DNA from: Rhizobium sp. Q54
GTDB lineage: Bacteria; Pseudomonadota; Alphaproteobacteria; UBA828
Direction: 5' to 3'
Assembly: GCA_945902735.1 (NCBI GenBank)
Contig: CAMDNF010000003.1
Location: 2,311 to 66,310, forward strand
Length of the DNA: 64,000 nucleotides
The translations under genes and the position numbers were made by a program. A model generated the notes under the pieces. That model did not search any database. It worked only from the letters and a program-made list of their open reading frames with translations, and had not been told where the DNA came from. Positions 1-64,000 of this stretch are shown here, in pieces (position 1 is the first letter of the stretch; the number at the start of each line of letters is the position of its first letter).

Positions 1-370
1 GCTGCAAGTTCTCCATGTCGAGCCGGTATTTGTAACCATAGACAAATGGTCTGACGAACTCGCCGTCATTGAAGAGCTGCACCGCCTGTGGCGGCGCGTA
101 GATGTGGTCGACGTCCCGGCTTTGCAGATTGTAGGGCGCCAAAAACTCAGAGAACAATATCGTGACGTAAAGAATGATCAGAAAAATGCCTGAGGCCACC
201 GCGATTTTGTGGCGCCTCAGTTTCCACCACATCATCCGCCATTGCGACGCGAGGAAGAAGCGCTCCTGCTCCGGCGTCAACACCTCGACCGAATAGGGGT
301 TGAACGGGTCCTTCGAAACGAAGTGCGCGGGCCGGTCCGCGCCCGGCGTGGGCGACGTGTTATCGGTCAT
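1..370 (-). CDS. ABC transporter permease, OppC/DppC family (partial, 3' end beyond window start)
   Basis: Minus-strand translation from ATG at 370..368 gives MTDNTSPTPGADRPAHFVSKDPFNPYSVEVLTPEQERFFLASQWRMMWWKLRRHKIAVASGIFLIILYV..., typical of an OppC N-terminal region. ATGA start/stop overlap with the upstream permease gene. Confidence 0.7.
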   Translation of the reverse strand, partial: MTDNTSPTPGADRPAHFVSKDPFNPYSVEVLTPEQERFFLASQWRMMWWKLRRHKIAVASGIFLIILYVTILFSEFLAPYNLQSRDVDHIYAPPQAVQLFNDGEFVRPFVYGYKYRLDMENLQ

Positions 371-1365
371 CGTGTTACGCCGCCGGTCAGGCGGATGCGC
401 GGGTCAAGCATGGCGAGCGCGATATCGGAAACGAACACGCCAACCACCGTCATGAACGCCATGAACATCAGGAATGAACCGGCGAGATACATATCCTGTG
501 TGCGCAAGGAATCGAGCAGCATCGGCCCCGTGGTCGGCAGCGACAGCACGACTGAAACGATCGCGGCGCCCGAAATCACCTGCGGCAGAATCGAGCCGAT
601 ATCGGCGATGAAGGGGTTAAGCGCCATGCGGAGCGGATATTTCACCAAGAGCCTGAATGGCGACATGCCCTTGGCGCGCCCGGTCACCACATATTGCCGC
701 TGCAACTCATCCAACAGATTGGCGCGCAAGCGGCGGATCATGCCGGCGGTGCCCGATAAGCCGATCACGATCACCGGCACCCAAAGATGCGCGAGCACCG
801 AGGAAAACTTGCCCCAGCTCCACTCGGCCTCGAGATATTCAGGATCCATCAACCCGCCGATCGAGGTGCCAAACGCCACGTTCGCGACATAAAGCAGCAC
901 CAGCGCGAGCAGGAAGTTGGGCGTCGCCAGGCCGAGAAAGCCCAACAGCGTCAGGCCGTGATCGGACCAGCTATATTGATGGGTCGCCGAATATACGCCG
1001 ATCGGGAACGACACCACCCAGGTGAAGATGATGGTGACGAACGAAACCACGAAAGTAAGGAACAGGCGGTCGCCGACCACGTCATTGACCGGCAGATTAT
1101 ATTCGAACGAATAGCCCATATCGCCTTGCAACAAGCCGAACACCCATAGGCCATATTGCTCGATCATCGGCCGTTCGAGGCCATATTGCTCGCGCAGAAA
1201 AGCGATTTTCTCGAAGTTCGCACCCTCGCCCTGCGCCTGTAGCTCGGCGATATAGGTGCTGAGATAATCGCCCGGCGGCAATTGGATGATGATGAAGGTG
1301 ATGATGCTGATCGCGATCAAGGTCGGGATCATGATCAGCACGCGCCGTGCCGTGTAGGTGAACAT
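367..1365 (-). CDS. ABC transporter permease, OppB/DppB family
   Basis: 332 aa ORF. N-terminus MFTYTARRVLIMIPTLIAISIITFIIIQLPPGDY is a classic OppB/DppB motif and the protein is polytopic membrane. Confidence 0.85.
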   Translation of the reverse strand: MFTYTARRVLIMIPTLIAISIITFIIIQLPPGDYLSTYIAELQAQGEGANFEKIAFLREQYGLERPMIEQYGLWVFGLLQGDMGYSFEYNLPVNDVVGDRLFLTFVVSFVTIIFTWVVSFPIGVYSATHQYSWSDHGLTLLGFLGLATPNFLLALVLLYVANVAFGTSIGGLMDPEYLEAEWSWGKFSSVLAHLWVPVIVIGLSGTAGMIRRLRANLLDELQRQYVVTGRAKGMSPFRLLVKYPLRMALNPFIADIGSILPQVISGAAIVSVVLSLPTTGPMLLDSLRTQDMYLAGSFLMFMAFMTVVGVFVSDIALAMLDPRIRLTGGVTR

Positions 1366-1379
1366 GCGTGGTGTTCTCC

Positions 1380-3365
1380 CTACTCGGCAGCCGTTTGGTT
1401 CGACGAGTCGAACCAGAAAATGTCGGGCCGGTACATGCCGAAATGCGCGCCGGGATCCCAGCTATAGATCGCTTTTTCAGGCACGTTGCGTAGCTTGTTG
1501 CTGATGGCGACGGGTTGCAACACGCCGGCGATCAGCCCGATCACAAACACATTGTCGGAATAGAGCTCAAGCATGCGGTGCCAGATTTTATAGCGCTTTT
1601 CCACGGTGGTCGAGGTGAGCCACTGCTCGTGCAAGGCCAAAAGCTCGATCGCTTCCGGCACATCGGGCGCTTCGCCGGATTGCCCCATGGTCTCGTAATG
1701 CTGACCCCATTGCGACCATTCGAGGCTGGTTTGCATGGTCGGCGCCAATTCGGCCGGGTTCATATCGGGCGTCGGCAAGCCGTTCTCGAGCCCCGCCCAG
1801 ATCGACATCTGCGTTTCGCCAGCGAAAATACGATTGCGAAACACCTCGCGTTGCGAGGGTTTCGAATAAAGCTTGATGCCGAGCGCCGCCCAATCATCGC
1901 GCACCAGCTCAAGCACGTCGGTTTGCTCGGTCTCTTCACCGGCCGTCTCGACGATGATCTCTAGCTTGCGCCCATCGGGCAGCAATCGAATATTGCCATC
2001 GCGCTGGGTCAGCCCCATCTCGTCGAGCAATTTATTCGCTTGCTCGGGATTATATTTGCACCAGCAGCGATAGGCCGTGTCATCGTACATCACGCTTTCC
2101 GGCAGCACCGAATTGCCGCCCTCGACGCCGAGGCCGTAATAGAGCACTTGATTGATTTGGTGGCGATTGATGCCAAGCGACAACGCGCGCCGGAAGCGCA
2201 CATCGCGAAAAATCTTGCGTCACCCCTCATCGGAAATCGTCAAATTCGGATAGAGCGCAAGGTGCGAGCCGCTCGACGTCTGCCACAGTCTGACCGTGTA
2301 ATCATTGCGCTTCTCACCTTCCTTGAGAAACGTGTAGTCGGAAAAATTCAACGCACGCGCCTGTAGGTCGGCCTCGCCCGAGCCCACCTTGGCGGGAATC
2401 AATTTCGAATCGGCGATCGTCATGGTGATCTGGTCGATATAGGGCAGTTGATTGCCGTTCTCGTCCACGCGATGGAAATAGGGATTGCGCTTGGCGACAT
2501 ATCGCGTGGCCGGCGGTTTGGTCACGTTCACCCAAGGCTCAAGCGCAGGCAATTCGGGATTGTCGGCCTTGTACATGTTGTCGAGATTGTTGTGTGTCGC
2601 GGCCCAATTGCGATTGCCTTTGCGTTTTTTCTTTTGGCCGTCATCCCCTTCGCTCGCTTCCGGAACGAGATATTTCTGGTGGAATTTTCTCAAATAGTGC
2701 GCCGGCCGATAGATGTAGAGCGGCGCGGGGCCGGCGAGCGCGGGCAGGAAAAACGGGTTGGGGTACGACCAGCTATAGCGAATGGTCAGCTCGTCGATAA
2801 TCTCGACCTTTGCCTGTTCACCCTCAATCACATGTTCGTGCGGCGGGCCCGATGGCGAGAGCTCTTCGTGATTGGCGACATCCTCCCAGTAATAGCGAAA
2901 ATCCTCGGTCGTGAAGGGATGACCGTCCGACCATTTGTGGCCCTTGCGCAGCTTGAAGGTGAAGATGCGCCCCTCGTCCACCGTGTAGCTTTCCAGAATG
3001 TCGGGAACGAGCTCGTATTTCTCGTTGTAGGCGACAAGCCGCGAATAGCCATAAACCGTCAACAGCTTCACGTCCTTGGCGCTGAAAATCAGCGTTCGCC
3101 ATTCCCCGCCATAGCGCCCGGGCTCCCGCCCCATGGCCTTGACATCGGTCACCAGCGGCGTCGCGGGCAAACGCTCGGCAAGCGGCGGCAACTCGCCCGC
3201 CTTGACCGCCGCCTCAAGCGAAGGCGGCTCCGCAGCGCCAGCGGGCCGCGCGAAATTCGCGCCGACCGCAAGGCCGATCAAAAGGAGGACGGCAAATAAC
3301 CGTTGCAAAGCGCCTGGTTTCTTCCGCACGGTATGGCGATGAGCTTGAAGCGGGCCCCGATTCAA
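1380..3365 (-). pseudogene. ABC transporter substrate-binding protein, family 5 (peptide/nickel/opine type), interrupted by an in-frame TGA at 2220-2222
   Basis: ORFs 2220..3365 (signal peptide plus SBP_bac_5 N-terminal half) and 1380..2201 (C-terminal half) are in the same frame. They are separated only by one TGA codon (...TISDEG*RKIFRDV RFRRALSLGINRHQ...). Confidence 0.7.
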
Positions 3366-3410
3366 AGACTATCGCATGACCGATTTCGTGCCAAAAGTGA
3401 CATTCGCCAC

Positions 3411-3938
3411 ATGACCGAGCCATTGCATGGCCAATCGGCTGTTTTGCGTCGCCCCTCGCGCCTCGACGCGTTTATTCGTCGTGTTGCGGCGCAGCGTGCC
3501 TGTCTTGATCACGCCGCAACGCTGATCGGCGAACGCCCCGGCATCGTCCTCGAGCTTGGGCTCGGCAATGGCCGGACCTTTGACCATTTGCGCGAGCGCT
3601 TCCCCGCGCGCGATATTTTTGTGTTTGATCGCGAAATCGCGGCGCACCCGGCTTCGATCCCCGATGCCGCCCATATACGGCTCGGCGATTTCCACGACAC
3701 GCTGCCCGCCTTCACCCACGAAGGCTGGCCCAAGGCTGTGCTCGTTCATGCCGATATCGGCAGCCCTGACCGCGTGCGCGATGCCGAGCTCGCGCGCTGG
3801 CTCGGCCCCGCGTTGGCGCCACTTTTGGCGCCAGGCGCCCTGGTCGCGACCGATCGCGCGCTTACCACGGTCAATTGGTCCGCTTTGCCACCGCCCGAGG
3901 GCATCGCCCCCGGCGACTATCAGCTTTATCAGGTCTGA
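3411..3938 (+). CDS. small Rossmann-fold, SAM-methyltransferase-like protein (uncharacterised family), paralog A
   Basis: Motifs IVLELGLGNGRTFDHLR (G-loop), IFVFDR (acidic end of beta-2), LGDF and LVHADIG. About 55% identical to the ORF at 16607..17095. The track ORF begins at 3303; the ATG at 3411 (MTEPLHG) avoids overlap with the divergent SBP gene. Confidence 0.5.
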   Translation: MTEPLHGQSAVLRRPSRLDAFIRRVAAQRACLDHAATLIGERPGIVLELGLGNGRTFDHLRERFPARDIFVFDREIAAHPASIPDAAHIRLGDFHDTLPAFTHEGWPKAVLVHADIGSPDRVRDAELARWLGPALAPLLAPGALVATDRALTTVNWSALPPPEGIAPGDYQLYQV

Positions 3939-3942
3939 CCGT

Positions 3943-4584
3943 TCACTTAGCGCCGTTATGGGCATAGGCCTCGGCCGGCACCACCACATAGTCCGCGGCG
4001 CCCGGGGCCTTCCATTTCAGGATCAACGCGCTCGAGCCTTTGCGTTGAAAATAGCCAACATCGAGCGCCACCCAGCCGGGCGCGACCACGTTCACCTCGA
4101 TCGGGTCCGATTCACGGTCGGGATGAATGTCGGGATCTTCCCAAATCATCTGCCCACCAAGCTGGAATCGCACGCCATCGTTCGAGGTCACGAGCAGGCT
4201 ATAGGCACCCTCCGCAGGAAATTTGATGAATCCGTTAATATGGGCGCCGACAAAACGTTGAAATTTTGTCGTCAACACGTTTTTGCCTTCAGACGTCCTG
4301 TAATTGAGAGCCGGCAATGGCGACCCGACGCCTGGGGCGGTGCCCGTGGCCATGAGCTGATAGAGCTCGTCGATGTCGTGGTAATCGCCATAAATATAAT
4401 CGACCGCAAGGCCAGGCACGAGGGCATCCGCTTCGGGTTGCGGTTGAACCGGCCCAATCTCGACGGCCATCGCTTGTGTTGAGCCAAAGCCGATAAAAAG
4501 GGCCAGCAGCCCCATAGCAAAACCGGCCGATATTTTTCCTTTTGTCACGTTCATCGCCCCTACTCTCAAATCCAACAGACACAC
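3943..4584 (-). CDS. secreted PA14-domain protein
   Basis: 213 aa with an N-terminal signal peptide (GLLALFIGFGSTQAMA). The region YIYGDYHDIDELY...FQRFVGAHINGFIKFPAEGAYSLLVTSNDGVRFQLGGQMIWEDPD resembles a PA14/GLEYA carbohydrate-binding fold. Confidence 0.55.
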   Translation of the reverse strand: MCLLDLRVGAMNVTKGKISAGFAMGLLALFIGFGSTQAMAVEIGPVQPQPEADALVPGLAVDYIYGDYHDIDELYQLMATGTAPGVGSPLPALNYRTSEGKNVLTTKFQRFVGAHINGFIKFPAEGAYSLLVTSNDGVRFQLGGQMIWEDPDIHPDRESDPIEVNVVAPGWVALDVGYFQRKGSSALILKWKAPGAADYVVVPAEAYAHNGAK

Positions 4585-4601
4585 CGTTCGACCTCGAAAC
4601 G

Positions 4602-6489
4602 TCAGGCCGCCGAAGCCACAAGCCCTGGCCCGGCGCGCACGAAGTGCCCGGGTTCGATCTCGACCAGCGCAGGAATCGTGGCGTCATCGATCGTGAACGG
4701 CTCGGGCCACGCCGAGGGGATAGAGGCCTTGCCCGCCATCAGCGCGGTCAGGTCCAGCTTCGCATCCAGGCTCGGCTCGGGCACGGCGGCGACCAGTGCG
4801 CGCGTATAAGGATGCACCGGGTTCTTGAACAGCCGCTCGCGCGGTGCGATTTCAACCACACGGCCGGCGCACATCACCGCGATCCGATGCGCCACATAAT
4901 CGACCACCGCCAAATTATGCGAGACGAAAATATAGGTCAGCCCAAGTTTTTCTTGCAGGTCCTTCAAAAGGTTCAACACCTGCGCTTGAATCGAAACGTC
5001 GAGCGCCGACACCGGCTCGTCGCAGATCAACAAATCGGGCTTCAACGCAAGCGCGCGCGCAATGCCGATGCGCTGGCGCTGACCGCCTGAAAAACTATGC
5101 GGATATCGCCGCAAATAACGCGGATCGAGCCCGACCAACCGCATGAGCTCCTGCACGATCTCGCGCCGCTCCGCTGGCTTCGCGATGTTATGGATGATCA
5201 ACGGTTCGGCAATGATGTCGAACACCGGCATGCGTGGATTGAGCGAAGAGAACGGATCCTGAAAAATAAATTGGATGCGGCGGCGAAACGGAATGAGCTG
5301 TTTGTTCGTCAGCGCCCGCACATCAACCGACTTGCCGCGATCGTTGAAGGTGATCGAGCCTGAATTCGCGCTGATGGCACGCAGGATCAATTTCGATAGC
5401 GTGGTCTTGCCGCAGCCCGATTCGCCGACCAGGCCGAGGCATTCGCCGCGCATCACATCGAAGCTCACGCGATCAACCGCATTCACCGCGCCCAACGCCT
5501 TCGAGCCGAACAACCCCGATTTCCGAATCGTGAACGACTTGGTCAAATCGCGTACCGAAAGCAATGGCACCGTCGCATCCAGGCCCGGCGGCCAGGGGTC
5601 TTTATTGGTGATAAAATTGCCGGTCTCGGCCTTGATCTCGCGGATCGGCACCAACCGCTCGCCCGGCTCCATATCGAAGCGCGGCACCGCGCGCAGCAAC
5701 GCCTTCAAATAGGGGTGTTGGGCATCGCCATAAAGGTCGTCGACGGTGCCGGCCTCCCATTACTTTGCCTTGGTACATCACCACAACTTCATCGGCCATA
5801 TTGGCAACCACGCCAAGGTCGTGCGTGATGATCAGAATCGCCATGCCGAGCTCGGCCTGAAGATCCTTCATCAATTTCAAAATCTGCGCCTGGATGGTAA
5901 CGTCGAGCGCGGTGGTCGGCTCATCGGCGATCAGTAGCGCGGGCCGGCAGATCAGGGCCATCGCGATCATGGCACGTTGACGCAAACCGCCCGATAACTC
6001 GAATGGATAGGTCTTAAGCGCGCGCTCCGGGTCGGGAAAGCCGACCAAGCGCAACATTTCGCGCGTCGCGCTGATCACGTCTTTTTTGGACGCGTTGCAA
6101 TGGAGGCCGAAGGCCTCGCCAATCTGATTGCCCACCGTGTGCACCGGCGAGAGCGATGTCATCGGTTCCTGAAAGATGATCGAGATACGGCCGCCGCGAA
6201 TTATGCGCGCCGCTTTGCCATCGGCATCGAGCTTCACAAGGTCGATCGGCGGCGCGCCCGCCTTCGCCGGATCGTGGAACAGGATTTCGCCACCCGAGAT
6301 TTCAGCCGCTCGCGGCAGAATGCGCATGATGCTCTGCGAGACCACAGATTTGCCCGAGCCCGATTCCCCGACCAAGGCCACGGTGCCGCGCTGCGGCACA
6401 CGGAACGACACCCCATCGACCGCCTCGATAATGCCTTCGGCGAGCTTGAATTGAACCCGGAGATTCTTGACTTCCAACAGCGCGGTCAC
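4602..6489 (-). CDS. tandem (two-NBD) ABC ATPase of the oligopeptide/glutathione importer type (GsiA/DppDF-like), apparent frameshift near 5756-5758
   Basis: ORF 5602..6489 has Walker A GESGSGKS, signature LSGGLRQR and Walker B LLIADEPT, then degenerates after [12 protein letters not shown] 4602..5708 starts with [17 protein letters not shown] (the oligopeptide C-terminal motif of NBD1) and runs without a stop into a second NBD ([27 protein letters not shown]). Removing one base from the GGG at 5756-5758 (minus strand) restores [29 protein letters not shown]. Confidence 0.75.
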
Positions 6490-7007
6490 GGCCCGCCGAC
6501 CTTGTCATCATCAAGGTTCATTCTAACGCCACGCAGCCGCAAATTTTCGACCGTGCTCGAATCGAGCGCAACACCGCACGCGCGCGCCGCACGTGCCGCG
6601 CGTTCAAGTATGATGTCGAATTCGTCGATCGTGGAATCGATACGCACCGAACCTCGCGCCCCCTTTACCCTAAGCTGCATCCACCCGCCCGTGCGGTCGC
6701 GGCGCGTGGAAAAATAGCGTAGCGACAACCCGCGCATCTCGTCCCAGCCAAGGTGCGCCCCGAGCGGTCCTGACGCCTCCATACCCTTAGCCGATAGGCG
6801 GATCACCGTACAGTGACGAATGACCGTTCGCGCGCCATAGGCAAAGAAGAGCGCCGCGAACGCCGCCAAAATTCCGCTGACCACCGGCAACGGCGACGTG
6901 ACGGCAAAAGGCCCGACCGTGAAGAACAGGCCCACGCCGGCCCGACCATAATCGCCGATCAGGGTGCGAAGCGGATAACGATGCGAATGGGGCGCGGCTT
7001 CGGTCAT
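6486..7007 (-). CDS. hypothetical membrane protein
   Basis: Start MTEAAPHSHRYPL is immediately adjacent to the upstream gene's stop (7009). There are two hydrophobic segments. The stop overlaps the ATPase start (ATGA). Confidence 0.45.
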   Translation of the reverse strand: MTEAAPHSHRYPLRTLIGDYGRAGVGLFFTVGPFAVTSPLPVVSGILAAFAALFFAYGARTVIRHCTVIRLSAKGMEASGPLGAHLGWDEMRGLSLRYFSTRRDRTGGWMQLRVKGARGSVRIDSTIDEFDIILERAARAARACGVALDSSTVENLRLRGVRMNLDDDKVGGP

Positions 7008-7008
7008 G

Positions 7009-7773
7009 TCAGTGTGACAAAAACAAGGCCGATGCCGGCAGCAAGTGCGCCGCCTTGTGGCCAACCAAGCGCGCCAGCAAGGTGTCGAGAAACCGCCAAG
7101 TCGCCTCATCATGGGCGGCGTGATGGGTCAGAACGCCGGTCGGCTCCTCGGCGTCGCCGCCGCCCTCCCGCCGCGCCCTTAGATGCGCGCAAAGAAGCTC
7201 GATCGCGGCTTGTTCGCCAATGAAGCCGCGCGTGACCTTCCAATCGATCACATCGACATGGCAATTGACTTGAACGAGCCCCGGAGCCGCCGTTGCCGAT
7301 TCCCGCGCGCCATAGGTCGAGAGGCCGTGCAGGCCGATCGATGCCAGCACCGGGATCAGCGCCGGGGCCAGCCGGTTCCACGGCGGCACAAGAACCGGCA
7401 AGGCCCGGCCATTCAAGGCCGCCTGCAAATGGGCGCGCCCTTGATCAAGTTCGGCCAACATCGCGTCGAGCGGAAAGCGGGACGGAAACTCGCATTTCTT
7501 TTCGGTCGTCACGGCGCGGTTTTCGTGACGGAGACCATGCTGCAGAACCGCCACCGCTTGCGCGGCTTCGATGCGCGCCGCGGCGCTCCGGTCAAGCTTA
7601 AGCGGGATGACCGCGAGCGCCAGCGGCGCTTTATGCGTCGCGGCCAGCGCCAAAAGCCGCGCCAAGGCCGGCGAATCAATGGCGGCATCGTCATCGCGCC
7701 ACCAGAAGGTCGCGCGACGACCAGCCTTAGCCCACAGAGCAAGTTCGGCATCGAGCGCGGCGAAATTCGTCAT
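7009..7773 (-). CDS. polysaccharide deacetylase-like family protein (putative)
   Basis: 254 aa with N-terminal ATFWWRDDDA...ALAVIPL resembling a NodB/DUF2334-type motif. Its stop overlaps the downstream gene. Confidence 0.4.
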   Translation of the reverse strand: MTNFAALDAELALWAKAGRRATFWWRDDDAAIDSPALARLLALAATHKAPLALAVIPLKLDRSAAARIEAAQAVAVLQHGLRHENRAVTTEKKCEFPSRFPLDAMLAELDQGRAHLQAALNGRALPVLVPPWNRLAPALIPVLASIGLHGLSTYGARESATAAPGLVQVNCHVDVIDWKVTRGFIGEQAAIELLCAHLRARREGGGDAEEPTGVLTHHAAHDEATWRFLDTLLARLVGHKAAHLLPASALFLSH

Positions 7774-8921
7774 GGTCGAATCATGTGGCCGATCAAACGC
7801 GCTGTCTCCGGCGCGCCATCGAGCCTATAGGAACACGGACCAGGCCGTGGCCGGCCGAGCGCGCGCGTGATCGCTTCGGCAAGGCGTTCGGCGCTGAGCT
7901 CGATCTCGGGCACCACGATGGCGCGCCCCTCGCGCGCAAGCGCCATGGCGCGCACCGATTGCTCGGTCTCTTGCCCGGCTGCGAAGGGCACCAACACGCT
8001 GCGGACCTCGGCACTGAGAATATCCATGACGGTATTATAGCCCGCTTGCGAGACCGAGAGCGCCGCCCGCCCGAGCAGCGAGGGGAAATCCGCGCGCACG
8101 CGTTCAACGGTCATGCCCACGCTGGCCCTTGCCTGCCAAGCCGCCATGACCGCTTCGTCGATCCCCGCCCCAACCAGCACGCGCCATGGCATGGCGCGGA
8201 TTTGTTCATTGTTGATGTCATGAGCCCCAAGCGCGGCCTCGATCAAGCGCCCGCCGACCGCGCCACCGCCCGCCGATATGATGATCTCGCCCCCACCCAC
8301 GCCAGGCGGGGCGATCGCGTCCGATCCGCTTGCCACATAGCCGGTATGGACGATCAAATCGGCAATCTCGTTGGCCAGGGGAAAACTCGCGCCAAACGGC
8401 ACCAAGCGCTCATCGCCATGCACCAAAACCCGGTCATAATAATCGCGGGCGAGCTGTGCCATCTCGTGCGTGCGATCGGCTCTACCCTTCTCGACCAATA
8501 TGTCGCGCACCGAGCTGATGATGATCGGGCGCGGAACCACAAGGCGCGTTGCCTCGAGTAGCGGCATCAACTCGAAGCGCAATTGACGGCGACCGAAGGG
8601 AAACATTTCGGTGATCAGCACGCGCGGGCGTAGCGTGTGAAAAACTTCAAGCAAATGCGCCCGACGGCGGGTCTTGAATTCATCATCGATCGCCTGGCCG
8701 CTCGCGTCGACGAGATGTGAAAAGCGCGCATCAGCCGCCCGCACCGGTTCAAGCTGCACCAAGCGCACGCCATCGAGCGCGATCGGTTCCGCCATACCGC
8801 CTGACACCAGCACGACCTCGAGTTCACGGGCGGCCAATGCGCGCGCAATCGCGGCCGCGCGCTTCAAATGCCCGATACCGAGTAAATGTTGAACGTAAAT
8901 CAGAACAGGCGTGGCGGGCAT
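7770..8921 (-). CDS. glycosyltransferase, GT-B fold (MGT/GT28-like)
   Basis: N-terminus PVLIYVQHLLGIGHLKRAAAIARALA is a typical UDP-glycosyltransferase N-domain. Paralogous to 11904..13130. Confidence 0.65.
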   Translation of the reverse strand: MPATPVLIYVQHLLGIGHLKRAAAIARALAARELEVVLVSGGMAEPIALDGVRLVQLEPVRAADARFSHLVDASGQAIDDEFKTRRRAHLLEVFHTLRPRVLITEMFPFGRRQLRFELMPLLEATRLVVPRPIIISSVRDILVEKGRADRTHEMAQLARDYYDRVLVHGDERLVPFGASFPLANEIADLIVHTGYVASGSDAIAPPGVGGGEIIISAGGGAVGGRLIEAALGAHDINNEQIRAMPWRVLVGAGIDEAVMAAWQARASVGMTVERVRADFPSLLGRAALSVSQAGYNTVMDILSAEVRSVLVPFAAGQETEQSVRAMALAREGRAIVVPEIELSAERLAEAITRALGRPRPGPCSYRLDGAPETARLIGHMIRP

Positions 8922-9523
8922 AGCGCGTCATCATCGGAGGAACGCAGCGGAATATTCATTTTCTCAATAGAGGGCGTGCCATCTGGCGCCAATTTGAAAT
9001 GATGCGCGGCACTCCAATCAAGCCGATCCGGTGGCTTGCCCACCATCGGCCAATTCACCGCCAACGCATAGAGCGCACGGATCACGCCCTTATGCGTGAT
9101 CGCGATGGTGGGCACACCGTCCGTCGCGCGCTGGGCCAAAAAGGGCGCGAGGCGCCTTTGCACCAAGCGCGGGCTTTCGCCGCCCGGTGGCGCGAAGTCG
9201 AGCCCACGCGCCTCGATATCGGCCGTGCCGTTTGGGTCTAAGCGGCGAACGTCCTCAAGCCGCTGTCCCTCCCACTGGCCCCAGCGCATTTCACCGAGCA
9301 CCGGCTCGAAAGCAATCCCGCGCGCGCCCAAAAGCTGCGCGGTTTGCACCGCGCGCAACAGCGGGCTTGAGAACCAGCGATAGGAGTCGAACGCCGCCGG
9401 CACGCGCCAACGGCGCACCTCGGCAATTCCCTCAAGACTCAACGCCACATCGGTGCCGCCCTGGATTCGCCCTTCGGCGTTCCAGCGTGTCGGGCCATGA
9501 CGAATGACCACGAGGTTCGTCAT
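8900..9523 (-). CDS. histidine phosphatase family protein (phosphoglycerate mutase-like)
   Basis: VVIRHGPTRWN carries the RHG catalytic motif; 207 aa. Confidence 0.8.
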   Translation of the reverse strand: MTNLVVIRHGPTRWNAEGRIQGGTDVALSLEGIAEVRRWRVPAAFDSYRWFSSPLLRAVQTAQLLGARGIAFEPVLGEMRWGQWEGQRLEDVRRLDPNGTADIEARGLDFAPPGGESPRLVQRRLAPFLAQRATDGVPTIAITHKGVIRALYALAVNWPMVGKPPDRLDWSAAHHFKLAPDGTPSIEKMNIPLRSSDDDALCPPRLF

Positions 9524-10665
9524 GCCGAGACCACGGAACGTAAAAGCGTACCAAGCGCGGCACTCGCGGTCTTTAGGCTATGGCGCGTGGCGACACGGTC
9601 ATAAGCGGCTTGGCCAAAGGCCGCGCGGCGTGCGTCGTCGTCAAGCAATCTGACCACGGCCTCGGCAAAGCTCATGGGATTGCGCGCCTCGACCAATGCG
9701 CCGGTCACGCCATCGACGATGATTTCCGAAACCCCGCGCTCGTGCCCCGCCACGACCGCCAATCCAGCCGCCTGCGCTTCGAGCAACGCCATGCCATAGG
9801 CCTCATTCACCGCGGGCCACACCATAAGATCCGCCACCGCGTAGAAATCGGGTAAATCATCTTCTGCCCGCATCCCGGCATAGCGAACGCGCTCAGGACC
9901 AAGCGGCGCCAGCGCCTGTTCAACCGCGCCACGCGCCTCGCCATCGCCAACCACGATCAACGCAAATCGAGGCCGCCCGATCAGCTCGAGCGCGCGCCCT
10001 AGCAGGCGATAGGACGCCAGCTTATCGCCCGGCCGCATCATGCCAACGGCGAGCAACCATGGTTGCGCGGGGTCAAGATCGAGGCTGGCCGCGAGCCGCG
10101 CGCGATGGTCCCACCGCGCCTCGCGCGCTGTTTGATAGGGCTCGGGGTCGAGGAACGGCGGCAGGCGGTGTAACCGGCTCGGCACCAAACCCAGCGGCGC
10201 GAGCCCGGTCTCGTCTTCCGGCGTGAAGGAAATCACCGCCGCCGCGCGACCGATTGCGCCCGCGGCAGCCTCGTTGTTGAGTGCATAAGGCCCATGCGTC
10301 TGCTTGCGAGCGAACGAGGCCTCGGCGACCACATAGGGAATGCCGAGCGCCTCTGCGACCTCGGGCCCAATCCAATCGGGCGCCTTGTGGTAGAGGTGAT
10401 AGGTGAACCAGAGGCGCGGTCGTTCTGCCGGCCTCCGCGTTTTGTATTTGGCGATCAATCGGCGCGCGGCGCGCAAGCCACTTGATTTGAGCGCCATCTG
10501 CCTTCGACGATCGCCCTCGCCCTCATAGGCGCGAAACCGCGAGGCCAATTCGACCTCATGGCCGGCCCCTTCAAGCGCCCGCATCAAGAGCCGCGCCACG
10601 CGCCGATCGCCCGACGGCGCCTTGTGGGTCGGCGGTTTCATCGGTGCATAGAACGCGATGTTCAT
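9520..10665 (-). CDS. glycosyltransferase family 4 (group 1)
   Basis: MNIAFYAPMKPP start lies adjacent to the upstream stop. The C-terminal segment VWPAVNEAYGMALLEAQAAGLAVVAGHERGVSEIIVDGVTG matches the GT4 EX7E motif. Confidence 0.8.
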   Translation of the reverse strand: MNIAFYAPMKPPTHKAPSGDRRVARLLMRALEGAGHEVELASRFRAYEGEGDRRRQMALKSSGLRAARRLIAKYKTRRPAERPRLWFTYHLYHKAPDWIGPEVAEALGIPYVVAEASFARKQTHGPYALNNEAAAGAIGRAAAVISFTPEDETGLAPLGLVPSRLHRLPPFLDPEPYQTAREARWDHRARLAASLDLDPAQPWLLAVGMMRPGDKLASYRLLGRALELIGRPRFALIVVGDGEARGAVEQALAPLGPERVRYAGMRAEDDLPDFYAVADLMVWPAVNEAYGMALLEAQAAGLAVVAGHERGVSEIIVDGVTGALVEARNPMSFAEAVVRLLDDDARRAAFGQAAYDRVATRHSLKTASAALGTLLRSVVSA

Positions 10666-11885
10666 GACAGCCCGAAGCGCGCGGCGAGCGGCGCGATGCA
10701 CGCCTCAAGCGAGAAGTGCCGGCGCACATGTTCAAAGCCCGCCGCGCCAAGCCGCTCGCGTAAAGTGGGGTCGCGAATCATCCGCTCAAGCGCCGCCGCC
10801 AGTGCTTTGGGATCGGCGGGCGGCACCAGAAGCCCGGTCTCGCCATCGGTGATCAATTCGGGCACCGCGGCGAACAAGGTCGCCACCACCGCGCGCGCTT
10901 GGCTCAAGGCTTCGAGCAGAACATTCGGCAGCCCGTCCTGATCGCCGCTTGTGGCGCGCCGGCTCGCCAGCACGAAAAAATCCGCGCTCCGTAGCGCCTC
11001 GAGCACGAAGGTCTGCGGCTGCGCACCGTGCCATTCAATATGCGCCGCGAGATTGAGCGTCGCGGCTTTGTCACGTAAATCCGGCAATAACGGGCCACCG
11101 CCGATATGCACGAAGCGCCAGGCGAGGCTTCGCGGTAGAAGCGCGAGCGCGTCGAGCAGATCGTCATAACCTTTTTTTTCTACCGCCCGCCCGACCGAAA
11201 GAATGATCACCGGCGCGCCCATTTGGCTGCCATCGCGCGTCGCCGCATGAGCGGGCGGCGGCGGAAAGCGCTCGAGATCGAGACCATGATAAATGAGTGA
11301 GACACGGCCATCGGGCGCGAGCCCGTTCAAATGGTCGAGATTCGCGCGTGTGCACGTCACCGCGAAGTCGCACGCCTCGAGCTTCTCGCGCTTTTCCCAC
11401 GCGGGCGTTGTCCAAATATCTTTGGCGTGCGCCGAAACGCTGAATTTCAACCTGCGCAGCGCTGCGGCATAGCGCGCGACCGATGAAGGCGTGTGGAGGA
11501 AATGGGCGTGCAGCCGTATCACGTCATCGGCCAATTCATCGGCGAGCACGAGCGCCTGGCCGAACCGGCGAATGCGGTTGCGGCTCAAATCCCGCATCAA
11601 ATCCTTGAGCCACAGAAGCCGCGCTAATTTATAGCCCGGCTTTTGCCGAGCCCGCCGCCATGCGGCAAACACGCGTGACGGTTCTTGGTGCAAATATTCG
11701 GGCAAATAGGTGATGGGCGCCGCGATCTCATCGTGGATCGGGTGACGAACTCGCTCGGTCGGGTGGCGCAATGAATAGAGCCTGAGCTTGAGCCCGCGTC
11801 CTTCAAGCGCCCTGATTTCTTGCGCGATGAAGGTCTCGGAGAGGCGAGGATAGCCCTTGAGAATAAACGCGACCGCCTTATCCAC
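10662..11885 (-). CDS. glycosyltransferase family 4 (WcaL-like)
   Basis: MDKAVAFILKGYPRLSETFIAQEIRALEGRG N-terminus and a GT4 C-domain (FVLASRRATSGDQDGLPNVLLEALSQARAVVAT). Confidence 0.75.
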   Translation of the reverse strand: MDKAVAFILKGYPRLSETFIAQEIRALEGRGLKLRLYSLRHPTERVRHPIHDEIAAPITYLPEYLHQEPSRVFAAWRRARQKPGYKLARLLWLKDLMRDLSRNRIRRFGQALVLADELADDVIRLHAHFLHTPSSVARYAAALRRLKFSVSAHAKDIWTTPAWEKREKLEACDFAVTCTRANLDHLNGLAPDGRVSLIYHGLDLERFPPPPAHAATRDGSQMGAPVIILSVGRAVEKKGYDDLLDALALLPRSLAWRFVHIGGGPLLPDLRDKAATLNLAAHIEWHGAQPQTFVLEALRSADFFVLASRRATSGDQDGLPNVLLEALSQARAVVATLFAAVPELITDGETGLLVPPADPKALAAALERMIRDPTLRERLGAAGFEHVRRHFSLEACIAPLAARFGLS

Positions 11886-11903
11886 GATGCCGACGGGGCT
11901 CGT

Positions 11904-13130
11904 TCAGGTCTGTCGCGCGACGACTCGCAGGCGCGGCGCGGCGCGGCGCTTTTCGAGCTTCTGGCGAACCAGCTTGTTGACGCTATCGAGCCCGTCGAGC
12001 AAGCCCGGCACCACCACGGCCGACGGCAGACGTTGGCTCGGCAGGCGCCGGATCGCGGTCGCCATGGCGCGCGGGTCGCGCCGCTCGTCCTCGAGCAGCA
12101 TGGCAATGAGGCCAAGCTTCTGCGCGCGTGCGGCACGGATATATTGCTCCATGCGTGGCACGCGGCGCGGCACGATGATCGCGCGCTTGTCGAACGACAG
12201 AATTTCGCAAAACGTGTTGTAGCCGCCCATCGCGACCACGCCGAGCGCGCGCGCCATGAGTGTTTCCATATGGGCATCGAAGGTGATCATGTGCACTTTG
12301 GAAAGTTTGCTGGCGCGTTTGAGAAACTCGCCCTGCTTTTCCGAATGCATGAAGGGCCCAAGCACGAGCAGCGCGGGATAGGGCAGATCAGGATCGTACT
12401 CATAGGCCTTAAGCACCCAATCGATCAAGGCCTCACCATCGCCGCCGCCACCGGGGGTGACCAAAACATAGGGCGCGCGGATCGGCAGATCCTTCAACTT
12501 GGCAACCGATGATGTTTCGGCGCGCCGCAAATAACCCGTGAAGGTAATTTTCTCGCGCACCGCTTTGGGCAGCGAAATCTCCGCCAGCGGATCGCAAATT
12601 TGCGGCAGGCCATAAACCCAGATGTCGTCATAAAGATTTTTGAGCGCGGGCAGCACGTTTTTGCGTTGCCATTCGGGTTCGAGCAAGGAAGGCTCGTCCA
12701 TCACATCGCGTAGGCCCAGCACAAGCGGCGTGCCACGCTCGCGCAGCATATGGAGCGTTTCCGCCACTTCGCCGCGCAAGCCCAAAGGCTCCTTGTCGAC
12801 CAAGAAAAGGTCTGGGTCGAAAATGTCAGCGGTGTGTTTGATGATCGAGGCGCGAAGGTTGATCGTCTCCTCGATATCGATATGAAGGTTGAGCGGCGTG
12901 TATTCGCCATTGCGCAGTTTGATCACGCCCGGCACGCGGACGAAATCGACCCGGCCACGAAGGTCGAAACTGCCGATGATCGGCGAGCCCGATAGAATCA
13001 GAACCGAAAGATCGCGATTTTCTTCGACCAACGAGTGTGCGATCGCGCGGCAGCGGCACAAATGGCCGAGGCCGAACGTATCGTGGCTATAGATCAGGAT
13101 TCGTGGACCCGTGCGCATTTTACTATCCAT
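11904..13130 (-). CDS. glycosyltransferase, GT-B fold (MGT/GT28-like)
   Basis: PRILIYSHDTFGLGHLCRCRAIAHSL N-domain. Paralog of 7770..8921. Confidence 0.65.
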   Translation of the reverse strand: MDSKMRTGPRILIYSHDTFGLGHLCRCRAIAHSLVEENRDLSVLILSGSPIIGSFDLRGRVDFVRVPGVIKLRNGEYTPLNLHIDIEETINLRASIIKHTADIFDPDLFLVDKEPLGLRGEVAETLHMLRERGTPLVLGLRDVMDEPSLLEPEWQRKNVLPALKNLYDDIWVYGLPQICDPLAEISLPKAVREKITFTGYLRRAETSSVAKLKDLPIRAPYVLVTPGGGGDGEALIDWVLKAYEYDPDLPYPALLVLGPFMHSEKQGEFLKRASKLSKVHMITFDAHMETLMARALGVVAMGGYNTFCEILSFDKRAIIVPRRVPRMEQYIRAARAQKLGLIAMLLEDERRDPRAMATAIRRLPSQRLPSAVVVPGLLDGLDSVNKLVRQKLEKRRAAPRLRVVARQT

Positions 13131-13336
13131 CGCGGCCCCCGAGGCCTGTCCATTTTATTTTGCCGATCCACCCATTGTCGGGCGGCGGGTTCGGGCGACG
13201 CATTATGCCATAGGCCGGGCGGATGATGAAGGGCCCACGGACACCGATTTCCCAAGGAAACACGATGGTTTACGACCGAAGCCCGGTGAATTAGTGTGGC
13301 GCGGCGACATACGTGGGCGCGACCGTCTGCCGGGTC

Positions 13337-16021
13337 ATGGAAAAAATCTCTTCAAGTTCATCTTCAAATACACCCGCAGGCAGCAGATCTACATCATCTG
13401 TGTGACCGCGGCGGCATTGCCTTTCTATTACTCCTCACTCGACATCCCGAAAAAAAATCGTTAACGCCGCGCTGAAAGTCGACGACCCGATGACCGCGGG
13501 CGATGAGTTCCCGCGCTATCTCTCTGTGCTCGGCTTCGACATCATCGCGCTCGACCAGCTGCCGCTGCTCTTCGCGCTCTGCGCGCTTTTTCTGGCGCTC
13601 GAGCTCGTCAATGGCGGCTTCAAGATGTATATCAACATCTACAAAGGTCGCCTTGGCGAGCGGATGCTGCGCCGTATCCGCTATATGCTCTATGCGCGGA
13701 TCATGCGCTTTCCCCTGCCGCATTTCCGAAAGATCTCGACCGGCGAGCTGGTCCCGATGATCACCTCCGAGGTCGAACCCTTGGGCGGCTTCATTGGCGA
13801 TGCCTTCGCGCTGCCGGCGCTCCAAGGCGGCCTGCTCCTCACCGCTATTTTCTACATTTTCTCGCAAGATCCTTACATGGGCGCGGCCGCGGTCGCGCTC
13901 TATCCCATGCAGGCCTATGTCATTCCGAAACTGCAGAAGAAGGTCAATCAACTCTCCAAGCTGCGCGTCAAAGAGGTGCGCGGTCTTGCCGAGCGGATGA
14001 CCGAAACGGTGCAGGGCGTGCAAGAAATTCACGCGCATAACACCGCGCACTATCATTTTTCCGAATTTTCCGAACGCCTCGGCGAGGTGTTCAACATCCG
14101 CTTTCAGATCTACAACAAAAAATTCTTCATCAAATTTTTGAACAACTTCATCGCACAGCTGACGCCGTTTTTCTTTTTCACGGTGGGCGGCTATTTGGTG
14201 ATCAAGGGCGATCTCTCGCTTGGCTCGCTGGTCGCGGTGCTCGCGGCCTATAAGGACCTCTCGCCGCCTTGGAAGGAACTGCTCAATTTCTATCAGCAGT
14301 TTCAGGACGTACGAATCAAATACGAGCAGGTGATCGGGCAGTTCGAACCGCCTGGCATGATGAATGAGGAAAAGCAGCTGAGTGAGCCCGAGATCATTCC
14401 GCCCCTGAAAGGCGAATTACAGGCCGCCAATGTTTCGCTGCAAGATGAAGACCAGGTTTCGATCGTGAGCGGCGTCAGCGTGCGCTTCAAACTCGACGAG
14501 CACGTCGCGGTGGTTGGCAGCGCGGGCAGCGGCAAAGAGGAACTTCTGCTCGTTCTGGCGCGCTTGATTGAGCCCACAAGTGGGCGTGTCGCGGCCGGCG
14601 GCACCGAACTCGGCCCCTTGCCCGAAGCCATAACCGGGCGCCGCATCGGTTTCGTGAGCCAGAATGCGTATTGTTTCTCCGCGTCCTTGCGGAACAATAT
14701 TCTCTACGGTCTAAAGCACCGCCCCATTTCCGATCCGCCGCCCGAGATCGCCGATCCCGCCGAACGCAAGCGTTGGCTGAGCGAAGCCGTTGTCGCCGGC
14801 AATTCCCGCTACGACATTTTGGCCGATTGGGTCGATTACAATGCCGCGGGCGCATCCGATAGCGCGGGCGCGACCGGGGCCGCACTCCAAGCCGCCCAAA
14901 TCGCCGACCTCGCCGATGACATTTATCAATTCGGTTTGCGCGGCGCGCTGGATCCCGTCAAGCAGCCTGCGGCCGCAGCAAAAATACTCGAGGCCCGCCG
15001 TGCGCTGAGCGAGCGCATTCATGAACCGGCCTATACGAATTTGGTCGAACGCTTCGATCGCGAGCGCTACTGCACCAATGCCACGCTGGCCGAGAATCTT
15101 ATCTTCGGCAATACGGTCGGCAAAACCTTCGATATGGATCGCCTGGCCGAGCACCCCTTCGTTCTCCAGGTGCTCGATAAATGCGGATTGACCGATGATA
15201 TTTTGACCAAGGGTCATCAACTTGCCGCGACGATGATCGAATTGTTTGCCGATCTGCCGAGCGATCATGAGCTATTCCAGCGCTTCAGTTTCATCAGCGC
15301 CGACGATCTGCCCGATTACCAGGCGCTGCTCGGCCGGGTTGAGCGCGACAAGCTGAAAGAGATCAAAGGCCCCGACCGTACCCGCCTATTGTCGCTGCCC
15401 TTCAAATTGGTGCCGGCGCGTCATCGCCTCGGCCTAATCGATGAGGCGTTTCAGCCGCGCGTCCTTGTCGCGCGCCGTATGTTCCATGATGAATTACCTG
15501 AGGCGCTGGCCCGCGCGGTCGAATTCTTCGATGCCGAGCACTACAACGCGGCCGCGACCGTGCAGGACAATATCCTGTTCGGCAAGGTCGCCTATGGCGT
15601 TGCCGATGCGCAGGACAAAGTTGGCGCGTTGATTTCAGAGGTGATCGCCAGCCATGAACTCAAGGACGTCGTGATGTCGGTCGGGCTTGAGGCAGAGGCC
15701 GGTATCGGCGGCTCGCGGCTTTCGGTCGCGCAGCGCCAAAAAATCGCCATCGCCCGTAACGTGATCAAACAGCCCGATGTTCTGTTCATCTCCGAAGCCA
15801 CAAGCGCGCTCGATAGCGCTTCGCAGGGCCGGGTGATGCAGAACCTCCGTCAAGCCTTCAAGGGCCGCGGCCTGGTCTGGTCGCTCCAGCGGGCGAGCTT
15901 TGCCAAAAGCTTCGATCGAGTGCTGGTGATGCGGAATGGCTCGGTGGTCGAGCAGGGCCTGTTCGAGGAGGTCGACAAAGAGGGGCCGGCCTTCCGAGAA
16001 CTCTCAATGGCGGAAAACTAG
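13337..16021 (+). CDS. atypical ABC exporter (transmembrane domain plus degenerate NBD with an internal insertion of about 290 aa); N-terminal region disrupted by two compensating homopolymer frameshifts
   Basis: Main ORF 13490..16021 has an ABC_membrane-like TM region. Walker A is GSAGSGKE, Q-loop VSQNAY, signature LSVAQRQKIAIAR, Walker B VLFISEATSALD and H-loop position SLQRAS. A segment resembling ENILFG occurs three times (RNNILYG, AENLIFG, QDNILFG) between Walker A and the signature. The ATG at 13337 plus +1 at the A6 run (13341-13346) and -1 at the A8 run (13450-13457) gives MEKNLFKFIFKYTRRQQIYIICVTAAALPFYYSSLDIPKKIVNAALKVDDPMTAGDEF... Confidence 0.7.
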
Positions 16022-16119
16022 GTGGATTCGGCTTTCCCAGGCCGGGTCACCGGCCCATTATAGAGGATAGAGGTCTGGATGAATTGGGCGGGCGGGTCAA
16101 AGGACCATGAGGTGACCTC

Positions 16120-16596
16120 ATGATTTTGCAGGAAGATGTCGATCTGCTGCGCAACATTCCGCTGTTCCGCAACATCGATTCCTCGAAGCTTAAGCTCTTG
16201 GCGTTCACCGCCGAACGCCTGACCTATCACGCGGGCGATGTGTTGTTCAGCCAGGGCGACCAGGGCGATGCGGCCTATATCATCGTTCAGGGTGAAGCCG
16301 ACGTAATCATCAACACGCCGAGCGGATCGCTCACCGTTGCCACGGTCAAGAAGAACGATTTTGTCGGCGAAATCGCGATCCTGTGTGATGTGCCGCGTAC
16401 CGCGACCGTCAAAGCCAAATCGGAAGTTGTCACGCTGCGCATCGCGAAAGACGTGTTCTTCCAACTCGTTCAACAATTCCCGCAAATCTCGGTTGAGCTG
16501 ATGCGCGAGCTCGCGGGGCGGCTTGAGCGCACCAATCAAAAGCTCCAGCAAGCGGTCGGCGAGATCAAGCGCCTCTCTTCCGTCAATCCGACATGA
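16120..16596 (+). CDS. cyclic nucleotide-binding domain protein (stand-alone CAP-type cNMP domain, no HTH)
   Basis: 158 aa with LLRNIPLFRNIDSSKLKLLAF...GDQGDAAYIIVQGEADVI...FVGEIAILCDVPRTATVKA. It lies 99 nt downstream of the ABC gene. Confidence 0.85.
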   Translation: MILQEDVDLLRNIPLFRNIDSSKLKLLAFTAERLTYHAGDVLFSQGDQGDAAYIIVQGEADVIINTPSGSLTVATVKKNDFVGEIAILCDVPRTATVKAKSEVVTLRIAKDVFFQLVQQFPQISVELMRELAGRLERTNQKLQQAVGEIKRLSSVNPT

Positions 16597-16606
16597 ACGG
16601 ATCGAC

Positions 16607-17095
16607 GTGAGTCGGCTTGATAGTTTTCTCCGCCGCATCACGGCGCAACGCGACTGCCTCGATCACGCCGCCACATTGATCGCCGCCATCGAAGGACCGA
16701 TCGTCGAGCTTGGGCTCGGCAATGGCCGCACCTTCGATCATTTGCGGGCCCTCTTTCCGCACCGTGAAATTTTCGCGTTCGACCGCCGGCTCGCGGCCGA
16801 TCCCGCTAGCGCGCCCGATCCCGCACACCTCGTATTGGGCGATTTTCGCGATAGCGTGCCAGCCGCCCTCACCCGTATCGGCGCACCGGCCGCGCTTGTG
16901 CATTGCGATTTCGGCAGTGGCCGGCCCGAGCGCGACCGAGCCCTTGCCGCCTCGATCGCACCGATGCTGTTGCCAATTCTTGCCAAGGGCGCGGTCGCGG
17001 TGAGCGACCAAGCGCTCGATCATCCATCGTTCGTCGCGGCGGCACTGCCCGGCGGCGTCGAACCGGGGCGGTATTTTATCTACCGCATTTCTTAG
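16607..17095 (+). CDS. small Rossmann-fold, SAM-methyltransferase-like protein, paralog B
   Basis: A GTG at 16607 gives MSRLDSFLRRITAQRDCLDHAATLI...IVELGLGNGRTFDHLRALFPHREIFAFDR...LVHCDFGSG. About 55% identical to 3411..3938. It lies 11 nt after the cNMP gene's stop. Confidence 0.5.
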   Translation: MSRLDSFLRRITAQRDCLDHAATLIAAIEGPIVELGLGNGRTFDHLRALFPHREIFAFDRRLAADPASAPDPAHLVLGDFRDSVPAALTRIGAPAALVHCDFGSGRPERDRALAASIAPMLLPILAKGAVAVSDQALDHPSFVAAALPGGVEPGRYFIYRIS

Positions 17096-18886
17096 GCTTC
17101 GCCCGAAGGAAGTCCCGCTTTCAAACAAGCATCGCGCAGATGATCGGCGTCCGCCGGATTCGCGAACGGTGCGTTGGTCAGCATGTCCCGCACCGTGAGC
17201 TTCGCGTTGAGCCGGATGGCCTCACGCACATGAGTGTCGGCGTCCGCGGCTCGTCCGAGCATGGCATGGCTGGCCGCGATAAAGACATGATGCGGGGCGC
17301 GCAGCGGCGAGACCCGCCGATAGGTTTGAATGGCGCGCTCATAGTCGCGCGCGCAGAATTGGGCTTGCGCCAAATAGCCGGCGCGCCGATTGGCCTCGGA
17401 AGGATCGAGCCGGAGCGCGTGCTCGACCCACTCGATCGCCTCGAGCGGCCGACCAAGCCAGGTCAGCAGTTCGCCCTGTTGCGACAGCACGCGCGGATCG
17501 TTTGGGACCAAGGCATAGGCCTGTTCCTGATGAAATTGGGCGCGCTCGAGGTTACGGAAAAAATAGAGGTTGAGCGCCGCGAGCAGGCGGTGGCACTCGA
17601 AGTCATTCGCGCCGAGCGCTTCGAGCGTCCGCACCATGCGTTCGGATTCATCAGCAAGGTCTTTGGTCGAGACACCATAGCCTTGCGCCCATGACTGGCC
17701 AAGAATGCAGGCTCGCCAGGCGTGCGCCTCGGCATAGTCCGGGTCGCGCTCGATCGCTCTCTCGATCATCTCCATCGCTTTGTCGTTGTCCGTCTTCGAG
17801 CGCTTGTGGTGATAGTCCTTGGCGCGCAGCAAATAATCATAGGCCGCCATTTCCTGCGGCGGTTTGCGCTTGGCCACCTCCGTTTGCGCGGCCTCGACCC
17901 GGCCCGGCAAGGCCGCGACGATCATTTGCGTGATCTCGTCCTGCACAGCGAAGACGTCGGCCAAGTCACGCTCGAAGCGTTCGGCCCACAGATGATGGCC
18001 CTTTCCGGCGTCGATCAGCTGGACCGTGATGCGCACCCGATTGCCGGACTTGCGCGCGCTGCCCTCGACGACATACGCGACGCCGAGCTCGCGCCCGACC
18101 TGCTTGATATCGACCGCGCGGCCCTTGTAGATGAAGGTCGAATTGCGCGCGATGACGAACAGATCGGGATAGCGCGACAATTCGGTGATGACGTCTTCCA
18201 CAATGCCGTCGACGAAATATTCCTGCTCGGCATCACCGCTCATATTTTGGAACGGCAGCACGGCGATCGAAGGTTTGTCTGAGATCGCCACAACCTTTGG
18301 GTCTGCTTTCGTGGCCGGCGCCTTGGCGGTGGTCTTTGGTCCCGACGAGCGTTCAAGACGATAGGTCCGCACCGGCTCGGCGATGTTCTTGAAGCGCTGC
18401 GCACCGAGGTCGACAAACGCGACGGGTAGTTTTTGACGCACTTGATCATAAACCGCGCCAGCCACCACGATCGTGCCCGGTTCGGCTGATCCTTGCAGCC
18501 GGGCCGCAATATTGACGCCGTCGCCGAATATGTCGCCACCCTCGACGATCACGTCGCCAAGGTTCACCCCCATGCGAAATTCCATCCGGCGTTCCGGGGG
18601 GCAGGTCGACATTGCACGCCGCGATGCCATCTTGCATATCGAGCGCACACTTTACGGCATCGATGGTCGAAGGAAATTCGGCCAGCACGCTATCGCCCGC
18701 CGTGCTCACCACGCGCCCATTATTGTTTGAGACGCAGCCTTCGATGGAAGAGCGACACGCGTTCAAGGTTTTGAGCGTGCCCTCCTCGTCCTCGCCCATC
18801 ATCCGGCTATAGCCGGCGACATCGGCGCTCAAAATCGCGGCCAGACGGCGCCGCGTCGTGCTCGCGTCCATCATTTCAATACCCAA
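17092..18886 (-). CDS. class III adenylate/guanylate cyclase fused to a TolB/CadC-like segment and C-terminal TPR repeats; apparent frameshift in the G-run 18596-18601
   Basis: ORF 18446..18886 carries the start of the cyclase homology domain (LAAILSADVAGYSRMMGEDEEGTLKTLN...STAGDSVLAEFPS). ORF 17092..18648 has the rest (RMEFRMGVNLGDVIVEGGDIFGDGVNIAARLQ) followed by TPR-like repeats. Removing one C from the minus-strand C6 run joins them: ...CNVDLPPERRMEFRMGV... Confidence 0.8.
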
Positions 18887-18952
18887 AAATCCAATCGTGC
18901 TGCAATCTTAGGATCATGACGGCATCGAGACAATCACCCCGCCCTACTCGCT

Positions 18953-19744
18953 CTAAACACTGATCTCGACCGTCACCGGCACATGATCGGAAGGCGGCTT
19001 CCAGTCGCGCGCCGGCTTAAACACATGCGCCGCGCGCAGGCGCTCCTTCAGCACTGGCGAGACCCAAATATGGTCGAGCCGCCGGCCGCGATCGGATTTA
19101 GCCCAATCGGCCGCGCGATAGCTCCACCAGGAATAGAGCCGTTCTTCGGGCGGCACGAAATGCCGCACCGCATCGACGAATTTATAGGAGGCCATCCATT
19201 TGCCCAGGAGCTCAACCTCGATCGGCGTATGGCTGACCACAGCGAGCAATTGCTTGTGCGACCAAACATCGGTCTCCAGCGGCGCGACATTGAGGTCGCC
19301 CACTAAAACAAGCAGCGCCTTGCGCGTTTTCAGCGCGCCAAACCAATCCGCGGCCTCGCGCAGGAAAGCGAGTTTGTGGGCGAATTTCTCGTTCGCCTCG
19401 GGATCCGGAATATCGCCGCCAGCCGGGACATAGAAATTATGAATCTCGATCCCGTTCTCCAGCGTGATCGAGGCGTGGCGCTTATCGTCCTTGCCGCACC
19501 AGCCGCGCGCCTCCTGCTTCGCGAACGGCAGGCGCGAGAGAATCGCGACGCCATGGTGATTTTTTTGGCCGGCAATCGCCTGGTGCTCATAGCCGAGGCG
19601 CGCAAACGCCTCACGCGGAAAACCGTCGTCCACCACCTTGGTCTCTTGGAAGCAGAAGACGTCGGCCCCCGTCGCCGTGATGAGCGCCGGCAAATGCTCG
19701 ACGCGCAGGCGTACGGAATTCACATTCCAGGTCGTCAGGCGCAT
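18953..19744 (-). CDS. xthA: exodeoxyribonuclease III
   Basis: MRLTTWNVNSVRLR...FCFQETK...GDLNVAP...SDHVPV are the EEP-family ExoIII hallmarks. Confidence 0.9.
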   Translation of the reverse strand: MRLTTWNVNSVRLRVEHLPALITATGADVFCFQETKVVDDGFPREAFARLGYEHQAIAGQKNHHGVAILSRLPFAKQEARGWCGKDDKRHASITLENGIEIHNFYVPAGGDIPDPEANEKFAHKLAFLREAADWFGALKTRKALLVLVGDLNVAPLETDVWSHKQLLAVVSHTPIEVELLGKWMASYKFVDAVRHFVPPEERLYSWWSYRAADWAKSDRGRRLDHIWVSPVLKERLRAAHVFKPARDWKPPSDHVPVTVEISV

Positions 19745-19873
19745 GGGCGAGAACCTCTTTGGCCTAGGGGGCCCAGGAGATATAGCCGCTCCCGGCAAAG
19801 CGGGCGAAACAAAACAGGCGGGACAGGTGCCTGCCCTGCCCCGCCCGATCTCCTAAGAAAACCGTTGAGAGTT

Positions 19874-20047
19874 TCAGTCGAAAGTCTGCTGAACCAAAAG
19901 CCCGACGGGGCCGCCCCGGGCCGCGTTGACGGCAACCCGGTTCAACCCAAGATCGGCCAAGGTGCGGCCATCGATCGCGACCAGAGCGTGTTTCTGCCCG
20001 GCGCGAAGGCGCCAAGTGGCAAACTTGCTGGTCAACCAGCCAAGCAT
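19874..20047 (-). CDS. DUF1127 family small protein
   Basis: MLGWLTSKFATWRLRAGQKHALVAIDGRTLADLGLNRVAVNAARGGPV fits the DUF1127 pattern (R-rich N-term, L.DR.L.D.GL.R); 57 aa. Confidence 0.55.
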   Translation of the reverse strand: MLGWLTSKFATWRLRAGQKHALVAIDGRTLADLGLNRVAVNAARGGPVGLLVQQTFD

Positions 20048-20348
20048 CGGACAATTCCTCCCATTCCCATCTGGCTGAGCGCGCCCCGGCTGAACGCCGG
20101 CAGGCCGCTCGCCTCCATGCCTTTGGAAATGTGCACCCCGCCTCATGCTTGCCAATCACATAGCCGTGACGCAACGCGCACGCTGGCTCACAATCATGAG
20201 AGGAGAAAAAATCCTGTTATTTCAAATAGATCGACCGGCCGTGGGACCGGTCAATTGAGCCGGTGGAGCCGTCTGGTGAGGGTTGTCACAGTCTGTTTGT
20301 GAGCGCCCTCACACCAGCCTAGGGCGCAGACAACGCCGCCTGTGGCCG

Positions 20349-20376
20349 TCTCGATGATCGCGTTGGATCATCGAGA
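20349..20376. repeat. perfect palindrome TCTCGATGATC-N6-GATCATCGAGA. A copy of the core motif TCTCGATG...CATCGAGA recurs at 20804-20835.
   Basis: Seen directly in the sequence. This copy is 16 nt downstream of the DUF1127 gene's stop; the second copy is about 250 nt upstream of that gene. Confidence 0.6.
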
Positions 20377-20391
20377 CGATAGAAATTGGCC

Positions 20392-20559
20392 TTAGGCTGC
20401 GGCCTTGCGCTCGAACTTGCCGGAAGCAACCGATTGAATTTCGCCACGGCTAAGCCCGATATCGGCGAGCTGGCGATCATCCATCGACTGCAGCTCGTTC
20501 AACAACCGGCCCTGTTCCCGCCAGCGCCGAACCACATTGAGAACCTTCAACGTAAACAT
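20392..20559 (-). CDS. DUF1127 family small protein
   Basis: MFTLKVLNVVRRWREQGRLLNELQSMDDRQLADIGLSRGEIQSVASGKFERKAAA is 55 aa, below the ORF-track cutoff. An AT-rich promoter-like region lies upstream (20560-20700). Confidence 0.55.
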   Translation of the reverse strand: MFTLKVLNVVRRWREQGRLLNELQSMDDRQLADIGLSRGEIQSVASGKFERKAAA

Positions 20560-20803
20560 GACACGTCCTTTCTATCAATTAGCTTGGCAATTATGAACGT
20601 TCTGTTAAAATTGCATGACAGATGATTCATTGCCGCGCCTGATGCCATTGATATATAGCATTTTGTGCGGTGCACAATAGATAAAACGGAAGGCCAGCCA
20701 TGCAGTTTATGCATATAAAATGCTACGCTGTGCCCGAGCCGCCACAGGCGACCACCATCGGGGCCTGCCGATCCACCCATACGAATTGTAAAAGAGTAAT
20801 GCC

Positions 20804-20835
20804 AAGTCTCGATGAGCCTGACCCATCGAGACTTG
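20804..20835. repeat. second copy of the TCTCGATG/CATCGAGA palindrome (AAGTCTCGATG-N10-CATCGAGACTT)
   Basis: 11-bp inverted repeat sharing its core with 20349-20376. Confidence 0.6.
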
Positions 20836-20971
20836 GCCGGCGCAACCGCGCCGCGCCGCATTTGCAGCGAAAGCCAAGCGCGTCGCGTACTTTGGTGCGC
20901 GCCCAAAGCGCACGACGCGCGCGCCCGGCGCCTGAGGGCGTCGCGCTAATCGGTCACGATCAACGCGACTT

Positions 20972-21003
20972 GGTATAAAAGGGAAGGGCGGTCGCTGACC
21001 GCC
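20972..21003 (-). terminator. rho-independent terminator candidate for the aminotransferase gene
   Basis: Hairpin GGCGGTC-GCT-GACCGCC at 20987-21003, followed on the minus-strand transcript by CTTCCCTTTTAT. Confidence 0.5.
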
Positions 21004-21013
21004 GCCGCGTCGG

Positions 21014-22411
21014 CTAAACCGAGGTGAGGCCGAGGCCCTTCAGGTCCTTCAGGGTCAAATCGAGACAGAGGCGGAATTTGGTCACCATCTCGTCCACCTC
21101 GCTCTCCTTGATGATGAGCGGCGGCGAGGCGAGCATGACATCGCGCGAGGCCCGCATGATGAGCCCATTGCGGAAACAATGATTGCGGCAGGCGAGGCCG
21201 ACCTTGCCCTCGGGCTGAAAGCCGCGCCGAGTTTTCTTATCGGCCGTCAGCTCGATGCCGCACAGCAACCCCTTGCCGCGCACTTCGCCGACCAGAGGGT
21301 GATCGGCCAGCGCGGCAAATTGGCGTTGGAAATAGGGCCCGATCGTATCGTGGACGCGCTCAACCACGCGCTCCGCGCGCATGAGTCGAATGTTTTCGAG
21401 CGCCACCGCGCAGGCCACAGGGTGACCTGAATAGGTGAAGCCGTGGACGAACTCTTCGCCCGCATTATTGAGCGCGTCCGCCACGCGCGGGCCGAGCACC
21501 ACGCCCGAGATCGGCACATAGCCCGAGGAGAGGCCCTTGGCGATGGTCATGATGTCGGGCGTGAAGCCAAAGGTCTGGCAGCCAAACCAAGCGCCAGTAC
21601 GCCCGAAGCCGCAAATCACCTCGTCGGAAATCAGCAACACGTCATATTTCCGGCATATCCGGGCAATCTCCGGCCAATAGCTCATTGGCGGCACGATCAG
21701 CCCGCCGGCGCCATGGACCGGCTCACCGATAAAGGCGCCAACCCGCTCCGGCCCGAGCGCGAGGATTTTGGCCTCGAGCGCCTGCGCGGCCTTCAGGCCA
21801 TAGGCCTCCGGCTCCATATCGCCACCCTGGCGCCACCAATAGGCGGTCTCGATATGCTCGAACCCGGGGAGGGGGAGGCCGAATTGCGGATGCATCGGCT
21901 TCAGGCCTGAAAGACTGGCCGCCGCCATGGTCACGCCGTGATAGCCAAAATCGCGCGAAATCAGGATCGACTTGTCGGGCTTGCCCTGAAGCTTCCAGAA
22001 ATAGCGCACGATCTTGACAATCGAGTCGTTCGCCTCCGACCCCGAATTTGCGAAAAACACATGGTCGAGCCCGGGCGGGGCGACCTCGGCGATCGCCTTG
22101 GCGAGCTCAATCGGCGGCGGCGTCGAGGTTTGGAAGAATGTGTTGTAATAGGGCAGCTCAAGCATCTGCTTATAAGCCGCCTCGGCGAGCTCTTTCCGGC
22201 CATAACCGAGATTGACGCACCAAAGCCCGGCCATGCCGTCGAGCAGCCGCTCGCCCTCCGAATCCCATAAATAGACGCCTTCGGCCTTGACGATGATGCG
22301 GCTCGCTTTGCCGAGCAGGTCTTTGTAGTCGGTGAAGGGGTGGAGATGATGGTGGTGGTCAAGTTCCTGCCAGCGCAGCGTCTCGGCCTTCGGGTTGGCG
22401 CGCTCGCTCAT
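21014..22411 (-). CDS. class III (omega) aminotransferase, SpuC-like putrescine/omega-amino acid:pyruvate aminotransferase
   Basis: 465 aa. N-terminus TLRWQELDHHHHLHPFTDYKDL and a PLP-enzyme core; AT-III family. Confidence 0.8.
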   Translation of the reverse strand: MSERANPKAETLRWQELDHHHHLHPFTDYKDLLGKASRIIVKAEGVYLWDSEGERLLDGMAGLWCVNLGYGRKELAEAAYKQMLELPYYNTFFQTSTPPPIELAKAIAEVAPPGLDHVFFANSGSEANDSIVKIVRYFWKLQGKPDKSILISRDFGYHGVTMAAASLSGLKPMHPQFGLPLPGFEHIETAYWWRQGGDMEPEAYGLKAAQALEAKILALGPERVGAFIGEPVHGAGGLIVPPMSYWPEIARICRKYDVLLISDEVICGFGRTGAWFGCQTFGFTPDIMTIAKGLSSGYVPISGVVLGPRVADALNNAGEEFVHGFTYSGHPVACAVALENIRLMRAERVVERVHDTIGPYFQRQFAALADHPLVGEVRGKGLLCGIELTADKKTRRGFQPEGKVGLACRNHCFRNGLIMRASRDVMLASPPLIIKESEVDEMVTKFRLCLDLTLKDLKGLGLTSV

Positions 22412-22456
22412 GCATCATCTCCGACATTCGACGCGCGAAGACTCACTCGCTAACCA

Positions 22457-23278
22457 TCATGACCGTGCGCGCCGCGCTTGTAAAAGGCGGCGGCGGGCAG
22501 GGGAGGGATGGTTAGCCTGACGCCGTGCGGCGCGTGCACGCGCGGCCTCGCCAAACGCCCCGAACAGCGCCATCGAAAAAGCGTTCTCGGTCACTTTCCA
22601 CTCGGGGTGCCATTGCACACCGATAGCAAAGGCCGGCGCGTCGATCACGTGGACGGCCTCGATCAAGCCATCCGGCGCGCGCGCTTCGATCGCGAGGCCT
22701 GGCGCCAAACGATCGATGCCCTGGCCGTGGAGAGAATTGACCATCACCTCGGGCTCGGGCCAAAGCTCGGCCAGCTCGCCCCCCGGTTCGAGCGTCACTT
22801 TGTGCGCCGGCGCATACTGCACCTCGCGCGATTTCGAAAGATCGGCGCGGTGATTCATCAAGCCCGGCACTTCCTCAACGTGCTGATGCAGCGTGCCACC
22901 TAAAGCGACGTTCAGTTCCTGAATGCCGCGACAAATGCAAAGGATAGGCACACCGGCCTCGATCGCCTCGCGGATCAAAGGCAGCGTCGTCGAATCACGC
23001 TGCGGATCGTGCATGGTGCCCGGCCGGCTCGACGGGCCTTCATAATGATGCGGTTCAACGTTTGAAGGACTCCCAGTGAAGAGAATACCGTCAATCCGTT
23101 CGATCAAATCCTTGCGATCCAATTCATCGCCGAGCGAGGGCAGCAGAACCGGCAAAGCCTCGGCGCCCTTGGTCACGCCCAAAATGTATTTCTCGCCGAC
23201 GATATGGAATGGGTGAATGCCGACCTCGCGCACATCGGCCGGAATTGCGATGAGGGGCAGGGGGTAGCGGATGGTCAT
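22457..23278 (-). CDS. gamma-glutamyl-GABA hydrolase-like class I glutamine amidotransferase (PuuD/peptidase C26 family)
   Basis: ILCICRGIQELNVALGGTL...VQWHPEW shows the catalytic Cys and His regions of PuuD. Confidence 0.75.
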   Translation of the reverse strand: MTIRYPLPLIAIPADVREVGIHPFHIVGEKYILGVTKGAEALPVLLPSLGDELDRKDLIERIDGILFTGSPSNVEPHHYEGPSSRPGTMHDPQRDSTTLPLIREAIEAGVPILCICRGIQELNVALGGTLHQHVEEVPGLMNHRADLSKSREVQYAPAHKVTLEPGGELAELWPEPEVMVNSLHGQGIDRLAPGLAIEARAPDGLIEAVHVIDAPAFAIGVQWHPEWKVTENAFSMALFGAFGEAARARAARRQANHPSPARRRLLQARRARS

Positions 23279-23322
23279 GCGCTCACGCTCGCGGTGGCCC
23301 TAGAAACGATAACCAGCAGATC

Positions 23323-24006
23323 TTAACGTTGTATGCCGCTCTTCGGCGCCCAATCGAACAATTTGGCCGATAGATGGACGTTTATTTCAAGGTCTTCGAG
23401 CGCAACCGTGGTGGTCTGCCCTTGCGCATCTTTCACGCGCCATTGCACGAGCTGAGTTGGGTTACTGGTAAAATAAAGCGACACCGATCCCTCGCCCGGA
23501 TCCTCGCGCCTTGTCACCGTCACGATCGTTCGACCCTCGTCGCGCGTTACCGCGGTCACCGCGAGGTCTTTGCCAAAACCAACTTCATCGCGGCTCAACG
23601 AGCCAATCGGTGTATCGAAAATCGGCCAATCATTCACTTGGCCGAGCTCACTGTCCTGATAGTGCAAGAGAAAGCCATCGCCCACGATCAAGATTGGCAC
23701 CGGCGGGTCATATTCGAAGCGCAGCCGCCCGGGCCGGCGCAAATAAAACTTGCCCTTCGCCACGCTGCCATCAGGCGCGATTTGAATAAACCGAGCGCGC
23801 AAGGAACGCACACTGTTGAGATAGGCCTCGGCCACCCCGAGCGCGAGAGTTTGCTCCTTGTTGAGCGGCGCATCGATCGCTTGCTCGGCGCTTTCCGCAC
23901 GCGGCAAGGCTACGCTGAGACCGAGCCCAAGCGTGACGAGAACGATAACCAAGGCTCGGAGCGTGTTCACGAAATCCTCTGTGACGTATAACGTAAGACG
24001 CGCCAT
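23323..24006 (-). CDS. lolA: outer-membrane lipoprotein carrier protein LolA
   Basis: Signal peptide followed by FIQIAPDGSVAKGKFYLRRPGRLRFEY...LIVGDG, a LolA-fold signature. Conserved ftsK-lolA synteny. Confidence 0.8.
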   Translation of the reverse strand: MARLTLYVTEDFVNTLRALVIVLVTLGLGLSVALPRAESAEQAIDAPLNKEQTLALGVAEAYLNSVRSLRARFIQIAPDGSVAKGKFYLRRPGRLRFEYDPPVPILIVGDGFLLHYQDSELGQVNDWPIFDTPIGSLSRDEVGFGKDLAVTAVTRDEGRTIVTVTRREDPGEGSVSLYFTSNPTQLVQWRVKDAQGQTTTVALEDLEINVHLSAKLFDWAPKSGIQR

Positions 24007-24052
24007 TTTCCGTCGATCGGCGTAACGGCACCATGTCGACACAAGCACCAGC

Positions 24053-26455
24053 TCAACGCGAATGATCGCCGACCAGAACCTCGCGCTTGCCAACATGATT
24101 GGCCCGCGTCACCACGCCTTCGATCTCCATGCGCTCGATAATGCGCGCGGCGCGGTTATAGCCGATCTGTAAATGGCGCTGGATGAAACTGGTCGAGGCC
24201 TTGCGTTCACGCGCAACCAGCGCCAGCGCCTGATCATAAAGCGGGTCATCGCCCAAGGCGTCGGCGCCCGAGCCCGCGCCGCCTTCGGGATCTTCGAGCA
24301 CTTCCTCGATATAAGACGGGCGGCCCTTGGCGCGCAACGCCTCGGTCACGCGCTCGACCTCGGCATCGCTCACATAGGGCCCGTGCACGCGCATGATGCG
24401 CCCGCCGCCCTCCATATAAAGCATGTCGCCTTGGCCAAGCAGTTGCTCGGCGCCTTGCTCGCCGAGCACCGTGCGGCTGTCGATCTTCGAGGTCACCTGG
24501 AAACTGATGCGGGTCGGGAAATTGGCTTTGATCGTGCCGGTGATCACGTCGACCGAGGGGCGTTGCGTCGCCATGATCAAATGCAATCCAGCCGCGCGCG
24601 CCATCTGCGCCAGGCGCTGCACGGCGGTTTCGATTTCCTTGCCGGCGACCAGCATGAGATCGGCCATTTCATCGACCACGATCACGATATAGGGCAACGG
24701 GTCCAGGCCGAGTTCTTGTTCGACAAAACTTGGCTCGCCGGTCTCCGAATCGATGCCGGTTTGCACGCGGCGGGTCAGCTTCTCGCCCGATTTCCGGGCC
24801 TCTTCGAGCCGCTTGTTGTAGCCCGCGATATTACGCACGCCGAGCCGCGACATGGATTGATAACGCGTTTCCATTTCACGCACGGCCCATTTGAGCGCGA
24901 CCACCGCCTTGCCCGGCTCGGTGACGACAGGCGCGATCAGATGCGGAATGTCGTCATAGACCGAAAGCTCCAACATCTTCGGGTCGATCATGATCATCTT
25001 GCATTGATCGGGCGGCAGCCGATAAAGCAGCGACAGGATCATCGAATTGATTGCGACCGATTTGCCCGAGCCGGTCGTACCGGCGACCAGCAAATGCGGC
25101 ATGCGCGCTAGATCGGCGATCACCGGATTGCCCGCGATATCCTTACCCAGCGCCAGCGTCAGGCTCACCGCGGTGCTTTCATAGGCATCGCTCGACAACA
25201 ACTCGCGCAGATAAACCGTTTCGCGTTGCGGGTTGGGCAATTCGATGCCGATCACATTGCGTCCCGGCACGGTCGCGACGCGCACCGAGACCGCGCTCAT
25301 CGAACGCGCGATGTCATCGGCCAAGCCGATCACGCGTGAAGTGCGCGTGCCCGCTTCCGGCGCCAATTCATAGAGCGTCACCACCGGGCCAGGACGCACC
25401 TTGATGATCTGACCATTGACGCCGAAATCCTGCAGCACGGATTCCAAGAGCCGCGCGTTTTGCTCGATCGCGGCTTCATCGAGCGCGGCCGAGCGTTTCG
25501 GTGGCGGCGCGTCGACCAACAAGGACAATGAGGGCAGTTCATATTCCTCGCCCGAAGCGAGTTCGAGCGTGGCCTGCCGGTCGGCAGCGGCGCGGCGCGA
25601 GGTCTTGGGCTTTTTGATCGGTGCCTCGACGCGCTCGCTAATCCGCCCCGTGGATTTCGCCGGCGCTATTTGGGCCTCAGCCTCGGCCTCTTCCTCTTCT
25701 TCGTCTTGCTCCGGCGCGGCCGGTCTCAGGCGTGCCGCGTGATCGAACAGATTCGCCGCTGGCTCGCGCCGGGGCACCGCAACCGGCAAATTGAGCCGCC
25801 GCCTGATCAACCTCAAACCAAAGCCCAGCGGCGCGAGCACGACATAGCCAAAGGCCAAGCGCGCCGTGCGATAGAGCACGCGCCACTCGGCCCAGGTCAG
25901 CCCGAGCGAAACCACAAGCGCGATCAGCGCAAGGGCGAAAGCCCCTAGCGTCAAAACGAACGCCGGCGCGCCGACAGTGTCGATCAATTGTGCGAGCGGG
26001 CCGCCCACAATGTCGCCGAGCGCGCCGCCCAGCCCGATTTCAAGCGGCCAGAAGGCGGGCTGGCCCAGGCCCTTGAAGCCGATCGCCCCGAGCAAAATGA
26101 CCACAGGCGCGAGGCCGAGGCGAAGCGGCCGTCGGCTTAAGCCCCGATGGCTGACAAAGGCCCAGCCCCAGGCGAGCGCCATCAAGACGGCGAGCGCCGC
26201 CGCGAGCCCGATCCCATGAAGCACCAAATCGGCGATGTAGGCGCCGGGGCGGCCGAGCAGATTGTCGGTCGGCGCGGCGGTTGACACGCTGAACGAGGCA
26301 TCGCGCGGGTCATGGCTTGAAAGCGAGAAGGCGAGCAAAACGCCAAGCCCCATCAGGCCGGCGCCCGCAATCTCGTGCAGCCGGCGAACGAAGAAGCGCG
26401 ACACGCTGGCAGGCAATAATGGGAGCCGATGCTCCCCTTCGACGCGGCTGACCAT
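24053..26455 (-). CDS. ftsK: DNA translocase FtsK
   Basis: 800 aa with N-terminal TM segments, a Pro/Glu-rich linker, the FtsK alpha/beta ATPase ([22 protein letters not shown], Walker [12 protein letters not shown]) and a gamma winged-helix C-terminus. Confidence 0.95.
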
Positions 26456-26719
26456 GACGGAACCGAAGGCCTCTGCTGCAATCGACGGAGCGATGGGCGC
26501 GAGCCATTATGGCGCCGCGCCGCCTCTTTCAGAACGTAACGCGAATCGACTGCCTATCAATAGCATAGAGGGCAGGCGATAGGAAAAGGGCGCCGCGCAA
26601 CGAAAAACGAGCCTTGGCTGAAATACGGCAGGACCCCTGCCATTCACCAAGCAATTTGACGTTTCCGGCGATTTGCGATGCAGTAGTGGCACTCAACCAA
26701 CAAGAGGGGAGGTTGCGTC

Positions 26720-27070
26720 ATGCAGGCCATCACGAAATTGCCAGCGCCTGGGTCCGAGCCGATCACGGCGGATCTCGAGGGCTGGGTCCCGGTTTCCGGC
26801 AAGCCATCGATGAAAACGTGGATTCAAAACACCTCGGCCGACGGCTCGATGATTTCGGGCACCTGGGAGGCGACCCCCGGCACCTATCACGCCACCTATA
26901 AGGGCTATGAGTTCGTCCATCTGATGGCCGGCAAGATCAAGATCACGCCGGATGGCGGCAAGCCGATCATGGTCGGCGCGGGCGATGCGTTTGTGGTCGA
27001 GCCGACCTTCAAAGGCACCTGGGAGATCATCGAACCGGTGCGCAAGCACTTCGATATCAAATTGAAATAG
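26720..27070 (+). CDS. cupin domain protein (DUF861/cupin_3)
   Basis: 116 aa with GTWEATPGTYHATYKGYEFVHLMAGKIKITPDGGKPIMVGAGDAFVV, a cupin beta-barrel motif. Paralog at 32466..32861. Confidence 0.65.
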   Translation: MQAITKLPAPGSEPITADLEGWVPVSGKPSMKTWIQNTSADGSMISGTWEATPGTYHATYKGYEFVHLMAGKIKITPDGGKPIMVGAGDAFVVEPTFKGTWEIIEPVRKHFDIKLK

Positions 27071-27144
27071 AACGAAAGCCGCGACGGTCGCATGCGTGGG
27101 CAATAGAGGCCATCACGCGCGGCTCGATCATCAATGCCCGGCGC

Positions 27145-27579
27145 TTAAGCCGCCCGTTCCACGACCTCAAGTTCGCGGCCCAAAAGCGCCAGAGCACGCT
27201 CGATTTCGCCGATGTGAGAGCGATGCGCGACATTGATCAACCGGCGCACGATGGCCTCGGTTACACCCAACCGCTTCGCCAGCGCGACATTGGTCACGCC
27301 TTGCTCGCGCATGGCGGCGGCGAGGGCAAGCTTGGCGCAACTGAGCGCATCGGGCGTCGCGAGCTTTTGTCCGCGCTTCGGCTTCGACGCCTTGGGGAAG
27401 GGCTCGCGCGCCTTGGCATAAAACGCGAGCCCTGAGGCGAGCGCGTCGGCGATCTGGGCATGCCGCTCCGCCACGCTCGCATCGGCCGCGATCCAAGAAG
27501 TGATCTCCGGTACGTCAGGGAAACGGATCAGATACCCGTCGCCATCGCGGCTAAGGGAATAGGGATAGGCAAAGCGCAT
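27145..27579 (-). CDS. hicB: type II toxin-antitoxin system antitoxin, HicB family
   Basis: YPYSLSRDGDGYLIRFPDVPEITSWIAADASVAERHAQIADAL is the HicB N-domain, with a C-terminal HTH-like DNA-binding segment. Confidence 0.8.
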   Translation of the reverse strand: MRFAYPYSLSRDGDGYLIRFPDVPEITSWIAADASVAERHAQIADALASGLAFYAKAREPFPKASKPKRGQKLATPDALSCAKLALAAAMREQGVTNVALAKRLGVTEAIVRRLINVAHRSHIGEIERALALLGRELEVVERAA

Positions 27580-27593
27580 CGCGACTTTTGCTC

Positions 27594-27791
27594 CTACAGG
27601 TCTTTTTCACTAATACCGAGTTGTTTCAAGATCGCCCGGAACGTGCCGCGCCTTATATCGCCGGGATGCATCGCGATGGTGGTGCGGCGCCCACCCAGCG
27701 TGACGTTCAGGTGAGAGCCCTTGCCCGGCTCCAGAGTCAAAATCGAGACCATTCCGCCGGGCAAGACGGCGCAAATGGCGGATAAGTTCAT
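27594..27791 (-). CDS. hicA: type II toxin-antitoxin system toxin, HicA family mRNA interferase
   Basis: 65 aa with LEPGKGSHLNVTLGGRRTTIAMHPGDIRRGTFRAILKQLGI, the YcfA/HicA motif. It lies immediately upstream of hicB. Confidence 0.75.
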   Translation of the reverse strand: MNLSAICAVLPGGMVSILTLEPGKGSHLNVTLGGRRTTIAMHPGDIRRGTFRAILKQLGISEKDL

Positions 27792-27808
27792 TAGCCTTCA
27801 CAGCAGAG

Positions 27809-27831
27809 AATTCGTACAATTATGCACGAAT
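27809..27831. promoter_or_regulatory. imperfect palindrome AATTCGTAC-N6-GCACGAAT upstream of hicA, a candidate HicB operator
   Basis: 7 of 8 bp inverted repeat within an AT-rich stretch, 20-40 nt upstream of the hicA start. Confidence 0.35.
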
Positions 27832-27874
27832 GTCAAGGACCGCCGGAATAGGTGGACGGGGTTGTTAACCTCTT

Positions 27875-27931
27875 GTGAAAAAGCCGCAACGGCCGCACGC
27901 GTGGAGAGAGGAGACCCCTACGCATGCGGCC
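27875..27931 (-). terminator. rho-independent terminator candidate downstream of amtB
   Basis: 13-bp imperfect inverted repeat CGGCCGCACGCGT...ACGCATGCGGCCG (27890-27931), followed on the minus-strand transcript by a TTTTT run. Confidence 0.5.
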
Positions 27932-27950
27932 GCCACCGATCACGCCCGCC

Positions 27951-29276
27951 TCAAGCGACCGATTCGCCATGAGCGCGGATGTCGAGGCCCTCGCGCTCTG
28001 ATTCTTCGTCGACCCTGATGCCGATGGTGGCCTTGAGCCCAAAGAGGACCAGCGCGGTCACGCCGCCGCTCCAAGCCACCGTCACGGCGATACCATAGAG
28101 CTGGGTCAAGATCTGACCGCCTTCGCCATCAACCGCGCCCGATTTGCCGCCAAAGCCGGCGGTTGCGAATACGCCGGTCAACACCGCGCCGGCAATGCCG
28201 CCAATGCCGTGCACGCCGAACACATCGAGGCTGTCGTCATAGCCCAGCCGGCGTTTGATGCCGTTGGTCGCGAGGTAACAAACAAAGCCGCCAGCGGCGC
28301 CGATCGCCAGTGCCGCGGCCGGGCCGACGAAGCCCGACGCCGGCGTGATCGCAACCAGGCCCGCGACCGCGCCCGAGATCGCGCCAAGCACGCTCGGTTT
28401 GCCCCGATGCGCCCATTCGCCGGCCATCCAGGCGAGCGCGCCCATCGCCGCCGCGATTTGCGTGACCAACATGGCGAGCCCGGCCAGCCCGTTTGAGCCC
28501 ACCGCCGAACCGGCATTGAAGCCAAACCAGCCAACCCAAAGAAGGCTCGCGCCGATCAGCGACAGCACCAAATTATGCGGTTGCATATTCTCGCGGCGAT
28601 AGCCGATGCGTCGGCCGAGGATCAATGCCGCGACCAGCCCCGCGACGCCCGAGCTGATATGCACCACCGTGCCGCCGGCGAAATCGAGCACGCCCGCGCC
28701 GCCCAAAAATCCGCCGCCCCAAACCATATGCGCGATCGGCACATAAACCGCGAGCAGCCACACACTCGAGAAAATCAACAGCGGGCCAAACTTCATGCGC
28801 TCGGCCACCGAGCCTGTGATCAGCGCCACGGTGATGATCGCGAAGGTGAGCTGGAAGCAGATGAACACCGTCTCCGGCACCGTGCCGAACAGGGATTCCG
28901 GTCTAACACCCATCAAAAAGGCTTTATCCAGGCTGCCGAACAGGGCACCACCCGGTGTGAAGGCCAGCGAATAACCGCAGACAAACCAAAGCACCGTGAC
29001 GACGCAGGTAATCGCGAAGCTCTGCATCGCGATCGAGAGCACGTTCTTCTTGCGCACCATGCCGCCATAGAAGAGCGCGACGCCCGGGATCGCCATCATC
29101 AGCACGAGCGCGGTCGCCACGATCATCCACGCCGTATCGCCGGTATCAAGGGTGGGCGCTGGCGGCGCTTCAGCCGCGACCAAATCCTCCGCGCGCAGGC
29201 CGCCCATGCCAAGCAAAAGAGGCAGCGCGAAAAACGGCAAGGCTCGAAAGAGCGAGGTGAGGGGAATAGCGCGCAT
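27951..29276 (-). CDS. amtB: ammonium transporter
   Basis: Signal peptide, then DTGDTAWMIVATALVLMMAIPGVALFYGGMVRKKNVLS and 11 TM segments; Amt family. Confidence 0.9.
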   Translation of the reverse strand: MRAIPLTSLFRALPFFALPLLLGMGGLRAEDLVAAEAPPAPTLDTGDTAWMIVATALVLMMAIPGVALFYGGMVRKKNVLSIAMQSFAITCVVTVLWFVCGYSLAFTPGGALFGSLDKAFLMGVRPESLFGTVPETVFICFQLTFAIITVALITGSVAERMKFGPLLIFSSVWLLAVYVPIAHMVWGGGFLGGAGVLDFAGGTVVHISSGVAGLVAALILGRRIGYRRENMQPHNLVLSLIGASLLWVGWFGFNAGSAVGSNGLAGLAMLVTQIAAAMGALAWMAGEWAHRGKPSVLGAISGAVAGLVAITPASGFVGPAAALAIGAAGGFVCYLATNGIKRRLGYDDSLDVFGVHGIGGIAGAVLTGVFATAGFGGKSGAVDGEGGQILTQLYGIAVTVAWSGGVTALVLFGLKATIGIRVDEESEREGLDIRAHGESVA

Positions 29277-29638
29277 TGTTCGGTCTCCCTTCGCGGGGTC
29301 CGCCCTGGGCAAGGGGGAAGGGGCGCCCAGACGGTTTGGCCGCAATAGGGAGACTGAACTTCAAGAACCGTGCCAAGGTCCGATGGCCGCGCCGCGCGTA
29401 TCGAGCTCAACCTGATAGGCGCGCACGATTTTTATGCCGTCATGGCCCGGCTCGACCGGGCCATCCAGTAAGTCGTTCAGCCGGCTCGTTTTTCTGGATG
29501 GGCCGCCTGAAGCGGGCCATGACGATGGTGGGGCGTGAGCGCGCCGGCTCTCTCGTTGAGAATTGGCCGCACGAACACCCGCCATCCTATGCCTGCCGCC
29601 GAATTGGGCAGACCGGCGGCCCGATGCCTAGAGACTGA

Positions 29639-31027
29639 TCAAGGGCTGAGCGCGCTCTCGATCGCTTTGGCCATGCGCAACAGCCGCTCATCCCACCCCG
29701 CCGCGCCGATCACCGAGAGGCCGACCGGCAGGCCATTGCGGTCGGTCCCAACCGGCACGGTGATCGCCGAGAGACCGAAAAAATTGACCAGCCTTGTATT
29801 ACGGAGGCCTTTCAGATTGGCGGTTGAATAGGCCTCCATGTCGGTATCGAGCCCGGCGATTGGCGGTGGGCTCAGTGCCATGGTGGGCGCCACGATCGCG
29901 CCCTCGGCCTTGATGCGCGCCGTCAGCGCCAGCGCGAGCTTTGCCAAAATACCCTTCAATGTTTCCACCGAGGCGGCGTTGAAGGTCGCGCCCTGGCGCA
30001 TGCGCTCGAGGATCGGGCCAAACATCAAATTAGGCCGCGCCTCGATCACATCCTTCCAAATCGCATAGGCCTCAGCGGCGTGATAGGGCCCGTATTGCAC
30101 GAGGGCGTCATGGGCGGCGTCGAACTCGGGCGCTTCGCCGTCGCTCAGTTTCGCGCCTGCCTTGGCGAGCTTGGCCAGCGCGGCTTCAACCACCCCGCCA
30201 ATGCCGTCATCGAGCGCGCTCCACAAAATCCCGCGCGATGGTTTTAGGAGCGCCACCTCACCCAGTGAAGCGCCCGCCAAATCAGGCGGCTGCGCGCTAC
30301 CAATTCCGAAGCGGCCATCGAGAATGGCGAACAGCGCCGCGGCATCGGCGACGTCGCGCGTCAAGGGCCCGGCGCTATCCATGCTGGGCGAGAGCGCCAG
30401 CGCGCCATCAAGTGGCAGACGGCCGAAGGTTGTTTTCAGGCCCACAAGGCCGTTCCAGCTTGCCGGCGCGCGCACCGAGCCGCCGGTATCGGAGCCTATC
30501 GCGCCGGCCGCGAGCCCGCCCGCGACCGATGTCGCCGCGCCCGATGACGAGCCGCCCGGCACACGGTCTATTTTTTTGTCGCACGCATTGGGCGGTGTGC
30601 CGAGTGTTGGGTTGAGCCCGAGGATCGAATAGGCGAATTCGGTTTGGTTGGTTTTGCCGAGGCAAATCAACCCGGCGCGCGTGGCGCGCGAAACCAAGGC
30701 CGCGTCGGCCGGCGACACGCGCTCCTTCAGCGTGAGCGAGCCATGCGATGTCACATCGCCCGCCGTGTCGAACAAATCCTTCCATGAAATCGGCACGCCA
30801 TCCAAGGGCGAGAGGCGGAGTTTTTCTTTTGCGCGCTTCTGCGCCGCGAGCGCCTCGGCGCGCGCCCGCACGGGCGTCGTGCGCAAATAGGTCAAATGCG
30901 TCGGGTCATGGGCGGCGATGCGGGTGAGGAAATGCTCGGTCAGCTCAACCGGGTCGATCGCGCCATTGCCGATCCCCGCGCCAAGCTCGAGCGCGCTCTG
31001 TTCGTGCCATTCCTTGCTCATCGCCAT
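29639..31027 (-). CDS. amidase (amidase-signature family, GatA-like)
   Basis: GGSSSGAATSVAGGLAAGAIGSDTGGSVRAPAS is the amidase signature sequence with the catalytic Ser-cisSer-Lys context. Confidence 0.85.
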   Translation of the reverse strand: MAMSKEWHEQSALELGAGIGNGAIDPVELTEHFLTRIAAHDPTHLTYLRTTPVRARAEALAAQKRAKEKLRLSPLDGVPISWKDLFDTAGDVTSHGSLTLKERVSPADAALVSRATRAGLICLGKTNQTEFAYSILGLNPTLGTPPNACDKKIDRVPGGSSSGAATSVAGGLAAGAIGSDTGGSVRAPASWNGLVGLKTTFGRLPLDGALALSPSMDSAGPLTRDVADAAALFAILDGRFGIGSAQPPDLAGASLGEVALLKPSRGILWSALDDGIGGVVEAALAKLAKAGAKLSDGEAPEFDAAHDALVQYGPYHAAEAYAIWKDVIEARPNLMFGPILERMRQGATFNAASVETLKGILAKLALALTARIKAEGAIVAPTMALSPPPIAGLDTDMEAYSTANLKGLRNTRLVNFFGLSAITVPVGTDRNGLPVGLSVIGAAGWDERLLRMAKAIESALSP

Positions 31028-31071
31028 GCCTATGTCGTTGTCATTCGATCGCGCGCGGCGATACTAGACAG

Positions 31072-32304
31072 ATGATGGGAGCCGAGGAAACCCCGCCCGA
31101 GCGGGTCGACGTGGTCATCGCCGGCGGTGGGCTGGTCGGCATGTCGCTTGGCCTGGCGCTGGCCGGTGCCGGGCTTGAAATCGCCGTGGTCGATGCCGAG
31201 GCGCCGGCCATACGCCGCGATGCCGGCTTTGACGGGCGGGTCTCCTCGATCGCGCTCGGCTCGAGGCGCGTGCTCGACGGCATTGGGCTCTGGCCGCGCC
31301 TCGCGCCCGCCGCCGAGCCGATCAATGAAATCCGCGTCACCGATGGCGAGGCGCCGCTCTTCTTGCATTACGACCACAAAGACGTCGGGCCCGATCCCTT
31401 GGGCTACATCGTCGAAAATCGCGACACCCGCGCAGGCCTGCTCGATGAGGCCGCCGCGTGCCCGACGCTTCGTCATATCGCGCCGGTCCGTGTTCAAAGC
31501 CTGACGCCCCAACTGGGCGCGATCATCGCGACGCTGAGCGATGGCCGCGCGATCAAAGCAAGCCTCGCCGTGGTCGCCGAAGGCCGCGAATCAAAACTCC
31601 GCGCCGATGCCGGCATTGGCATCACCGCCTGGCGCTATAAGCAAACCGGCCTTGTGTGCACGGTCGAGCATGAACGGCCGCATCGCGGCATCGCGCATGA
31701 GCGCTTCTTGCCGGCCGGGCCGTTCGCGATTCTGCCCATGCGCGGCAATCGCTCGTCTTTGGTGTGGACCGAGCGGGAGGATCTCGCGCCCGGTCTGCTC
31801 GCACTGCCCGACCGCGAATTCCATCATGAGATGGCACGGCGCTTTGGCGATTTTCTGGGCGCGCTTCAAGTCGTCGGCCCGCGCTGGAGCTATCCGCTAT
31901 CGCTCAGCCACGCCACGCGCTATCACGCCGGGCGACTCGCGCTCATCGGCGATTCGGCGCACGCCATTCATCCCATCGCGGGGCAAGGCTTCAATCTCGG
32001 GCTTCGCGATGTCGCCGTGTTGGCCGAGCTGATCGTCGATCACCACCGGCTCGGGCTCGATATCGGCACGGGCGATCTGCTGAGCCGCTATGAGCGTGCG
32101 CGGCGCTTCGATGCGCAGGCGCTGATCGCGGTGACCGATGGCTTGAACCGCTTGTTCTCGAACGATGTGGCGCCGGTCGTGCTAGCGCGCGATCTGGGGC
32201 TTGGCCTGGTCAATCAACTCAAACCGCTGAAGCGGCTCTTTATGCGCCACGCCATGGGCACGGTCGGCGAATTGCCGAGGCTGGCAAGAGGCGAGAAGTT
32301 GTAA
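31072..32304 (+). CDS. FAD-dependent monooxygenase of the UbiH/UbiF/VisC/COQ6 family
   Basis: VDVVIAGGGLVGMSLGLALAGAGLEIAVVD (FAD GxGxxG), a DG motif and C-terminal GDSAHAIHPIAGQGFNLGLRD. Confidence 0.85.
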   Translation: MMGAEETPPERVDVVIAGGGLVGMSLGLALAGAGLEIAVVDAEAPAIRRDAGFDGRVSSIALGSRRVLDGIGLWPRLAPAAEPINEIRVTDGEAPLFLHYDHKDVGPDPLGYIVENRDTRAGLLDEAAACPTLRHIAPVRVQSLTPQLGAIIATLSDGRAIKASLAVVAEGRESKLRADAGIGITAWRYKQTGLVCTVEHERPHRGIAHERFLPAGPFAILPMRGNRSSLVWTEREDLAPGLLALPDREFHHEMARRFGDFLGALQVVGPRWSYPLSLSHATRYHAGRLALIGDSAHAIHPIAGQGFNLGLRDVAVLAELIVDHHRLGLDIGTGDLLSRYERARRFDAQALIAVTDGLNRLFSNDVAPVVLARDLGLGLVNQLKPLKRLFMRHAMGTVGELPRLARGEKL

Positions 32305-32360
32305 ACGCGCGCGGTGCGCTTCCGTCCGCTCGCCGCCACCGGGCGAACTTTTTCTCCGTC

Positions 32361-32395
32361 ATGCGCGGACTTGATCCGCGCATCCAGGTTTTCTC
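32361..32395 (+). terminator. hairpin plus T-run downstream of the UbiH-family gene. A second hairpin at 32424-32447 serves the convergent cupin gene.
   Basis: Perfect 9-bp inverted repeat ATGCGCGGA-N5-TCCGCGCAT followed by CCAGGTTTTCTC. A second perfect 9-bp inverted repeat ATTGCCGGG-N6-CCCGGCAAT follows. Confidence 0.5.
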
Positions 32396-32465
32396 AAGGA
32401 AAATGCATCGTTGCAGGCACTGGATTGCCGGGTCTTCGCCCGGCAATGACGAATACGGGATGAAA

Positions 32466-32861
32466 CTACTCCGCCGCGGCCTTGGCGCTGGCTGTCTTGG
32501 GCATATAAAGGAAATAACTTTTCCGTACCGTCTCGATCACGTTCCATTCCAACGTCTCGCCCTGGGCGACGAAAAAACTATCGCCGGCTTCAAGCGTGGT
32601 CTTGCGGCCCTTCTCATCGGTGATGACGAGCTTGCCTTTGATGAGCGTGGCGATCTCGTCCATTGGATAGGTGAGGCGGAAGCGACCCTTCGTGCATTCC
32701 CAAAGGCCGGCCGAGAAACTGCCGTCGGGCGAGGCGAAATCCTCGCGCCCCGATTGCTTGGGGCTGCCCTCGAGCACGACGAGTCCGGGAAAACTTTGCT
32801 CTAACGTCTCGTCATAGGCGGTCAAGCCGCGCTCGCGCCCACCCGGTCGATAAACGTGCAT
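32466..32861 (-). CDS. cupin domain protein (DUF861/cupin_3), paralog of 26720..27070
   Basis: GLWECTKGRFRLTYPMDEIATLIKGKLVITDEKGRKTTLEAGDSFFV. Confidence 0.6.
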   Translation of the reverse strand: MHVYRPGGRERGLTAYDETLEQSFPGLVVLEGSPKQSGREDFASPDGSFSAGLWECTKGRFRLTYPMDEIATLIKGKLVITDEKGRKTTLEAGDSFFVAQGETLEWNVIETVRKSYFLYMPKTASAKAAAE

Positions 32862-32873
32862 GGCTCGTTCTCC

Positions 32874-33242
32874 CTACGCCTCGCGCCTCAAGCCTTTCGT
32901 GTCGAGCGCGGCGAGATAATCGGCCCAGAGCTTGTCTTTGTTTTCGCCGAGCTGACGCAAATAGGCCCAGGAATAAATGCCGGTGCTGTGCGTGTCGTCG
33001 AACACCAGGCGCACCGCGTAATTGCCCACCGCCTCGATTTCGGCGATGCCGACATGGCGTCGCCCGGCCACGATGGTTTTGCCCTCGCCATGGCCCATCA
33101 CTTCGGCTGATGGGCTCTCGACGCGTAGCAATTCGGCCGACAGCACAAAATTTTTGCCGTCGTCGAATTCGACCTCAAGGCACTTCTCGGCGCGCCGATA
33201 GCGAATCTCAAGCGGCCAATGCGCGGTGTCGTAGCGGCTCAT
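32874..33242 (-). CDS. DUF971 family protein (gamma-butyrobetaine hydroxylase-like N-terminal domain)
   Basis: 122 aa with [27 protein letters not shown]...[21 protein letters not shown], a DUF971 pattern. Confidence 0.65.
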
Positions 33243-33445
33243 GCGCGCTGATTTTCGGGCTCGTCGAGCGAGCGGGCTTCCTCGACCAGCATGATCGGAA
33301 TGCCATCGCGAATGGGGTAGGCGAGGCGCGCTTTCTCGCTGATCAATTCCTGACGCTCGGAATCATAACGCAGCGTCTCCTTGGTCAGCGGGCAGACCAA
33401 AATTTCCAACAGACGCGGATCGACACGCGGGCGAAGGTCGGGCAT
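33239..33445 (-). CDS. Trm112 family protein
   Basis: 68 aa with [17 protein letters not shown]...[13 protein letters not shown]. Confidence 0.75.
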
Positions 33446-33463
33446 GGCGCGCTCCTCAATCCG

Positions 33464-34135
33464 TCACTGGCGAAGCGAGGCAGGCGGCGCGACGCGCGCT
33501 TCGAGCGCGGCCATTTCAAGGAGCGAGATCACCGCCTTGGCGCGCGCCTCATCATCGGGGTATTCGAGCAGCGCCTGTTTTTCATTCGGCCGGAACGGGC
33601 AAATCATGGCCAAGCAGGTGAGCAGATGATTGTCCGGCGCGCGCTCGATGCTCTGCCAATCGGCGGTCAGCCCGTGAACCTGAAAATAATCCTTGAGTGC
33701 GGGGATCAGCCGGTTACGGTCAAACTTGACGGCTGGCGGCTCGCACAAATCATCGGCGAAGCGCGTGAAGTTCGCCTCGACGCGCCGATGCAGGCGCCCC
33801 TCCATCGGCAGTTCGCGCTCGATCTCGAACCGCGCAAGGCCAACCAACGTAATCAAGAATCTGCCGTCATCGGTTTCGGCGAAGGTGGTGATGCGCCCGG
33901 CGCAGCCAACGCGATAGACCTCGGGTTGTGCCGGCGAGGCCTCGGGGTCGACCGGCTGCACCATGCCGATCAAGCGGTGCGAGCCGATCGCTTCCTGCGT
34001 CATCTCCAAATAGCGCGGCTCGAAAATATTGAGTGGCAATTTGCCGCGCGGCAAAAGCAGCACGCCCGGCAGCGGAAAAATCGGAATGACCTTCGGCAGA
34101 TCCTCGACGCAACGATAGGGGGATCCCATTTTCAT
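33464..34135 (-). CDS. LON peptidase N-terminal (substrate-binding) domain protein
   Basis: IPIFPLPGVLLLPRGKLPLNIFEPRYLEM is the canonical LON-N start. Start chosen at MKMGSPY, adjacent to the upstream gene's stop. Confidence 0.75.
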   Translation of the reverse strand: MKMGSPYRCVEDLPKVIPIFPLPGVLLLPRGKLPLNIFEPRYLEMTQEAIGSHRLIGMVQPVDPEASPAQPEVYRVGCAGRITTFAETDDGRFLITLVGLARFEIERELPMEGRLHRRVEANFTRFADDLCEPPAVKFDRNRLIPALKDYFQVHGLTADWQSIERAPDNHLLTCLAMICPFRPNEKQALLEYPDDEARAKAVISLLEMAALEARVAPPASLRQ

Positions 34136-34149
34136 TGCGCCCACCCGGT

Positions 34150-35076
34150 TTAGGAGAACAGCACGGAGGAGAGCTTGCGTCTCCCGGCGGCGGTGGCGGG
34201 GTTGGTCGGGCCAAGCGCCTCGAACAATTTGAGCAGCTGCAAACGCGCGGCCTCTTCGTTCCATTTGCGCTCACGCCGAATAATGGCGATCAGTGCATCG
34301 ACCGCCTCGTCATTACGCCCGGCGGCGTAATAGGCCATGGCGAGATCGAAGCGCGCCTGATGGTCGGCCGGGTTGGCGGCGAGTTTGGCCTCAAGCTCGG
34401 CGGTCCCCGACGCAGCGGCGCCATTGGCGGCGGTCGTTTGCTCGGCCAAAGCGAGCGCGGCCGTGGCGCTTTTGACCGCCGGGTTGTTGGCGTCTTTCGG
34501 ATCGACCGTCGCCAGCAGCTCCTTGGCCTCCTTGGTCTTGCCCAAGGCCACGAAGCAGCGCGCGAGGCCGCCAATCGCCTGGGGCTCGCCCGGCGCATGG
34601 CGCAGGATTTGCGAATAAAGATTGCCCGCGGCCTGAAAATCGCCGGCATCGAGCGCGATCTTGGCTTGTTCGAGTGCCTGCTCGACCGGGCTCGGGCCGA
34701 CCGGGCCGATCAACCGCTCGATGAAGGATTTAACCTGGCTCTCGGGCAGCGCGCCGACAAAGCCGTCAACCGGCTGGCCGCGATGAAACGCGAAGACCGC
34801 CGGGATCGATTGAATGCGCAGTTCCTGGGCGATTTCAGGGTTGTCGTCGATATTGAGTTTGACCAGGCGCACCTTGCCGCCGGCCGCCTTGACCACCTTT
34901 TCAAGGATCGGCGTGAGCTGCTTGCAGGGCCCACACCACGGCGCCCAAAAATCGACGATCACCGGCGCGTCCATCGAGCCCTGAAGCACGTCAGCCGCGA
35001 AGGTTTGCGTCGTGGTGTCTTTAATCACAGTGGCGGGCGCGGCCGCGCCGCTGCCTTGCCCAATTAGCGCTTCCAT
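34150..35076 (-). CDS. thioredoxin-domain protein with C-terminal TPR repeats (YbbN/CnoX-like co-chaperone)
   Basis: VIVDFWAPWCGPCKQLTPILE (WCGPC active site), followed by a TPR-like helical C-terminal half. Confidence 0.8.
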   Translation of the reverse strand: MEALIGQGSGAAAPATVIKDTTTQTFAADVLQGSMDAPVIVDFWAPWCGPCKQLTPILEKVVKAAGGKVRLVKLNIDDNPEIAQELRIQSIPAVFAFHRGQPVDGFVGALPESQVKSFIERLIGPVGPSPVEQALEQAKIALDAGDFQAAGNLYSQILRHAPGEPQAIGGLARCFVALGKTKEAKELLATVDPKDANNPAVKSATAALALAEQTTAANGAAASGTAELEAKLAANPADHQARFDLAMAYYAAGRNDEAVDALIAIIRRERKWNEEAARLQLLKLFEALGPTNPATAAGRRKLSSVLFS

Positions 35077-35175
35077 GCCGGTTCTAGTCCCCAGTCAGGC
35101 TCTTAAGTATTATGGCAATTACATGGCAGGTCGGCACCCGGCTGACAAGAGCACGGCGCGGTTTTAGGGCCTAGA

Positions 35176-35664
35176 TCAGAGCGCAAGCTCGGTCGGCTGA
35201 TGGCCGCAGGCCGCGATAAAGCGGCGTAAATCGATAGGAAGGATGGCGGTGGTCGCCTCATTGGTCAGCGGGTGGTAGTTGAGCACCGCCTCTTGCATCA
35301 TGCCCTCATCCAAAATCACGCTCACGCGGTGCTCGCGGTCGTTGATCAGGGCAAAGGGCGTCACCGAGCCCGGGGTCACGCCGAGCACCTCGAGCAACAA
35401 ATCGGGCCGGCCGAAGGAAAGCCGCGCAGCACCGATGGTCTTGGAAATGGCGTTCAGCTCGATCGGGCGTGAATCGAGCGCGACCAGCAAATAGAGCCGA
35501 TCCTTCTTGTCTTTGAGGAAGAGGCTTTTGCAATGCCCGCCCGGCAAATGGGCACAATGGGCCTTGGCCTCCTCGACCGTGAAGACCGGCGGGTGCTCAT
35601 AGGTCGTCGTCTCGATCCCGAGCGAGCGGAGTTTCTCGAACAAATCGGCACGGCTGGCGGTCAC
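35176..35664 (-). CDS. YbaK/ProX-type aminoacyl-tRNA deacylase (prolyl-tRNA synthetase-associated domain)
   Basis: 162 aa with HLPGGHCKSLFLKDKKDRLYLLVALDSRPIELNAISKTIGAARLSF. Confidence 0.75.
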   Translation of the reverse strand: MTASRADLFEKLRSLGIETTTYEHPPVFTVEEAKAHCAHLPGGHCKSLFLKDKKDRLYLLVALDSRPIELNAISKTIGAARLSFGRPDLLLEVLGVTPGSVTPFALINDREHRVSVILDEGMMQEAVLNYHPLTNEATTAILPIDLRRFIAACGHQPTELAL

Positions 35665-35764
35665 GGGGCGTCCCTTACCTTATCTTCTTAATCCTTGGGT
35701 CATCTTGCCACGGCAGACTTGCACGCTTCGAGGCTTCGGCTTATATCCGTCGCACTCCATGGAC

Positions 35765-35839
35765 GCGGGCGTAGCTCAGGGGTAGAGCACAACCTTGCCA
35801 AGGTTGGGGTCGTGAGTTCGAATCTCATCGCCCGCTCCA
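35765..35839 (+). tRNA. tRNA-Gly (anticodon GCC)
   Basis: GCGGGCG acceptor stem, D-arm GCTCAGGGGTAGAGC, anticodon stem-loop CAACC-TTGCCAA-GGTTG, T-arm GTGAGTTCGAATCTCAT and a 3' CCA. 75 nt. Confidence 0.9.
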
Positions 35840-35906
35840 ATTCTAGCCGAAATTCAGGGTCGACGACGCGGTGCGCAAGCGCTGCGCCGGACGCGCCCTT
35901 GCGGCC

Positions 35907-36620
35907 TTAGGCGCTCGGCGCCACGCCGAATAGCGCCTGATGCATGCGCGCGGCATAGGCCTTGAGATTGGTCAATTTGTCGATCTCGGCGCGGGTCGGC
36001 AAGATCACCGGCCTGAAGCTTATGAGGGCCAAGAAGGCGTGGGCGGTGGCGTCGATCGAGCGTGGCCGGTCGCCCATGAAATAGGGCTTGTCGCCAAGAA
36101 AGGCCGAAACGGCGCGCAGATCATCGAGCCCGATCTTATAAATCTCCGCCGGCGCATGGCGGCCCATGCCGTGGCCCTGCACCTGTTTCCACAACGAGCG
36201 GTGCACGAGCGCCGGAATAAACAGCCGGAGCGGCAGGGGCAGGTGGGCGAAGGTCTTGCGCCGTGTCGCCGGCCAATTGGCGTCGTCGAACCAACGGCCA
36301 TAGAACATGGACCAATAGAGGTTCTCCTCGAACAGGCGGCGGAAGGCGAGGGCGGTCGCCTGCTCGACCGGGCTCATGCCGTCGTCGAGCGAGTCGCCAT
36401 AGGTCGCCTTCAAATAATCGATGATGAACCCGGAATCGCCGATCATGCGGCCATTGTCTTCGATGAACGGAAATTTGCCCTTGGGCGCCTTGGTCGGCAG
36501 AGTCGGGAAGACCACGCGGTAGTCCCGCTTGGTCAGTTTCAGATAGTTTTCCAGTTTGAAACAGAACGGACTTTCGCTCGGCAGCGTTCCGGGCCCGCGC
36601 AAACTGCAGAGCGTGATCAT
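35907..36620 (-). CDS. glutathione S-transferase family protein
   Basis: The C-terminal 237 aa of track ORF 35907..37826 (ATG at 36620: MITLCSLRGP...SPFCFKLENYLKLT...) show GST N- and C-domain architecture. The upstream part of that ORF is antisense to mtnA and is not coding. Confidence 0.75.
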   Translation of the reverse strand: MITLCSLRGPGTLPSESPFCFKLENYLKLTKRDYRVVFPTLPTKAPKGKFPFIEDNGRMIGDSGFIIDYLKATYGDSLDDGMSPVEQATALAFRRLFEENLYWSMFYGRWFDDANWPATRRKTFAHLPLPLRLFIPALVHRSLWKQVQGHGMGRHAPAEIYKIGLDDLRAVSAFLGDKPYFMGDRPRSIDATAHAFLALISFRPVILPTRAEIDKLTNLKAYAARMHQALFGVAPSA

Positions 36621-36734
36621 TGCGATCGCCTCCCCTTCGGCATGGCCACGCAGCGCCTCGGCTGGTCCGGCGCGCGCTTGCATGGCAGAGTGCGCCCGGC
36701 CGAGGGAGAGGTCAAATGACGGAACATTCAAGCC

Positions 36735-37838
36735 ATGCGCGTTGACGGCGTCTCCTTTCGTTCGATCTGGCTGGAGCCAGATGGCTGGTCGGTCGGCGTG
36801 ATCGACCAAACCAAATTGCCCCATGGCTTCACCACATTGCGCCTGACGCGCTTGGACGAAGCAGCGCACGCGATCCGCTCCATGCAAGTGCGCGGCGCGC
36901 CCTTGATCGGCGCGGTGGCCGCCTATGGCCTGGCGCTCGCGCTTCGCGTCGATGCCTCCGATGGCGCGCTTGCCACGGCCTGCACGATGCTTTCGGCAAC
37001 GCGGCCGACCGCGGTGAATTTGCGCTGGGCGATCGAGCGCATGCGCGCGGTCTTGGCGCCCTTGGGCCCGCAAGCGCGTGCCGCCGCCGCCTATGACGAG
37101 GCCGCGAAAATCTGTAACGAAGATGTCGCGATTAACGAGGCGATCGGGCGTTATGGTCTTGCGGTCATCGAGGCCAAGGCCAAAGAAAAACGCAAGGCAA
37201 CCGTCAATTTGCTCACCCATTGCAATGCCGGTTGGCTCGCGACCGTCGATTGGGGCACCGCGCTCGCGCCGATCTATATGGCGCATGATGCGGGCATCGA
37301 TTTGCATGTCTGGGTCGATGAAACCCGTCCGCGCAATCAAGGCGCTGGGCTGACCGCATGGGAACTTGGCAAGCATGGCGTTTCGCACACCGTGATTGTC
37401 GATAATGCCGGCGGTCATTTGATGCAGCACGGCCAAGTCGATCTTTGCATCGTCGGCACCGATCGCGTCACCGCGCGCGGCGATGTCGCCAACAAGATCG
37501 GCACCTATTTGAAGGCGCTCGCCGCTTATGACAACGCCGTGCCGTTTTATGTCGCGCTGCCCTCGACCACGATCGATTGGTCGATTGAGGATGGCGTGCG
37601 CGACATTCCGATCGAGGAGCGGGCCGAAGCCGAAGTGCTCACCATCGCGGGTCAGGACGAAGCGGGTCGTCTGGTCAATGTCGCGGTGACGCCAAAAGGC
37701 GCGCGCGCGGCGAATTTCGGCTTCGATGTAACACCCGCGCGTCTGGTCACGGGCTTGATCACCGAGCGTGGCGTGTGCGCGGCGTCGAAAGCCGGGCTCA
37801 GCAATTTGTTTCCGAACAGAGACCATAGTCGCGTCTGA
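36735..37838 (+). CDS. mtnA: S-methyl-5-thioribose-1-phosphate isomerase
   Basis: 367 aa, eIF-2B alpha/beta/delta-like, with [22 protein letters not shown] and [19 protein letters not shown]. Confidence 0.9.
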
Positions 37839-38478
37839 TCACGCGCGCGAGCGGCGCGCGCTGAGCGCGACCGCGCGGTGCATGAACGCGCGCGGGCTCA
37901 ATCAGGGCACGTCAGGCAATCTCAGCGTGCGCGTGGCGGGCGGGCTCTTGATCACGCCGAGCGGTGTGTCCAAGGACGAGCTTCGCCCCGCCGATATGGT
38001 GCGGCTCGATTGGGCTGGCCAAGCGCGCGGCCAATTGGCGCCCTCCAGCGAATGGCACTTTCATCGAGATATTTTGCAGGCCCGGCCCGAGGTGAACGCG
38101 GTTCTGCACGCGCATTCGATGTTCGCCACCACGCTGGCCTGCCTTCATCGCGGCATCCCGGCGTTTCATTACATGATCGCGGTCGCAGGTGGCGATGATA
38201 TTCGCTGCGCGCGCTACGCCACCTTCGGCACAGCGACCTTGTCGCGCCATGCTTTAGTGGCGCTCAAAGGGCGCAAGGCCTGTCTGCTCGCCAATCACGG
38301 CATGATCGTGATCGGTGAATCGCTGAAGGATACGCTGAGGCTCGCCATTGAAGTTGAAACGCTGGCCGCGATGTATTGGCGCGCTTTGCAAATCGGCAAG
38401 CCCGTGGTTCTCTCAAAAGCGGAAATGGCGCGCGTGCTGAAAAAATTCGAGACCTACGGCAAACCCCAATCCGCCTAG
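37768..38478 (+). CDS. mtnB: class II aldolase/adducin family protein, probable methylthioribulose-1-phosphate dehydratase
   Basis: [16 protein letters not shown] and [11 protein letters not shown] are the zinc-binding motifs of class II aldolases. Adjacent to mtnA. The start is uncertain (an ATG at 37768 overlaps mtnA by 71 nt; alternative MNARGLNQ). Confidence 0.7.
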
Positions 38479-39407
38479 ACCGGCTCTGCCTCCGGTAGAT
38501 CGCCGAGGCTCGCCTCGATCTCGGCGCGCATTGGCATGGCGCTGGCCGCGCCGGGCTTCAGGCAGGTCAGCCCGCCCGCGATTGAGGCGAAACGCAGCGC
38601 GTCAGGCAAGGTGCGGCCTTCATCGAGCGCCACGCTGAGCGCACCGACAAACGCATCGCCCGCGCCGGTGCTATCGACCGGCGTAATCGGCAGCACACCG
38701 ATCCGCCACGCCAGCGGGCCCGCGACCGCGAAGGCACCCTCGGGCCCGAGACTCACTACGAGATGAACGCCGAGCCATTTTGCCACCGATCGAGCGGCCG
38801 GTTCGGGCGCGTCCTTGGGCAGATCGAGTTGCGCCGCCACCATGGCGAGCTCAATCTCGTTCACGACGAGAAGGCTCACCGCCTTGAGCGCTTCCTCGGG
38901 CAGTCTGAGTGCCGGCGCAAGATTCAGCACGCTCCGCGCACCCGCATGCTTGGCGCGATAGAGGAGGGCGGTGATCTCCGCCACCGGCGTTTCCATTTGC
39001 AGCACGAGCGTCGCATCGGGCGTTAGCCAATCGGCCGGTATTTGATTGGCATGAGCGTTCGCGTTTGCGCCGCTCGCCACCACAATCGCGTTCTCGCCCG
39101 CATCGTCCACCACGATGCCGGCACAGCCACTCGGTTGGTCGACGGTCGCGAGCACGTGGGTGTCGATGCCGGCGTCCGAAAGAGTTTCTTTCAACAGACC
39201 GGCGAATTGATCATTGCCGAGCGCGCCGGCGAAGCGCACCGGCGCGGCACCACCATGTTGCGCGCGCGCGGCGGCGACCGCTTGATTGAGGCCCTTGCCG
39301 CCCGCGCCCATGGCGAAGGAGCGGCCGATCACGGTCTCGCCCGGCCGCGGCAAATGCGCGGCACGGAAAACAAGATCGGCGTTGAGCGAACCGAAGACCA
39401 TGATCAC
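38475..39407 (-). CDS. ribokinase / PfkB-family carbohydrate kinase
   Basis: MIMVFGSLNADLVFR...GGKGLNQAVAAARA...DSTGAGDAFVGAL are the PfkB signatures. Confidence 0.75.
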   Translation of the reverse strand: MIMVFGSLNADLVFRAAHLPRPGETVIGRSFAMGAGGKGLNQAVAAARAQHGGAAPVRFAGALGNDQFAGLLKETLSDAGIDTHVLATVDQPSGCAGIVVDDAGENAIVVASGANANAHANQIPADWLTPDATLVLQMETPVAEITALLYRAKHAGARSVLNLAPALRLPEEALKAVSLLVVNEIELAMVAAQLDLPKDAPEPAARSVAKWLGVHLVVSLGPEGAFAVAGPLAWRIGVLPITPVDSTGAGDAFVGALSVALDEGRTLPDALRFASIAGGLTCLKPGAASAMPMRAEIEASLGDLPEAEPV

Positions 39408-39449
39408 GGGCGTCGTCGACCCCTCGGGAAAACGCCGCCGCGTGAAAAA

Positions 39450-40802
39450 TCAGCCGACGCCAAAGGCCAGCATGGCGTCCGCCACCTTCACGAAACCGGC
39501 GATATTGGCGCCCTTCATATAATTGACATAGCCGCCGCCTTCGCCGCCAAAGGCGACGCAACGCTCATGGATGCCGGTCATCGTGTCGGCCAGAAGTTTG
39601 TGTAAATCAGCCTCTGACCAGGAAAGACGCGCGCTGTTCTGGCTCATCTCCATGCCCGAGACCGAAACACCGCCGGCATTCGCCGCCTTGCTCGGGCCAA
39701 AGAGAATCTTGGCGTCGATATAGGCGTTGATGGCGTCCTGGTCGCTCGGCATGTTGGCGCCTTCGGAAATCACCTTCAGGCCGTTCTTGAGCAGAATTTT
39801 CGCTTCGGCGCCGTTGATCTCGTTCTGTGTCGCGCATGGAAGCGCCACATCGCATGGCACGGCCCATGGCCGCCCTTCATGAAATTCGGCGCCCTTGAAT
39901 TGTTTGACATACTCCTCGATGCGGCCACGCCGCACTTCTTTCAGCTCCTGCACCCATGCGAGCGTTTCGGCATTGATGCCTTCCTTGTCATAGATGTAGC
40001 CCGAGGAGTCGGACATGGTCACGACCTTGGCGCCCAATTGCGTCGCGCGTTCGACCGCATAGGTCGCGACATTGCCTGAGCCAGACACCAACACGGTCTT
40101 GCCGTCAAAGCTCATGCCGGCGTGCTTCATCATGTTCTCGGCGAAATAGACCACGCCATAGCCGGTCGCCTCGGTGCGAATTTTGCTGCCGCCATATTCG
40201 AGGCCCTTGCCGGTCAAGACGCCGGTGAAACGCGTCGTGAGCCGCTTATATTGGCCGAACATGTAACCGATCTCGCGCCCGCCGACGCCGATATCGCCGG
40301 CCGGCACATCGACATCGTCGCCGATATAGCGGTGCAGCTCGGTCATGAACGGTTGGCAGAAGCGCATCACCTCATGGTCCGACTTGCCCTTCGGGTTGAA
40401 GTCGGCGCCGCCCTTGCCGCCGCCCATGGGCAGGCCAGTCAGCGAATTCTTGAAGGTCTGCTCGAAGGCCAGAAATTTGAGCACCGACAGTGTGACCGAG
40501 GGGTGGAATCGAATACCGCCCTTATAGGGCCCAATGGCGTTGGAGCACTGCACGCGATAGCCGCGATTGTGCCGGATCTTCTGTTTATCGTCCTCCCAGC
40601 TCACCCGGAAGATCACCACCCGGTCCGGCTCGGTCAGCCGCTCAAGGACTTGCGCCTCCATGTATTTAGGCTTGGTCACGATATAGGGCACCAGCGTCGA
40701 GGCCACCTCATAGACCGCTTGGTGAAACTCGGTTTCGCCCGAGTTTCGCCGCTTCAGCCCATTCATAAAGTTTTCGAGATAATCGCCCGCCGAAACCGCC
40801 AT
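39450..40802 (-). CDS. gdhA: NADP-specific glutamate dehydrogenase
   Basis: MAVSAGDYLENF..., GGGKGG and the Glu/Leu/Phe/Val dehydrogenase family core; about 451 aa from the chosen start. Confidence 0.9.
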   Translation of the reverse strand: MAVSAGDYLENFMNGLKRRNSGETEFHQAVYEVASTLVPYIVTKPKYMEAQVLERLTEPDRVVIFRVSWEDDKQKIRHNRGYRVQCSNAIGPYKGGIRFHPSVTLSVLKFLAFEQTFKNSLTGLPMGGGKGGADFNPKGKSDHEVMRFCQPFMTELHRYIGDDVDVPAGDIGVGGREIGYMFGQYKRLTTRFTGVLTGKGLEYGGSKIRTEATGYGVVYFAENMMKHAGMSFDGKTVLVSGSGNVATYAVERATQLGAKVVTMSDSSGYIYDKEGINAETLAWVQELKEVRRGRIEEYVKQFKGAEFHEGRPWAVPCDVALPCATQNEINGAEAKILLKNGLKVISEGANMPSDQDAINAYIDAKILFGPSKAANAGGVSVSGMEMSQNSARLSWSEADLHKLLADTMTGIHERCVAFGGEGGGYVNYMKGANIAGFVKVADAMLAFGVG

Positions 40803-41095
40803 CGCTCGCTCCTTTGTGACAACCCGGCGCCCCAAAGAGGGCCTGCCCACTCGCGCCGGATCGGCCGCCGCCGCCGCCAACAAATTTACCCATTGATTGT
40901 AGAGTCTATATGGTTAACGAGACTTAATCACCCACACGCGTGCAGGGGCGTTCCCGCGCCTCGGAGGAGCCGAGGCGCCGCAACGAATTCTTAGCGTCGA
41001 AGCCCAACAATCAATCGCTTGAGGGCGGTGCGCTGGCGGCCGATTCAATTCGACCCGATCATCAGGTGCACGCCCGACCGAAGGAGAGTCGCGTT

Positions 41096-44000
41096 GTGAG
41101 CGCTAGGCAAAAAGAACTGAAGGCCGAGCAGATCTCGAAAATAGCGGCCTTGGCGCGGCGGCGTATGGCCGGCGCCGATGGTGAAATGTTCGAGGCCTTT
41201 GCCTCGCGCTATTACGCCGGCGTGCAGGCGTCAGATTTGGCCAACCGCAATGAGGAGGACCTTTACGGCGCCGCCCTGTCGCATTGGCGACTGGCCCATC
41301 GCCGTCCACCCGGCGCGCCGATTGTGCGGGTCTACAACCCTGCGCTCGAGCGCGATGGCTGGCATAGCGATTACACGGTGATCGCGATGGTCAATGACGA
41401 CATGCCGTTTCTGGTCGATTCGACCAGCGCCTATTTGGTCGGCGAAGGCCTTCAAGTTCATCAGGTCGTACATCCCGTGATCGGAGTCGCGCGTGACTCT
41501 CAAGGGATCATCACGTCGATCGGTGATCCCGGCGGCGCGGGCCTCAAGGCCGAGTCATTTATTCTGTTCCAAACCGATCTCAAGAGTTCACCCGAAACGC
41601 TCGCCAGCATCGCACGCGGGATTGAGCGGGTATTGGCCGATGTCAGGCTTGCGGTGCGCGATTGGCGCCCCATGCTCAGCAAGACCGCCGAGGTGATCGC
41701 GAATATCGAGCGCTCGACGCTTCCCATCCTTGAGGAAGATCGCCAGGAAGCCATGGCGTTTCTGCGGTGGATGGCCGACAACCATTTCACCTATTTCGGC
41801 TTCCGCGAATACAGGGTCATCACCGGGCAAGATGATTCCGTTCAATATGAGCTGATCGAGGAATCTGGCCTTGGCCTGCTGCGCGACCCGACGGTACGCC
41901 CCATGGGCCTTGAGACCGGCCGGCAAGGCTTGCCGCCCGAAGTCGCCGATTTCGTCCGCGCGCCGAATCTTCTTCTGATCACCAAAGCGGCTATGCGCTC
42001 GACCATTCATCGCGCTGTGCCGCTCGACGTGATCGGGGTCAAGATTTTCGAGCCCGCCGGGCGCGTGATCGGCGAATGGCGCTTCATCGGGCTATTCACG
42101 TCGACCGCCTATAGTCGAAGCCCGCTCGATATGCCGCTCCTGCGGCGCAAAATGAAGCGCGTGCTCGATCGCGCCGGCCTAACGCTCAATGGCCACGATT
42201 ACAAAGCGCTTCAGCACATTCTTGAAACTTACCCGCGCGACGAATTGTTTCAAATCGATCTCGACGAGTTGCTGGATATCTGCCTTGGCATTCTGGCGGT
42301 CGAGGAACGTCGGCGTGTCGGGCTTTTCGTGCGACATGATTCATTCGAGCGCTTCATTTCGGCGTTGGTCTATCTCCCGCGCGAACGCTATAGCACCGAT
42401 AGTGGCCTTCGTATCGAAGCCTTGCTTCTGAATGCTATGGGCGGCCTTCGCTCGACGCACATTGCCCAAGTGTCTGACGATCCGCTGGCCCGCATCCATT
42501 TTCAGATCGACACCACGCCCGGCCGCCTTCGGCCCTATGACATCGCCGATCTCGAAACCCGTATCGGCGAGATCATCCGCTCATGGCCCGATCATTTGTC
42601 GGCCGCGCTGATTGCGCATCATGGTGAGGAACGCGGCACTGCGCTGTTCCGCCGCTATGGCAAGAGCTTTCCAGCTGGCTATGTCGAGGAGTTCGCGCCG
42701 GAATTTGCCGTGGCGGATATCGACCAGATCGATGAGGCTTGCCGGTCCAACAAATTCGCGATGCGACTCTATCGGCGGGGCGATGGTGAATCCGGCTCGC
42801 TTGGCCTTAAAATTTATCACGCCAACACGCCGGTCCCCCTCTCCGAACTCTTGCCGCCGCTCGAGAACATGGGCCTCAAGGTGCTGACCGAGCGACCGCA
42901 CCACATTCGCTTCGAAGCCGAGAACCCCGGCGCGCCCGACAATGTTTGGATTCATGACCTGACCATGAAGACGGCCGATGACCTCGAGATCGATGTCGAA
43001 GCGATGCGCGAGTCATTCCACGAAGCCTTTGAAAAAATCTGGGGTGGTGAAGCGGAGGACGACGGCTTCAACCGCCTGGTCCTCAAGGCGCGCCTATCGT
43101 GGCGCGAGGTCGTCGTGTTGCGCGCTGTTGCCAAATATCTGCGTCAGGCCCGAATCCCATTCAGCCAAACCTATAAGGAAGAAACGCTAGCACGTCATGC
43201 CGGCCTCGCCGGCTTGCTCGCGCGCTATTTTGTCGCGCGGTTCGATCCCGCGCGCGTCGCGGCCAAAGACGAAGTTCCCGCGCTTCATGCCGAAATTCTA
43301 AAGACGCTTGATGCGGTAGAAAGCGTCGATGAGGATCGAATTCTTCGTCGCTTTCTCAATGTTATCGAATCGACGCTCCGAACCAACTTCTTTCAGACCA
43401 TGCCCGACGGCACACCGAAGCCTTATCTAACGTTCAAGCTCGATTCGGGCGCGCTTGACGGCCTGCCTCTGCCTCGCCCGTTTTACGAAATTTTTGTCTA
43501 TTCGCCGCGTATGGAAGGAATCCATTTACGCGGCGGCAAAGTCGCGCGCGGCGGCATTCGCTGGTCCGATCGGCGCGAGGACTTCCGCACCGAAGTTCTA
43601 GCGCTGATGAAAGCGCAAATGGTCAAGAACGCGGTCATCGTGCCAGTTGGCGCGAAAGGCGGGTTCATCGTCAAGCGCCCGCCGGTCGATGGCAGTCGCG
43701 AGGCGATCCAGGACGAAGGCATCGCCTGCTATCAAACGCTCATTCGCGGTCTCTTGGATTTGACCGACAATCGCGTCAAGGATTCGATCGTGCCGCCCAA
43801 GCAGGTGGTGCGCCACGATGGCGACGACCCCTATTTGGTCGTCGCGGCCGATAAGGGCACCGCGACCTTCTCCGACATCGCGAACGCGCTCTCGGCCGAA
43901 TACGGCTTCTGGCTTGGCGATGCCTTTGCCTCGGGCGGCGGCACCGGCTACGACCACAAAAAAATGGCGATTACCGCACGCGGCGCCTGGGAATCGGTCA

Positions 44001-45943
44001 AGCGCCATTTCCGCGAGCTCGATCGTGACATCGCGACGGAAGCCTTCACCTGCATCGGCGTTGGCGATATGTCGGGCGATGTGTTTGGCAATGGCGCGCT
44101 GCAATCGCACACCATGAGGTTGCTCGGCGCGTTCAATCACCGCCACATTTTTATCGATCCCAATCCCGATCCCGAGAAGAGCTACGCCGAACGCAAGCGG
44201 CTGTTCGATTTGCCGCGCTCGAATTGGAGCGATTATGACCGCGCGGTCATGTCCGAGGGCGCTGACATATTCGAACGCAGCGCCAAAACGCTCAAACTCT
44301 CCCCCCAAGCGCGGGCGGTCTTTGGCATCGAGCGCGAAACGATCACGCCAAACGAGTTGATCAAAGTGCTGCTCCGCGCCGAGGTCGACTTGCTGTTTTT
44401 TGGTGGCATAGGCTGCTACGTCAAATCGAGCGCCGAGACCGATGCCGACGCCAATGACCGCGCCAATGATGCAACGCGTATCGATGGCAAAATGATTCGC
44501 GCCAAAATCGTCGCGGAAGGCGCAAACCTTGGCATGACGCAACGCGGCCGTATCGAGTTTGCCTTGAAAGGCGGCGCGCTCAATACCGATGCGATCGACA
44601 ATTCCGGTGGCGTTGATTGCTCGGATCACGAGGTCAACATCAAGATCCTCTTGGATTCGATGGTGGCCGATGGCGACATGACCGTGAAACAGCGCAATCA
44701 ACTGCTCGCTGAGATGACGGATGATGTCGCGGCGCTAGTGCTGCGCAGCAATTATCGCCAAACCCAAACCATCACGGTCGAGCAATCCCGCGCGCCTCAC
44801 TATCTCGAGGCCCATGCCCGCCTCATGCGCGGGCTTGAGCGGCGCGGCCTATTGGCCCGCGAAGTCGAATTCCTGCCCAGCGAAGACGACATCGCCGCGC
44901 GCGCCCAGGCGCACAAAGGCCTAACGCGGCCCGAAATCGCGATCTTGCTGTCTTATGCCAAGACTGCGGTTTATCAGGCCCTCCATGAGGACCCCGTCCT
45001 CGATGACCCGTATTTTGCGACCGATCTGGTACGCTATTTTCCGACGCGCCTGCATGAGCCCTGTGCGGCCGCGCTCCCGAAGCATCGCCTGCGTCGCGAA
45101 ATCATCGGCACCATGATCTCCAATTCGCTGGTCAACCGCGCCGGGCCGCATTTCCTGGTCGATCTGGTTGAGGAAACCGGCACGCAATCGGGCGATATCG
45201 TGCGCGCTTATGCCGCGTCGCGCCAAATCTATGCCTTGCGGGAAGATTGGGATCTCATCGATTCGCTCGACGCTAAAGTGCCGGCCAAGCTTCAGACCGA
45301 ACTCGTGACCGAACTCGGCCGGCTTCTTGAGCACGGCACGCTATGGTTCCTGCGCTTCTTGCCGCCCGGTTTTGCGATTGGTTCGGCGGTCGAGAAATTC
45401 GCCCCCGCCACCAAGGAAATCTCCGCCCATATCGACACGCTGCTTGGGCCCGAAGCGGCGGCGCCGGTGCAAGAGCGCGCCGCGTCATTGATGGGCGCCG
45501 GGATCCCTGAGCGCTTAGCCAAACGGGTCGCCGCGATCGATGCGCTCCTGCCGGCCTGCGACGTGGTCGAAGTCGCGGTCGCGGCGAACGCGCCCACGCT
45601 TGAGGCCGCGCGTGTCTATTTCGCGCTCGGGGAACGGCTCAGCATCAAGTGGTTGCGCGATCACGCCGCCGCGCTCGCCGCCGGCAGCCATTGGCAATAT
45701 CGGGCGGTCCACGCCATCATCGATGATCTGTACAGCCAGCAACGCGCTTTGGCGCTCGCCGTGCTCAAGGATACCGCCTCCGGCCAAGGCCCGGACCAAC
45801 GGCTTGAGCAATGGTATGACGCCAACAAGGCGCGCATGACCCGCGCGCTTGAAACCCTGGATGAACTCAGGCGCGACGCGCCGTTCGATTTGGCCAAGCT
45901 CGCGGTCGCCAACCGCCAGGTCCGCGCGCTGCTCGTCAGCTGA
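41096..45943 (+). CDS. NAD-specific glutamate dehydrogenase (large Bac_GDH type, about 1600 aa)
   Basis: Co-linear with the giant NAD-GDH family; catalytic region GGIRWSDRREDFRTEVLALMKAQMVKNAVIVPVGAKGGF. Start uncertain (GTG at 41096, VSARQKEL; the track ORF begins at 40940). Confidence 0.85.
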   Translation: MSARQKELKAEQISKIAALARRRMAGADGEMFEAFASRYYAGVQASDLANRNEEDLYGAALSHWRLAHRRPPGAPIVRVYNPALERDGWHSDYTVIAMVNDDMPFLVDSTSAYLVGEGLQVHQVVHPVIGVARDSQGIITSIGDPGGAGLKAESFILFQTDLKSSPETLASIARGIERVLADVRLAVRDWRPMLSKTAEVIANIERSTLPILEEDRQEAMAFLRWMADNHFTYFGFREYRVITGQDDSVQYELIEESGLGLLRDPTVRPMGLETGRQGLPPEVADFVRAPNLLLITKAAMRSTIHRAVPLDVIGVKIFEPAGRVIGEWRFIGLFTSTAYSRSPLDMPLLRRKMKRVLDRAGLTLNGHDYKALQHILETYPRDELFQIDLDELLDICLGILAVEERRRVGLFVRHDSFERFISALVYLPRERYSTDSGLRIEALLLNAMGGLRSTHIAQVSDDPLARIHFQIDTTPGRLRPYDIADLETRIGEIIRSWPDHLSAALIAHHGEERGTALFRRYGKSFPAGYVEEFAPEFAVADIDQIDEACRSNKFAMRLYRRGDGESGSLGLKIYHANTPVPLSELLPPLENMGLKVLTERPHHIRFEAENPGAPDNVWIHDLTMKTADDLEIDVEAMRESFHEAFEKIWGGEAEDDGFNRLVLKARLSWREVVVLRAVAKYLRQARIPFSQTYKEETLARHAGLAGLLARYFVARFDPARVAAKDEVPALHAEILKTLDAVESVDEDRILRRFLNVIESTLRTNFFQTMPDGTPKPYLTFKLDSGALDGLPLPRPFYEIFVYSPRMEGIHLRGGKVARGGIRWSDRREDFRTEVLALMKAQMVKNAVIVPVGAKGGFIVKRPPVDGSREAIQDEGIACYQTLIRGLLDLTDNRVKDSIVPPKQVVRHDGDDPYLVVAADKGTATFSDIANALSAEYGFWLGDAFASGGGTGYDHKKMAITARGAWESVKRHFRELDRDIATEAFTCIGVGDMSGDVFGNGALQSHTMRLLGAFNHRHIFIDPNPDPEKSYAERKRLFDLPRSNWSDYDRAVMSEGADIFERSAKTLKLSPQARAVFGIERETITPNELIKVLLRAEVDLLFFGGIGCYVKSSAETDADANDRANDATRIDGKMIRAKIVAEGANLGMTQRGRIEFALKGGALNTDAIDNSGGVDCSDHEVNIKILLDSMVADGDMTVKQRNQLLAEMTDDVAALVLRSNYRQTQTITVEQSRAPHYLEAHARLMRGLERRGLLAREVEFLPSEDDIAARAQAHKGLTRPEIAILLSYAKTAVYQALHEDPVLDDPYFATDLVRYFPTRLHEPCAAALPKHRLRREIIGTMISNSLVNRAGPHFLVDLVEETGTQSGDIVRAYAASRQIYALREDWDLIDSLDAKVPAKLQTELVTELGRLLEHGTLWFLRFLPPGFAIGSAVEKFAPATKEISAHIDTLLGPEAAAPVQERAASLMGAGIPERLAKRVAAIDALLPACDVVEVAVAANAPTLEAARVYFALGERLSIKWLRDHAAALAAGSHWQYRAVHAIIDDLYSQQRALALAVLKDTASGQGPDQRLEQWYDANKARMTRALETLDELRRDAPFDLAKLAVANRQVRALLVS

Positions 45944-46009
45944 GCCTATTTCCGCCATAATCTTTGCCCACATTGTGTGGGCGCGGTCGGGTGGCAAAGG
46001 GTTAGGATC

Positions 46010-46636
46010 ATGACGAAGCGAATGGGTCGGAATTTGCTCGCGGCCATGGCGACGGTCGCGTTGGTTGCCGTCGGTTCGGGCACGACAAGCCTTCAGGCCG
46101 CCGAGGACGATGTGGTCGGCCAGGCTGAAGAGGCGCTCAAGGATCTCTCAAAGCTCCTCGAAACCCTGTCCCAAGCCTTGCCTGAAGGCAAACAGGTGGT
46201 GGCCTCAAGCCTCGCCGATGCGATCAAGACCGCTTATGGCCGCGCGAAACCCGCAGGTCGGCCCATGCCGCCCGCAATCGCAGCGGAACTCAAACCGTTT
46301 TTTCCAACCACGCCATGGCTCTTCGAGCGCGTGCGCTGGGTCACGCTCGATGAAGTCGGCGGGCTGACCGATCTCGTGATGCTCAACCCCGATGTCGAGG
46401 CGATGACGCTGAACGATGTCATCGTGTTCCGCGACAAGGTCAATGCCGAGACCAGTCGGTCAACATGGGCCCATGAGCTGGTTCATGTTTTGCAATATGA
46501 GGCGCTTGGCGTCGACGGCTTCGCCAAGGAATATCTCGAAAGCGGCGGCGAGGATTTCGAGAAGGAAGCGAAGGACTTTGCCGACGGCGTCAAAAAGAAA
46601 CTCGCAATCCCGAAGCCCAAGAAAGTCGAGTCGTGA
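46010..46636 (+). CDS. secreted DUF4157-like protein with an HExxH motif
   Basis: Signal peptide (MTKRMGRNLLAAMATVALVAVGSG) and STWAHELVHVLQYEALG (a DUF4157 / eCIS-core-like zincin motif). Confidence 0.6.
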   Translation: MTKRMGRNLLAAMATVALVAVGSGTTSLQAAEDDVVGQAEEALKDLSKLLETLSQALPEGKQVVASSLADAIKTAYGRAKPAGRPMPPAIAAELKPFFPTTPWLFERVRWVTLDEVGGLTDLVMLNPDVEAMTLNDVIVFRDKVNAETSRSTWAHELVHVLQYEALGVDGFAKEYLESGGEDFEKEAKDFADGVKKKLAIPKPKKVES

Positions 46637-46689
46637 TTCATCGGCGCGTGAGTATGTCCCGCGAGTGCGGGTTCAATTTTTGAAGAACC

Positions 46690-46840
46690 ATTTATCCCAC
46701 CCCCACCCGGCGCTTCGCGCCGACCTCCCCCATCGAGGGGGAGGTGAAATATGGGAGGCCTCGACCGTTCTTGCTTCTTTTCCCTCCCCCCCTTGAGGGG
46801 GAGGCGGCAACGCATGCGTGGCCGGGGTGGGGGGTGTTTC
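46690..46840. repeat. nested G/C-rich palindromic intergenic element with two inner hairpins sharing the GGGGGAGG arm
   Basis: CCCACCCCCACCC ... CCTCCCCC-ATCGA-GGGGGAGG ... CCCTCCCCCCC-TTGA-GGGGGAGG ... GGGGTGGGGGGTG. It lies between the convergent DUF4157 and purH genes. Confidence 0.6.
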
Positions 46841-46879
46841 AAACTTAATTGAATCGGCGTGTATCAGCGCGGAACCATA

Positions 46880-48466
46880 TCAGTGCCGGAAGTGGCGCAT
46901 CCCGGTGAACACCATGGCGAGGCCTTTATCGTCAGCCGCCGCGATCACCTCTTCATCGCGCATCGAGCCGCCGGGTTGAATCACCGCCGTGGCCCCAGCC
47001 TCCGCCGCCGCCAATAGGCCATCCGCGAACGGAAAAAAGGCGTCCGACGCCACCACCGCGCCGACCGCGAGCGATTGAGGCAAGCCCTGCGTTTTCGCCG
47101 CTTCGCTCGCTTTGTGCGCCGCGATGCGGGATGAATCGACCCGGCTCATTTGGCCCGCGCCAATGCCAACAGTCGCACCATCCTTGGCATAGACGATTGC
47201 GTTCGATTTGACGTGCTTGGCGACGCGGAAGGCAAACAATAGATCGGCCAGCTCGCGCTCGCTCGGCTTTCGCTTGGTCACGACCTTGAGGTCGCCAAGC
47301 CCGATGCGCCCGCCATCGCGCTCTTGCACCAAGAAGCCGCCGGCGAGAGCGCGGAGCTCAAGCCCGCGCGCGGCGGGGTCGGGCAGGCCGCCGGTCAATA
47401 ACAGGCGTAGATTGGTTTTGGCGGCGAGTGCGGCGCGGGCCTCGGCATCGGCATCGGGCGCCACGATCACCTCGACGAATAATTTGGCGATCTCGCGCGC
47501 GACCGCGCCATCGAGCGGGCGGTTCGACGCGACGATGCCACCAAAGGCGCTGACCGGATCACAGGCGAGCGCCTTCCTATAGGCCTCGACGAGTGTTGTC
47601 CCAAGCGCGACGCCACACGGATTGGCGTGCTTGATGATCGCGATCGCCGGCTGATCGAACTCGGCGACCAGCTCGAACGCGGCATTGGTATCGTTCAGAT
47701 TGTTGTAGCTGAGCTCCTTGCCCTGGATTTGCATCGCCGTGGCGACACCGGGCCGCGTCTCACCGCTCGCATAAAACGCCGCCTTCTGATGCGGGTTTTC
47801 GCCATAGCGGAGCGTTTGTTTGAGCGTGGCGCCGATCGCGAAGCGCTTGGGGAAGGGCTCATCGATCACGCCCGCAAACCAGCGCGCGATCGCCGCGTCA
47901 TAGCTCGCGGTGCGGGCGAGTGCGCGCGCGGCGAGCCGGCGCCGCAAATCCAAGGTGGTCGCGCCGCCATGGGCCGTCATCTCGGCCATCACGGCTTCAT
48001 AATCCTCGGGCTCGACCACGATCGTCACATCGCCATGGTTCTTGGCTGCGGCCCGAATCAGCGCCGGCCCGCCAATATCGATGTTCTCGATGCAATCGTC
48101 GAACGCCGCGCCCTTCGCCACCGTTTCCTCGAACGGATAGAGGTTCACCACCACGAGATCGATCGGCTGAATGCCATGAGCCTTCATCGCCGCCTGGTGC
48201 GTCGCCTTGGCCCGCTCGGCCAGAATCCCGCCATGGATCATCGGGTGGAGCGTTTTCACCCGCCCATCCATGATTTCGGGGAAGCCGGTGTGCGCCGACA
48301 CGTCGATCACCTTCAGCCCCTCGGCCTGCAGCGCCTTCGCCGTGCCGCCGGTCGACAAAATCTCGACGCCCTGCTGGCTCAAAAACCGCGCGAACGCGGT
48401 GAGCCCGCTTTTGTCGGAAACCGAGATCAACGCGCGGGCGATGGGTGAGGCTTTGTCGAGCGGCAT
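46880..48466 (-). CDS. purH: bifunctional AICAR transformylase / IMP cyclohydrolase
   Basis: [11 protein letters not shown]... is the MGS-like domain, followed by the AICARFT domain; 528 aa. Confidence 0.95.
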
Positions 48467-50364
48467 TAGTGCGCCGCCTGCTTGGTCGTTTCATCCGCGC
48501 GATATTCGGGCACCAGCGCGCTGATCAAGGCGAGCGTGCGCGGGGTTAGCCCTGCGCGCGCGGCGGCGCCGAGCTCGTCAACCTGGCGCGCCACCAGCGC
48601 CGCATCGAGCGGGCGAGAAATCGCGCGATACAAGCCGGGAAGGCCGGCCTCGCTTTGTCGCTCGCTGTCGTGAAACAAGGCCTCGTGCAGCTTTTCGCCG
48701 GCCCGAAGCCCGGTGAATTGAATCTTGATGTCGCGTTCCGGCTGGCGCCCCGCGAGGCGGATCATCTGGCGCGCAAGATCAGTAATCTTAATCGGCGTGC
48801 CCATGTCGAGCACGAAAATCGACGGCTCGTCTTCCTGCGCACCAAGCGCCGAGGCCTGTAGCACGAGCTCAACCGCCTCGCGCGTGGTCATGAAAAAGCG
48901 CGTGACGTCGGGGTGCGTCACGGTCAACGGCCCACCCGCCGCGATCTGGCGTTGGAACAAGGGCACCACCGAGCCTGACGAACCCAGCACATTGCCGAAG
49001 CGCACGGTCACGAAGTGCGTGCGCCGGCGCGCGTCGCGGTCAGCCCCCTTGGCCTGGCAATAGGATTCGGCGATGCGCTTGGTCGCGCCCATCACGCTCA
49101 AGGGGTCGACCGCCTTGTCGGTCGAGATCAACACCATGGCACTAATGCCGGCCTCGACGCAGGCATCGGCCACGTTCTTGGTGCCGATCACATTGGTCAG
49201 CACGCCCTCATTCGGGTTGTCCTCGACAATCGGCACGTGCTTGAGCGCGGCGGCATGGAACACGAGGTCGAGCCGTTCGCGGGCAAAGATGGCGTCGAGC
49301 CGCGCGCGTTCGCGCACATCGGCGATCAAGGCGGCGCGCGGCAGCGTCGGATGACTCGTCTGCAATTCGGCGTCAATCGAATAGAGGTTGAATTCCGAAT
49401 GATCGATCAACACGAGCCGCGCCGGACCATGAGAGGCGATCTGGCGCACGAGTTCGGCGCCGATCGTGCCGCCGGAACCGGTCACGCACACGCGCTTGTT
49501 TTGGATCAAGGCCTTCATGCCGGCGCGGTCGAGCACGGTCTGCGGCCGGCCCAACAAATCTTCGATCGCGATCGGCTTGATCTCGATCCCGTGCGCCTGA
49601 TCGGTTCTAAAATCGGTCAGGCGCGGCAGGCGGGTAAAGCTCAAGCCGAAGCCATCGGCGGCTTCAAGCATCGCGCGCACGCGCACAGGCGCGACACGTT
49701 CATCGGCGAGGATCAATCGTTGCGGCCGCAAACCCTGTCGCCTCAGCTTGCGCAAGGCGTCGGGCAGATTGTCGATCGTGCCGAACACCTTCACGCCGCG
49801 AATATGCAGCCCCAGCTTGCCCACGTCCTCATCCAGAAGCCCGACCACGCGATAACCGCTCGAGGCGCCGCTTGTGGTCGAGCGGATGAATTCATCGGCC
49901 GCCGCCCCGGCGCCAACCAGCAGCACCGGCACGCGCTTTCCCTCATTGCGTTCGAGAAGGCCCGACATGCCGCGCTCGACATAGGCGCGATAGGCAACAC
50001 GCGGCCCGATCAAGAGCACCAGAAGCAAAATCCAAATGATGATCAGGCTTGAGCGCGGGAAGGCTTCGAGCCGCGTGATCGCGAACAAGGCGGGCAGAAA
50101 AATCAAAACAACCAGACTGGCCGCCTTGATCAACTCGATCACATCGCGCAGCGACACATAGCGCCACAGCGAGCGGTAAATACGGGTGCGCCAAAACACG
50201 ACGGCCGCGATGCCGGCGAACATCAGCAGCCCTTCAAGCATGAACGGGCTCGATTCCTGCCAGAAATCGTCTAAACCACGACGCAGCAGAAGGCCGAGCA
50301 CGAACGCGCCGGCGGCCGTCAGCACATCATGGATGGCCACCACATAGGTGCGGTTCAAGCGCAC
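48466..50364 (-). CDS. membrane-anchored nucleotide-sugar 4,6-dehydratase/epimerase (CapD/WbpM/PglF family)
   Basis: N-terminal TM helices and two Rossmann regions ([13 protein letters not shown]; [18 protein letters not shown]); 632 aa. Confidence 0.85.
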
Positions 50365-50377
50365 GTCGAAAACCCCG

Positions 50378-51412
50378 TCAACGGTACTCCGAAATCTTTA
50401 GAGCGCGTGCAAAATACCACAGAAGCACGGCGACGATGAGCGCAGCGCCACCCAGCGAAGCGAGGGAGGAAATGGTGCCCGCGGTCGAAATAAAGGCGAG
50501 GCCGATCAGGCCAACATTGAAGAGGCAAATCCAAATCACCGTCGCCTTGTGGCTCATGCCGCTACGCACGGCGCGCTGATAGAAATGTTCCCGATGCGCC
50601 TGCCAGACCCTTTCGCCCCGCCTTAGCCGGAGCAAGAGCGTCAGCGTGGCATCGCCGAGATAATAGGCCGGCAGGATCAGCGCCGCGCCCCAATAGCCTT
50701 GGGTGGCGACTCCGAGCAATAGCCATCCCAACAAATAACCGAGCGGCACACTCCCGACATCGCCGAGAAAAATCCGCGCCGGCTGCCAGTTCCACACCAA
50801 AAAACCGACCGCGCCGCCAATCAACAGAAGGCCGATCGCGCCGAACGGAAAAAGGCCAGGCACGGCGAGCACCAAAATCACCAGCCCGGTGCCGATCGAG
50901 GCGGTCTCGGCGCCGGCCAGCCCATCGATACCGTCCATGAAATTGAACGCATTGATGAACCAGAGCCAGGCTGCCGCCGCGATGGCCCAATCCAGCCAAT
51001 GGGGCAGGGCGCCCTGAAAAATCAACCCCGGCGGAGGCAAGGTGAACAAGCCCACCACCACCCAGCCGAATTGGGCGGATAGCCGGGTCAACGGGCTCAA
51101 GCCCCGTCGATCGTCGATCCACGAGACCACGCCAAGCACGATCATGGCGGCAATCACCACCCAGCCCGCCGGATCGGCCGGCACGGTGTCGGTGATGATC
51201 AGCGCGGCGAAAGCCAAAATCAGCACCGCGACCAGCGCAAGGCCGGCCCCGCGCGGCGTTGGGGCGGTGTGGCTCGACCGCTCGCCCGGAATGTCCAACA
51301 TCGCGCGTTGGATCAATATCCGGCGCAGCCGCCCGATCAGGATCATGACGGCGGGCAGCGAGCAGGCGCCCGCCGCGGCCGCGATCAGCCATTGTTCGGC
51401 GCTTCCGATCAT
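50378..51412 (-). CDS. polyprenyl-phosphate hexosamine-1-phosphate transferase (MraY/WecA/WbpL family, GT4 membrane type)
   Basis: NAFNFMDGIDGLAG and LGDVGSVPLGYLLG are the MraY-like motifs; polytopic membrane protein. Confidence 0.8.
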   Translation of the reverse strand: MIGSAEQWLIAAAAGACSLPAVMILIGRLRRILIQRAMLDIPGERSSHTAPTPRGAGLALVAVLILAFAALIITDTVPADPAGWVVIAAMIVLGVVSWIDDRRGLSPLTRLSAQFGWVVVGLFTLPPPGLIFQGALPHWLDWAIAAAAWLWFINAFNFMDGIDGLAGAETASIGTGLVILVLAVPGLFPFGAIGLLLIGGAVGFLVWNWQPARIFLGDVGSVPLGYLLGWLLLGVATQGYWGAALILPAYYLGDATLTLLLRLRRGERVWQAHREHFYQRAVRSGMSHKATVIWICLFNVGLIGLAFISTAGTISSLASLGGAALIVAVLLWYFARALKISEYR

Positions 51413-51453
51413 CTCATTCCGCCCCGTCGCCGCTTTCGTTATGCTGACCCATT

Positions 51454-52158
51454 ATGACTCCATCGTCGTACCCCAGCGAACCCAAACCTAGCCAAGGCGA
51501 ACGCTCCGACCGCCGCGCGCGCTGGCATGCCTACTACAGCGAGAAGCGGATCGTCCATCAGTGGCTTCAGGTCGATCTACTGAAATCGCTCCCGGTCGCT
51601 AAGATACTTGAAATCGGGCCCTATTTGGGGGCGGTGACCGCGCTGTTGAGCAATGCCGGCTATCAAGTGACCACGCTCGATATCGAAGGCGATCGCCCCC
51701 GCCATGGCGCCGTCGGGCATATCCGCGCCGATGTGAGGCGTTTGGATATTGCTGCCCTTCAAGGCTTCGACGCGCTTCTTTGTTGCGAAACGCTTGAACA
51801 TTTGCCCTTTGCCGAGGTGCCGGGAGTCCTGGCGAATTTCCACGCCACAAACGCCCCCTATCTGATTCTTTCGATGCCTTATGAGGGGCCGCAACTCGGG
51901 CTCTCGCTCTACCTCAATTCGCACCGCTGGCCGCGCTTCAAATATTTCCACCGATTCCATTTTCGCCATCGCTTCCGGGCGCCCAACACCGATCTTTGGG
52001 AAAGTCATCGCTGGGAAATCGGCTATCGGGATTATCCGCTGCGTAAATTGCGCCGCGTGGTTGAGGCAGCGGGCTACAAAATCGTTCGGACAGAATTCAC
52101 CAGCGGCACGCGCTCGGTGTTTCTGGTCTGCCGGCGCGTGGATCACGCCCGGGCATAA
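51454..52158 (+). CDS. class I SAM-dependent methyltransferase
   Basis: KILEIGPYLGAVTALL (motif I), VTTLDIE, LLCCETLEHLP. Confidence 0.6.
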   Translation: MTPSSYPSEPKPSQGERSDRRARWHAYYSEKRIVHQWLQVDLLKSLPVAKILEIGPYLGAVTALLSNAGYQVTTLDIEGDRPRHGAVGHIRADVRRLDIAALQGFDALLCCETLEHLPFAEVPGVLANFHATNAPYLILSMPYEGPQLGLSLYLNSHRWPRFKYFHRFHFRHRFRAPNTDLWESHRWEIGYRDYPLRKLRRVVEAAGYKIVRTEFTSGTRSVFLVCRRVDHARA

Positions 52159-53858
52159 ACCGCGCGTTCGGTCGCGACATAATCGATGCGATCGTCTAAA
52201 AGCGCGCGCGCGCATTCGCCCGGCGTGTTGATGATCGGCTCCTCATGCACATTGAAGCTCGTATTGATCATCACCGGCAGGCCGGTCTGCGCCTTGAAGC
52301 GCGTGACGATGTCGTAATAGGTCGGGTTGACATGGCGTTCGATCAATTGCGGGCGCGCCGTGCCATCGACATGAACGACCGCGGGAATACGCGTCCGCCA
52401 TTCGTCACGCACCGCGCAGGTGATCGTCATGAAGCGAGCGGCATAGCGTGAGCCGGCCGGCAAATGAAACACCGAATCGGCGTCTTCCGCCACCACCACC
52501 GGCGCGAACGGCATGAACTCCGATCGCGCGAGGCGCTTATTGAGCGAATCATTGATGCCCGAATCAGCCGGCGAGCCGAGAATCGTGCGGGCACCGAGCG
52601 CGCGCGGGCCATATTCCATGCCCTTGGTATAGAGCGCGACCACCTTGCTCGCCGCGCATAACTCCGCGCTTAGTGACACGGGATCATCGCCGATCTTTTT
52701 GATACCGGGCGTCGCCCCAATCACCTCATCCGCCACCACGCCGAAATCGCGGCCAAGATAAAGGTGATCGAGCGGATAACGTCGCGCCAACCAGGGGCCG
52801 AGCCCATCGCGCTCCAAAAGAAACTGCAACACGCCACCCGCCGGCAGGCCCTGGTCGCTCATCGCCGGATAGACGAACACCTCATCGACACCCGCTTCTT
52901 CGGCGAGCCGCTGATTGAGCCGCACATTGGCGAACACGCCGCCGGCGAGGCCGAGCTTCTTCACCGGATGACGCGCGAGCAGGCGCTTGACCGATTGCAG
53001 AATGAAATGTTCGAGCGCGGCCTGGATAGAGGACGCCATGTCCTCGCGCGAGACACTCCGCGCGATCTCATCCATGAATCGTTTGAGCGCGGGATTGGAT
53101 TCGAAATCGCTTCTGATCTGGCCGTGATCGTCGACCGTGAAATGCGCCGCGATGCGGTCGAAGGCCGCCGGTCTGCCATAGGCCGCAAGGCCCGTGAGCT
53201 TGCCCTCATGGCGGTTGATTCGAAAGCCGAGCGCCTGGGTTGCATAGCCATAGGCGAGGCCGAGGCTATCGATCCGCATTGTGCGGGTGAGTTCGTCATT
53301 GCCGCCATAGAGCGTGTCGATTCGTCCGCCCTGAAAGACGCGATGGCTGTATTGCACATTATCGCCACCACCATCGGCGGTATAAAGCAGCGCCTCCGTC
53401 CAATCGGTGTGGAACAGGGTCGGCAGCGCATGGGCGAGGTGATGGTTGAAGAAGCGCACGCCACAATCGGCTCGGAATCCTTGCGCGGCGAGGAAGACGT
53501 CGTGACGGAAGATCGCCTCCGAATCGGTGCGCTTGGCGAGCATAAGCTCGCGCTCCATGCTCTTGTGCTTCTCAGCCCCGATCGCTTGGCGTACCAGCCC
53601 TTCGACCAAACGCCCGCCGCTGAAATGATTGTAATACCGCCAGGGGAAGGGGCCGCGGCCAAGCACCACCGCGTCGACCTTATCACGTGTAAGGCCGGCG
53701 ATCGCGAGGCACTCGTCAATCGCTTCATCGGGCACGCGACCGCCGTCGATCTTGCGGCGCGTCAAGCGTTCGAGCGCGACGGCCGCGATCATGCGGTAAT
53801 CGTCGAACAAACAGGCCGAGGCTTCGTGATAACCCGAGTGGACGCCGAGGATAAGCAT
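52143..53858 (-). CDS. carbamoyltransferase (NodU/CmcH family)
   Basis: MLILGVHSGYHEASACLFDDYRMIAAVALERLTRRK is the conserved N-terminus, with the C-terminal carbamoyltransferase domain; 571 aa. Confidence 0.85.
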   Translation of the reverse strand: MLILGVHSGYHEASACLFDDYRMIAAVALERLTRRKIDGGRVPDEAIDECLAIAGLTRDKVDAVVLGRGPFPWRYYNHFSGGRLVEGLVRQAIGAEKHKSMERELMLAKRTDSEAIFRHDVFLAAQGFRADCGVRFFNHHLAHALPTLFHTDWTEALLYTADGGGDNVQYSHRVFQGGRIDTLYGGNDELTRTMRIDSLGLAYGYATQALGFRINRHEGKLTGLAAYGRPAAFDRIAAHFTVDDHGQIRSDFESNPALKRFMDEIARSVSREDMASSIQAALEHFILQSVKRLLARHPVKKLGLAGGVFANVRLNQRLAEEAGVDEVFVYPAMSDQGLPAGGVLQFLLERDGLGPWLARRYPLDHLYLGRDFGVVADEVIGATPGIKKIGDDPVSLSAELCAASKVVALYTKGMEYGPRALGARTILGSPADSGINDSLNKRLARSEFMPFAPVVVAEDADSVFHLPAGSRYAARFMTITCAVRDEWRTRIPAVVHVDGTARPQLIERHVNPTYYDIVTRFKAQTGLPVMINTSFNVHEEPIINTPGECARALLDDRIDYVATERAVYARA

Positions 53859-54022
53859 TCGGGGCGGATAAACCGGGTAGGGCGATGAAGAACGGGCGGA
53901 CCCTAGAGCGGCGGCCTCGGATCGTCAATGCGAACGGTACGCGCCGCCGCGTCAATCTCTAGCCTCGGCGCCTTGCCGATGCTAAGGAGCACGCAGCAAA
54001 TGGCATTGAGCGGGGCAGGAAC

Positions 54023-55345
54023 GTGGCGGTCGCATCGACTTCCACCACAGCGAATCTAACGAGGCCTTGGCGCGCCATCCAGTTCATCAGCGCGGGCCTG
54101 CTCGGCATAGGCGTGCCATTGCTGGTGTCGGGTCCAAGCACCGAAGCGGTGGTGCTTGGCCTTGCGATCATTTTGGTCCTTGTGACGCCGGCACGCGGCG
54201 CCCTGTTGATCAATCTTGCCGAAACGTTGAAATCACCCATCGGCCTCACGCTGATGGCTGTTCTGGTCGCGTGGATTCCTTCCGTCGCTCTATCGCTCTC
54301 GCCGCTTCAATCGCTGGCGATTTGGGGCCGCTCAATCGGTCTCCTCATCGCAGCTTCATTGATCACATGTTTTCTGGTACGCAACTCGGGCGCGCGCGAT
54401 ATCGCGACGAAAGCCCTCGTGCTCGGCGCACTCGTTTGCGCGACTCTCGCACTGATCGGCTTGGCGGGCGGCTCGCCCGTGCTCGCACTAATTCGCGGCC
54501 TGCCGTTTGAATCGTTCGAGGTCGTCCATTTTCTCAAATACTACGCATCGGTGGCCGCCTGTCTGATGCCAGTGGTGTTGGTCCTTGGGCACAAACTCGG
54601 TGGCGCCTGGTGGCGGGCGGCATGGCTTTATCCACCCATGGCATTGTCGATCGTGCTCTTACTTAACAGCGGCGCCGGTGTCGTTGGTCTGGTCGCGGCG
54701 GTCGCAACCGGCGGATTAGCCTATTTTTCCGGCACACCGCGTTTGCGGCGGTTCTCGCTCGGCGGATTGGCGCTCCTGATCGGGCTTGGTCTCGTGGGTC
54801 TTGGCTCTATGTTTGCCCATGCGCCAGCGCCGCCACCGGCCGACCTGATCGTTGATGGCCGTTATGAAGGCTCCTTCGAAACCCCGCTGCCGCTTTGGTT
54901 GGTCGATGCGCACCGCCAGCAAATTTGGGGTTTTTCGCTCGATGCCGCGCTCAATCGGCCATGGTTCGGCTATGGGCTCGACCGCTCCAATTACATCCCC
55001 GGCGCGGATTTAATGCTCACCGAATTCAATCAAACGATTGTACCGGCGCATCCGCATAATTGGTTGATCGAGATCATAATCGACTCGGGGTTCATCGGTC
55101 TCGCCGCGCTTCTCGGTGTTGTTGGCGCCATCATCGCCCGATGGCTACAAATCGCGCGTCAAGATCTTAGTCTCGGCGCGGCGGGTCTGGGGCTTTGTGG
55201 CGCGTTCTTCACGTCGTCGCTGCTCAATTTCTCTTTTTGGACGACGTGGTGGCAAACCGTGTTTTTGGTGCTTAGCGCGATTCTAATGGCCCATGTGCCA
55301 CGCCGACTCGGCGCCGCGCCCGCCAATCCAGATAGGCGAGTATAA
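54023..55345 (+). CDS. O-antigen ligase family membrane protein (Wzy_C domain)
   Basis: Polytopic membrane protein with PHNWLIEIIIDSGFIGLAALLGVVG (the H..N...G..G motif of Wzy_C/WaaL). Confidence 0.65.
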   Translation: MAVASTSTTANLTRPWRAIQFISAGLLGIGVPLLVSGPSTEAVVLGLAIILVLVTPARGALLINLAETLKSPIGLTLMAVLVAWIPSVALSLSPLQSLAIWGRSIGLLIAASLITCFLVRNSGARDIATKALVLGALVCATLALIGLAGGSPVLALIRGLPFESFEVVHFLKYYASVAACLMPVVLVLGHKLGGAWWRAAWLYPPMALSIVLLLNSGAGVVGLVAAVATGGLAYFSGTPRLRRFSLGGLALLIGLGLVGLGSMFAHAPAPPPADLIVDGRYEGSFETPLPLWLVDAHRQQIWGFSLDAALNRPWFGYGLDRSNYIPGADLMLTEFNQTIVPAHPHNWLIEIIIDSGFIGLAALLGVVGAIIARWLQIARQDLSLGAAGLGLCGAFFTSSLLNFSFWTTWWQTVFLVLSAILMAHVPRRLGAAPANPDRRV

Positions 55346-56705
55346 CCATCGCAAGACCGAGTGCCGCCAATGGCTCGATCGGCAATCGGTATTTGGCCGA
55401 CGCGACCGGACCATTGACCAGCAGAACATAGCCTGCCCACAACACAAGAACCGCGAACGAGGCGCGCCAAAGGCGCGTTGACGCCGCGCCACGCGCGCGG
55501 ATGACCAAGCCGAGCCCAAACAGCTCGACCAGGCGAAACGCGATGGCGCCGAGGCCCGTCAAAATCATCACCCAGGCATAAATAGGGCTGTCATTGGCGA
55601 ACAGGAAATTTTTGATTTTTTCGCCTTTGGTTTCACCCGGCGCGCCAAAGAATCCGGTGCGCGGCAATTCACGCAAGGGTGGCGAAACCAGTGCGGCTGG
55701 GGAAAAGAGGTTGATAACGCCACCAATGATCCACGCTTTCGCAATGGCACCAACACCTAATTCGCCGAGGACTTCGCGACCGAGGGCATCGCGTTGCCGC
55801 GACGTCTCGAATGGATTGTCACTCGGCACGGGGTATAGGGCTTCGAAACGCGCTTCATTCTCGTGAGCGCCCTTTTCGTGACTCGTGCCGTCCGCCGCTT
55901 CACGCACCAATGGCGCGATCCAGAGCAGTGAGTGCGTACCGCCCTGACTGGTCAGATAGACTGAGCCATAGGTTCCGATATTGCGTGCAAAAATTGGTGC
56001 TTGCACGACCAAGCAGAGCAGCACGACCAAGGTCATGTGCGCGACGCTTAGACCAAACATACGATAATAGGCGTTCCATCGCGCACCGACGCCGTGCACG
56101 ACCAAAGCGAGGACAGGCAGCAACAGAGCGATCAGCGCCGTCCAGGGCAATAGCATCGTGCGGGTCGACACGCCGAGTCCAAGGGCCGCGCCAAGCACAA
56201 TCGCCGCCCGCCAATTTGGCGCGCGCAGCCAAAGGAGCGCGCCATAGAGCGCGAGACAGCAGAGCAGAAAAAACACGCTATCGTTCAAAATGAGAGCGCT
56301 GACGACCACTTGGGTTGGGTTCAAAGCGGCGACAAGGCCAGCCAACAACATGAGCCTGCGGTCGAAGAGCGCGGCGATACGCGCGATCAAAAGGCAGGCC
56401 AGCGCGTCCAACACACCCTGGGTTAGAGCCGGAAATAGCGGATCCGAGGTGCCGCTGATCACGCGATGGAGCGCGAGCCATATGACGTAGAGCGGCATTC
56501 GTTCGGTCTCAGGCACAATGCCGCCCTCAACCGGACGCACGAAATCGCCATAGCGAACAAAGATCTCGCCAAGGCTGAGATAGAGCCCCGAATCCTCACT
56601 CTGTAGACCCTCGGGCCCGGCCACCAAATACATGGCAATCGCGTAGGCGACCCTGAGCACCAGGGCGATACCAAAGATCAACCAAAGTGCGCGCGCCGTG
56701 CTCAT
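55272..56705 (-). CDS. ArnT/PMT-like (GT39/GT83-type) membrane glycosyltransferase
   Basis: 477 aa, multi-TM, N-terminal ALWLIFGIALVLRVAYAI...PETERMPLYVIWLAL in an ArnT-like arrangement. It overlaps the convergent ligase gene by about 74 nt. Confidence 0.55.
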   Translation of the reverse strand: MSTARALWLIFGIALVLRVAYAIAMYLVAGPEGLQSEDSGLYLSLGEIFVRYGDFVRPVEGGIVPETERMPLYVIWLALHRVISGTSDPLFPALTQGVLDALACLLIARIAALFDRRLMLLAGLVAALNPTQVVVSALILNDSVFFLLCCLALYGALLWLRAPNWRAAIVLGAALGLGVSTRTMLLPWTALIALLLPVLALVVHGVGARWNAYYRMFGLSVAHMTLVVLLCLVVQAPIFARNIGTYGSVYLTSQGGTHSLLWIAPLVREAADGTSHEKGAHENEARFEALYPVPSDNPFETSRQRDALGREVLGELGVGAIAKAWIIGGVINLFSPAALVSPPLRELPRTGFFGAPGETKGEKIKNFLFANDSPIYAWVMILTGLGAIAFRLVELFGLGLVIRARGAASTRLWRASFAVLVLWAGYVLLVNGPVASAKYRLPIEPLAALGLAMVILAYLDWRARRRVGVAHGPLESR

Positions 56706-57430
56706 GAGGCGCGCTCGAGCGCGATCAAGAGACGAAACGCCATAAAGCGACCGAGAAGCGGCATGAGGGCATCTTCAAGGCGAAGAAGAGGGCGAATGAG
56801 GCACAGCGGAATTAAGCCAAAGCGGCGATAGCCTCCCGATAAGGGATAGGCAAATAGGCTCAGCGTCCGTCGTTCGATCAGTTTGAGGCGCGGAAAACTT
56901 CGTTCGAAGCCGGCGCGCATTGGCCCGAATAAGAGACTGGGTATCGCTTGGTTGGCCGCATAGGGGTCGCGACCGGGTGTCGGCGCGCCGCCCATAAGCG
57001 GGTCGGCCGAAAGATCGACGGGTTCGTCGTGGAATAAGCGAAAGATCAAATGGCTGATCGGCGTGATGCCGGGTTCGATCATGACGAGCCGCCCCCCCGG
57101 TTTCAGCACGCGCTCGGCCTCGGCGAAGAACAACCGGGGACGCTCGACATGGTGCAGAACGTCGAGCATCACGATGTTGTCAAAACTCGCGGCCTTGAAT
57201 GGCAGAAGCTGCGCGTCCGCCACCACGTCGAGCCAGCCCGCGCTCTGAACGTCGCTCAAGATCACATCACCCAGGCACTCGCGCAACCAGCCCGTGCCCG
57301 CGCCGATCTCGAGCGTGCGGCCGGGCCGCGTGCGCTGCGCCATACGTCGGTAGTAATCGCTGTAGATCGCGCGCAAAGCGGGCTTGCCCTCCCACAGCGC
57401 ACGATGCGCAAGAAGGGTCGGCGCGCTCAA
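56702..57430 (-). CDS. class I SAM-dependent methyltransferase (Methyltransf_11-like)
   Basis: TLEIGAGTGWL, VILSDV, FDNIVMLDVLHHV and LKPGGRLVMIEP. Confidence 0.75.
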   Translation of the reverse strand: MSAPTLLAHRALWEGKPALRAIYSDYYRRMAQRTRPGRTLEIGAGTGWLRECLGDVILSDVQSAGWLDVVADAQLLPFKAASFDNIVMLDVLHHVERPRLFFAEAERVLKPGGRLVMIEPGITPISHLIFRLFHDEPVDLSADPLMGGAPTPGRDPYAANQAIPSLLFGPMRAGFERSFPRLKLIERRTLSLFAYPLSGGYRRFGLIPLCLIRPLLRLEDALMPLLGRFMAFRLLIALERAS

Positions 57431-57432
57431 GT

Positions 57433-58881
57433 CTAAAAAGCCTTAAGTTTACGAAAGGCAAAAAAGACCATGCGCAGCAGCATGAAGCCATGGCGGAAGC
57501 GTGAAATTTGGGTTGTGCCATAAAGCCGATCGGCATAGCGCACGGGCACTTCGATCAGCTTGAGGTTCAGCTTCGCCGCGCCGAATAGAAGATCGAAATC
57601 GCCAAACGGATCGAACTCTCCAAAATAGCCACGGTTCGCCGCAATGCGTTCGTAATGCGCCTTGGTCAACACCTTCGTGCCGCACAACGTGTCGGTGAAA
57701 CGTTGGTTCAACAGCCACGAAAACAGCGTCGAGAAAAACAGATTACCCACGAAATTCAACGGCCGCATGGCGCCGCGTTCCATGGGATAGATCAAACGAC
57801 TGCCATTGATAAACTCGCCTTTGCCCGAGACGATGGCGTGATAAAATTTCGGCAAAGCCTCCGGTGGCACGGTCAGATCGGCGTCTAGAATCATCAAGAG
57901 TTCGCCACGCGCCTGCGCGAAACCCTTGCGCACCGCATCGCCTTTGCCAACACCCTCCTGCACAAACACCTTGATGTCGCGCTCGGGATAGGCGGCCCGC
58001 ACGCGCTTCATTTCATCGAGCGTGCCGTCTCGGCTATGACCCTCGACAAAAACGATCTCGATGTCTTCGCAAAACGCTGGCAGGCGTTTAATGGCATTCT
58101 CGATATTGCCTTTTTCATTGCGCGCCGGAATGACAACCGAGGTCGAAAGTTTTTCATAGCCGGCGTGTCGCTTCGATCGCGCGACCAGATAGTGGCGCAG
58201 GCAAAGCCGGCGAATCACCGGCAAAGTCGCAATCGTGTGGTTGACCAACCAGCCGAGCCCGAACAGGGAATAAGGCATCAGCATCCGCCAGTCTCGCTTG
58301 ATCACTTCGAAATCGGTCAGCGCGAGCAAATTGGCGATGTCATCGGGGCCAAGGCGATTTTGCGGCGGCTGCGGCATTTTTAGACCGACGCGTTCCGCCA
58401 AGGCCACGAGCGGCTGCCAAAACCAAGAATAGTAAGCGATGATAAGGCGCATATCGCGGGCCGAAAGCGCGTGCAGCGAATCCAAGGTGGCTTCCACGTC
58501 GTCGAGCGCACCGATCGAATCGGAAATCACGATGGCATCATAGGGCCCGTCGAGCGCGGCAAGCGCGCCGACATCTTCCATATCGCCCACGATGAAGCGA
58601 AGTTCTGTATTGGCCTCCTCGGGGAATTTGCGCCGCGCCGCCTCGATCATGCCCGCGCTGATATCGATGCCGACACCGCGCGTCGGCTTTAGACCAGCAA
58701 GCTGTGCGCCAACGCCGCAGCCAAGCTCGAGCACCTTTTTGCCGGGCTCGATAAGGAAGCGCATCATGCGCTCGTCTTCGCTATGGAAATAGCGGCTCCG
58801 CGCTAGCCAACGCTCGCGCGACGGCGCCAGGCGGTCGCCGTGACGTTTCTGAGCGTCTTTTCGGTTGAGAATCTCTGGCAT
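57433..58881 (-). CDS. bifunctional methyltransferase / family-2 glycosyltransferase fusion
   Basis: N-terminal half has VLELGCGVGAQL...GIDIS...FIVGDMED (a SAM MTase). C-terminal half has LSTSVVIPARNEKGNI...LMILDADLTVPPE (a GT2 DXD region). Confidence 0.75.
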   Translation of the reverse strand: MPEILNRKDAQKRHGDRLAPSRERWLARSRYFHSEDERMMRFLIEPGKKVLELGCGVGAQLAGLKPTRGVGIDISAGMIEAARRKFPEEANTELRFIVGDMEDVGALAALDGPYDAIVISDSIGALDDVEATLDSLHALSARDMRLIIAYYSWFWQPLVALAERVGLKMPQPPQNRLGPDDIANLLALTDFEVIKRDWRMLMPYSLFGLGWLVNHTIATLPVIRRLCLRHYLVARSKRHAGYEKLSTSVVIPARNEKGNIENAIKRLPAFCEDIEIVFVEGHSRDGTLDEMKRVRAAYPERDIKVFVQEGVGKGDAVRKGFAQARGELLMILDADLTVPPEALPKFYHAIVSGKGEFINGSRLIYPMERGAMRPLNFVGNLFFSTLFSWLLNQRFTDTLCGTKVLTKAHYERIAANRGYFGEFDPFGDFDLLFGAAKLNLKLIEVPVRYADRLYGTTQISRFRHGFMLLRMVFFAFRKLKAF

Positions 58882-58997
58882 GTGGGCAGCGGAGTGTAAT
58901 CATATCGTGGGTGGCGATCCAGCCAGCTGACTTACCCTTACCCGCCGCGTAATGCTATGGAAGATCGCATGACCTCCCCATACCAAGGCGTCTCCTA

Positions 58998-59495
58998 ATG
59001 CGGCACTGGTACGTTGTTCGCAGCCAACCCCACGCCGAGCGGCGCGCGCGCGACAGTTTGGAGCGCCAAGGCTTCGAGGCCTGGCTGCCACTTTGCCAAC
59101 GGCGGCGGCGCCATGCGCGCAAGATGGAGATCGTTTTGCGGCCGCTGTTCCCGCGCTATCTCTTCGTCGCGATCGACCTTGAGACCAAGCCTTGGCGCGC
59201 CATGCTATCGACCTTCGGCGTTGCTAGTGTGATCCAGGGGCCCAAGGGGCCGGTGCCGGTGCCTGAAGCCGTGATCGAGGGTTTGCGTGCACGGGCCGAT
59301 GCGGAAGGCGTGATTGATCGTGGGGCTGCTGACTATCAGGCCGGCGCCAAAATTCGCATCACCAGCGGGGCCTTTACCGACGTTGAAGGCATTTTTCAGG
59401 CACGCACCGACACCGAGCGGGTCGCGATTCTTCTGACCCTCATGGGTCACGCCGTTCGTGTCACGGTGCCGGAAGGAGATATCGAACCGGTCTGA
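58998..59495 (+). CDS. NusG-family paralog (RfaH/LoaP-like specialised antiterminator)
   Basis: MRHWYVVRSQPHAERRARDSLERQGFEAWLP...VLRPLFPRYLFV is an NGN domain; C-terminal KOW-like region GAKIRITSGAFTDVEGIF. Only 165 aa, diverged from housekeeping NusG. It lies divergent from the glycan operon. Confidence 0.7.
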   Translation: MRHWYVVRSQPHAERRARDSLERQGFEAWLPLCQRRRRHARKMEIVLRPLFPRYLFVAIDLETKPWRAMLSTFGVASVIQGPKGPVPVPEAVIEGLRARADAEGVIDRGAADYQAGAKIRITSGAFTDVEGIFQARTDTERVAILLTLMGHAVRVTVPEGDIEPV

Positions 59496-59513
59496 ACAAC
59501 GGGGGGCGAAACC

Positions 59514-60347
59514 ATGAATATTGAGCAAAGCATAGCCGCTCACTATGGCGATGAGACCTTTGGCAAAAGGCTGCTTGAGGCGCTCTCGGCCTCCGGCCTC
59601 GATATCAATCGGCTCAGCCCTGATGAGCTTGCTCCGATCGATGAATTTCATATTGGTGGTCGGCTGGCCACGGCTGAACTCGCCGCGCAGCTCGGCCTTC
59701 GCCCCGGTCTGAAACTGCTCGATGTCGGCAGCGGTATCGGTGGGCCCGCGCGTTATCTCGCCCACGCATTTGGTTGCGAGGTGATCGGCATCGACCTGAC
59801 CGAGGCGTTTGTTCGCATCGCGACCGATCTAACGCGGCGTGCCAGCCTGTCCAATAGAGTGAAGTTCCAACAAGGTAGCGCGCTCGATTTACCATTCGAG
59901 GCGGCGAGTTTCGATGGTGCGACGATGTTGCACGTCGGCATGAACATCGACGACAAACCGAGACTATGTCGCGCGGTCCGGAAGGTGCTACGCCCCGGCG
60001 CATTTTTCGGTATTTACGATTTGATGCGCATGGGCCCGGGCTATATCGAATTTCCGGTACCTTGGTCGAGCCGGCCCGAGACCAGTTTTGTGGTCGAGCC
60101 GAGCGCCTATCGCGCGGCGCTCGAGGCTGCGGGGTTCACGCTCTCTAAGGAACGCAATCGGCGCGATTTTGCCCTCGATTTCTTTCGCGACATGCAGGCC
60201 AAGGCCAAAGCGGCGGGCGGCGGCGCTTCGCCGCTCGGCCCCGCTTTGATCATGGGGCCTGAGTTCAAGGATAAGCTTCGCCACGTGGTCGAGGCGATCG
60301 AACGGGGCGCGATCGCGCCGATCGAATTGATCGCGCGTGTGCCCTGA
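59514..60347 (+). CDS. class I SAM-dependent methyltransferase
   Basis: LKLLDVGSGIGGPARYLA, VIGIDLT, FDGATMLHVGMNI. Confidence 0.75.
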   Translation: MNIEQSIAAHYGDETFGKRLLEALSASGLDINRLSPDELAPIDEFHIGGRLATAELAAQLGLRPGLKLLDVGSGIGGPARYLAHAFGCEVIGIDLTEAFVRIATDLTRRASLSNRVKFQQGSALDLPFEAASFDGATMLHVGMNIDDKPRLCRAVRKVLRPGAFFGIYDLMRMGPGYIEFPVPWSSRPETSFVVEPSAYRAALEAAGFTLSKERNRRDFALDFFRDMQAKAKAAGGGASPLGPALIMGPEFKDKLRHVVEAIERGAIAPIELIARVP

Positions 60348-60356
60348 GCGGCGCGT

Positions 60357-61523
60357 TTAGGTTTCCGCCAGAAACGCCTTGAAACGTTGCGCCACCTCGA
60401 ACGGTTTGATGGTTGGGCGGCCGAGCTTTGCCATCGAGCCCGGTGCGATGCGAACGTGGAGTAAAGCCGGCTTCGGCCCGGCGAGCGCGTCCTCGAAGGC
60501 ACGCTCGAAGCCAGCGAGGCTCTCGCACACATAAGCGCGCTCATAGCCGCACGCCGCCGCGATTTCGGTGAACGATACCGAGGACGAGACGGTGGCTTGC
60601 CCGCCGGTTGAATCATGCGTGCCATTGTCGAGTACAATGTGAGTCAAGTTTGGCGGCGCATAGGTGCCGATCGTAGCGAGATTGCCCATCTTCATCAACG
60701 CGGCGCCATCGCCATCGAGCACCATCACGGGGCGCGCGGTATTGAGCGCGACACCCAAGCCCATCGCGCTCGCGCCGCCCATCGAGCCAACCTGATAAAG
60801 CTGCTGTTTGCGGTCCATCAGCGTGAACAATTCGCGCCCGCATTTTCCCGTGGTCGCGATCACCGCGGCGTCTGGTGGCACGCGTCGTAGGAAACGCTCG
60901 AGCACAGCGGCCCGCATCGGTCGCTCGCCGCGTTCGCTCAAATCGAGCGTGGTGCCGGGTGGTCGCTCGGGCGGCGGGCCCTGATTGAGCCCATCATCGA
61001 CCACCGTGTCTTTTTCCATCACGAAGGCGAAGGGCAAGCCCGATTCCGCCATCCATTCGCCCGCTTGATCGAGCGCCGGGCCGATCAGCCGCGCCTCAGA
61101 TGGAAACGCCGCATGAGGAACCCGCATCAGCTCGAGCAGATCCTGCGTGATCTCACCCATCAGCTCATGCTGCGGCTCGTCATTGAGGCCTGGCTGACCG
61201 CGCCATGTGACGATCATGAGTGTCGGAATACGAAACGGAAAATTCAACGAGGTGAGTGGATTGACCGTGTTGCCGAGGCCGGAGCTCTGGCACATCACCA
61301 CCGTCTTCCGCCCGGCTAAATGCGCGCCGGCGGCGATCGCAACCGCCTCCCCCTCCGATGTCGCGCCGACATAGCGCGTCAAAGGATCGGAGATCACGCG
61401 ATTGATCAGCGGCGTCAGGAAGGAGCACGGCACGCCGGTGAAAAAATCGAAACCGCGCTCACGCGCAGGAATCAGAAAATCATCGGCGGAGATCATATCG
61501 GGCGTCGTCCATGTTGCGCCCAA
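60357..61523 (-). CDS. thiamine-diphosphate-dependent decarboxylase of the phosphonopyruvate/sulfopyruvate decarboxylase family (probable phosphonopyruvate decarboxylase)
   Basis: About 388 aa with fused Pyr (GFDFFTGVPCSFLTPL) and PP domains. The TPP motif GDGAALMKMGNLATIGTYAPPNLTHIVLDNG (GDG-X25-N) is present; size and architecture match Ppd. Confidence 0.6.
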   Translation of the reverse strand: MGATWTTPDMISADDFLIPARERGFDFFTGVPCSFLTPLINRVISDPLTRYVGATSEGEAVAIAAGAHLAGRKTVVMCQSSGLGNTVNPLTSLNFPFRIPTLMIVTWRGQPGLNDEPQHELMGEITQDLLELMRVPHAAFPSEARLIGPALDQAGEWMAESGLPFAFVMEKDTVVDDGLNQGPPPERPPGTTLDLSERGERPMRAAVLERFLRRVPPDAAVIATTGKCGRELFTLMDRKQQLYQVGSMGGASAMGLGVALNTARPVMVLDGDGAALMKMGNLATIGTYAPPNLTHIVLDNGTHDSTGGQATVSSSVSFTEIAAACGYERAYVCESLAGFERAFEDALAGPKPALLHVRIAPGSMAKLGRPTIKPFEVAQRFKAFLAET

Positions 61524-61524
61524 T

Positions 61525-62352
61525 TCAGCGAGCGGCCGCCGGTTTCAGAGTAAAGGCGGCAAGACGCGTCGCTTCATTATATGCCATGTTCTTGCGCAGC
61601 GTTTCGGTATGAAGCTCCATATCAAATCCATAACGATCGGCGAGATTGCGAAAATGGTTGGTGCTATGCCACCAATCATGCGACCCCATGCGATCGACCA
61701 ACCGATTCGGATCTTTTTCCGAATAGGTGAAAAAGAAGACGGTCTTATCATGCATGATCTTCGGCACGTTCTTCATGACGTCTTCGATGTCACGCTCGGG
61801 CATATGCATGAAAATGGCGAAACACCAAATGTAATCGGCTTTCCGACCCTTCAACCAGTCGAAGGAATTATCCTTGTTGACAATGACAAGAAATTTGTCG
61901 GTCTCGATGCCCTTTTCCTGCTTCAAATAGTCGAGGCCCTTACGAATCCGCCCGCCGCTCGCGTCATTGCCCGAAAAGCTTCCGCTCGTCAGATAGGGCA
62001 CCAAGAAGCCGGCCACCCGACCCATCCCCAAGCCAAATTCATGGACGGCATGATGCGGCTGCACGCCAAGCGCCTTAATGACATTGAATTGCTCGCGCCC
62101 GTCCTCCATGTACTTCCGAAATTTTTCGCGCCGTTCCGGCGACTCGACGGTGGTGAAGTCATCCAACCGGCGCGCATACCACTCGAGATAGCTCACCCCG
62201 CGCAATCGGCTCAAGCAAAGGTTTAGATCCTCAAGGGGCTTCTGAATCCAGCGCCCGCGCACCGAACTATGGTCGCCGCGTAACCAAAGAACGACGCGAC
62301 TGGGAAGAACGGCGCGGAAGAAAGCCGCGATGCCATCGAAAAGGGAGCCCAT
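61525..62352 (-). CDS. SAM-dependent methyltransferase-like protein, markedly low GC
   Basis: HEFGLGMGRVAGFL (a glycine-rich motif I), ...KFLVIVNKD. GC is visibly lower (about 50%) than neighbouring genes. Confidence 0.5.
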   Translation of the reverse strand: MGSLFDGIAAFFRAVLPSRVVLWLRGDHSSVRGRWIQKPLEDLNLCLSRLRGVSYLEWYARRLDDFTTVESPERREKFRKYMEDGREQFNVIKALGVQPHHAVHEFGLGMGRVAGFLVPYLTSGSFSGNDASGGRIRKGLDYLKQEKGIETDKFLVIVNKDNSFDWLKGRKADYIWCFAIFMHMPERDIEDVMKNVPKIMHDKTVFFFTYSEKDPNRLVDRMGSHDWWHSTNHFRNLADRYGFDMELHTETLRKNMAYNEATRLAAFTLKPAAAR

Positions 62353-62385
62353 CAGTTTGGTTCCGTGTCTCTATTGAGGTTGAAT

Positions 62386-63225
62386 CTATGACCGCATGAT
62401 TTGGCGACCGGCCCACCGACGCCAACGTTGCGTCAGCGCCTCATGGGTCGGTTCGCCACGATAAAGATCGGGATGCTCGAGTGTCGTCATTTCGCTCGGA
62501 TCGTCCAGAGCGTGCTTGGCGAAAAACACGATCAAGCGGCTGCGCCCCGTGACAAATACCTGGCCGCGCCAGGCGTAAGGGGTCGGGCCGAGCAAGCGCG
62601 CAATCGACACGCGCCGCGCGCTCATCGGTTCGACGCGGATCTTTTCGATATTCGGCAGACCAACAAGTTCGATGTTGACTAGGCCCGGACGGTGATAGGG
62701 GTTGATCAAGACAATCGATTCATCCGCGTTTGCGTCAGGGTCGACACCGCAACAGGGGTAGCCCGCGCACCACGCGCCTAGTTCACGAACCTGATTGATC
62801 GTCACCGGATCGCCGAACTTTATCGCATTGTCGTTGAAAAAGGTTTTGCGCCTCGGGCCGCTGAACAACGTGTAGTTCGCGGCGGGTTGATTGGTCGAGA
62901 ACCCGCCCGGCGAAGCGACCGCCAATTCAAGCTCCCAATAGGACAATTCCGTTCCTCCATCCCAATCGGCCTTCCCGTCATCGTCGATCGTGATGACCCA
63001 TTCTTGAATCGACGAGCGAGGACCATCGAATTGGATTTCGGCTGTTCGGGTCACGATTTCGGCGCCATTCCGCCACAAGCGATGGGTCGCCTGAACGTGC
63101 GCCGATCGGGTCGTCAGGCGATCCCGAATCGAGGCGATCGGTAGCGCGTAGGTCACCCTATAGCCGGGCGGTGGGCCAAGACCCACGGCGGGCAGCAGAT
63201 AGGAAAAACTCGGCACGGCACTCAA
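62386..63225 (-). CDS. hypothetical protein (no recognisable family)
   Basis: 279 aa ORF in an operon with the Ppd-like gene. Contains CAGYPCCGVDPD; no family motifs recognised. Confidence 0.45.
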   Translation of the reverse strand: MSAVPSFSYLLPAVGLGPPPGYRVTYALPIASIRDRLTTRSAHVQATHRLWRNGAEIVTRTAEIQFDGPRSSIQEWVITIDDDGKADWDGGTELSYWELELAVASPGGFSTNQPAANYTLFSGPRRKTFFNDNAIKFGDPVTINQVRELGAWCAGYPCCGVDPDANADESIVLINPYHRPGLVNIELVGLPNIEKIRVEPMSARRVSIARLLGPTPYAWRGQVFVTGRSRLIVFFAKHALDDPSEMTTLEHPDLYRGEPTHEALTQRWRRWAGRQIMRS

Positions 63226-64000
63226 ATGTGGTGCAGCGAGATGCGCGGCGGATCGCCCGCGGCCACCATGGCGTGGGTGCGTACCATACGATCTGACTTG
63301 AGCGAGGCAATAAGCGGTCTCGCCGTATCGTCTGCGCCTTTCGGCAGCTCAAGTTCAACAAGGGCTGCGCCATATGGCGCCAATGACAACTGGCGTCGCA
63401 TAATCTCCTCGTTGCCGCGCACGGCCTGAATTTGGATCGAAGCCGGCTCCTGCTCACAATTCACCACGCTCAAATACTGCGTCTCGCCCCGTGGCGGCAC
63501 TGCCGTTCGCACAAACGAAGTGCGCCGACCATTGCCTTGCGAGTGTACGGTGCTAAGGGAACACTTCGTCTTAATCGTGAAATGCGGTCGGATCGACCCG
63601 CGAAAGCCCTCGCTAAGCGCAATCATCGACATCCGGCACTGCCCGGTCGACAGACCGGCCGAGCCAATCGGGCCCGTGATTTCATGATCCAACCGTTCGC
63701 CGGGCGCTAGCGTTCTGGTAATCAAATCGATCCGTCGTCCGTCCGCGTCGTGAATATCGAACCGCACGGCAAAATGCGGCGAACGCGGCCCAATCGATTG
63801 CGAGACCGAGTTCGCGACACTCGCAATCGTGCTGACACCATCGCCCGTCAAAATCGGAACGATCCCTCGGAGCGGAACCGCTACACGCGGCGATATCCGA
63901 TCAAGCCAGTCATAGATGATTCGTTTCGCGCTCCGCCTTTCGGCGCGGTTGTTTTTGCTAGATTTGTTCCCCCTTGCCGCCGAATGCCGAGAGGTTTCGT
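63222..64000 (-). CDS. hypothetical protein, 5' end beyond the window (open to position 64000)
   Basis: The reading frame stays open upstream of the listed TTG to the window edge (...KRIIYDWLDRISPRVAVPLRGIVPILTGDGVSTIAS...). ATGA overlap with the downstream gene. Confidence 0.45.
   Translation of the reverse strand, partial: ETSRHSAARGNKSSKNNRAERRSAKRIIYDWLDRISPRVAVPLRGIVPILTGDGVSTIASVANSVSQSIGPRSPHFAVRFDIHDADGRRIDLITRTLAPGERLDHEITGPIGSAGLSTGQCRMSMIALSEGFRGSIRPHFTIKTKCSLSTVHSQGNGRRTSFVRTAVPPRGETQYLSVVNCEQEPASIQIQAVRGNEEIMRRQLSLAPYGAALVELELPKGADDTARPLIASLKSDRMVRTHAMVAAGDPPRISLHHI

What the first reader, a model, noticed from the sequence alone, without database searches (positions are those of the whole stretch)
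13337..18886. Candidate cAMP-linked module: degenerate-NBD ABC exporter with insertion, stand-alone cNMP sensor, small MTase-like protein, and convergent adenylate cyclase-TPR
The ABC protein is catalytically degenerate in every ATPase motif I can read:
- Walker A is GSAGSGKE, with E replacing the Ser/Thr.
- Walker B is FISEAT, with D replaced by S.
- The signature is LSVAQ instead of LSGGQ.
- The H-loop His appears replaced by Gln.

It also carries a roughly 290-aa insertion between Walker A and the signature, holding three tandem copies of the Q-loop-distal 'xNILFG' segment. A homodimer of such a protein would have two dead sites, so it is more likely a regulatory or scaffold ABC, or it needs an unseen partner.

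It is followed within 99 nt by a stand-alone cNMP-binding protein, then 11 nt later by a small Rossmann/MTase-like gene. The whole set faces a class III adenylate cyclase-TPR gene. The ABC and cNMP genes also look lower in GC than their neighbours. I do not recognise this combination as a described system. It could be a cyclic-nucleotide-gated export or signalling device.
Basis: partly seen in the sequence, partly recalled or inferred. Interest (0 to 1): 0.7.

Follow-up and report, generated by a model that had tools for sequence, protein, structure and literature searches.

The report
Cyclic-nucleotide-linked ABC exporter with dead ATPase
The window holds one copy, apparently broken by mutations here, of a widespread and undescribed alphaproteobacterial system: an ABC-exporter-shaped membrane protein that has lost its ATPase motifs and gained a new ~300-residue domain, and that always sits beside (or is fused to) a cyclic-nucleotide sensor and a sugar-transferase/importer gene cluster.

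Summary
After two homopolymer corrections the ABC gene encodes 894 aa. It has Walker A GSAGSGKE, Walker B LFISEAT, signature LSVAQ, H-loop Gln, and about 295 extra residues between the Q-loop and the signature. The extra stretch contains three detectable copies of a ~22-aa 'strand…NILFG' unit.

The stand-alone cNMP-binding gene lies directly downstream in 80 of 81 species loci. It is fused to the ABC C-terminus in 19 of 73 full-length family representatives. Its phosphate-binding cassette is invariant.

The TPR-cyclase is clade-specific, but a different, dedicated class III cyclase sits next to the ABC gene in several other lineages.

In this genome four genes carry five lesions: the ABC gene (2), the cyclase, the importer ATPase and the importer binding protein. 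None was detected in the other 45 kb, so the locus is probably decaying here.

Best reading: a cyclic-nucleotide-controlled, non-hydrolysing ABC-fold export device for an unknown glycoconjugate.

The parts
13337..16021 (+). ABC* gene: a type IV ABC exporter fold with a pseudo-ATPase NBD. It encodes 894 aa after two homopolymer corrections; as written the longest ORF is 13490..16021 (843 aa).
13341..13346 (+). Frameshift site 1 in ABC*: A6 where the closest relative has A7 (ATG GAA AAA AAC/T).
   Evidence: The same allele is present in three other assemblies, L006-L008.
13450..13457 (+). Frameshift site 2 in ABC*: an A8 run that needs one base fewer (A7) to keep the frame.
14516..14542 (+). Degenerate Walker A, GSAGSGKEE (Glu in place of Ser/Thr).
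   Evidence: Glu in 81 of 93 family members and Lys in 92 of 93. The Lys is often lost in the wider family.
14708..15691 (+). Inserted, mostly helical domain (residues 458-785), specific to this family.
14642..14710 (+). Repeat unit 1 (RRIGFVSQNAYCFSASLRNNILYG): the native Q-loop strand plus the NILYG helix.
   Evidence: hhalign; DSSP.
15044..15109 (+). Repeat unit 2 (VERFDRERYCTNATLAENLIFG).
   Evidence: hhalign unit 2 vs unit 3: E 5.6e-10, probability 96.6%.
15518..15583 (+). Repeat unit 3 (VEFFDAEHYNAAATVQDNILFG), which leads into the canonical helical subdomain and the signature.
15719..15733 (+). Degenerate signature, LSVAQ.
15779..15802 (+). Degenerate Walker B, VLFISEAT (Asp replaced by Ser; catalytic Glu kept).
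   Evidence: Ser in 84 of 93, Glu in 85 of 93.
15887..15889 (+). H-loop position: Gln instead of His.
   Evidence: His in 82 of 93, Gln in 9 of 93.
16120..16596 (+). Stand-alone cyclic-nucleotide-binding protein (158 aa), the partner subunit of ABC*. It is intact here.
   Evidence: Pfam PF00027 E 3.5e-22. The cassette GEIAILCDVPRTATV (nt 16366-16410) is invariant in 24 orthologs. Closest solved structures are PKG/PKA CNB domains, E about 1e-32. Adjacent in 80 of 81 loci; fused in 19 of 73.
16607..17095 (+). Methyltransf_17 small Rossmann protein, a frequent accessory gene.
   Evidence: Pfam E 5.2e-55; PDB 3IHT E 1.2e-40; within 2 kb downstream in 52 of 74 loci; an ortholog lies near the R. etli cluster.
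17092..18886 (-). Class III cyclase with a CadC-like/BTAD-like middle region and TPR repeats. It encodes 593 aa after correction. It is clade-specific and frameshifted here.
   Evidence: An intact ortholog (81% identity in the catalytic part) is in L009. Present in only 2 of 58 loci.
18596..18601 (+). Frameshift site in the cyclase: a G6 run on the + strand (C6 on the coding strand), one base too many.
11904..13130 (-). GT28a: a MurG/GT28-C-like glycosyltransferase, divergent from ABC*. Intact.
   Evidence: Pfam PF04101. Divergent within 1 kb upstream in 71 of 77 loci. The R. etli ortholog is 52% identical.
10662..11885 (-). GT4a glycosyltransferase. Intact.
   Evidence: Pfam; present in 70 of 72 loci.
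9520..10701 (-). GT4b glycosyltransferase. Its best, sub-threshold NCBIfam resemblances include MshA and BshA.
8900..9523 (-). Histidine-phosphatase family protein.
   Evidence: Pfam PF00300 E 2e-33; present in 56 of 66 loci.
7770..8921 (-). GT28b: a second GT28-C-like glycosyltransferase.
   Evidence: present in 61 of 66 loci; the R. etli ortholog is 47% identical.
7009..7773 (-). Conserved unknown protein of 254 aa.
   Evidence: No Pfam, NCBIfam or PDB hit; present in 56 of 64 loci.
6486..7007 (-). Conserved unknown protein of 173 aa with an N-terminal hydrophobic hairpin.
   Evidence: present in 54 of 64 loci.
4602..6489 (-). GsiA/YejF-like double-NBD ATPase of the linked importer. Frameshifted near 5757-5760.
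   Evidence: It is fused as 626-631 aa in L001, L002, L004 and R. etli. Present in 51 of 59 loci.
1380..3365 (-). Family-5 solute-binding protein of the importer. It is cut by an in-frame TGA at 2220-2222 that replaces an invariant Trp.
2..1365 (-). The two importer permease genes: 367..1365 complete, and 2..403 the start of the second.
   Evidence: Pfam BPD_transp_1 and OppC_N.
3303..3938 (+). Second Methyltransf_17 paralog inside the locus.
   Evidence: Pfam E 1.2e-46.

Best explanation
**What it is**

The window carries one copy of a conserved alphaproteobacterial locus. Its core is a two-part membrane device.
- Part one is ABC*, a homodimeric protein with a type IV ABC exporter fold. Its nucleotide-binding domain has become a pseudo-ATPase. 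It has also acquired a helical platform of about 300 residues, built around a triplicated Q-loop/'NILFG' segment.
- Part two is a small canonical cyclic-nucleotide-binding (CNB) subunit. It is encoded directly downstream, or fused to the ABC* C-terminus in other lineages.

**Proposed mechanism** (inferred)
- cAMP or cGMP is made by a neighbouring dedicated class III cyclase. In this clade that is the TPR-cyclase.
- The nucleotide binds the CNB subunit, which docks on the NBD-like domain or its insertion.
- This docking, rather than ATP hydrolysis, controls closure of the NBD-like dimer. It thereby controls the inward/outward state of the transmembrane domain.
- The result gates export or flipping of the glycoconjugate made by the adjacent GT28-like and GT4 glycosyltransferases.
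- The Opp/Dpp-type importer in the same locus supplies a precursor or recaptures the product.

**What is shown and what is inferred**
- Shown: fold, motif loss, family-wide conservation, gene linkage, and the CNB fusion.
- Inferred: the ligand, the docking site, the substrate, and the absence of ATP hydrolysis.

**In this organism the locus is probably being lost.** Four genes carry five inactivating lesions, and no split gene was detected in the remaining 45 kb of the window:
- the ABC* gene (2 frameshifts);
- the cyclase (1 frameshift);
- the importer ATPase (1 frameshift);
- the importer binding protein (a TGG-to-TGA nonsense change).
For: **Fold**

**Pseudo-ATPase**
- The motifs are degenerate across 93 close members.
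- They are degenerate and erratic across 73 representatives at the 50% level. Walker A Lys, catalytic Glu and H-loop His are often absent.
- R. etli has GSGAE and FVFNRP.
- Conservation is the reverse of the pattern I expect for ABC exporters (NBD most conserved, TMD least; my own knowledge). Mean identity is 46% for the TMD, 40% for insertion-b and 31-32% for the NBD halves.

**No partner half-transporter**
- None was seen in the gene tables read (L001, L002, L004, L006, L089, L090, L092, L096). The 83-locus comparison searched only for homologs of the window's own locus proteins, so it was not a systematic test.
- Both the Walker motifs and the signature are degenerate in the same chain.

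**CNB partnership**
- The CNB gene lies within 300 nt downstream on the same strand in 80 of 81 loci.
- All 19 full-length representatives of at least 1,010 aa carry a C-terminal CNB homologous over the whole length of the window's CNB.
- The CNB cassette is invariant.
- The CNB protein is more conserved than ABC*: 68-89% against 54-89% identity.

**Cyclases and phosphodiesterase**
- The TPR-cyclase is in the window, L001 and L009.
- An orthologous DUF427-type cyclase is next to ABC* in Rhizobiaceae, L046, L050, L086 and L096.
- L096 has two cyclases plus an Apyc1-like phosphodiesterase.

**Link to glycosyltransferases and the importer**
- These genes are present in about 85-97% of loci.
- The linkage survives rearrangement in Azospirillum (L030, L084).
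- It also holds in the single-operon form in Rhizobium and Sinorhizobium.

**Decay in this genome**
- The lesions are shown.
- Identical alleles occur in three other assemblies.
- No split genes were found in 19-64 kb.
Against: - There is no experimental evidence of any kind: no ligand, substrate, ATPase or interaction data.
- In the window's own Rhodospirillales clade the Walker A Lys (92 of 93), the catalytic Glu (85 of 93) and the H-loop His (82 of 93) are conserved. The S/T-to-E and D-to-S changes look like a constrained swap. Nucleotide binding, or even unconventional hydrolysis, is therefore not excluded in that clade.
- CNB-like domains can bind other ligands. HetC's domain bound ppGpp and not cAMP in vitro (PMC10986499).
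- Most Rhodospirillales loci have no cyclase within 10 kb.
- The role of the importer is a guess, and its linkage could partly reflect conserved synteny.
- The decay reading could be softened by several points:
  - all three frameshifts checked lie in homopolymer runs;
  - the ORFs downstream of them are still open;
  - transcriptional slippage on A8 could rescue some product;
  - the three matching assemblies may sample a single population;
  - the screen of the other 45 kb was a coarse ORF-adjacency check, so lesions there may have been missed.
Confidence: 0.55

Rival explanations
1. ABC* is still an ATP-driven exporter that uses unconventional chemistry. The Walker A Glu would take over metal coordination from the lost Walker B Asp and Walker A Ser/Thr. 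The CNB subunit would only modulate the rate, as accessory domains do in many ABC systems.
For: In the Rhodospirillales clade the changes are not random. GK-E is present in 81 of 93, S-E in 84 of 93, Lys in 92 of 93, the catalytic Glu in 85 of 93 and His in 82 of 93. The NBD core fold is complete.
Against: Across the wider family the same positions drift freely. Examples are GSGRSE, GSGADD and GSGAE for Walker A; NEAL, NRPL and DDAT for Walker B; and an absent H-loop. The NBD halves are the least conserved part of the protein. The window's own clade has lost the H-loop His.
Confidence: 0.17
2. ABC* is one half of a heterodimeric exporter. Its active partner would be encoded elsewhere, or the linked double-NBD importer ATPase would energise it.
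Against: No second half-transporter gene is listed near ABC* in the gene tables read. The 83-locus comparison did not search for one. ABC* has both degenerate Walker motifs and a degenerate signature, so both composite sites would be impaired even in a heterodimer. The double ATPase is a GsiA/YejF-type importer subunit. It is followed by its own binding protein and two permeases.
Confidence: 0.08
3. ABC* is not a transporter. It would be a membrane scaffold or signal transducer that couples cyclic nucleotide levels to the activity or assembly of the glycosyltransferases or the importer.
For: The ATPase is dead. The large conserved cytoplasmic platform could serve as a docking surface. One fusion carries a GGDEF output domain.
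Against: The transmembrane domain is the most conserved region (46%) and keeps the full six-helix exporter architecture. That fits a conserved translocation path better than a mere anchor.
Confidence: 0.12
4. The cyclase, the CNB protein and the membrane protein form a Pycsar-like anti-phage abortive-infection cassette. ABC*-CNB would be the membrane-disrupting effector.
For: The CNB protein matches the CNB part of PycTIR models (E 8e-20). The linked cyclases match PycC models (E to 1e-26). L096 has an Apyc1-like phosphodiesterase.
Against: These are generic domain-level matches. The locus is chromosomal and syntenic with ftsK, lolA and xthA. It was found in at least 580 candidate loci in species-representative genomes. 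It is embedded in a biosynthetic and importer operon. No mobile-element genes are listed in the neighbourhood tables read.
Confidence: 0.04

Closest known systems
Heterodimeric type IV ABC exporters with one degenerate nucleotide-binding site (TM287/288, BmrCD, PatAB, MsRv1273c/72c)
   Different: Those are two-gene heterodimers that keep one fully active site. Each chain is degenerate in either its Walker/H-loop side or its signature, not both. Here there is a single gene, every motif in that one chain is degenerate, there are about 295 extra residues inside the NBD, and a CNB partner is present.
HetC of Nostoc PCC 7120 and the NHLP/'cyclic nucleotide-regulated bacteriocin' exporters (TIGR03796/03797, with TIGR03896 CNB proteins)
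   Same: An ABC exporter is combined with a cNMP-binding-type domain, in cis or as a neighbouring protein. The domain is needed for HetC function (PMC10986499).
   Different: HetC has an N-terminal CNB-like domain that bound ppGpp and not cAMP. It also has a C39 peptidase domain and a catalytically essential ATPase. Here the CNB is C-terminal or in trans and has a canonical PKA/PKG-type cassette. There is no peptidase, and the ATPase is dead. NCBIfam scores are far below the cutoffs: 50 against 161 for TIGR03896, and 171-177 against 709-853 for the exporter models.
CFTR / SUR (ABCC proteins turned into a channel or a channel regulator)
   Different: This is a resemblance of principle, not homology beyond the shared ABC fold. 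CFTR and SUR keep one competent ATP site. Here a CNB domain would sense the nucleotide directly.
MsbA / NdvA(ChvA) / HepA glycolipid and glucan exporters
   Same: These are the best NCBIfam family matches: MsbA 197 bits, HepA 187, NdvA-type 152. The genomic association with glycosyltransferases is also shared.
   Different: All scores are far below the family cutoffs (602, 725, 733). Those exporters have canonical ATPase motifs, no NBD insertion and no CNB partner.
Cyclic-nucleotide-gated channels of bacteria (MloK1, SthK)
   Same: A membrane conduit is controlled by a C-terminal canonical CNB domain. SthK is among the PDB hits of the CNB profile.
   Different: The membrane domain is entirely different: a tetrameric K+ channel against an ABC exporter fold.

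Membership tests
Type IV (ABCB-like) ABC exporter half-transporter | Six-helix ABC_membrane transmembrane domain | tested here: met
Type IV (ABCB-like) ABC exporter half-transporter | C-terminal NBD with the RecA-like plus helical subdomain fold | tested here: met
Type IV (ABCB-like) ABC exporter half-transporter | Catalytic motifs: Walker A GxxGxGK[ST], Walker B hhhhDE, signature LSGGQ, H-loop His | tested here: not met
   The window has GSAGSGKE, LFISEAT, LSVAQ and Gln. The same or worse is seen across the family.
Type IV (ABCB-like) ABC exporter half-transporter | ATP hydrolysis coupled to substrate export | not testable with these tools
   Needs biochemistry.
Heterodimeric ABC exporters with one degenerate site | Two adjacent half-transporter genes | tested here: not met
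   Only one half-transporter gene is listed in the gene tables read for L001, L002, L004, L006, L089, L090, L092 and L096. The other loci were not searched for one.
Heterodimeric ABC exporters with one degenerate site | A chain with degenerate Walker B/H-loop keeps a consensus signature, so that one site stays active | tested here: not met
   The signature is LSxAQ in the same chain.
Cyclic nucleotide-binding domain (PF00027) | Beta-barrel with a phosphate-binding cassette G-E-x-A-L...R-[ST]-A | tested here: met
   78.6 bits against a cutoff of 27.5. GEIAILCDVPRTATV is invariant in 24 orthologs. PKG/PKA CNB domains score E about 1e-32.
Cyclic nucleotide-binding domain (PF00027) | Binds cAMP or cGMP | not testable with these tools
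   Inferred from the intact cassette. HetC shows that exceptions exist (PMC10986499).
CRP/FNR transcription factors | C-terminal helix-turn-helix DNA-binding domain | tested here: not met
   The protein is 158 aa and only PF00027 matches. CRP scores 59 bits against a cutoff of 266.
Methyltransf_17 (PF12692) | Full-length match to the family model and the 3IHT structure | tested here: met
   186 bits against a cutoff of 27; 3IHT E 1.2e-40. Methyltransferase activity and substrate are untested anywhere in what I read.
Class III adenylate/guanylate cyclase (PF00211), for gene 17092..18886 | Complete catalytic domain | tested here: inconclusive
   The domain is split by a frameshift. The C-terminal half scores 22.0 bits against a cutoff of 21.9. 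The corrected protein aligns with the intact L009 ortholog, 81% identical over the catalytic part. Nucleotide specificity was not determined.
Pycsar anti-phage system | Compact cyclase plus CNB-effector cassette with patchy, mobile distribution | tested here: not met
   Only domain-level PADLOC hits. The locus is syntenic, chromosomal and embedded in a biosynthetic operon.
MsbA / NdvA / HepA / NHLP exporters (NCBIfam) | Score above the curated family cutoff | tested here: not met
   197 against 602, 152 against 733, 187 against 725, 177 against 853.

The most novel reading that the evidence does not exclude
ABC* with its CNB subunit is a ligand-gated ABC-fold conduit that needs no ATP hydrolysis at all. 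Binding of a cyclic nucleotide to the CNB subunit would replace the ATP cycle as the switch that opens or closes an exporter-type transmembrane domain. This would be a bacterial, CFTR-like conversion of a pump into a gated channel or facilitator, used to release or flip a specific glycoconjugate on a second-messenger signal.
Probability: 0.25. Interest if true: 0.85.

Novelty: new variant of a known kind. Interest (0 to 1): 0.68.

Why it matters
**If the reading is right**
- This would be a large, conserved protein family in which the ABC exporter fold works without a catalytic ATPase. Control would come from a canonical cyclic-nucleotide sensor instead.
  - The inserted domain defines 1,240 clusters at 50% identity.
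  - I found no Pfam-A or NCBIfam model for the insertion and no description in the searchable literature.
- It would bear on how far the ABC exporter machine can be uncoupled from ATP.
- It would give a direct, non-transcriptional target for cAMP/cGMP in Alphaproteobacteria. From my own knowledge, rhizobia encode dozens of cyclases with few known effectors.
- It would point to an unknown glycoconjugate with its own export and import routes.

**It is directly testable**
- Intact orthologs exist in genetically tractable rhizobia: R. etli CFN42 p42e (RHE_RS24190-24235), R. leguminosarum, and S. meliloti SM11 pSymB.

**A point for S. meliloti work**
- The reference record of strain Rm1021 carries frameshifts in both the ABC* and cyclase orthologs.
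- If these are real, they might explain why the system has not surfaced in classical genetics. That link is my speculation.

**For this window**
- The practical point is annotation. The 843-aa 'ABC transporter' and the truncated cyclase are fragments of disrupted genes.

Tried and rejected
- **Sequencing-error explanation for the frameshifts.** Rejected as the sole explanation. Three other MEGAHIT/Logan contigs carry identical A6, A8 and G6 alleles at 99.99-100% identity. They may still come from one population.
- **Genome-wide pseudogenisation or poor assembly.** A GC3-guided scan for split ORFs in 19-64 kb gave two candidates. Pfam showed both to be separate genes.
- **A regulatory palindrome in the divergent promoter 13131-13336.** No inverted repeat was found, and I did not pursue it.
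- **Foreign origin, from the lower GC.** The difference is 0.03, shared with the other transport genes, and the synteny is conserved.
- **Fold identification of the insertion.**
  - The AFDB library was unavailable.
- **Literature searches.**
  - I searched for the system, Methyltransf_17, and guessed S. meliloti locus tags. No description turned up.
  - The Clr regulon paper (PMC5498481) did not mention the cluster in the passages I read.
  - The guessed SMb2148x tags were wrong, and the old locus tags remain unidentified.
- **The 254-aa and 173-aa proteins.** No family or PDB sequence match, even at lax thresholds. The only hint is a faint precomputed DUF2334 hit in one ortholog.
- **The product of the glycosyltransferases.**
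  - GT4b has weak MshA/BshA resemblance, a phosphatase lies next to it, and the 254-aa protein may be deacetylase-like.
  - Together these hint at a GlcN-glycoside primer made through a phosphorylated intermediate.
  - This is a lead only, and I do not claim it.

Full report
**1. What is at the coordinates**

ORF listing and Pfam scans show four genes:
- an ABC exporter gene on the + strand;
- a 158-aa protein with only a cNMP_binding domain (16120..16596; PF00027, E 3.5e-22);
- a Methyltransf_17 protein (16607..17095; E 5e-55; PDB 3IHT at 1.2e-40);
- a convergent class III cyclase with TPR repeats (17092..18886, minus strand).

The ABC gene is not one open frame as written.
- The ATG at 13337 and the long ORF from 13490 share a frame. 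The 37 codons between an A6 run (13341-13346) and an A8 run (13450-13457) must be read in another frame.
- Making both runs A7 gives an 894-aa protein. Homologs of 894 aa (P0002, 89% identical; P0003, 81%) match it over 100% of its length.
- The closest relative with DNA in hand (L009) has A7 at the first site and AAG AAG at the second.

The cyclase is also frameshifted, at a C6 run on its coding strand (18596-18601). Deleting one base gives a 593-aa protein, collinear with the intact L009 ortholog.

**2.

The window's motifs, read directly from the sequence:
- Walker A GSAGSGKE;
- Walker B VLFISEAT;
- signature LSVAQ;
- H-loop SLQRAS.

In an alignment of 93 family members with at least 54% identity (A1):

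| Position | Count |
|---|---|
| Walker A: Glu where Ser/Thr belongs | 81 of 93 |
| Walker A: Lys kept | 92 of 93 |
| Walker B: Ser where Asp belongs | 84 of 93 |
| Catalytic Glu kept | 85 of 93 |
| Signature: second Gly is Ala | 58 of 93 |
| H-loop His kept | 82 of 93 |
| H-loop Gln (the window's clade) | 9 of 93 |
| Q-loop Gln kept | 44 of 93 |

Wider sampling shows these positions drifting almost freely. I looked at 73 full-length representatives of clusters at 50% identity, plus R. etli.
- Walker A appears as GSGRSE, GSGADD or GSGAE.
- Walker B appears as NEAL, NRPL or DDAT.
- The H-loop is usually lost.

That test fails to refute.

Conservation by region is the reverse of the pattern I expect for ABC exporters (NBD most conserved, TMD least; my own knowledge). 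Mean identity of the window protein to the representatives:

| Region | Mean identity |
|---|---|
| Transmembrane domain | 46% |
| Central part of the insertion | 40% |
| Two halves of the NBD core | 31-32% |

I read this as relaxed catalytic constraint on the NBD.

**3. The insertion**

- A PDB profile search matches the NBD in two pieces, at profile positions about 347-460 and 777-887.
- From the Q-loop Gln to the signature Leu is 353 residues. My rough recalled figure for canonical exporters is 55-60, so about 295 residues are extra.
- An AlphaFold2 model of P0002 is confident (pLDDT 83, about 90 across the NBD and the insertion).
- Pfam-A and NCBIfam have no model for it.

The three 'xNILFG' copies are real repeats of a unit of about 22 residues. 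The unit is a short strand, a loop, then (A/S)T(L/V)xxN(I/L)(L/I)(F/Y)G.
- hhalign gives E 5.6e-10 for copies 2 and 3, E 1.7e-4 for copies 1 and 3, and E 5.7e-4 for copies 1 and 2.
- The Asn, Phe and Gly of the units are among the most conserved residues of the family.
- The insertion thus looks like an elaboration grown from duplications of the segment that starts the helical subdomain.

A profile of the insertion finds 1,240 cluster representatives (E up to 1e-3; 444 at 1e-30). In the full-length ones I checked it sits at the same position, about residues 445-800.

**4. The cNMP-binding protein is a subunit of the ABC protein**

- In 83 non-redundant loci from species-representative genomes and long metagenomic contigs, the CNB gene lies within 300 nt downstream on the same strand in 80 of 81 loci with enough flank.
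- Every one of the 19 full-length representatives of at least 1,010 aa carries a C-terminal CNB domain. It is homologous to the window's CNB over residues 3-145 (29-43% identity). One carries a GGDEF domain as well.
- This recurrent fusion of neighbouring genes, in the same order, is the strongest evidence in the study.
- The CNB protein is under tighter constraint than the ABC protein: the 120 best hits are about 70-97% identical, against 54-89% for ABC. Its cassette GEIAILCDVPRTATV is invariant in 24 orthologs.
- Its nearest solved relatives are the CNB domains of PKG and PKA (E about 1e-32).
- It has no DNA-binding domain, so it is not a CRP/FNR regulator.

**5. Cyclases**

The general idea still holds.
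- **Rhizobiaceae.** The locus is a single operon that starts with a 447-aa class III cyclase. The examples examined are R. etli CFN42 p42e, R. phaseoli, Sinorhizobium sp. B11 and S. meliloti pSymB. Related ABC* genes occur in 261 PLSDB records.
- **Other lineages.** Orthologs of that cyclase (35-41% identity over about 380 aa) lie directly after the CNB gene in L046 and L086, and nearby in L050 and L096. One carries a DUF427/NTP_transf_9 N-domain.
- **L096.** This is a 3.9-Mb genome in which a fused ABC*-CNB gene is flanked by two cyclases. It lies next to an MBL-fold protein that passes the Apyc1 (cyclic-nucleotide phosphodiesterase) threshold, 66 bits against a cutoff of 50.
- **The remaining loci.** Most Rhodospirillales loci have no cyclase within 10 kb.

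**6. The real extent of the locus**

In order it contains:
- GT28a (11904..13130);
- GT4a (10662..11885);
- GT4b (9520..10701);
- a histidine phosphatase (8900..9523);
- GT28b (7770..8921);
- a 254-aa unknown protein;
- a 173-aa unknown protein with a hydrophobic hairpin;
- a GsiA/YejF-type double-NBD ATPase (4602..6489);
- in this clade only, a PA14 protein and a second Methyltransf_17 paralog (3303..3938, + strand);
- a family-5 binding protein (1380..3365);
- two permeases (367..1365 and 2..403).

Presence across loci:

| Gene | Loci with it |
|---|---|
| GT28a | 71 of 77 |
| GT4a | 70 of 72 |
| GT28b | 61 of 66 |
| Histidine phosphatase | 56 of 66 |
| 254-aa protein | 56 of 64 |
| 173-aa protein | 54 of 64 |
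| Importer ATPase | 51 of 59 |
| Methyltransf_17 | 52 of 74 |

The linkage survives rearrangement.
- In Azospirillum (L030, L084) the block GT28b, 254-aa, 173-aa, ATPase, binding protein and permease sits downstream of the CNB gene on the same strand.
- In Rhizobiaceae everything is in one operon: cyclase, ATPase, binding protein, two permeases, GT28a, GT4a, GT28b, ABC*, CNB.

The minimal shared core is therefore the importer, three glycosyltransferases, ABC* and the CNB protein.

**7. State of the locus in this genome**

There are five lesions in four genes:
- two frameshifts in ABC*;
- one in the cyclase;
- one in the importer ATPase, where the frame changes between 5756 and 5761 relative to the L009 ortholog;
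- an in-frame TGA at 2220-2222 in the binding-protein gene, replacing a Trp that is invariant in eight orthologs.

The glycosyltransferases, the phosphatase, both unknown proteins, the CNB protein and Methyltransf_17 are single-frame and full-length against orthologs.

A scan of the remaining 45 kb for abutting coding-like ORFs gave only two candidates, and both are separate genes. This was a coarse screen.

The three frameshift alleles checked (A6, A8, G6) are identical in three other assemblies, and the 349 + 295-aa split of the importer ATPase recurs in L006.

I conclude that the locus is probably decaying in this population, starting with its transport and signalling genes. I take this co-decay as soft extra evidence that those genes work together.

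Caveats:
- The three frameshifts in ABC* and the cyclase all lie in homopolymer runs.
- The ORFs downstream of them are still open.
- Slippage on A8 from a GTG start at 13294 could yield some product.

A parallel turned up in S. meliloti.
- The Rm1021 pSymB record has the ABC* ortholog frameshifted at a C8 tract, and its cyclase is split.
- Strain SM11 has C7 at that tract and both genes intact.
- Whether the Rm1021 changes are true mutations or errors in the 2001 record is open.

**8. Mechanism**

Shown:
- an exporter fold;
- a structurally complete NBD that is degenerate in its motifs;
- a conserved new cytoplasmic platform;
- obligate pairing or fusion with a canonical CNB domain;
- recurrent dedicated cyclases;
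- tight linkage to glycosyltransferases and an importer.

Inferred:
- The CNB subunit binds cAMP or cGMP and docks on the NBD-like domain or its insertion.
- This docking, rather than ATP hydrolysis, sets the conformational state of the transmembrane domain.
- It thereby gates export or flipping of the glycosyltransferase product.

A homodimer is the simplest stoichiometry.
- No second half-transporter appears in the gene tables I read, although I did not search all loci for one.
- Both the Walker motifs and the signature are degenerate in the one chain, so a heterodimer would not restore a good site either.

The constrained GK-E / S-E pattern in the Rhodospirillales clade leaves room for nucleotide binding, or for unusual hydrolysis, in that clade. 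That is the main rival.

The product is unknown.
- GT28-type enzymes act on lipid-linked or diacylglycerol acceptors in known cases (MurG, MGDG synthase; my own knowledge).
- GT4b weakly resembles MshA and BshA and sits next to a phosphatase.
- Neither point is more than a lead.

**9. Comparison with what is known**

- The nearest structural relatives are heterodimeric exporters with one degenerate site.
- The nearest functional precedent is HetC, a peptidase-ABC exporter. Its N-terminal CNB-like domain is essential and bound ppGpp in vitro (PMC10986499).
- A 2023 review of post-translational control of bacterial transporters mentions CNB fusions only for MFS transporters, in the one passage my term search returned (PMC10710835).
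- I found no paper describing this family, its insertion or the locus. The library covers open-access papers only.
- PADLOC gives only domain-level resemblance to Pycsar components. The chromosomal, syntenic, biosynthetic context argues against a defence role.

**10. Verdict**

  - It is right about the dead ATPase, the CNB partnership and the cyclic-nucleotide link.
  - It is wrong about the membership of this particular cyclase.
  - It is incomplete about the extent of the locus.
  - It did not recognise that the local copy is disrupted.
- As a lead to an undescribed, widespread and testable system, it is of real interest.

Noticed in passing
window 3303..3938 (+): A second Methyltransf_17 paralog (Pfam E 1.2e-46) sits inside the importer part of the locus, next to a PA14-domain gene (3943..4584, minus strand). 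It is also present in the close relative L009 but was not found at that position in the other loci compared.
   Followed up: partly
window 2220..2222 (minus-strand gene 1380..3365): An in-frame TGA splits the family-5 solute-binding protein gene. It replaces a Trp that is invariant in eight orthologs (a TGG-to-TGA change).
   Followed up: yes
window about 5757..5760 (minus-strand gene 4602..6489): A frameshift splits the GsiA/YejF-type double-NBD ATPase, which is a single protein of 626-631 aa in relatives. The same split (349 + 295 aa) is called in L006.
   Followed up: yes
L091 (S. meliloti Rm1021 pSymB, NC_003078.1 826000-850000) compared with L097 (strain SM11): In the Rm1021 record the ABC* ortholog is frameshifted at a C8 tract (L091 about 16120), where SM11 has C7. 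The adjacent cyclase is also split in Rm1021. Both genes are intact in SM11. This is either a strain-specific loss in the reference lab strain or an error in the 2001 sequence.
   Followed up: partly
L096 7803..15215: A fused ABC*-CNB gene (1,156 aa) is flanked by two class III cyclases, one with a DUF427 N-domain. Next to it is an MBL-fold protein that passes the Apyc1 cyclic-nucleotide phosphodiesterase threshold. Synthesis, degradation and receptor are thus all in one locus.
   Followed up: partly
L093 3792..5696; L095 3690..4127; P0312: Other contexts of fused ABC*-CNB genes: one is followed by a 634-aa Sulfatase-family protein, one by an extra stand-alone CNB protein, and one carries a C-terminal GGDEF domain.
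   Followed up: no
L092 (R. etli p42e) 20026..23132: Next to the R. etli cluster lie a nucleotide-sugar dehydrogenase, a DUF3095 protein whose sequence looked to me like a nucleotide cyclase (by eye, not tested), and the Methyltransf_17 ortholog. DUF3095 is also next to the S. meliloti cluster.
   Followed up: no
window 40928..46636 (+): A 1,672-aa stop-to-stop ORF encoding an NAD-specific glutamate dehydrogenase is followed immediately, in the same frame after its stop codon, by a 230-aa protein with an eCIS core domain (PF13699).
   Followed up: no
ABC* family alignment (window residues 394-402 and 815-822): In the Rhodospirillales clade the acidic and hydroxyl residues appear swapped between the two motifs that hold Mg2+. 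Walker A has S/T replaced by E, and Walker B has D replaced by S. Both changes are conserved in more than 85% of members. This may mean a constrained, altered nucleotide site rather than simple decay.
   Followed up: partly

Follow-up and report, generated by a model that had tools for sequence, protein, structure and literature searches.

The window analysed here, a stretch of 64,000 nucleotides from an uncultured freshwater alphaproteobacterium, carries the 3′ four-fifths of a five-gene phosphonate operon on the minus strand. The order of genes in the operon is ppm-NT fusion, A, B, MT, and ppd (Table 1), and the four co-directional open reading frames of the window lie where a first-pass annotation had placed them. 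The Ppm-NT/Ppd core is known; what is new, and unusual, is the A-B gene pair together with MT between ppm and ppd, without a known enzyme for the next step. We consider it probable that the phosphonate made by this operon decorates the glycan of the surrounding O-antigen-type locus and that A-B-MT is a cassette for redox and methyl tailoring.

The window was extended with the metagenome contig L001, which is 100% identical to it over 11,615 nt, and with a second contig, L008, which is 99.94% identical. This completes A, which had been noted as a gene running off the window edge. A and B, described earlier as two unknown proteins, indeed have no Pfam or NCBIfam family. The genes of the operon are translationally coupled, with the 4 nt overlap of A and B and gaps of 28–74 nt elsewhere. 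A second lineage, whose A protein is 59% identical, retains this order of all five genes; across the two lineages, identity is 59–79%.

Table 1. Features of the phosphonate operon and of the adjoining glycan locus, in window coordinates.
Feature	Position	Strand	Remarks
ppm-NT	64301-65971 (window-equivalent)	-	Next gene upstream of A; heads operon; beyond base 64000
A	63222..64000 in window; whole gene 63222-64226 (window-equivalent)	-	334 aa, of which the C-terminal 259 in window
B	62386..63225	-	279 aa; undescribed family; start overlaps stop of A by 4 nt
MT	61525..62352	-	275 aa; class-I SAM-methyltransferase-like; third member of the A-B-MT cassette
ppd	60357..61496	-	379 aa; fused alpha/beta TPP enzyme; last operon gene
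Methyltransf_11 methyltransferase	59514-60347	+	PF08241 matched
RfaH-like antiterminator	58998-59495	+	TIGR01955 E 1e-36, below cutoff; PF02357 NusG matched
Remainder of O-antigen-like glycan locus	48466..58881		Pfam and NCBIfam scans
MT-GT2 fusion	57433-58881
Methyltransferase	56702-57430
PMT_2-like GT-C	55272-56705
Wzy_C	54023-55345
NodU-like carbamoyltransferase	52143-53858
Methyltransferase	51454-52158
WecA-like GT4	50378-51412
PseB/WbpM-like dehydratase	48466-50364

The first-pass annotation reported that PEP mutase was absent and that unknown proteins occupied its place. The motif EDKxxxxxNS, which sets Ppm apart from the rest of the isocitrate-lyase superfamily, does not occur in a six-frame translation of the window itself, so the first statement holds for the window, but not beyond it. 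The gene for PEP mutase heads the same operon, and its apparent lack is an artefact of the window edge. On L001 the motif reads EDKLFPKTNS. Full-length Ppm on L008 passes the equivalog cutoff of TIGR02320 (393.7 against 319.55), and the fragment ended by the L001 contig end scores 300.8. Ppm also matches PF13714, and Mytilus PEP mutase (1m1b) at 402 bits. C-terminal to Ppm is an NTP_transf_3 domain (PF12804, E 6.8e-13) that resembles LicC (1jyk, E 7e-11). Extension of the contig, which had been proposed as a way to find either the motif or a cytidylyltransferase, thus revealed both in one protein. Judged by sequence, NT is a LicC/PntC-type nucleotidyltransferase fused to PEP mutase; its nucleotide is probably CMP, with nucleotide and substrate specificity predicted from knowledge of the family. 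Among Ppm architectures, the fusion to PF12804 is more frequent than any other and makes up 33% (PMC6697681).

The identification of the last gene as ppd, a fused TPP enzyme, was borne out. Its product scores 422.9 bits against TIGR03297 (equivalog cutoff 312.5), with residues 24–385 aligned to model positions 1–360 of 360; the L011 orthologue reaches 431.6 and that of L026 428.7. Both TPP_enzyme_N (PF02776) and TPP_enzyme_C (PF02775) are matched, the GDG...N TPP motif is readable in the translation (LDGDGAALMKMGN...LDNGTHDSTGGQ), and the nearest solved structure is a split phosphonopyruvate decarboxylase (9iz3). Although the reading frame extends as far as a TTG at 61523, gene calls on identical contigs favour the ATG at 61496 as its likely start. 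The sulfopyruvate alternative raised in the first pass, in which the protein is a ComDE-type or other 2-oxoacid decarboxylase of a non-phosphonate pathway, draws on the homology of these families; the ComD and ComE models match the ppd product at E 2e-27 and 1e-37. However, these scores are far under the cutoffs of the sulfopyruvate models (95.8 against 147.95 for TIGR03845 and 129.5 against 221.5 for TIGR03846), whereas the Ppd model is passed by 110 bits. Moreover, contigs that match the window at 100% or 99.9% identity show ppd in one operon with a bona fide PEP mutase, three genes away at its head. The alternative is therefore extremely improbable and effectively already refuted. With Ppm-NT and a genuine Ppd, the operon therefore encodes the conversion of PEP to phosphonopyruvate and then phosphonoacetaldehyde, together with nucleotidyl activation, probably with CMP. 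Decoration of cell surfaces with phosphonate has Ppm, Ppd, and nucleotidyl activation as its standard core.

The RfaH-like and Methyltransf_11 genes (58998..60347) are convergent with ppd and belong to the glycan locus, outside the operon. GC3 in this locus is 0.67–0.74 versus 0.80 in the flanking purH. An O-antigen-like glycan is presumably what the phosphonate decorates, and family knowledge suggests that the activated C2 phosphonate would be transferred to the glycan built by these flanking genes. The Wzy, GT, WecA-like, PseB-like, and RfaH genes of the locus, together with the uncharacterised proteins of the operon, fit an idea already put forward in the first pass, a phosphonate-decorated glycan with novel tailoring enzymes. 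No LicD-like or other known phosphonyl transferase was identified in the glycan locus. A close comparison is with the phosphonyl-tailoring (Pnt) clusters known for phosphonates of the cell surface (Rice et al., 2019, PMC6697681), which resemble the operon in having Ppm with EDKxxxxxNS and a C-terminal NTP_transf_3 fusion, as well as Ppd in the operon and a glycan-biosynthesis setting. The operon differs from them in that it contains neither a 2-aminoethylphosphonate (AEP) transaminase nor a recognised LicD-like transferase and in that three unrelated genes split ppm from ppd.

The step after phosphonoacetaldehyde would be encoded by no known branch-point enzyme nearby. In neither lineage (L006, L008, and L011) do the genes called within ~10 kb include an aminotransferase, Fe-ADH, or aldehyde dehydrogenase, and MpnS/HEPD is absent from the same three neighbourhoods. 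Likewise, Pfam and NCBIfam scans found no aminotransferase between 48 and 64 kb of the window. The sole aminotransferase gene in the window (Aminotran_3) is 40 kb away, beside a Peptidase_C26 gene. Marine methylphosphonate and hydroxyethylphosphonate clusters contain Ppm, Ppd, Fe-ADH, MpnS/HEPD, a nucleotidyltransferase, and sulfatase-family proteins. They share the Ppm-NT and Ppd core with the operon, which differs in having no Fe-ADH, MpnS/HEPD, or sulfatase-family gene. With no known branch-point enzyme within ~10 kb, the operon falls into the "post-Ppd other" class of Li and Horsman (2022, PMC8942020). Such neighbourhoods have Ppm and Ppd with none of the seven known branch-point enzymes, and one of them, Clostridium GCF 599, has a methyltransferase and sugar enzymes nearby, as does the operon. 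The parts of the article consulted make no mention of the A-B pair.

MT is methyltransferase-like, as annotated earlier, although weakly so for Pfam. Its matches to Methyltransf_12, Methyltransf_23, and Methyltransf_25 are weak and all below cutoff (22.9 bits for Methyltransf_12, cutoff 30), and its homologues carry precomputed matches to PF08242/PF13649. Motif I and other class-I residues are present, and hEFGxGxxR, SGNDxS, and DNSFDW are invariant across 10 homologues. MT also has a conserved N-terminal extension of ~95 aa. The best solved relative, phosphoethanolamine N-methyltransferase PMT-2 (4ine), is a weak match (E 1.6e-4). The family is rare, with only 11 clusters in 5.8e9 proteins. 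Its orthologues (42–48% identity) adjoin A-B in clusters without ppm. MT belongs to the A-B cassette, and the genes with which its family is associated are A-B and not ppm.

These features bear on whether the operon serves ordinary AEP decoration. If so, an aminotransferase from elsewhere in the genome, PhnW-type or promiscuous, would act on phosphonoacetaldehyde to give AEP, AEP would be CMP-activated by NT, MT might N-methylate AEP, as had been suggested in the first pass, and A-B would be unrelated glycan-tailoring passengers. The LicC-like NT domain and the weak resemblance of MT to PMT-2 are in keeping with this. In addition, 56% of ppm neighbourhoods lead to AEP (Li and Horsman, 2022, PMC8942020), and characterised PF12804 PntC enzymes prefer AEP (PMC6697681). 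However, both lineages are without an aminotransferase in or near the operon, the one in the window being remote and beside Peptidase_C26, and the MT family accompanies A-B rather than ppm. We regard AEP decoration as possible, though not likely.

A and B form an obligate gene pair of a rare family with no Pfam model; in 44 of the 46 loci, A is the gene immediately upstream of B. At its N-terminus A has a Bfd-like [2Fe-2S] domain, which a basic linker joins to two beta-sandwich domains. Its four cysteines, in the pattern C-x-C...C-x-x-C, are invariant in 43 of 43 sequences. The N-terminus matches Bfd by sequence profile (E 6e-5) and also by fold, and A of the window lineage scores 19.5 against PF04324, under the gathering cutoff of 26. 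The likeness to Bfd lies in the four-Cys ligand pattern; A differs in carrying ~220 aa of beta-sandwich fused to this domain and in having another protein as its partner. B is all-beta; its C-terminal part carries the motif (E/D)-H-x-(D/E)-x-(F/Y)-R...T-H, after which comes a basic helix. The His-x-Asp motif of this tail is invariant, and H238, H251, and E/D250-x-x-D253 are conserved. Besides the four cysteines, many His, Asp, Glu, and Arg residues are invariant in A and B, and the conserved His and carboxylate residues of A and of the B tail suggest a second metal site.

Neither A nor B showed a recognisable catalytic fold in Pfam, NCBIfam, PDB sequence, or fold comparisons. Beyond Bfd, their only structural resemblance is to the beta-sandwiches of ASRAH/TM1070, which are predicted ligand-binding domains. 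The AF2 models compared are of moderate quality (pLDDT 67), with the most conserved motifs of B modelled at low confidence. At the sequence level there is no Pfam match to ASRAH even at E ≤ 1 and no PDB sequence match. Candidates for the hallmark Asn of ASRAH, which follows strand 2 of the eight-stranded beta-sandwich, are plausibly conserved (N139 and N256 in A and N175 in B) and would be comparably placed to the invariant Asn of the Anabaena sensory rhodopsin transducer/TM1070 family, which has been linked to sugar metabolism (De Souza et al., 2009, PMC2739507). A and B differ from that family in being much larger and in having extra conserved motifs and, in A, the Fe-S domain. Because ASRAH domains are proposed small-molecule or sugar sensors and no catalytic domain was detected, A-B might be a non-enzymatic ligand-binding or regulatory Fe-S complex, such as a redox- or iron-sensing sugar-binding scaffold or a chaperone for capsule or glycan assembly. 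The basic linker of A and the basic C-terminal helix of B are compatible with such a role. Against it are the placement of A and B, translationally coupled, in biosynthetic operons, the many invariant residues other than cysteine, and the group-transfer enzymes that frequently precede or follow them. We judge it unlikely.

Most A-B(-MT) loci are in nonulosonic-acid or capsule clusters without ppm, and clusters for sialic-acid-like sugars are where MT is normally found. The adjoining gene varies and can be the cassette methyltransferase, another methyltransferase, or a sulfotransferase; APS kinase genes are also found near some A-B loci. The three inserted genes, A-B-MT, would accordingly seem to be a separate mobile tailoring cassette. 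Two additional, independent loci, L026 and L063, also have ppm near A-B. The former has ppm next to ppd, with A-B at a distance of 5.5 kb. L063, a locus of the marine type, has its own TIGR03405-like Fe-ADH and an MpnS/HEPD-like enzyme (6b9s, E 5e-74). From these two loci it follows that A-B coexists with different phosphonate end-products.

This distribution weighs on the idea that A-B-MT supplies the missing branch-point chemistry, acting on phosphonopyruvate, phosphonoacetaldehyde, or CMP-phosphonate to yield, with no part played by the canonical aminotransferase or dehydrogenases, a novel C2/C3 phosphonate that is hydroxylated and/or methylated. Consistent with that idea, the cassette separates ppm from ppd, which are neighbours as a rule, in an order conserved in two lineages; the genes are coupled, known branch-point enzymes are missing nearby, the closest solved relative of MT, if weakly matched, acts on phosphoethanolamine, and ppm is found again in L026 and L063. 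By contrast, most A-B loci have neither ppm nor ppd, A-B lies apart from an adjacent ppm-ppd pair in L026, and L063 already has next-step enzymes of its own. We find branch-point chemistry doubtful.

Our best guess remains that A-B-MT carries out a redox and methyl tailoring step, and for its substrate in the operon we lean, with some conviction, toward a glycan or sugar over the phosphonate. A-B would be a redox enzyme made of two subunits, probably with hydroxylase or oxidase activity, in which the Bfd-type [2Fe-2S] domain of A may serve in electron transfer. It could act on a head group or sugar that is nucleotide-activated or derived from a 2-keto acid, and the new group would then be capped by the variable partner, a methyltransferase here and a sulfotransferase elsewhere. 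The idea of a hydroxylase comes from analogy and from the nature of the neighbouring genes. CMP-Neu5Ac hydroxylase and NamH are Rieske-type N-acetyl-sugar hydroxylases that act on nucleotide sugars, and KdoO is a Kdo 3-hydroxylase. The analogy, which we take as a lead only, is that these use iron or Fe-S oxidation on nucleotide-activated or 2-keto-3-deoxy sugar acids in clusters of the same kind; no sequence or fold relationship of A or B to the three enzymes was found. A bolder version is that A-B and MT constitute a tailoring enzyme of a new kind, with two subunits and dependent on [2Fe-2S], whose substrates are head groups of the cell surface that are CMP-activated or derived from 2-keto acids, and that it replaces the canonical post-Ppd branch-point enzymes here. 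This is speculative and rather doubtful. If true, the O-antigen would bear a previously undescribed hydroxylated and/or methylated phosphonate, and the same A-B enzyme would modify nonulosonic acids in ~160 other lineages.

The base composition of MT had been read as a sign of horizontal acquisition, with ~50% GC against a background of 64%. The values are 54.0% for the gene and 61.4% for the window mean, with 49% in the lowest 400-nt stretch at MT. GC3 of MT (0.667) equals that of its neighbours (0.656 in A, 0.689 in B, and 0.667 in Wzy). It is codon positions 1 and 2 that account for the deficit, which orthologues of other genomes show as well; the low GC of MT thus reflects amino-acid composition, not a separate transfer.

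The first-pass annotation had described a phosphonopyruvate decarboxylase (Ppd) gene in an operon with no PEP mutase visible in the window and with unknown proteins in its usual place. What was observed does exist, but the headline is a boundary artefact of the window and holds no interest in itself. Within the window, the EDKxxxxxNS motif was absent from all six frames, and Pfam scans of about 45 ORFs gave no PEP_mutase and no Aminotran_5, with an Aminotran_3 protein as the sole aminotransferase. Exact-sequence look-up of the 279-aa protein B, an all-beta protein of the operon, led to L001, a metagenome contig that agrees with the window in each of the 11,615 shared bases and extends 1,693 nt past base 64000. 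Protein A, which has an N-terminal Bfd-like 2Fe-2S domain, is complete on L001. The gene next upstream encodes ...VDGDTGYG...CIEDKLFPKTNSF..., matches PF13714 PEP_mutase (E 7e-41) and carries a PF12804 nucleotidyltransferase domain at its C-terminus. A second contig, L008, with 99.94% identity to the window, supplies this fusion (ppm-NT) in full; the full-length protein passes TIGR02320 (393.7 bits versus 319.55), gives 402 bits against Mytilus PEP mutase, and has a second domain that matches LicC (E 7e-11). Looking past base 64000 for pepM or a cytidylyltransferase, as had been proposed, thus located a PEP mutase and a LicC-like domain in one protein. The operon therefore reads ppm-NT, A, B, MT (a class-I SAM-methyltransferase-like protein) and ppd, with gaps in that order of 74, –4, 33–60 and 28 nt. 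As a comparison, the Ppm-PF12804 fusion is the commonest single Ppm architecture, at 33% of Ppm proteins (PMC6697681), so this part of the operon is ordinary.

Four ORFs run in the same direction on the minus strand between 60357 and 64000. The ppd product contains both the N- and C-side TPP-binding domains and scores 422.9 bits on the NCBIfam phosphonopyruvate decarboxylase equivalog model (cutoff 312.5), while falling far under the cutoffs of both sulfopyruvate decarboxylase subunit models. The original Ppd call thus holds, and the sulfopyruvate-type pathway offered beside it was dropped on these curated cutoffs. In MT, as in its homologues, the glycine-rich motif I is intact and further invariant features of class I are present. 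A and B belong to no Pfam or NCBIfam family, in agreement with their earlier listing as unknown proteins. MT had also been taken for a low-GC gene that was likely acquired horizontally. Its GC content is indeed under that of the window (54.0% versus 61.4%), but at third codon positions it does not differ from A, B, Wzy and the rest of the glycan genes (GC3 0.667); the deficit sits in codon positions 1 and 2, and this pattern is repeated in orthologues from two other genomes. The low GC thus reflects protein composition, and on GC3 we discarded a separate transfer of MT. The glycan locus as a whole has a lower GC3 than the housekeeping genes on its flanks (0.80 in purH), which is common in loci of this kind.

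Coordinates of features in the window and on related contigs (window numbering unless a contig is named)
Feature	Position	Strand	Remark
ppd	ORF 60357-61523; probable ATG start 61496	minus	379 aa; start as called on identical contigs
MT	61525-62352	minus	275 aa; sub-threshold methyltransferase matches
B			279 aa
A	63222-64226 (equivalent, from L001)		334 aa
ppm-NT			556 aa (L008)
B variant W271*	L008 ~9938; ~62415		TGG to TAG
ops/JUMPStart core	L008 6165-6176; ~66177-66188 (equivalent)	minus (L008)	exact GGCGGTAGCGTG
RfaH paralogue	58998-59495	plus
Aminotran_3 protein	21014-22411
SBP_bac_5, split	1380-2201 and 2220-3365	minus	one ORF covers profile positions 1-194, the other 217-353
Glycosyltransferase cluster	7770-16021		separate from the glycan locus
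ELFV-type glutamate dehydrogenase	39450-40883	minus	477 aa
Large NAD-specific glutamate dehydrogenase	40940-45943	plus	1667 aa
eCIS_core ORF	45977-46636	plus	219 aa; E 5e-8
A-B with sulfotransferase	L019 8986-15113
A-B locus with methylphosphonate/HEP-type set	L063 668-8942
Two A-B pairs	L066 3-1526 and 8842-10840		375-kb contig
CTP_transf_3-aminotransferase fusion	L007 5148-7190; L094 16719 onward

The surrounding locus is O-antigen-like. Between 48.4 and 59 kb it encodes a PseB/WbpM-like dehydratase, a WecA-like GT4, a carbamoyltransferase, Wzy_C, a PMT_2-like GT-C, an MT-GT2 fusion, several methyltransferases and the RfaH paralogue. Outside the window, an operon divergent from ppm encodes a 291-aa unknown protein, an FkbM-type methyltransferase, an AsnB-like amidotransferase, a VimE-like deacetylase and GFO-type sugar 3-dehydrogenases. 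Such a setting is consistent with decoration of the cell surface by phosphonate, on which most bacterial phosphonate capacity is spent, and a phosphonate-decorated glycan was one of the two options raised at first pass. We also considered an RfaH ops site ahead of the ppm operon. No exact site was found for that operon itself; the sole exact copy of GGCGGTAGCGTG belongs to the other strand and stands in the divergent operon's leader, about 220 nt upstream of that operon.

The operon is one for phosphonate decoration, and it is unusual in having no recognisable post-Ppd enzyme. The operon recurs, at 95–99% protein identity, in an alphaproteobacterial MAG from Lake Baikal, and a second lineage, in a MAG labelled Rhizobium sp. 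Q54, keeps the gene order with 59% (A), 71% (B) and 79% (MT) identity. Among the genes called within about 10 kb of the operon, none in either lineage encodes an aminotransferase, an Fe-alcohol dehydrogenase or an aldehyde dehydrogenase. Since no known branch-point enzyme, that is, one acting after Ppd, lies within this distance, we placed the operon in the ‘post-Ppd other’ class. PMC8942020 gives about 13% as the share of ppm neighbourhoods that have no known branch-point enzyme or pathway, of which this class is a part. The operon is a compact, testable case of such neighbourhoods. The phosphonate could be plain AEP, produced by a transaminase whose gene lies in another part of the genome, though we hold this to be less likely than not. 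Phosphonates make up a major share of aquatic organic phosphorus.

A second unusual feature is the undescribed Fe-S pair and methyltransferase between ppm and ppd. A word-indexed search of 5.8 billion proteins returned only 6 (B), 7 (A) and 11 (MT) clusters, and by this type of search only 4 of 185,579 species genomes were positive for the cassette proteins. With an exhaustive profile search the B family came to 166 representative clusters, all of about 270–290 aa. When metagenomes were scanned with a profile built from a 27-sequence alignment, A was directly upstream of B in 44 of the 46 B genes with enough upstream sequence. Homologues of A and B at 33–41% identity occur in MAGs of Rhodospirillaceae and on numerous metagenome contigs, accompanied by NeuB, PseB-like dehydratases, DegT aminotransferases, CTP_transf_3 cytidylyltransferases, KpsS-like proteins, ABC exporters and acetyltransferases. 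Neither ppm nor ppd was found in these NeuB/PseB-type clusters. The MT family adjoins A-B in some of them, after B or before A (42–48% identity in L002 and L013), and elsewhere the neighbour is another methyltransferase or a sulfotransferase. Two more independent loci have ppm close to A-B. In L026, a ppm-NT (71% identical) adjoins ppd and both are 5.5 kb from A-B. L063 is a cluster of the methylphosphonate/HEP type that encodes a homologue of MpnS/HEPD (E 5e-74 to 6b9s) as well as a phosphonate-type Fe-ADH. Because A-B keeps company with both ppm-free clusters and different ppm loci, the cassette is not dedicated to one phosphonate. MT, A and B are a cassette of their own, one that is at home in nonulosonic-acid and capsule biosynthesis. 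The probabilities we attach to its role are rough; they overlap and do not add up to one. We give an even chance to the tailoring of a sugar or glycan; action on the phosphonate itself seems unlikely.

Several A-B loci have further features. In L019 and L020, A-B is followed by a sulfotransferase in the stead of MT and then by DUF2172/DUF4910 proteins; in other loci APS kinase genes adjoin A-B. In L063 the Fe-ADH is fused to APS kinase, there is a second NT besides Ppm-NT, and a sulfatase-family protein is directly upstream of A. L066 has two separate A-B pairs about 9 kb apart in one cluster. Fusion of a CTP_transf_3 cytidylyltransferase to a class-III aminotransferase is seen repeatedly among A-B loci and has a parallel in the nucleotidyltransferase-aminotransferase fusions that phosphonate clusters are known to carry.

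All 43 of 43 A sequences have four invariant cysteines (C-x-C...C-x-x-C), and H228, H333, E72, D109 and R213 are also invariant. In B the invariant residues are H238, H251, E/D250, D253 and R256. Candidate ligands are C29, C31, C64, C67, H228 and H333 in A, and H238, H251 and D253 in B. The motif (E/D)H-x-D-x-(F/Y)-R...T-H of B belongs to a C-terminal tail, poorly modelled by AlphaFold, after which comes a basic helix. Near-identical population variants (L008, L009, L010) carry a stop, W271*, that drops the last 9 residues of this helix. A and B are not obvious paralogues: hhalign gave nothing with shallow alignments and, with deep ones, a weak match of B 171–241 to A 252–327 (E 1e-3, probability 14–20%). 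That match puts the invariant asparagines of both in register, and hints at kinship without proving it. No full-length relative of A or B was found in the PDB by sequence or structure. Our literature search found no paper joining nonulosonic-acid clusters to a 2Fe-2S protein, and Acker et al. (PMC8931226) do not discuss these neighbours. The pair is an unnamed, structurally unmatched Fe-S protein family of nonulosonic-acid and capsule loci in uncultured freshwater and marine bacteria. Anatomy and neighbourhood lead us to read A-B as a heteromeric Fe-S metalloprotein and, most plausibly, as a redox enzyme. That its methyl- or sulfotransferase partner varies suggests that A-B would make or unmask a nucleophilic group, which the partner would then cap. 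A non-catalytic role, such as ligand binding by A-B, is improbable in our estimation. Once known, the function of A-B would supply a missing step in surface-glycan chemistry and perhaps in phosphonate chemistry too.

Elsewhere in the window, two consecutive ORFs in an operon for an oligopeptide ABC transporter each encode part of one family-5 solute-binding protein; a frameshift, a pseudogene or an error in sequencing could account for the split. Two glutamate dehydrogenase genes are back to back, and a solitary ORF with an eCIS_core domain, near which no further contractile-injection-system genes were seen, lies between the larger of them and purH. The second glycosyltransferase cluster encodes two Glyco_tran_28_C proteins, two GT1 enzymes and an 843-aa ABC exporter.
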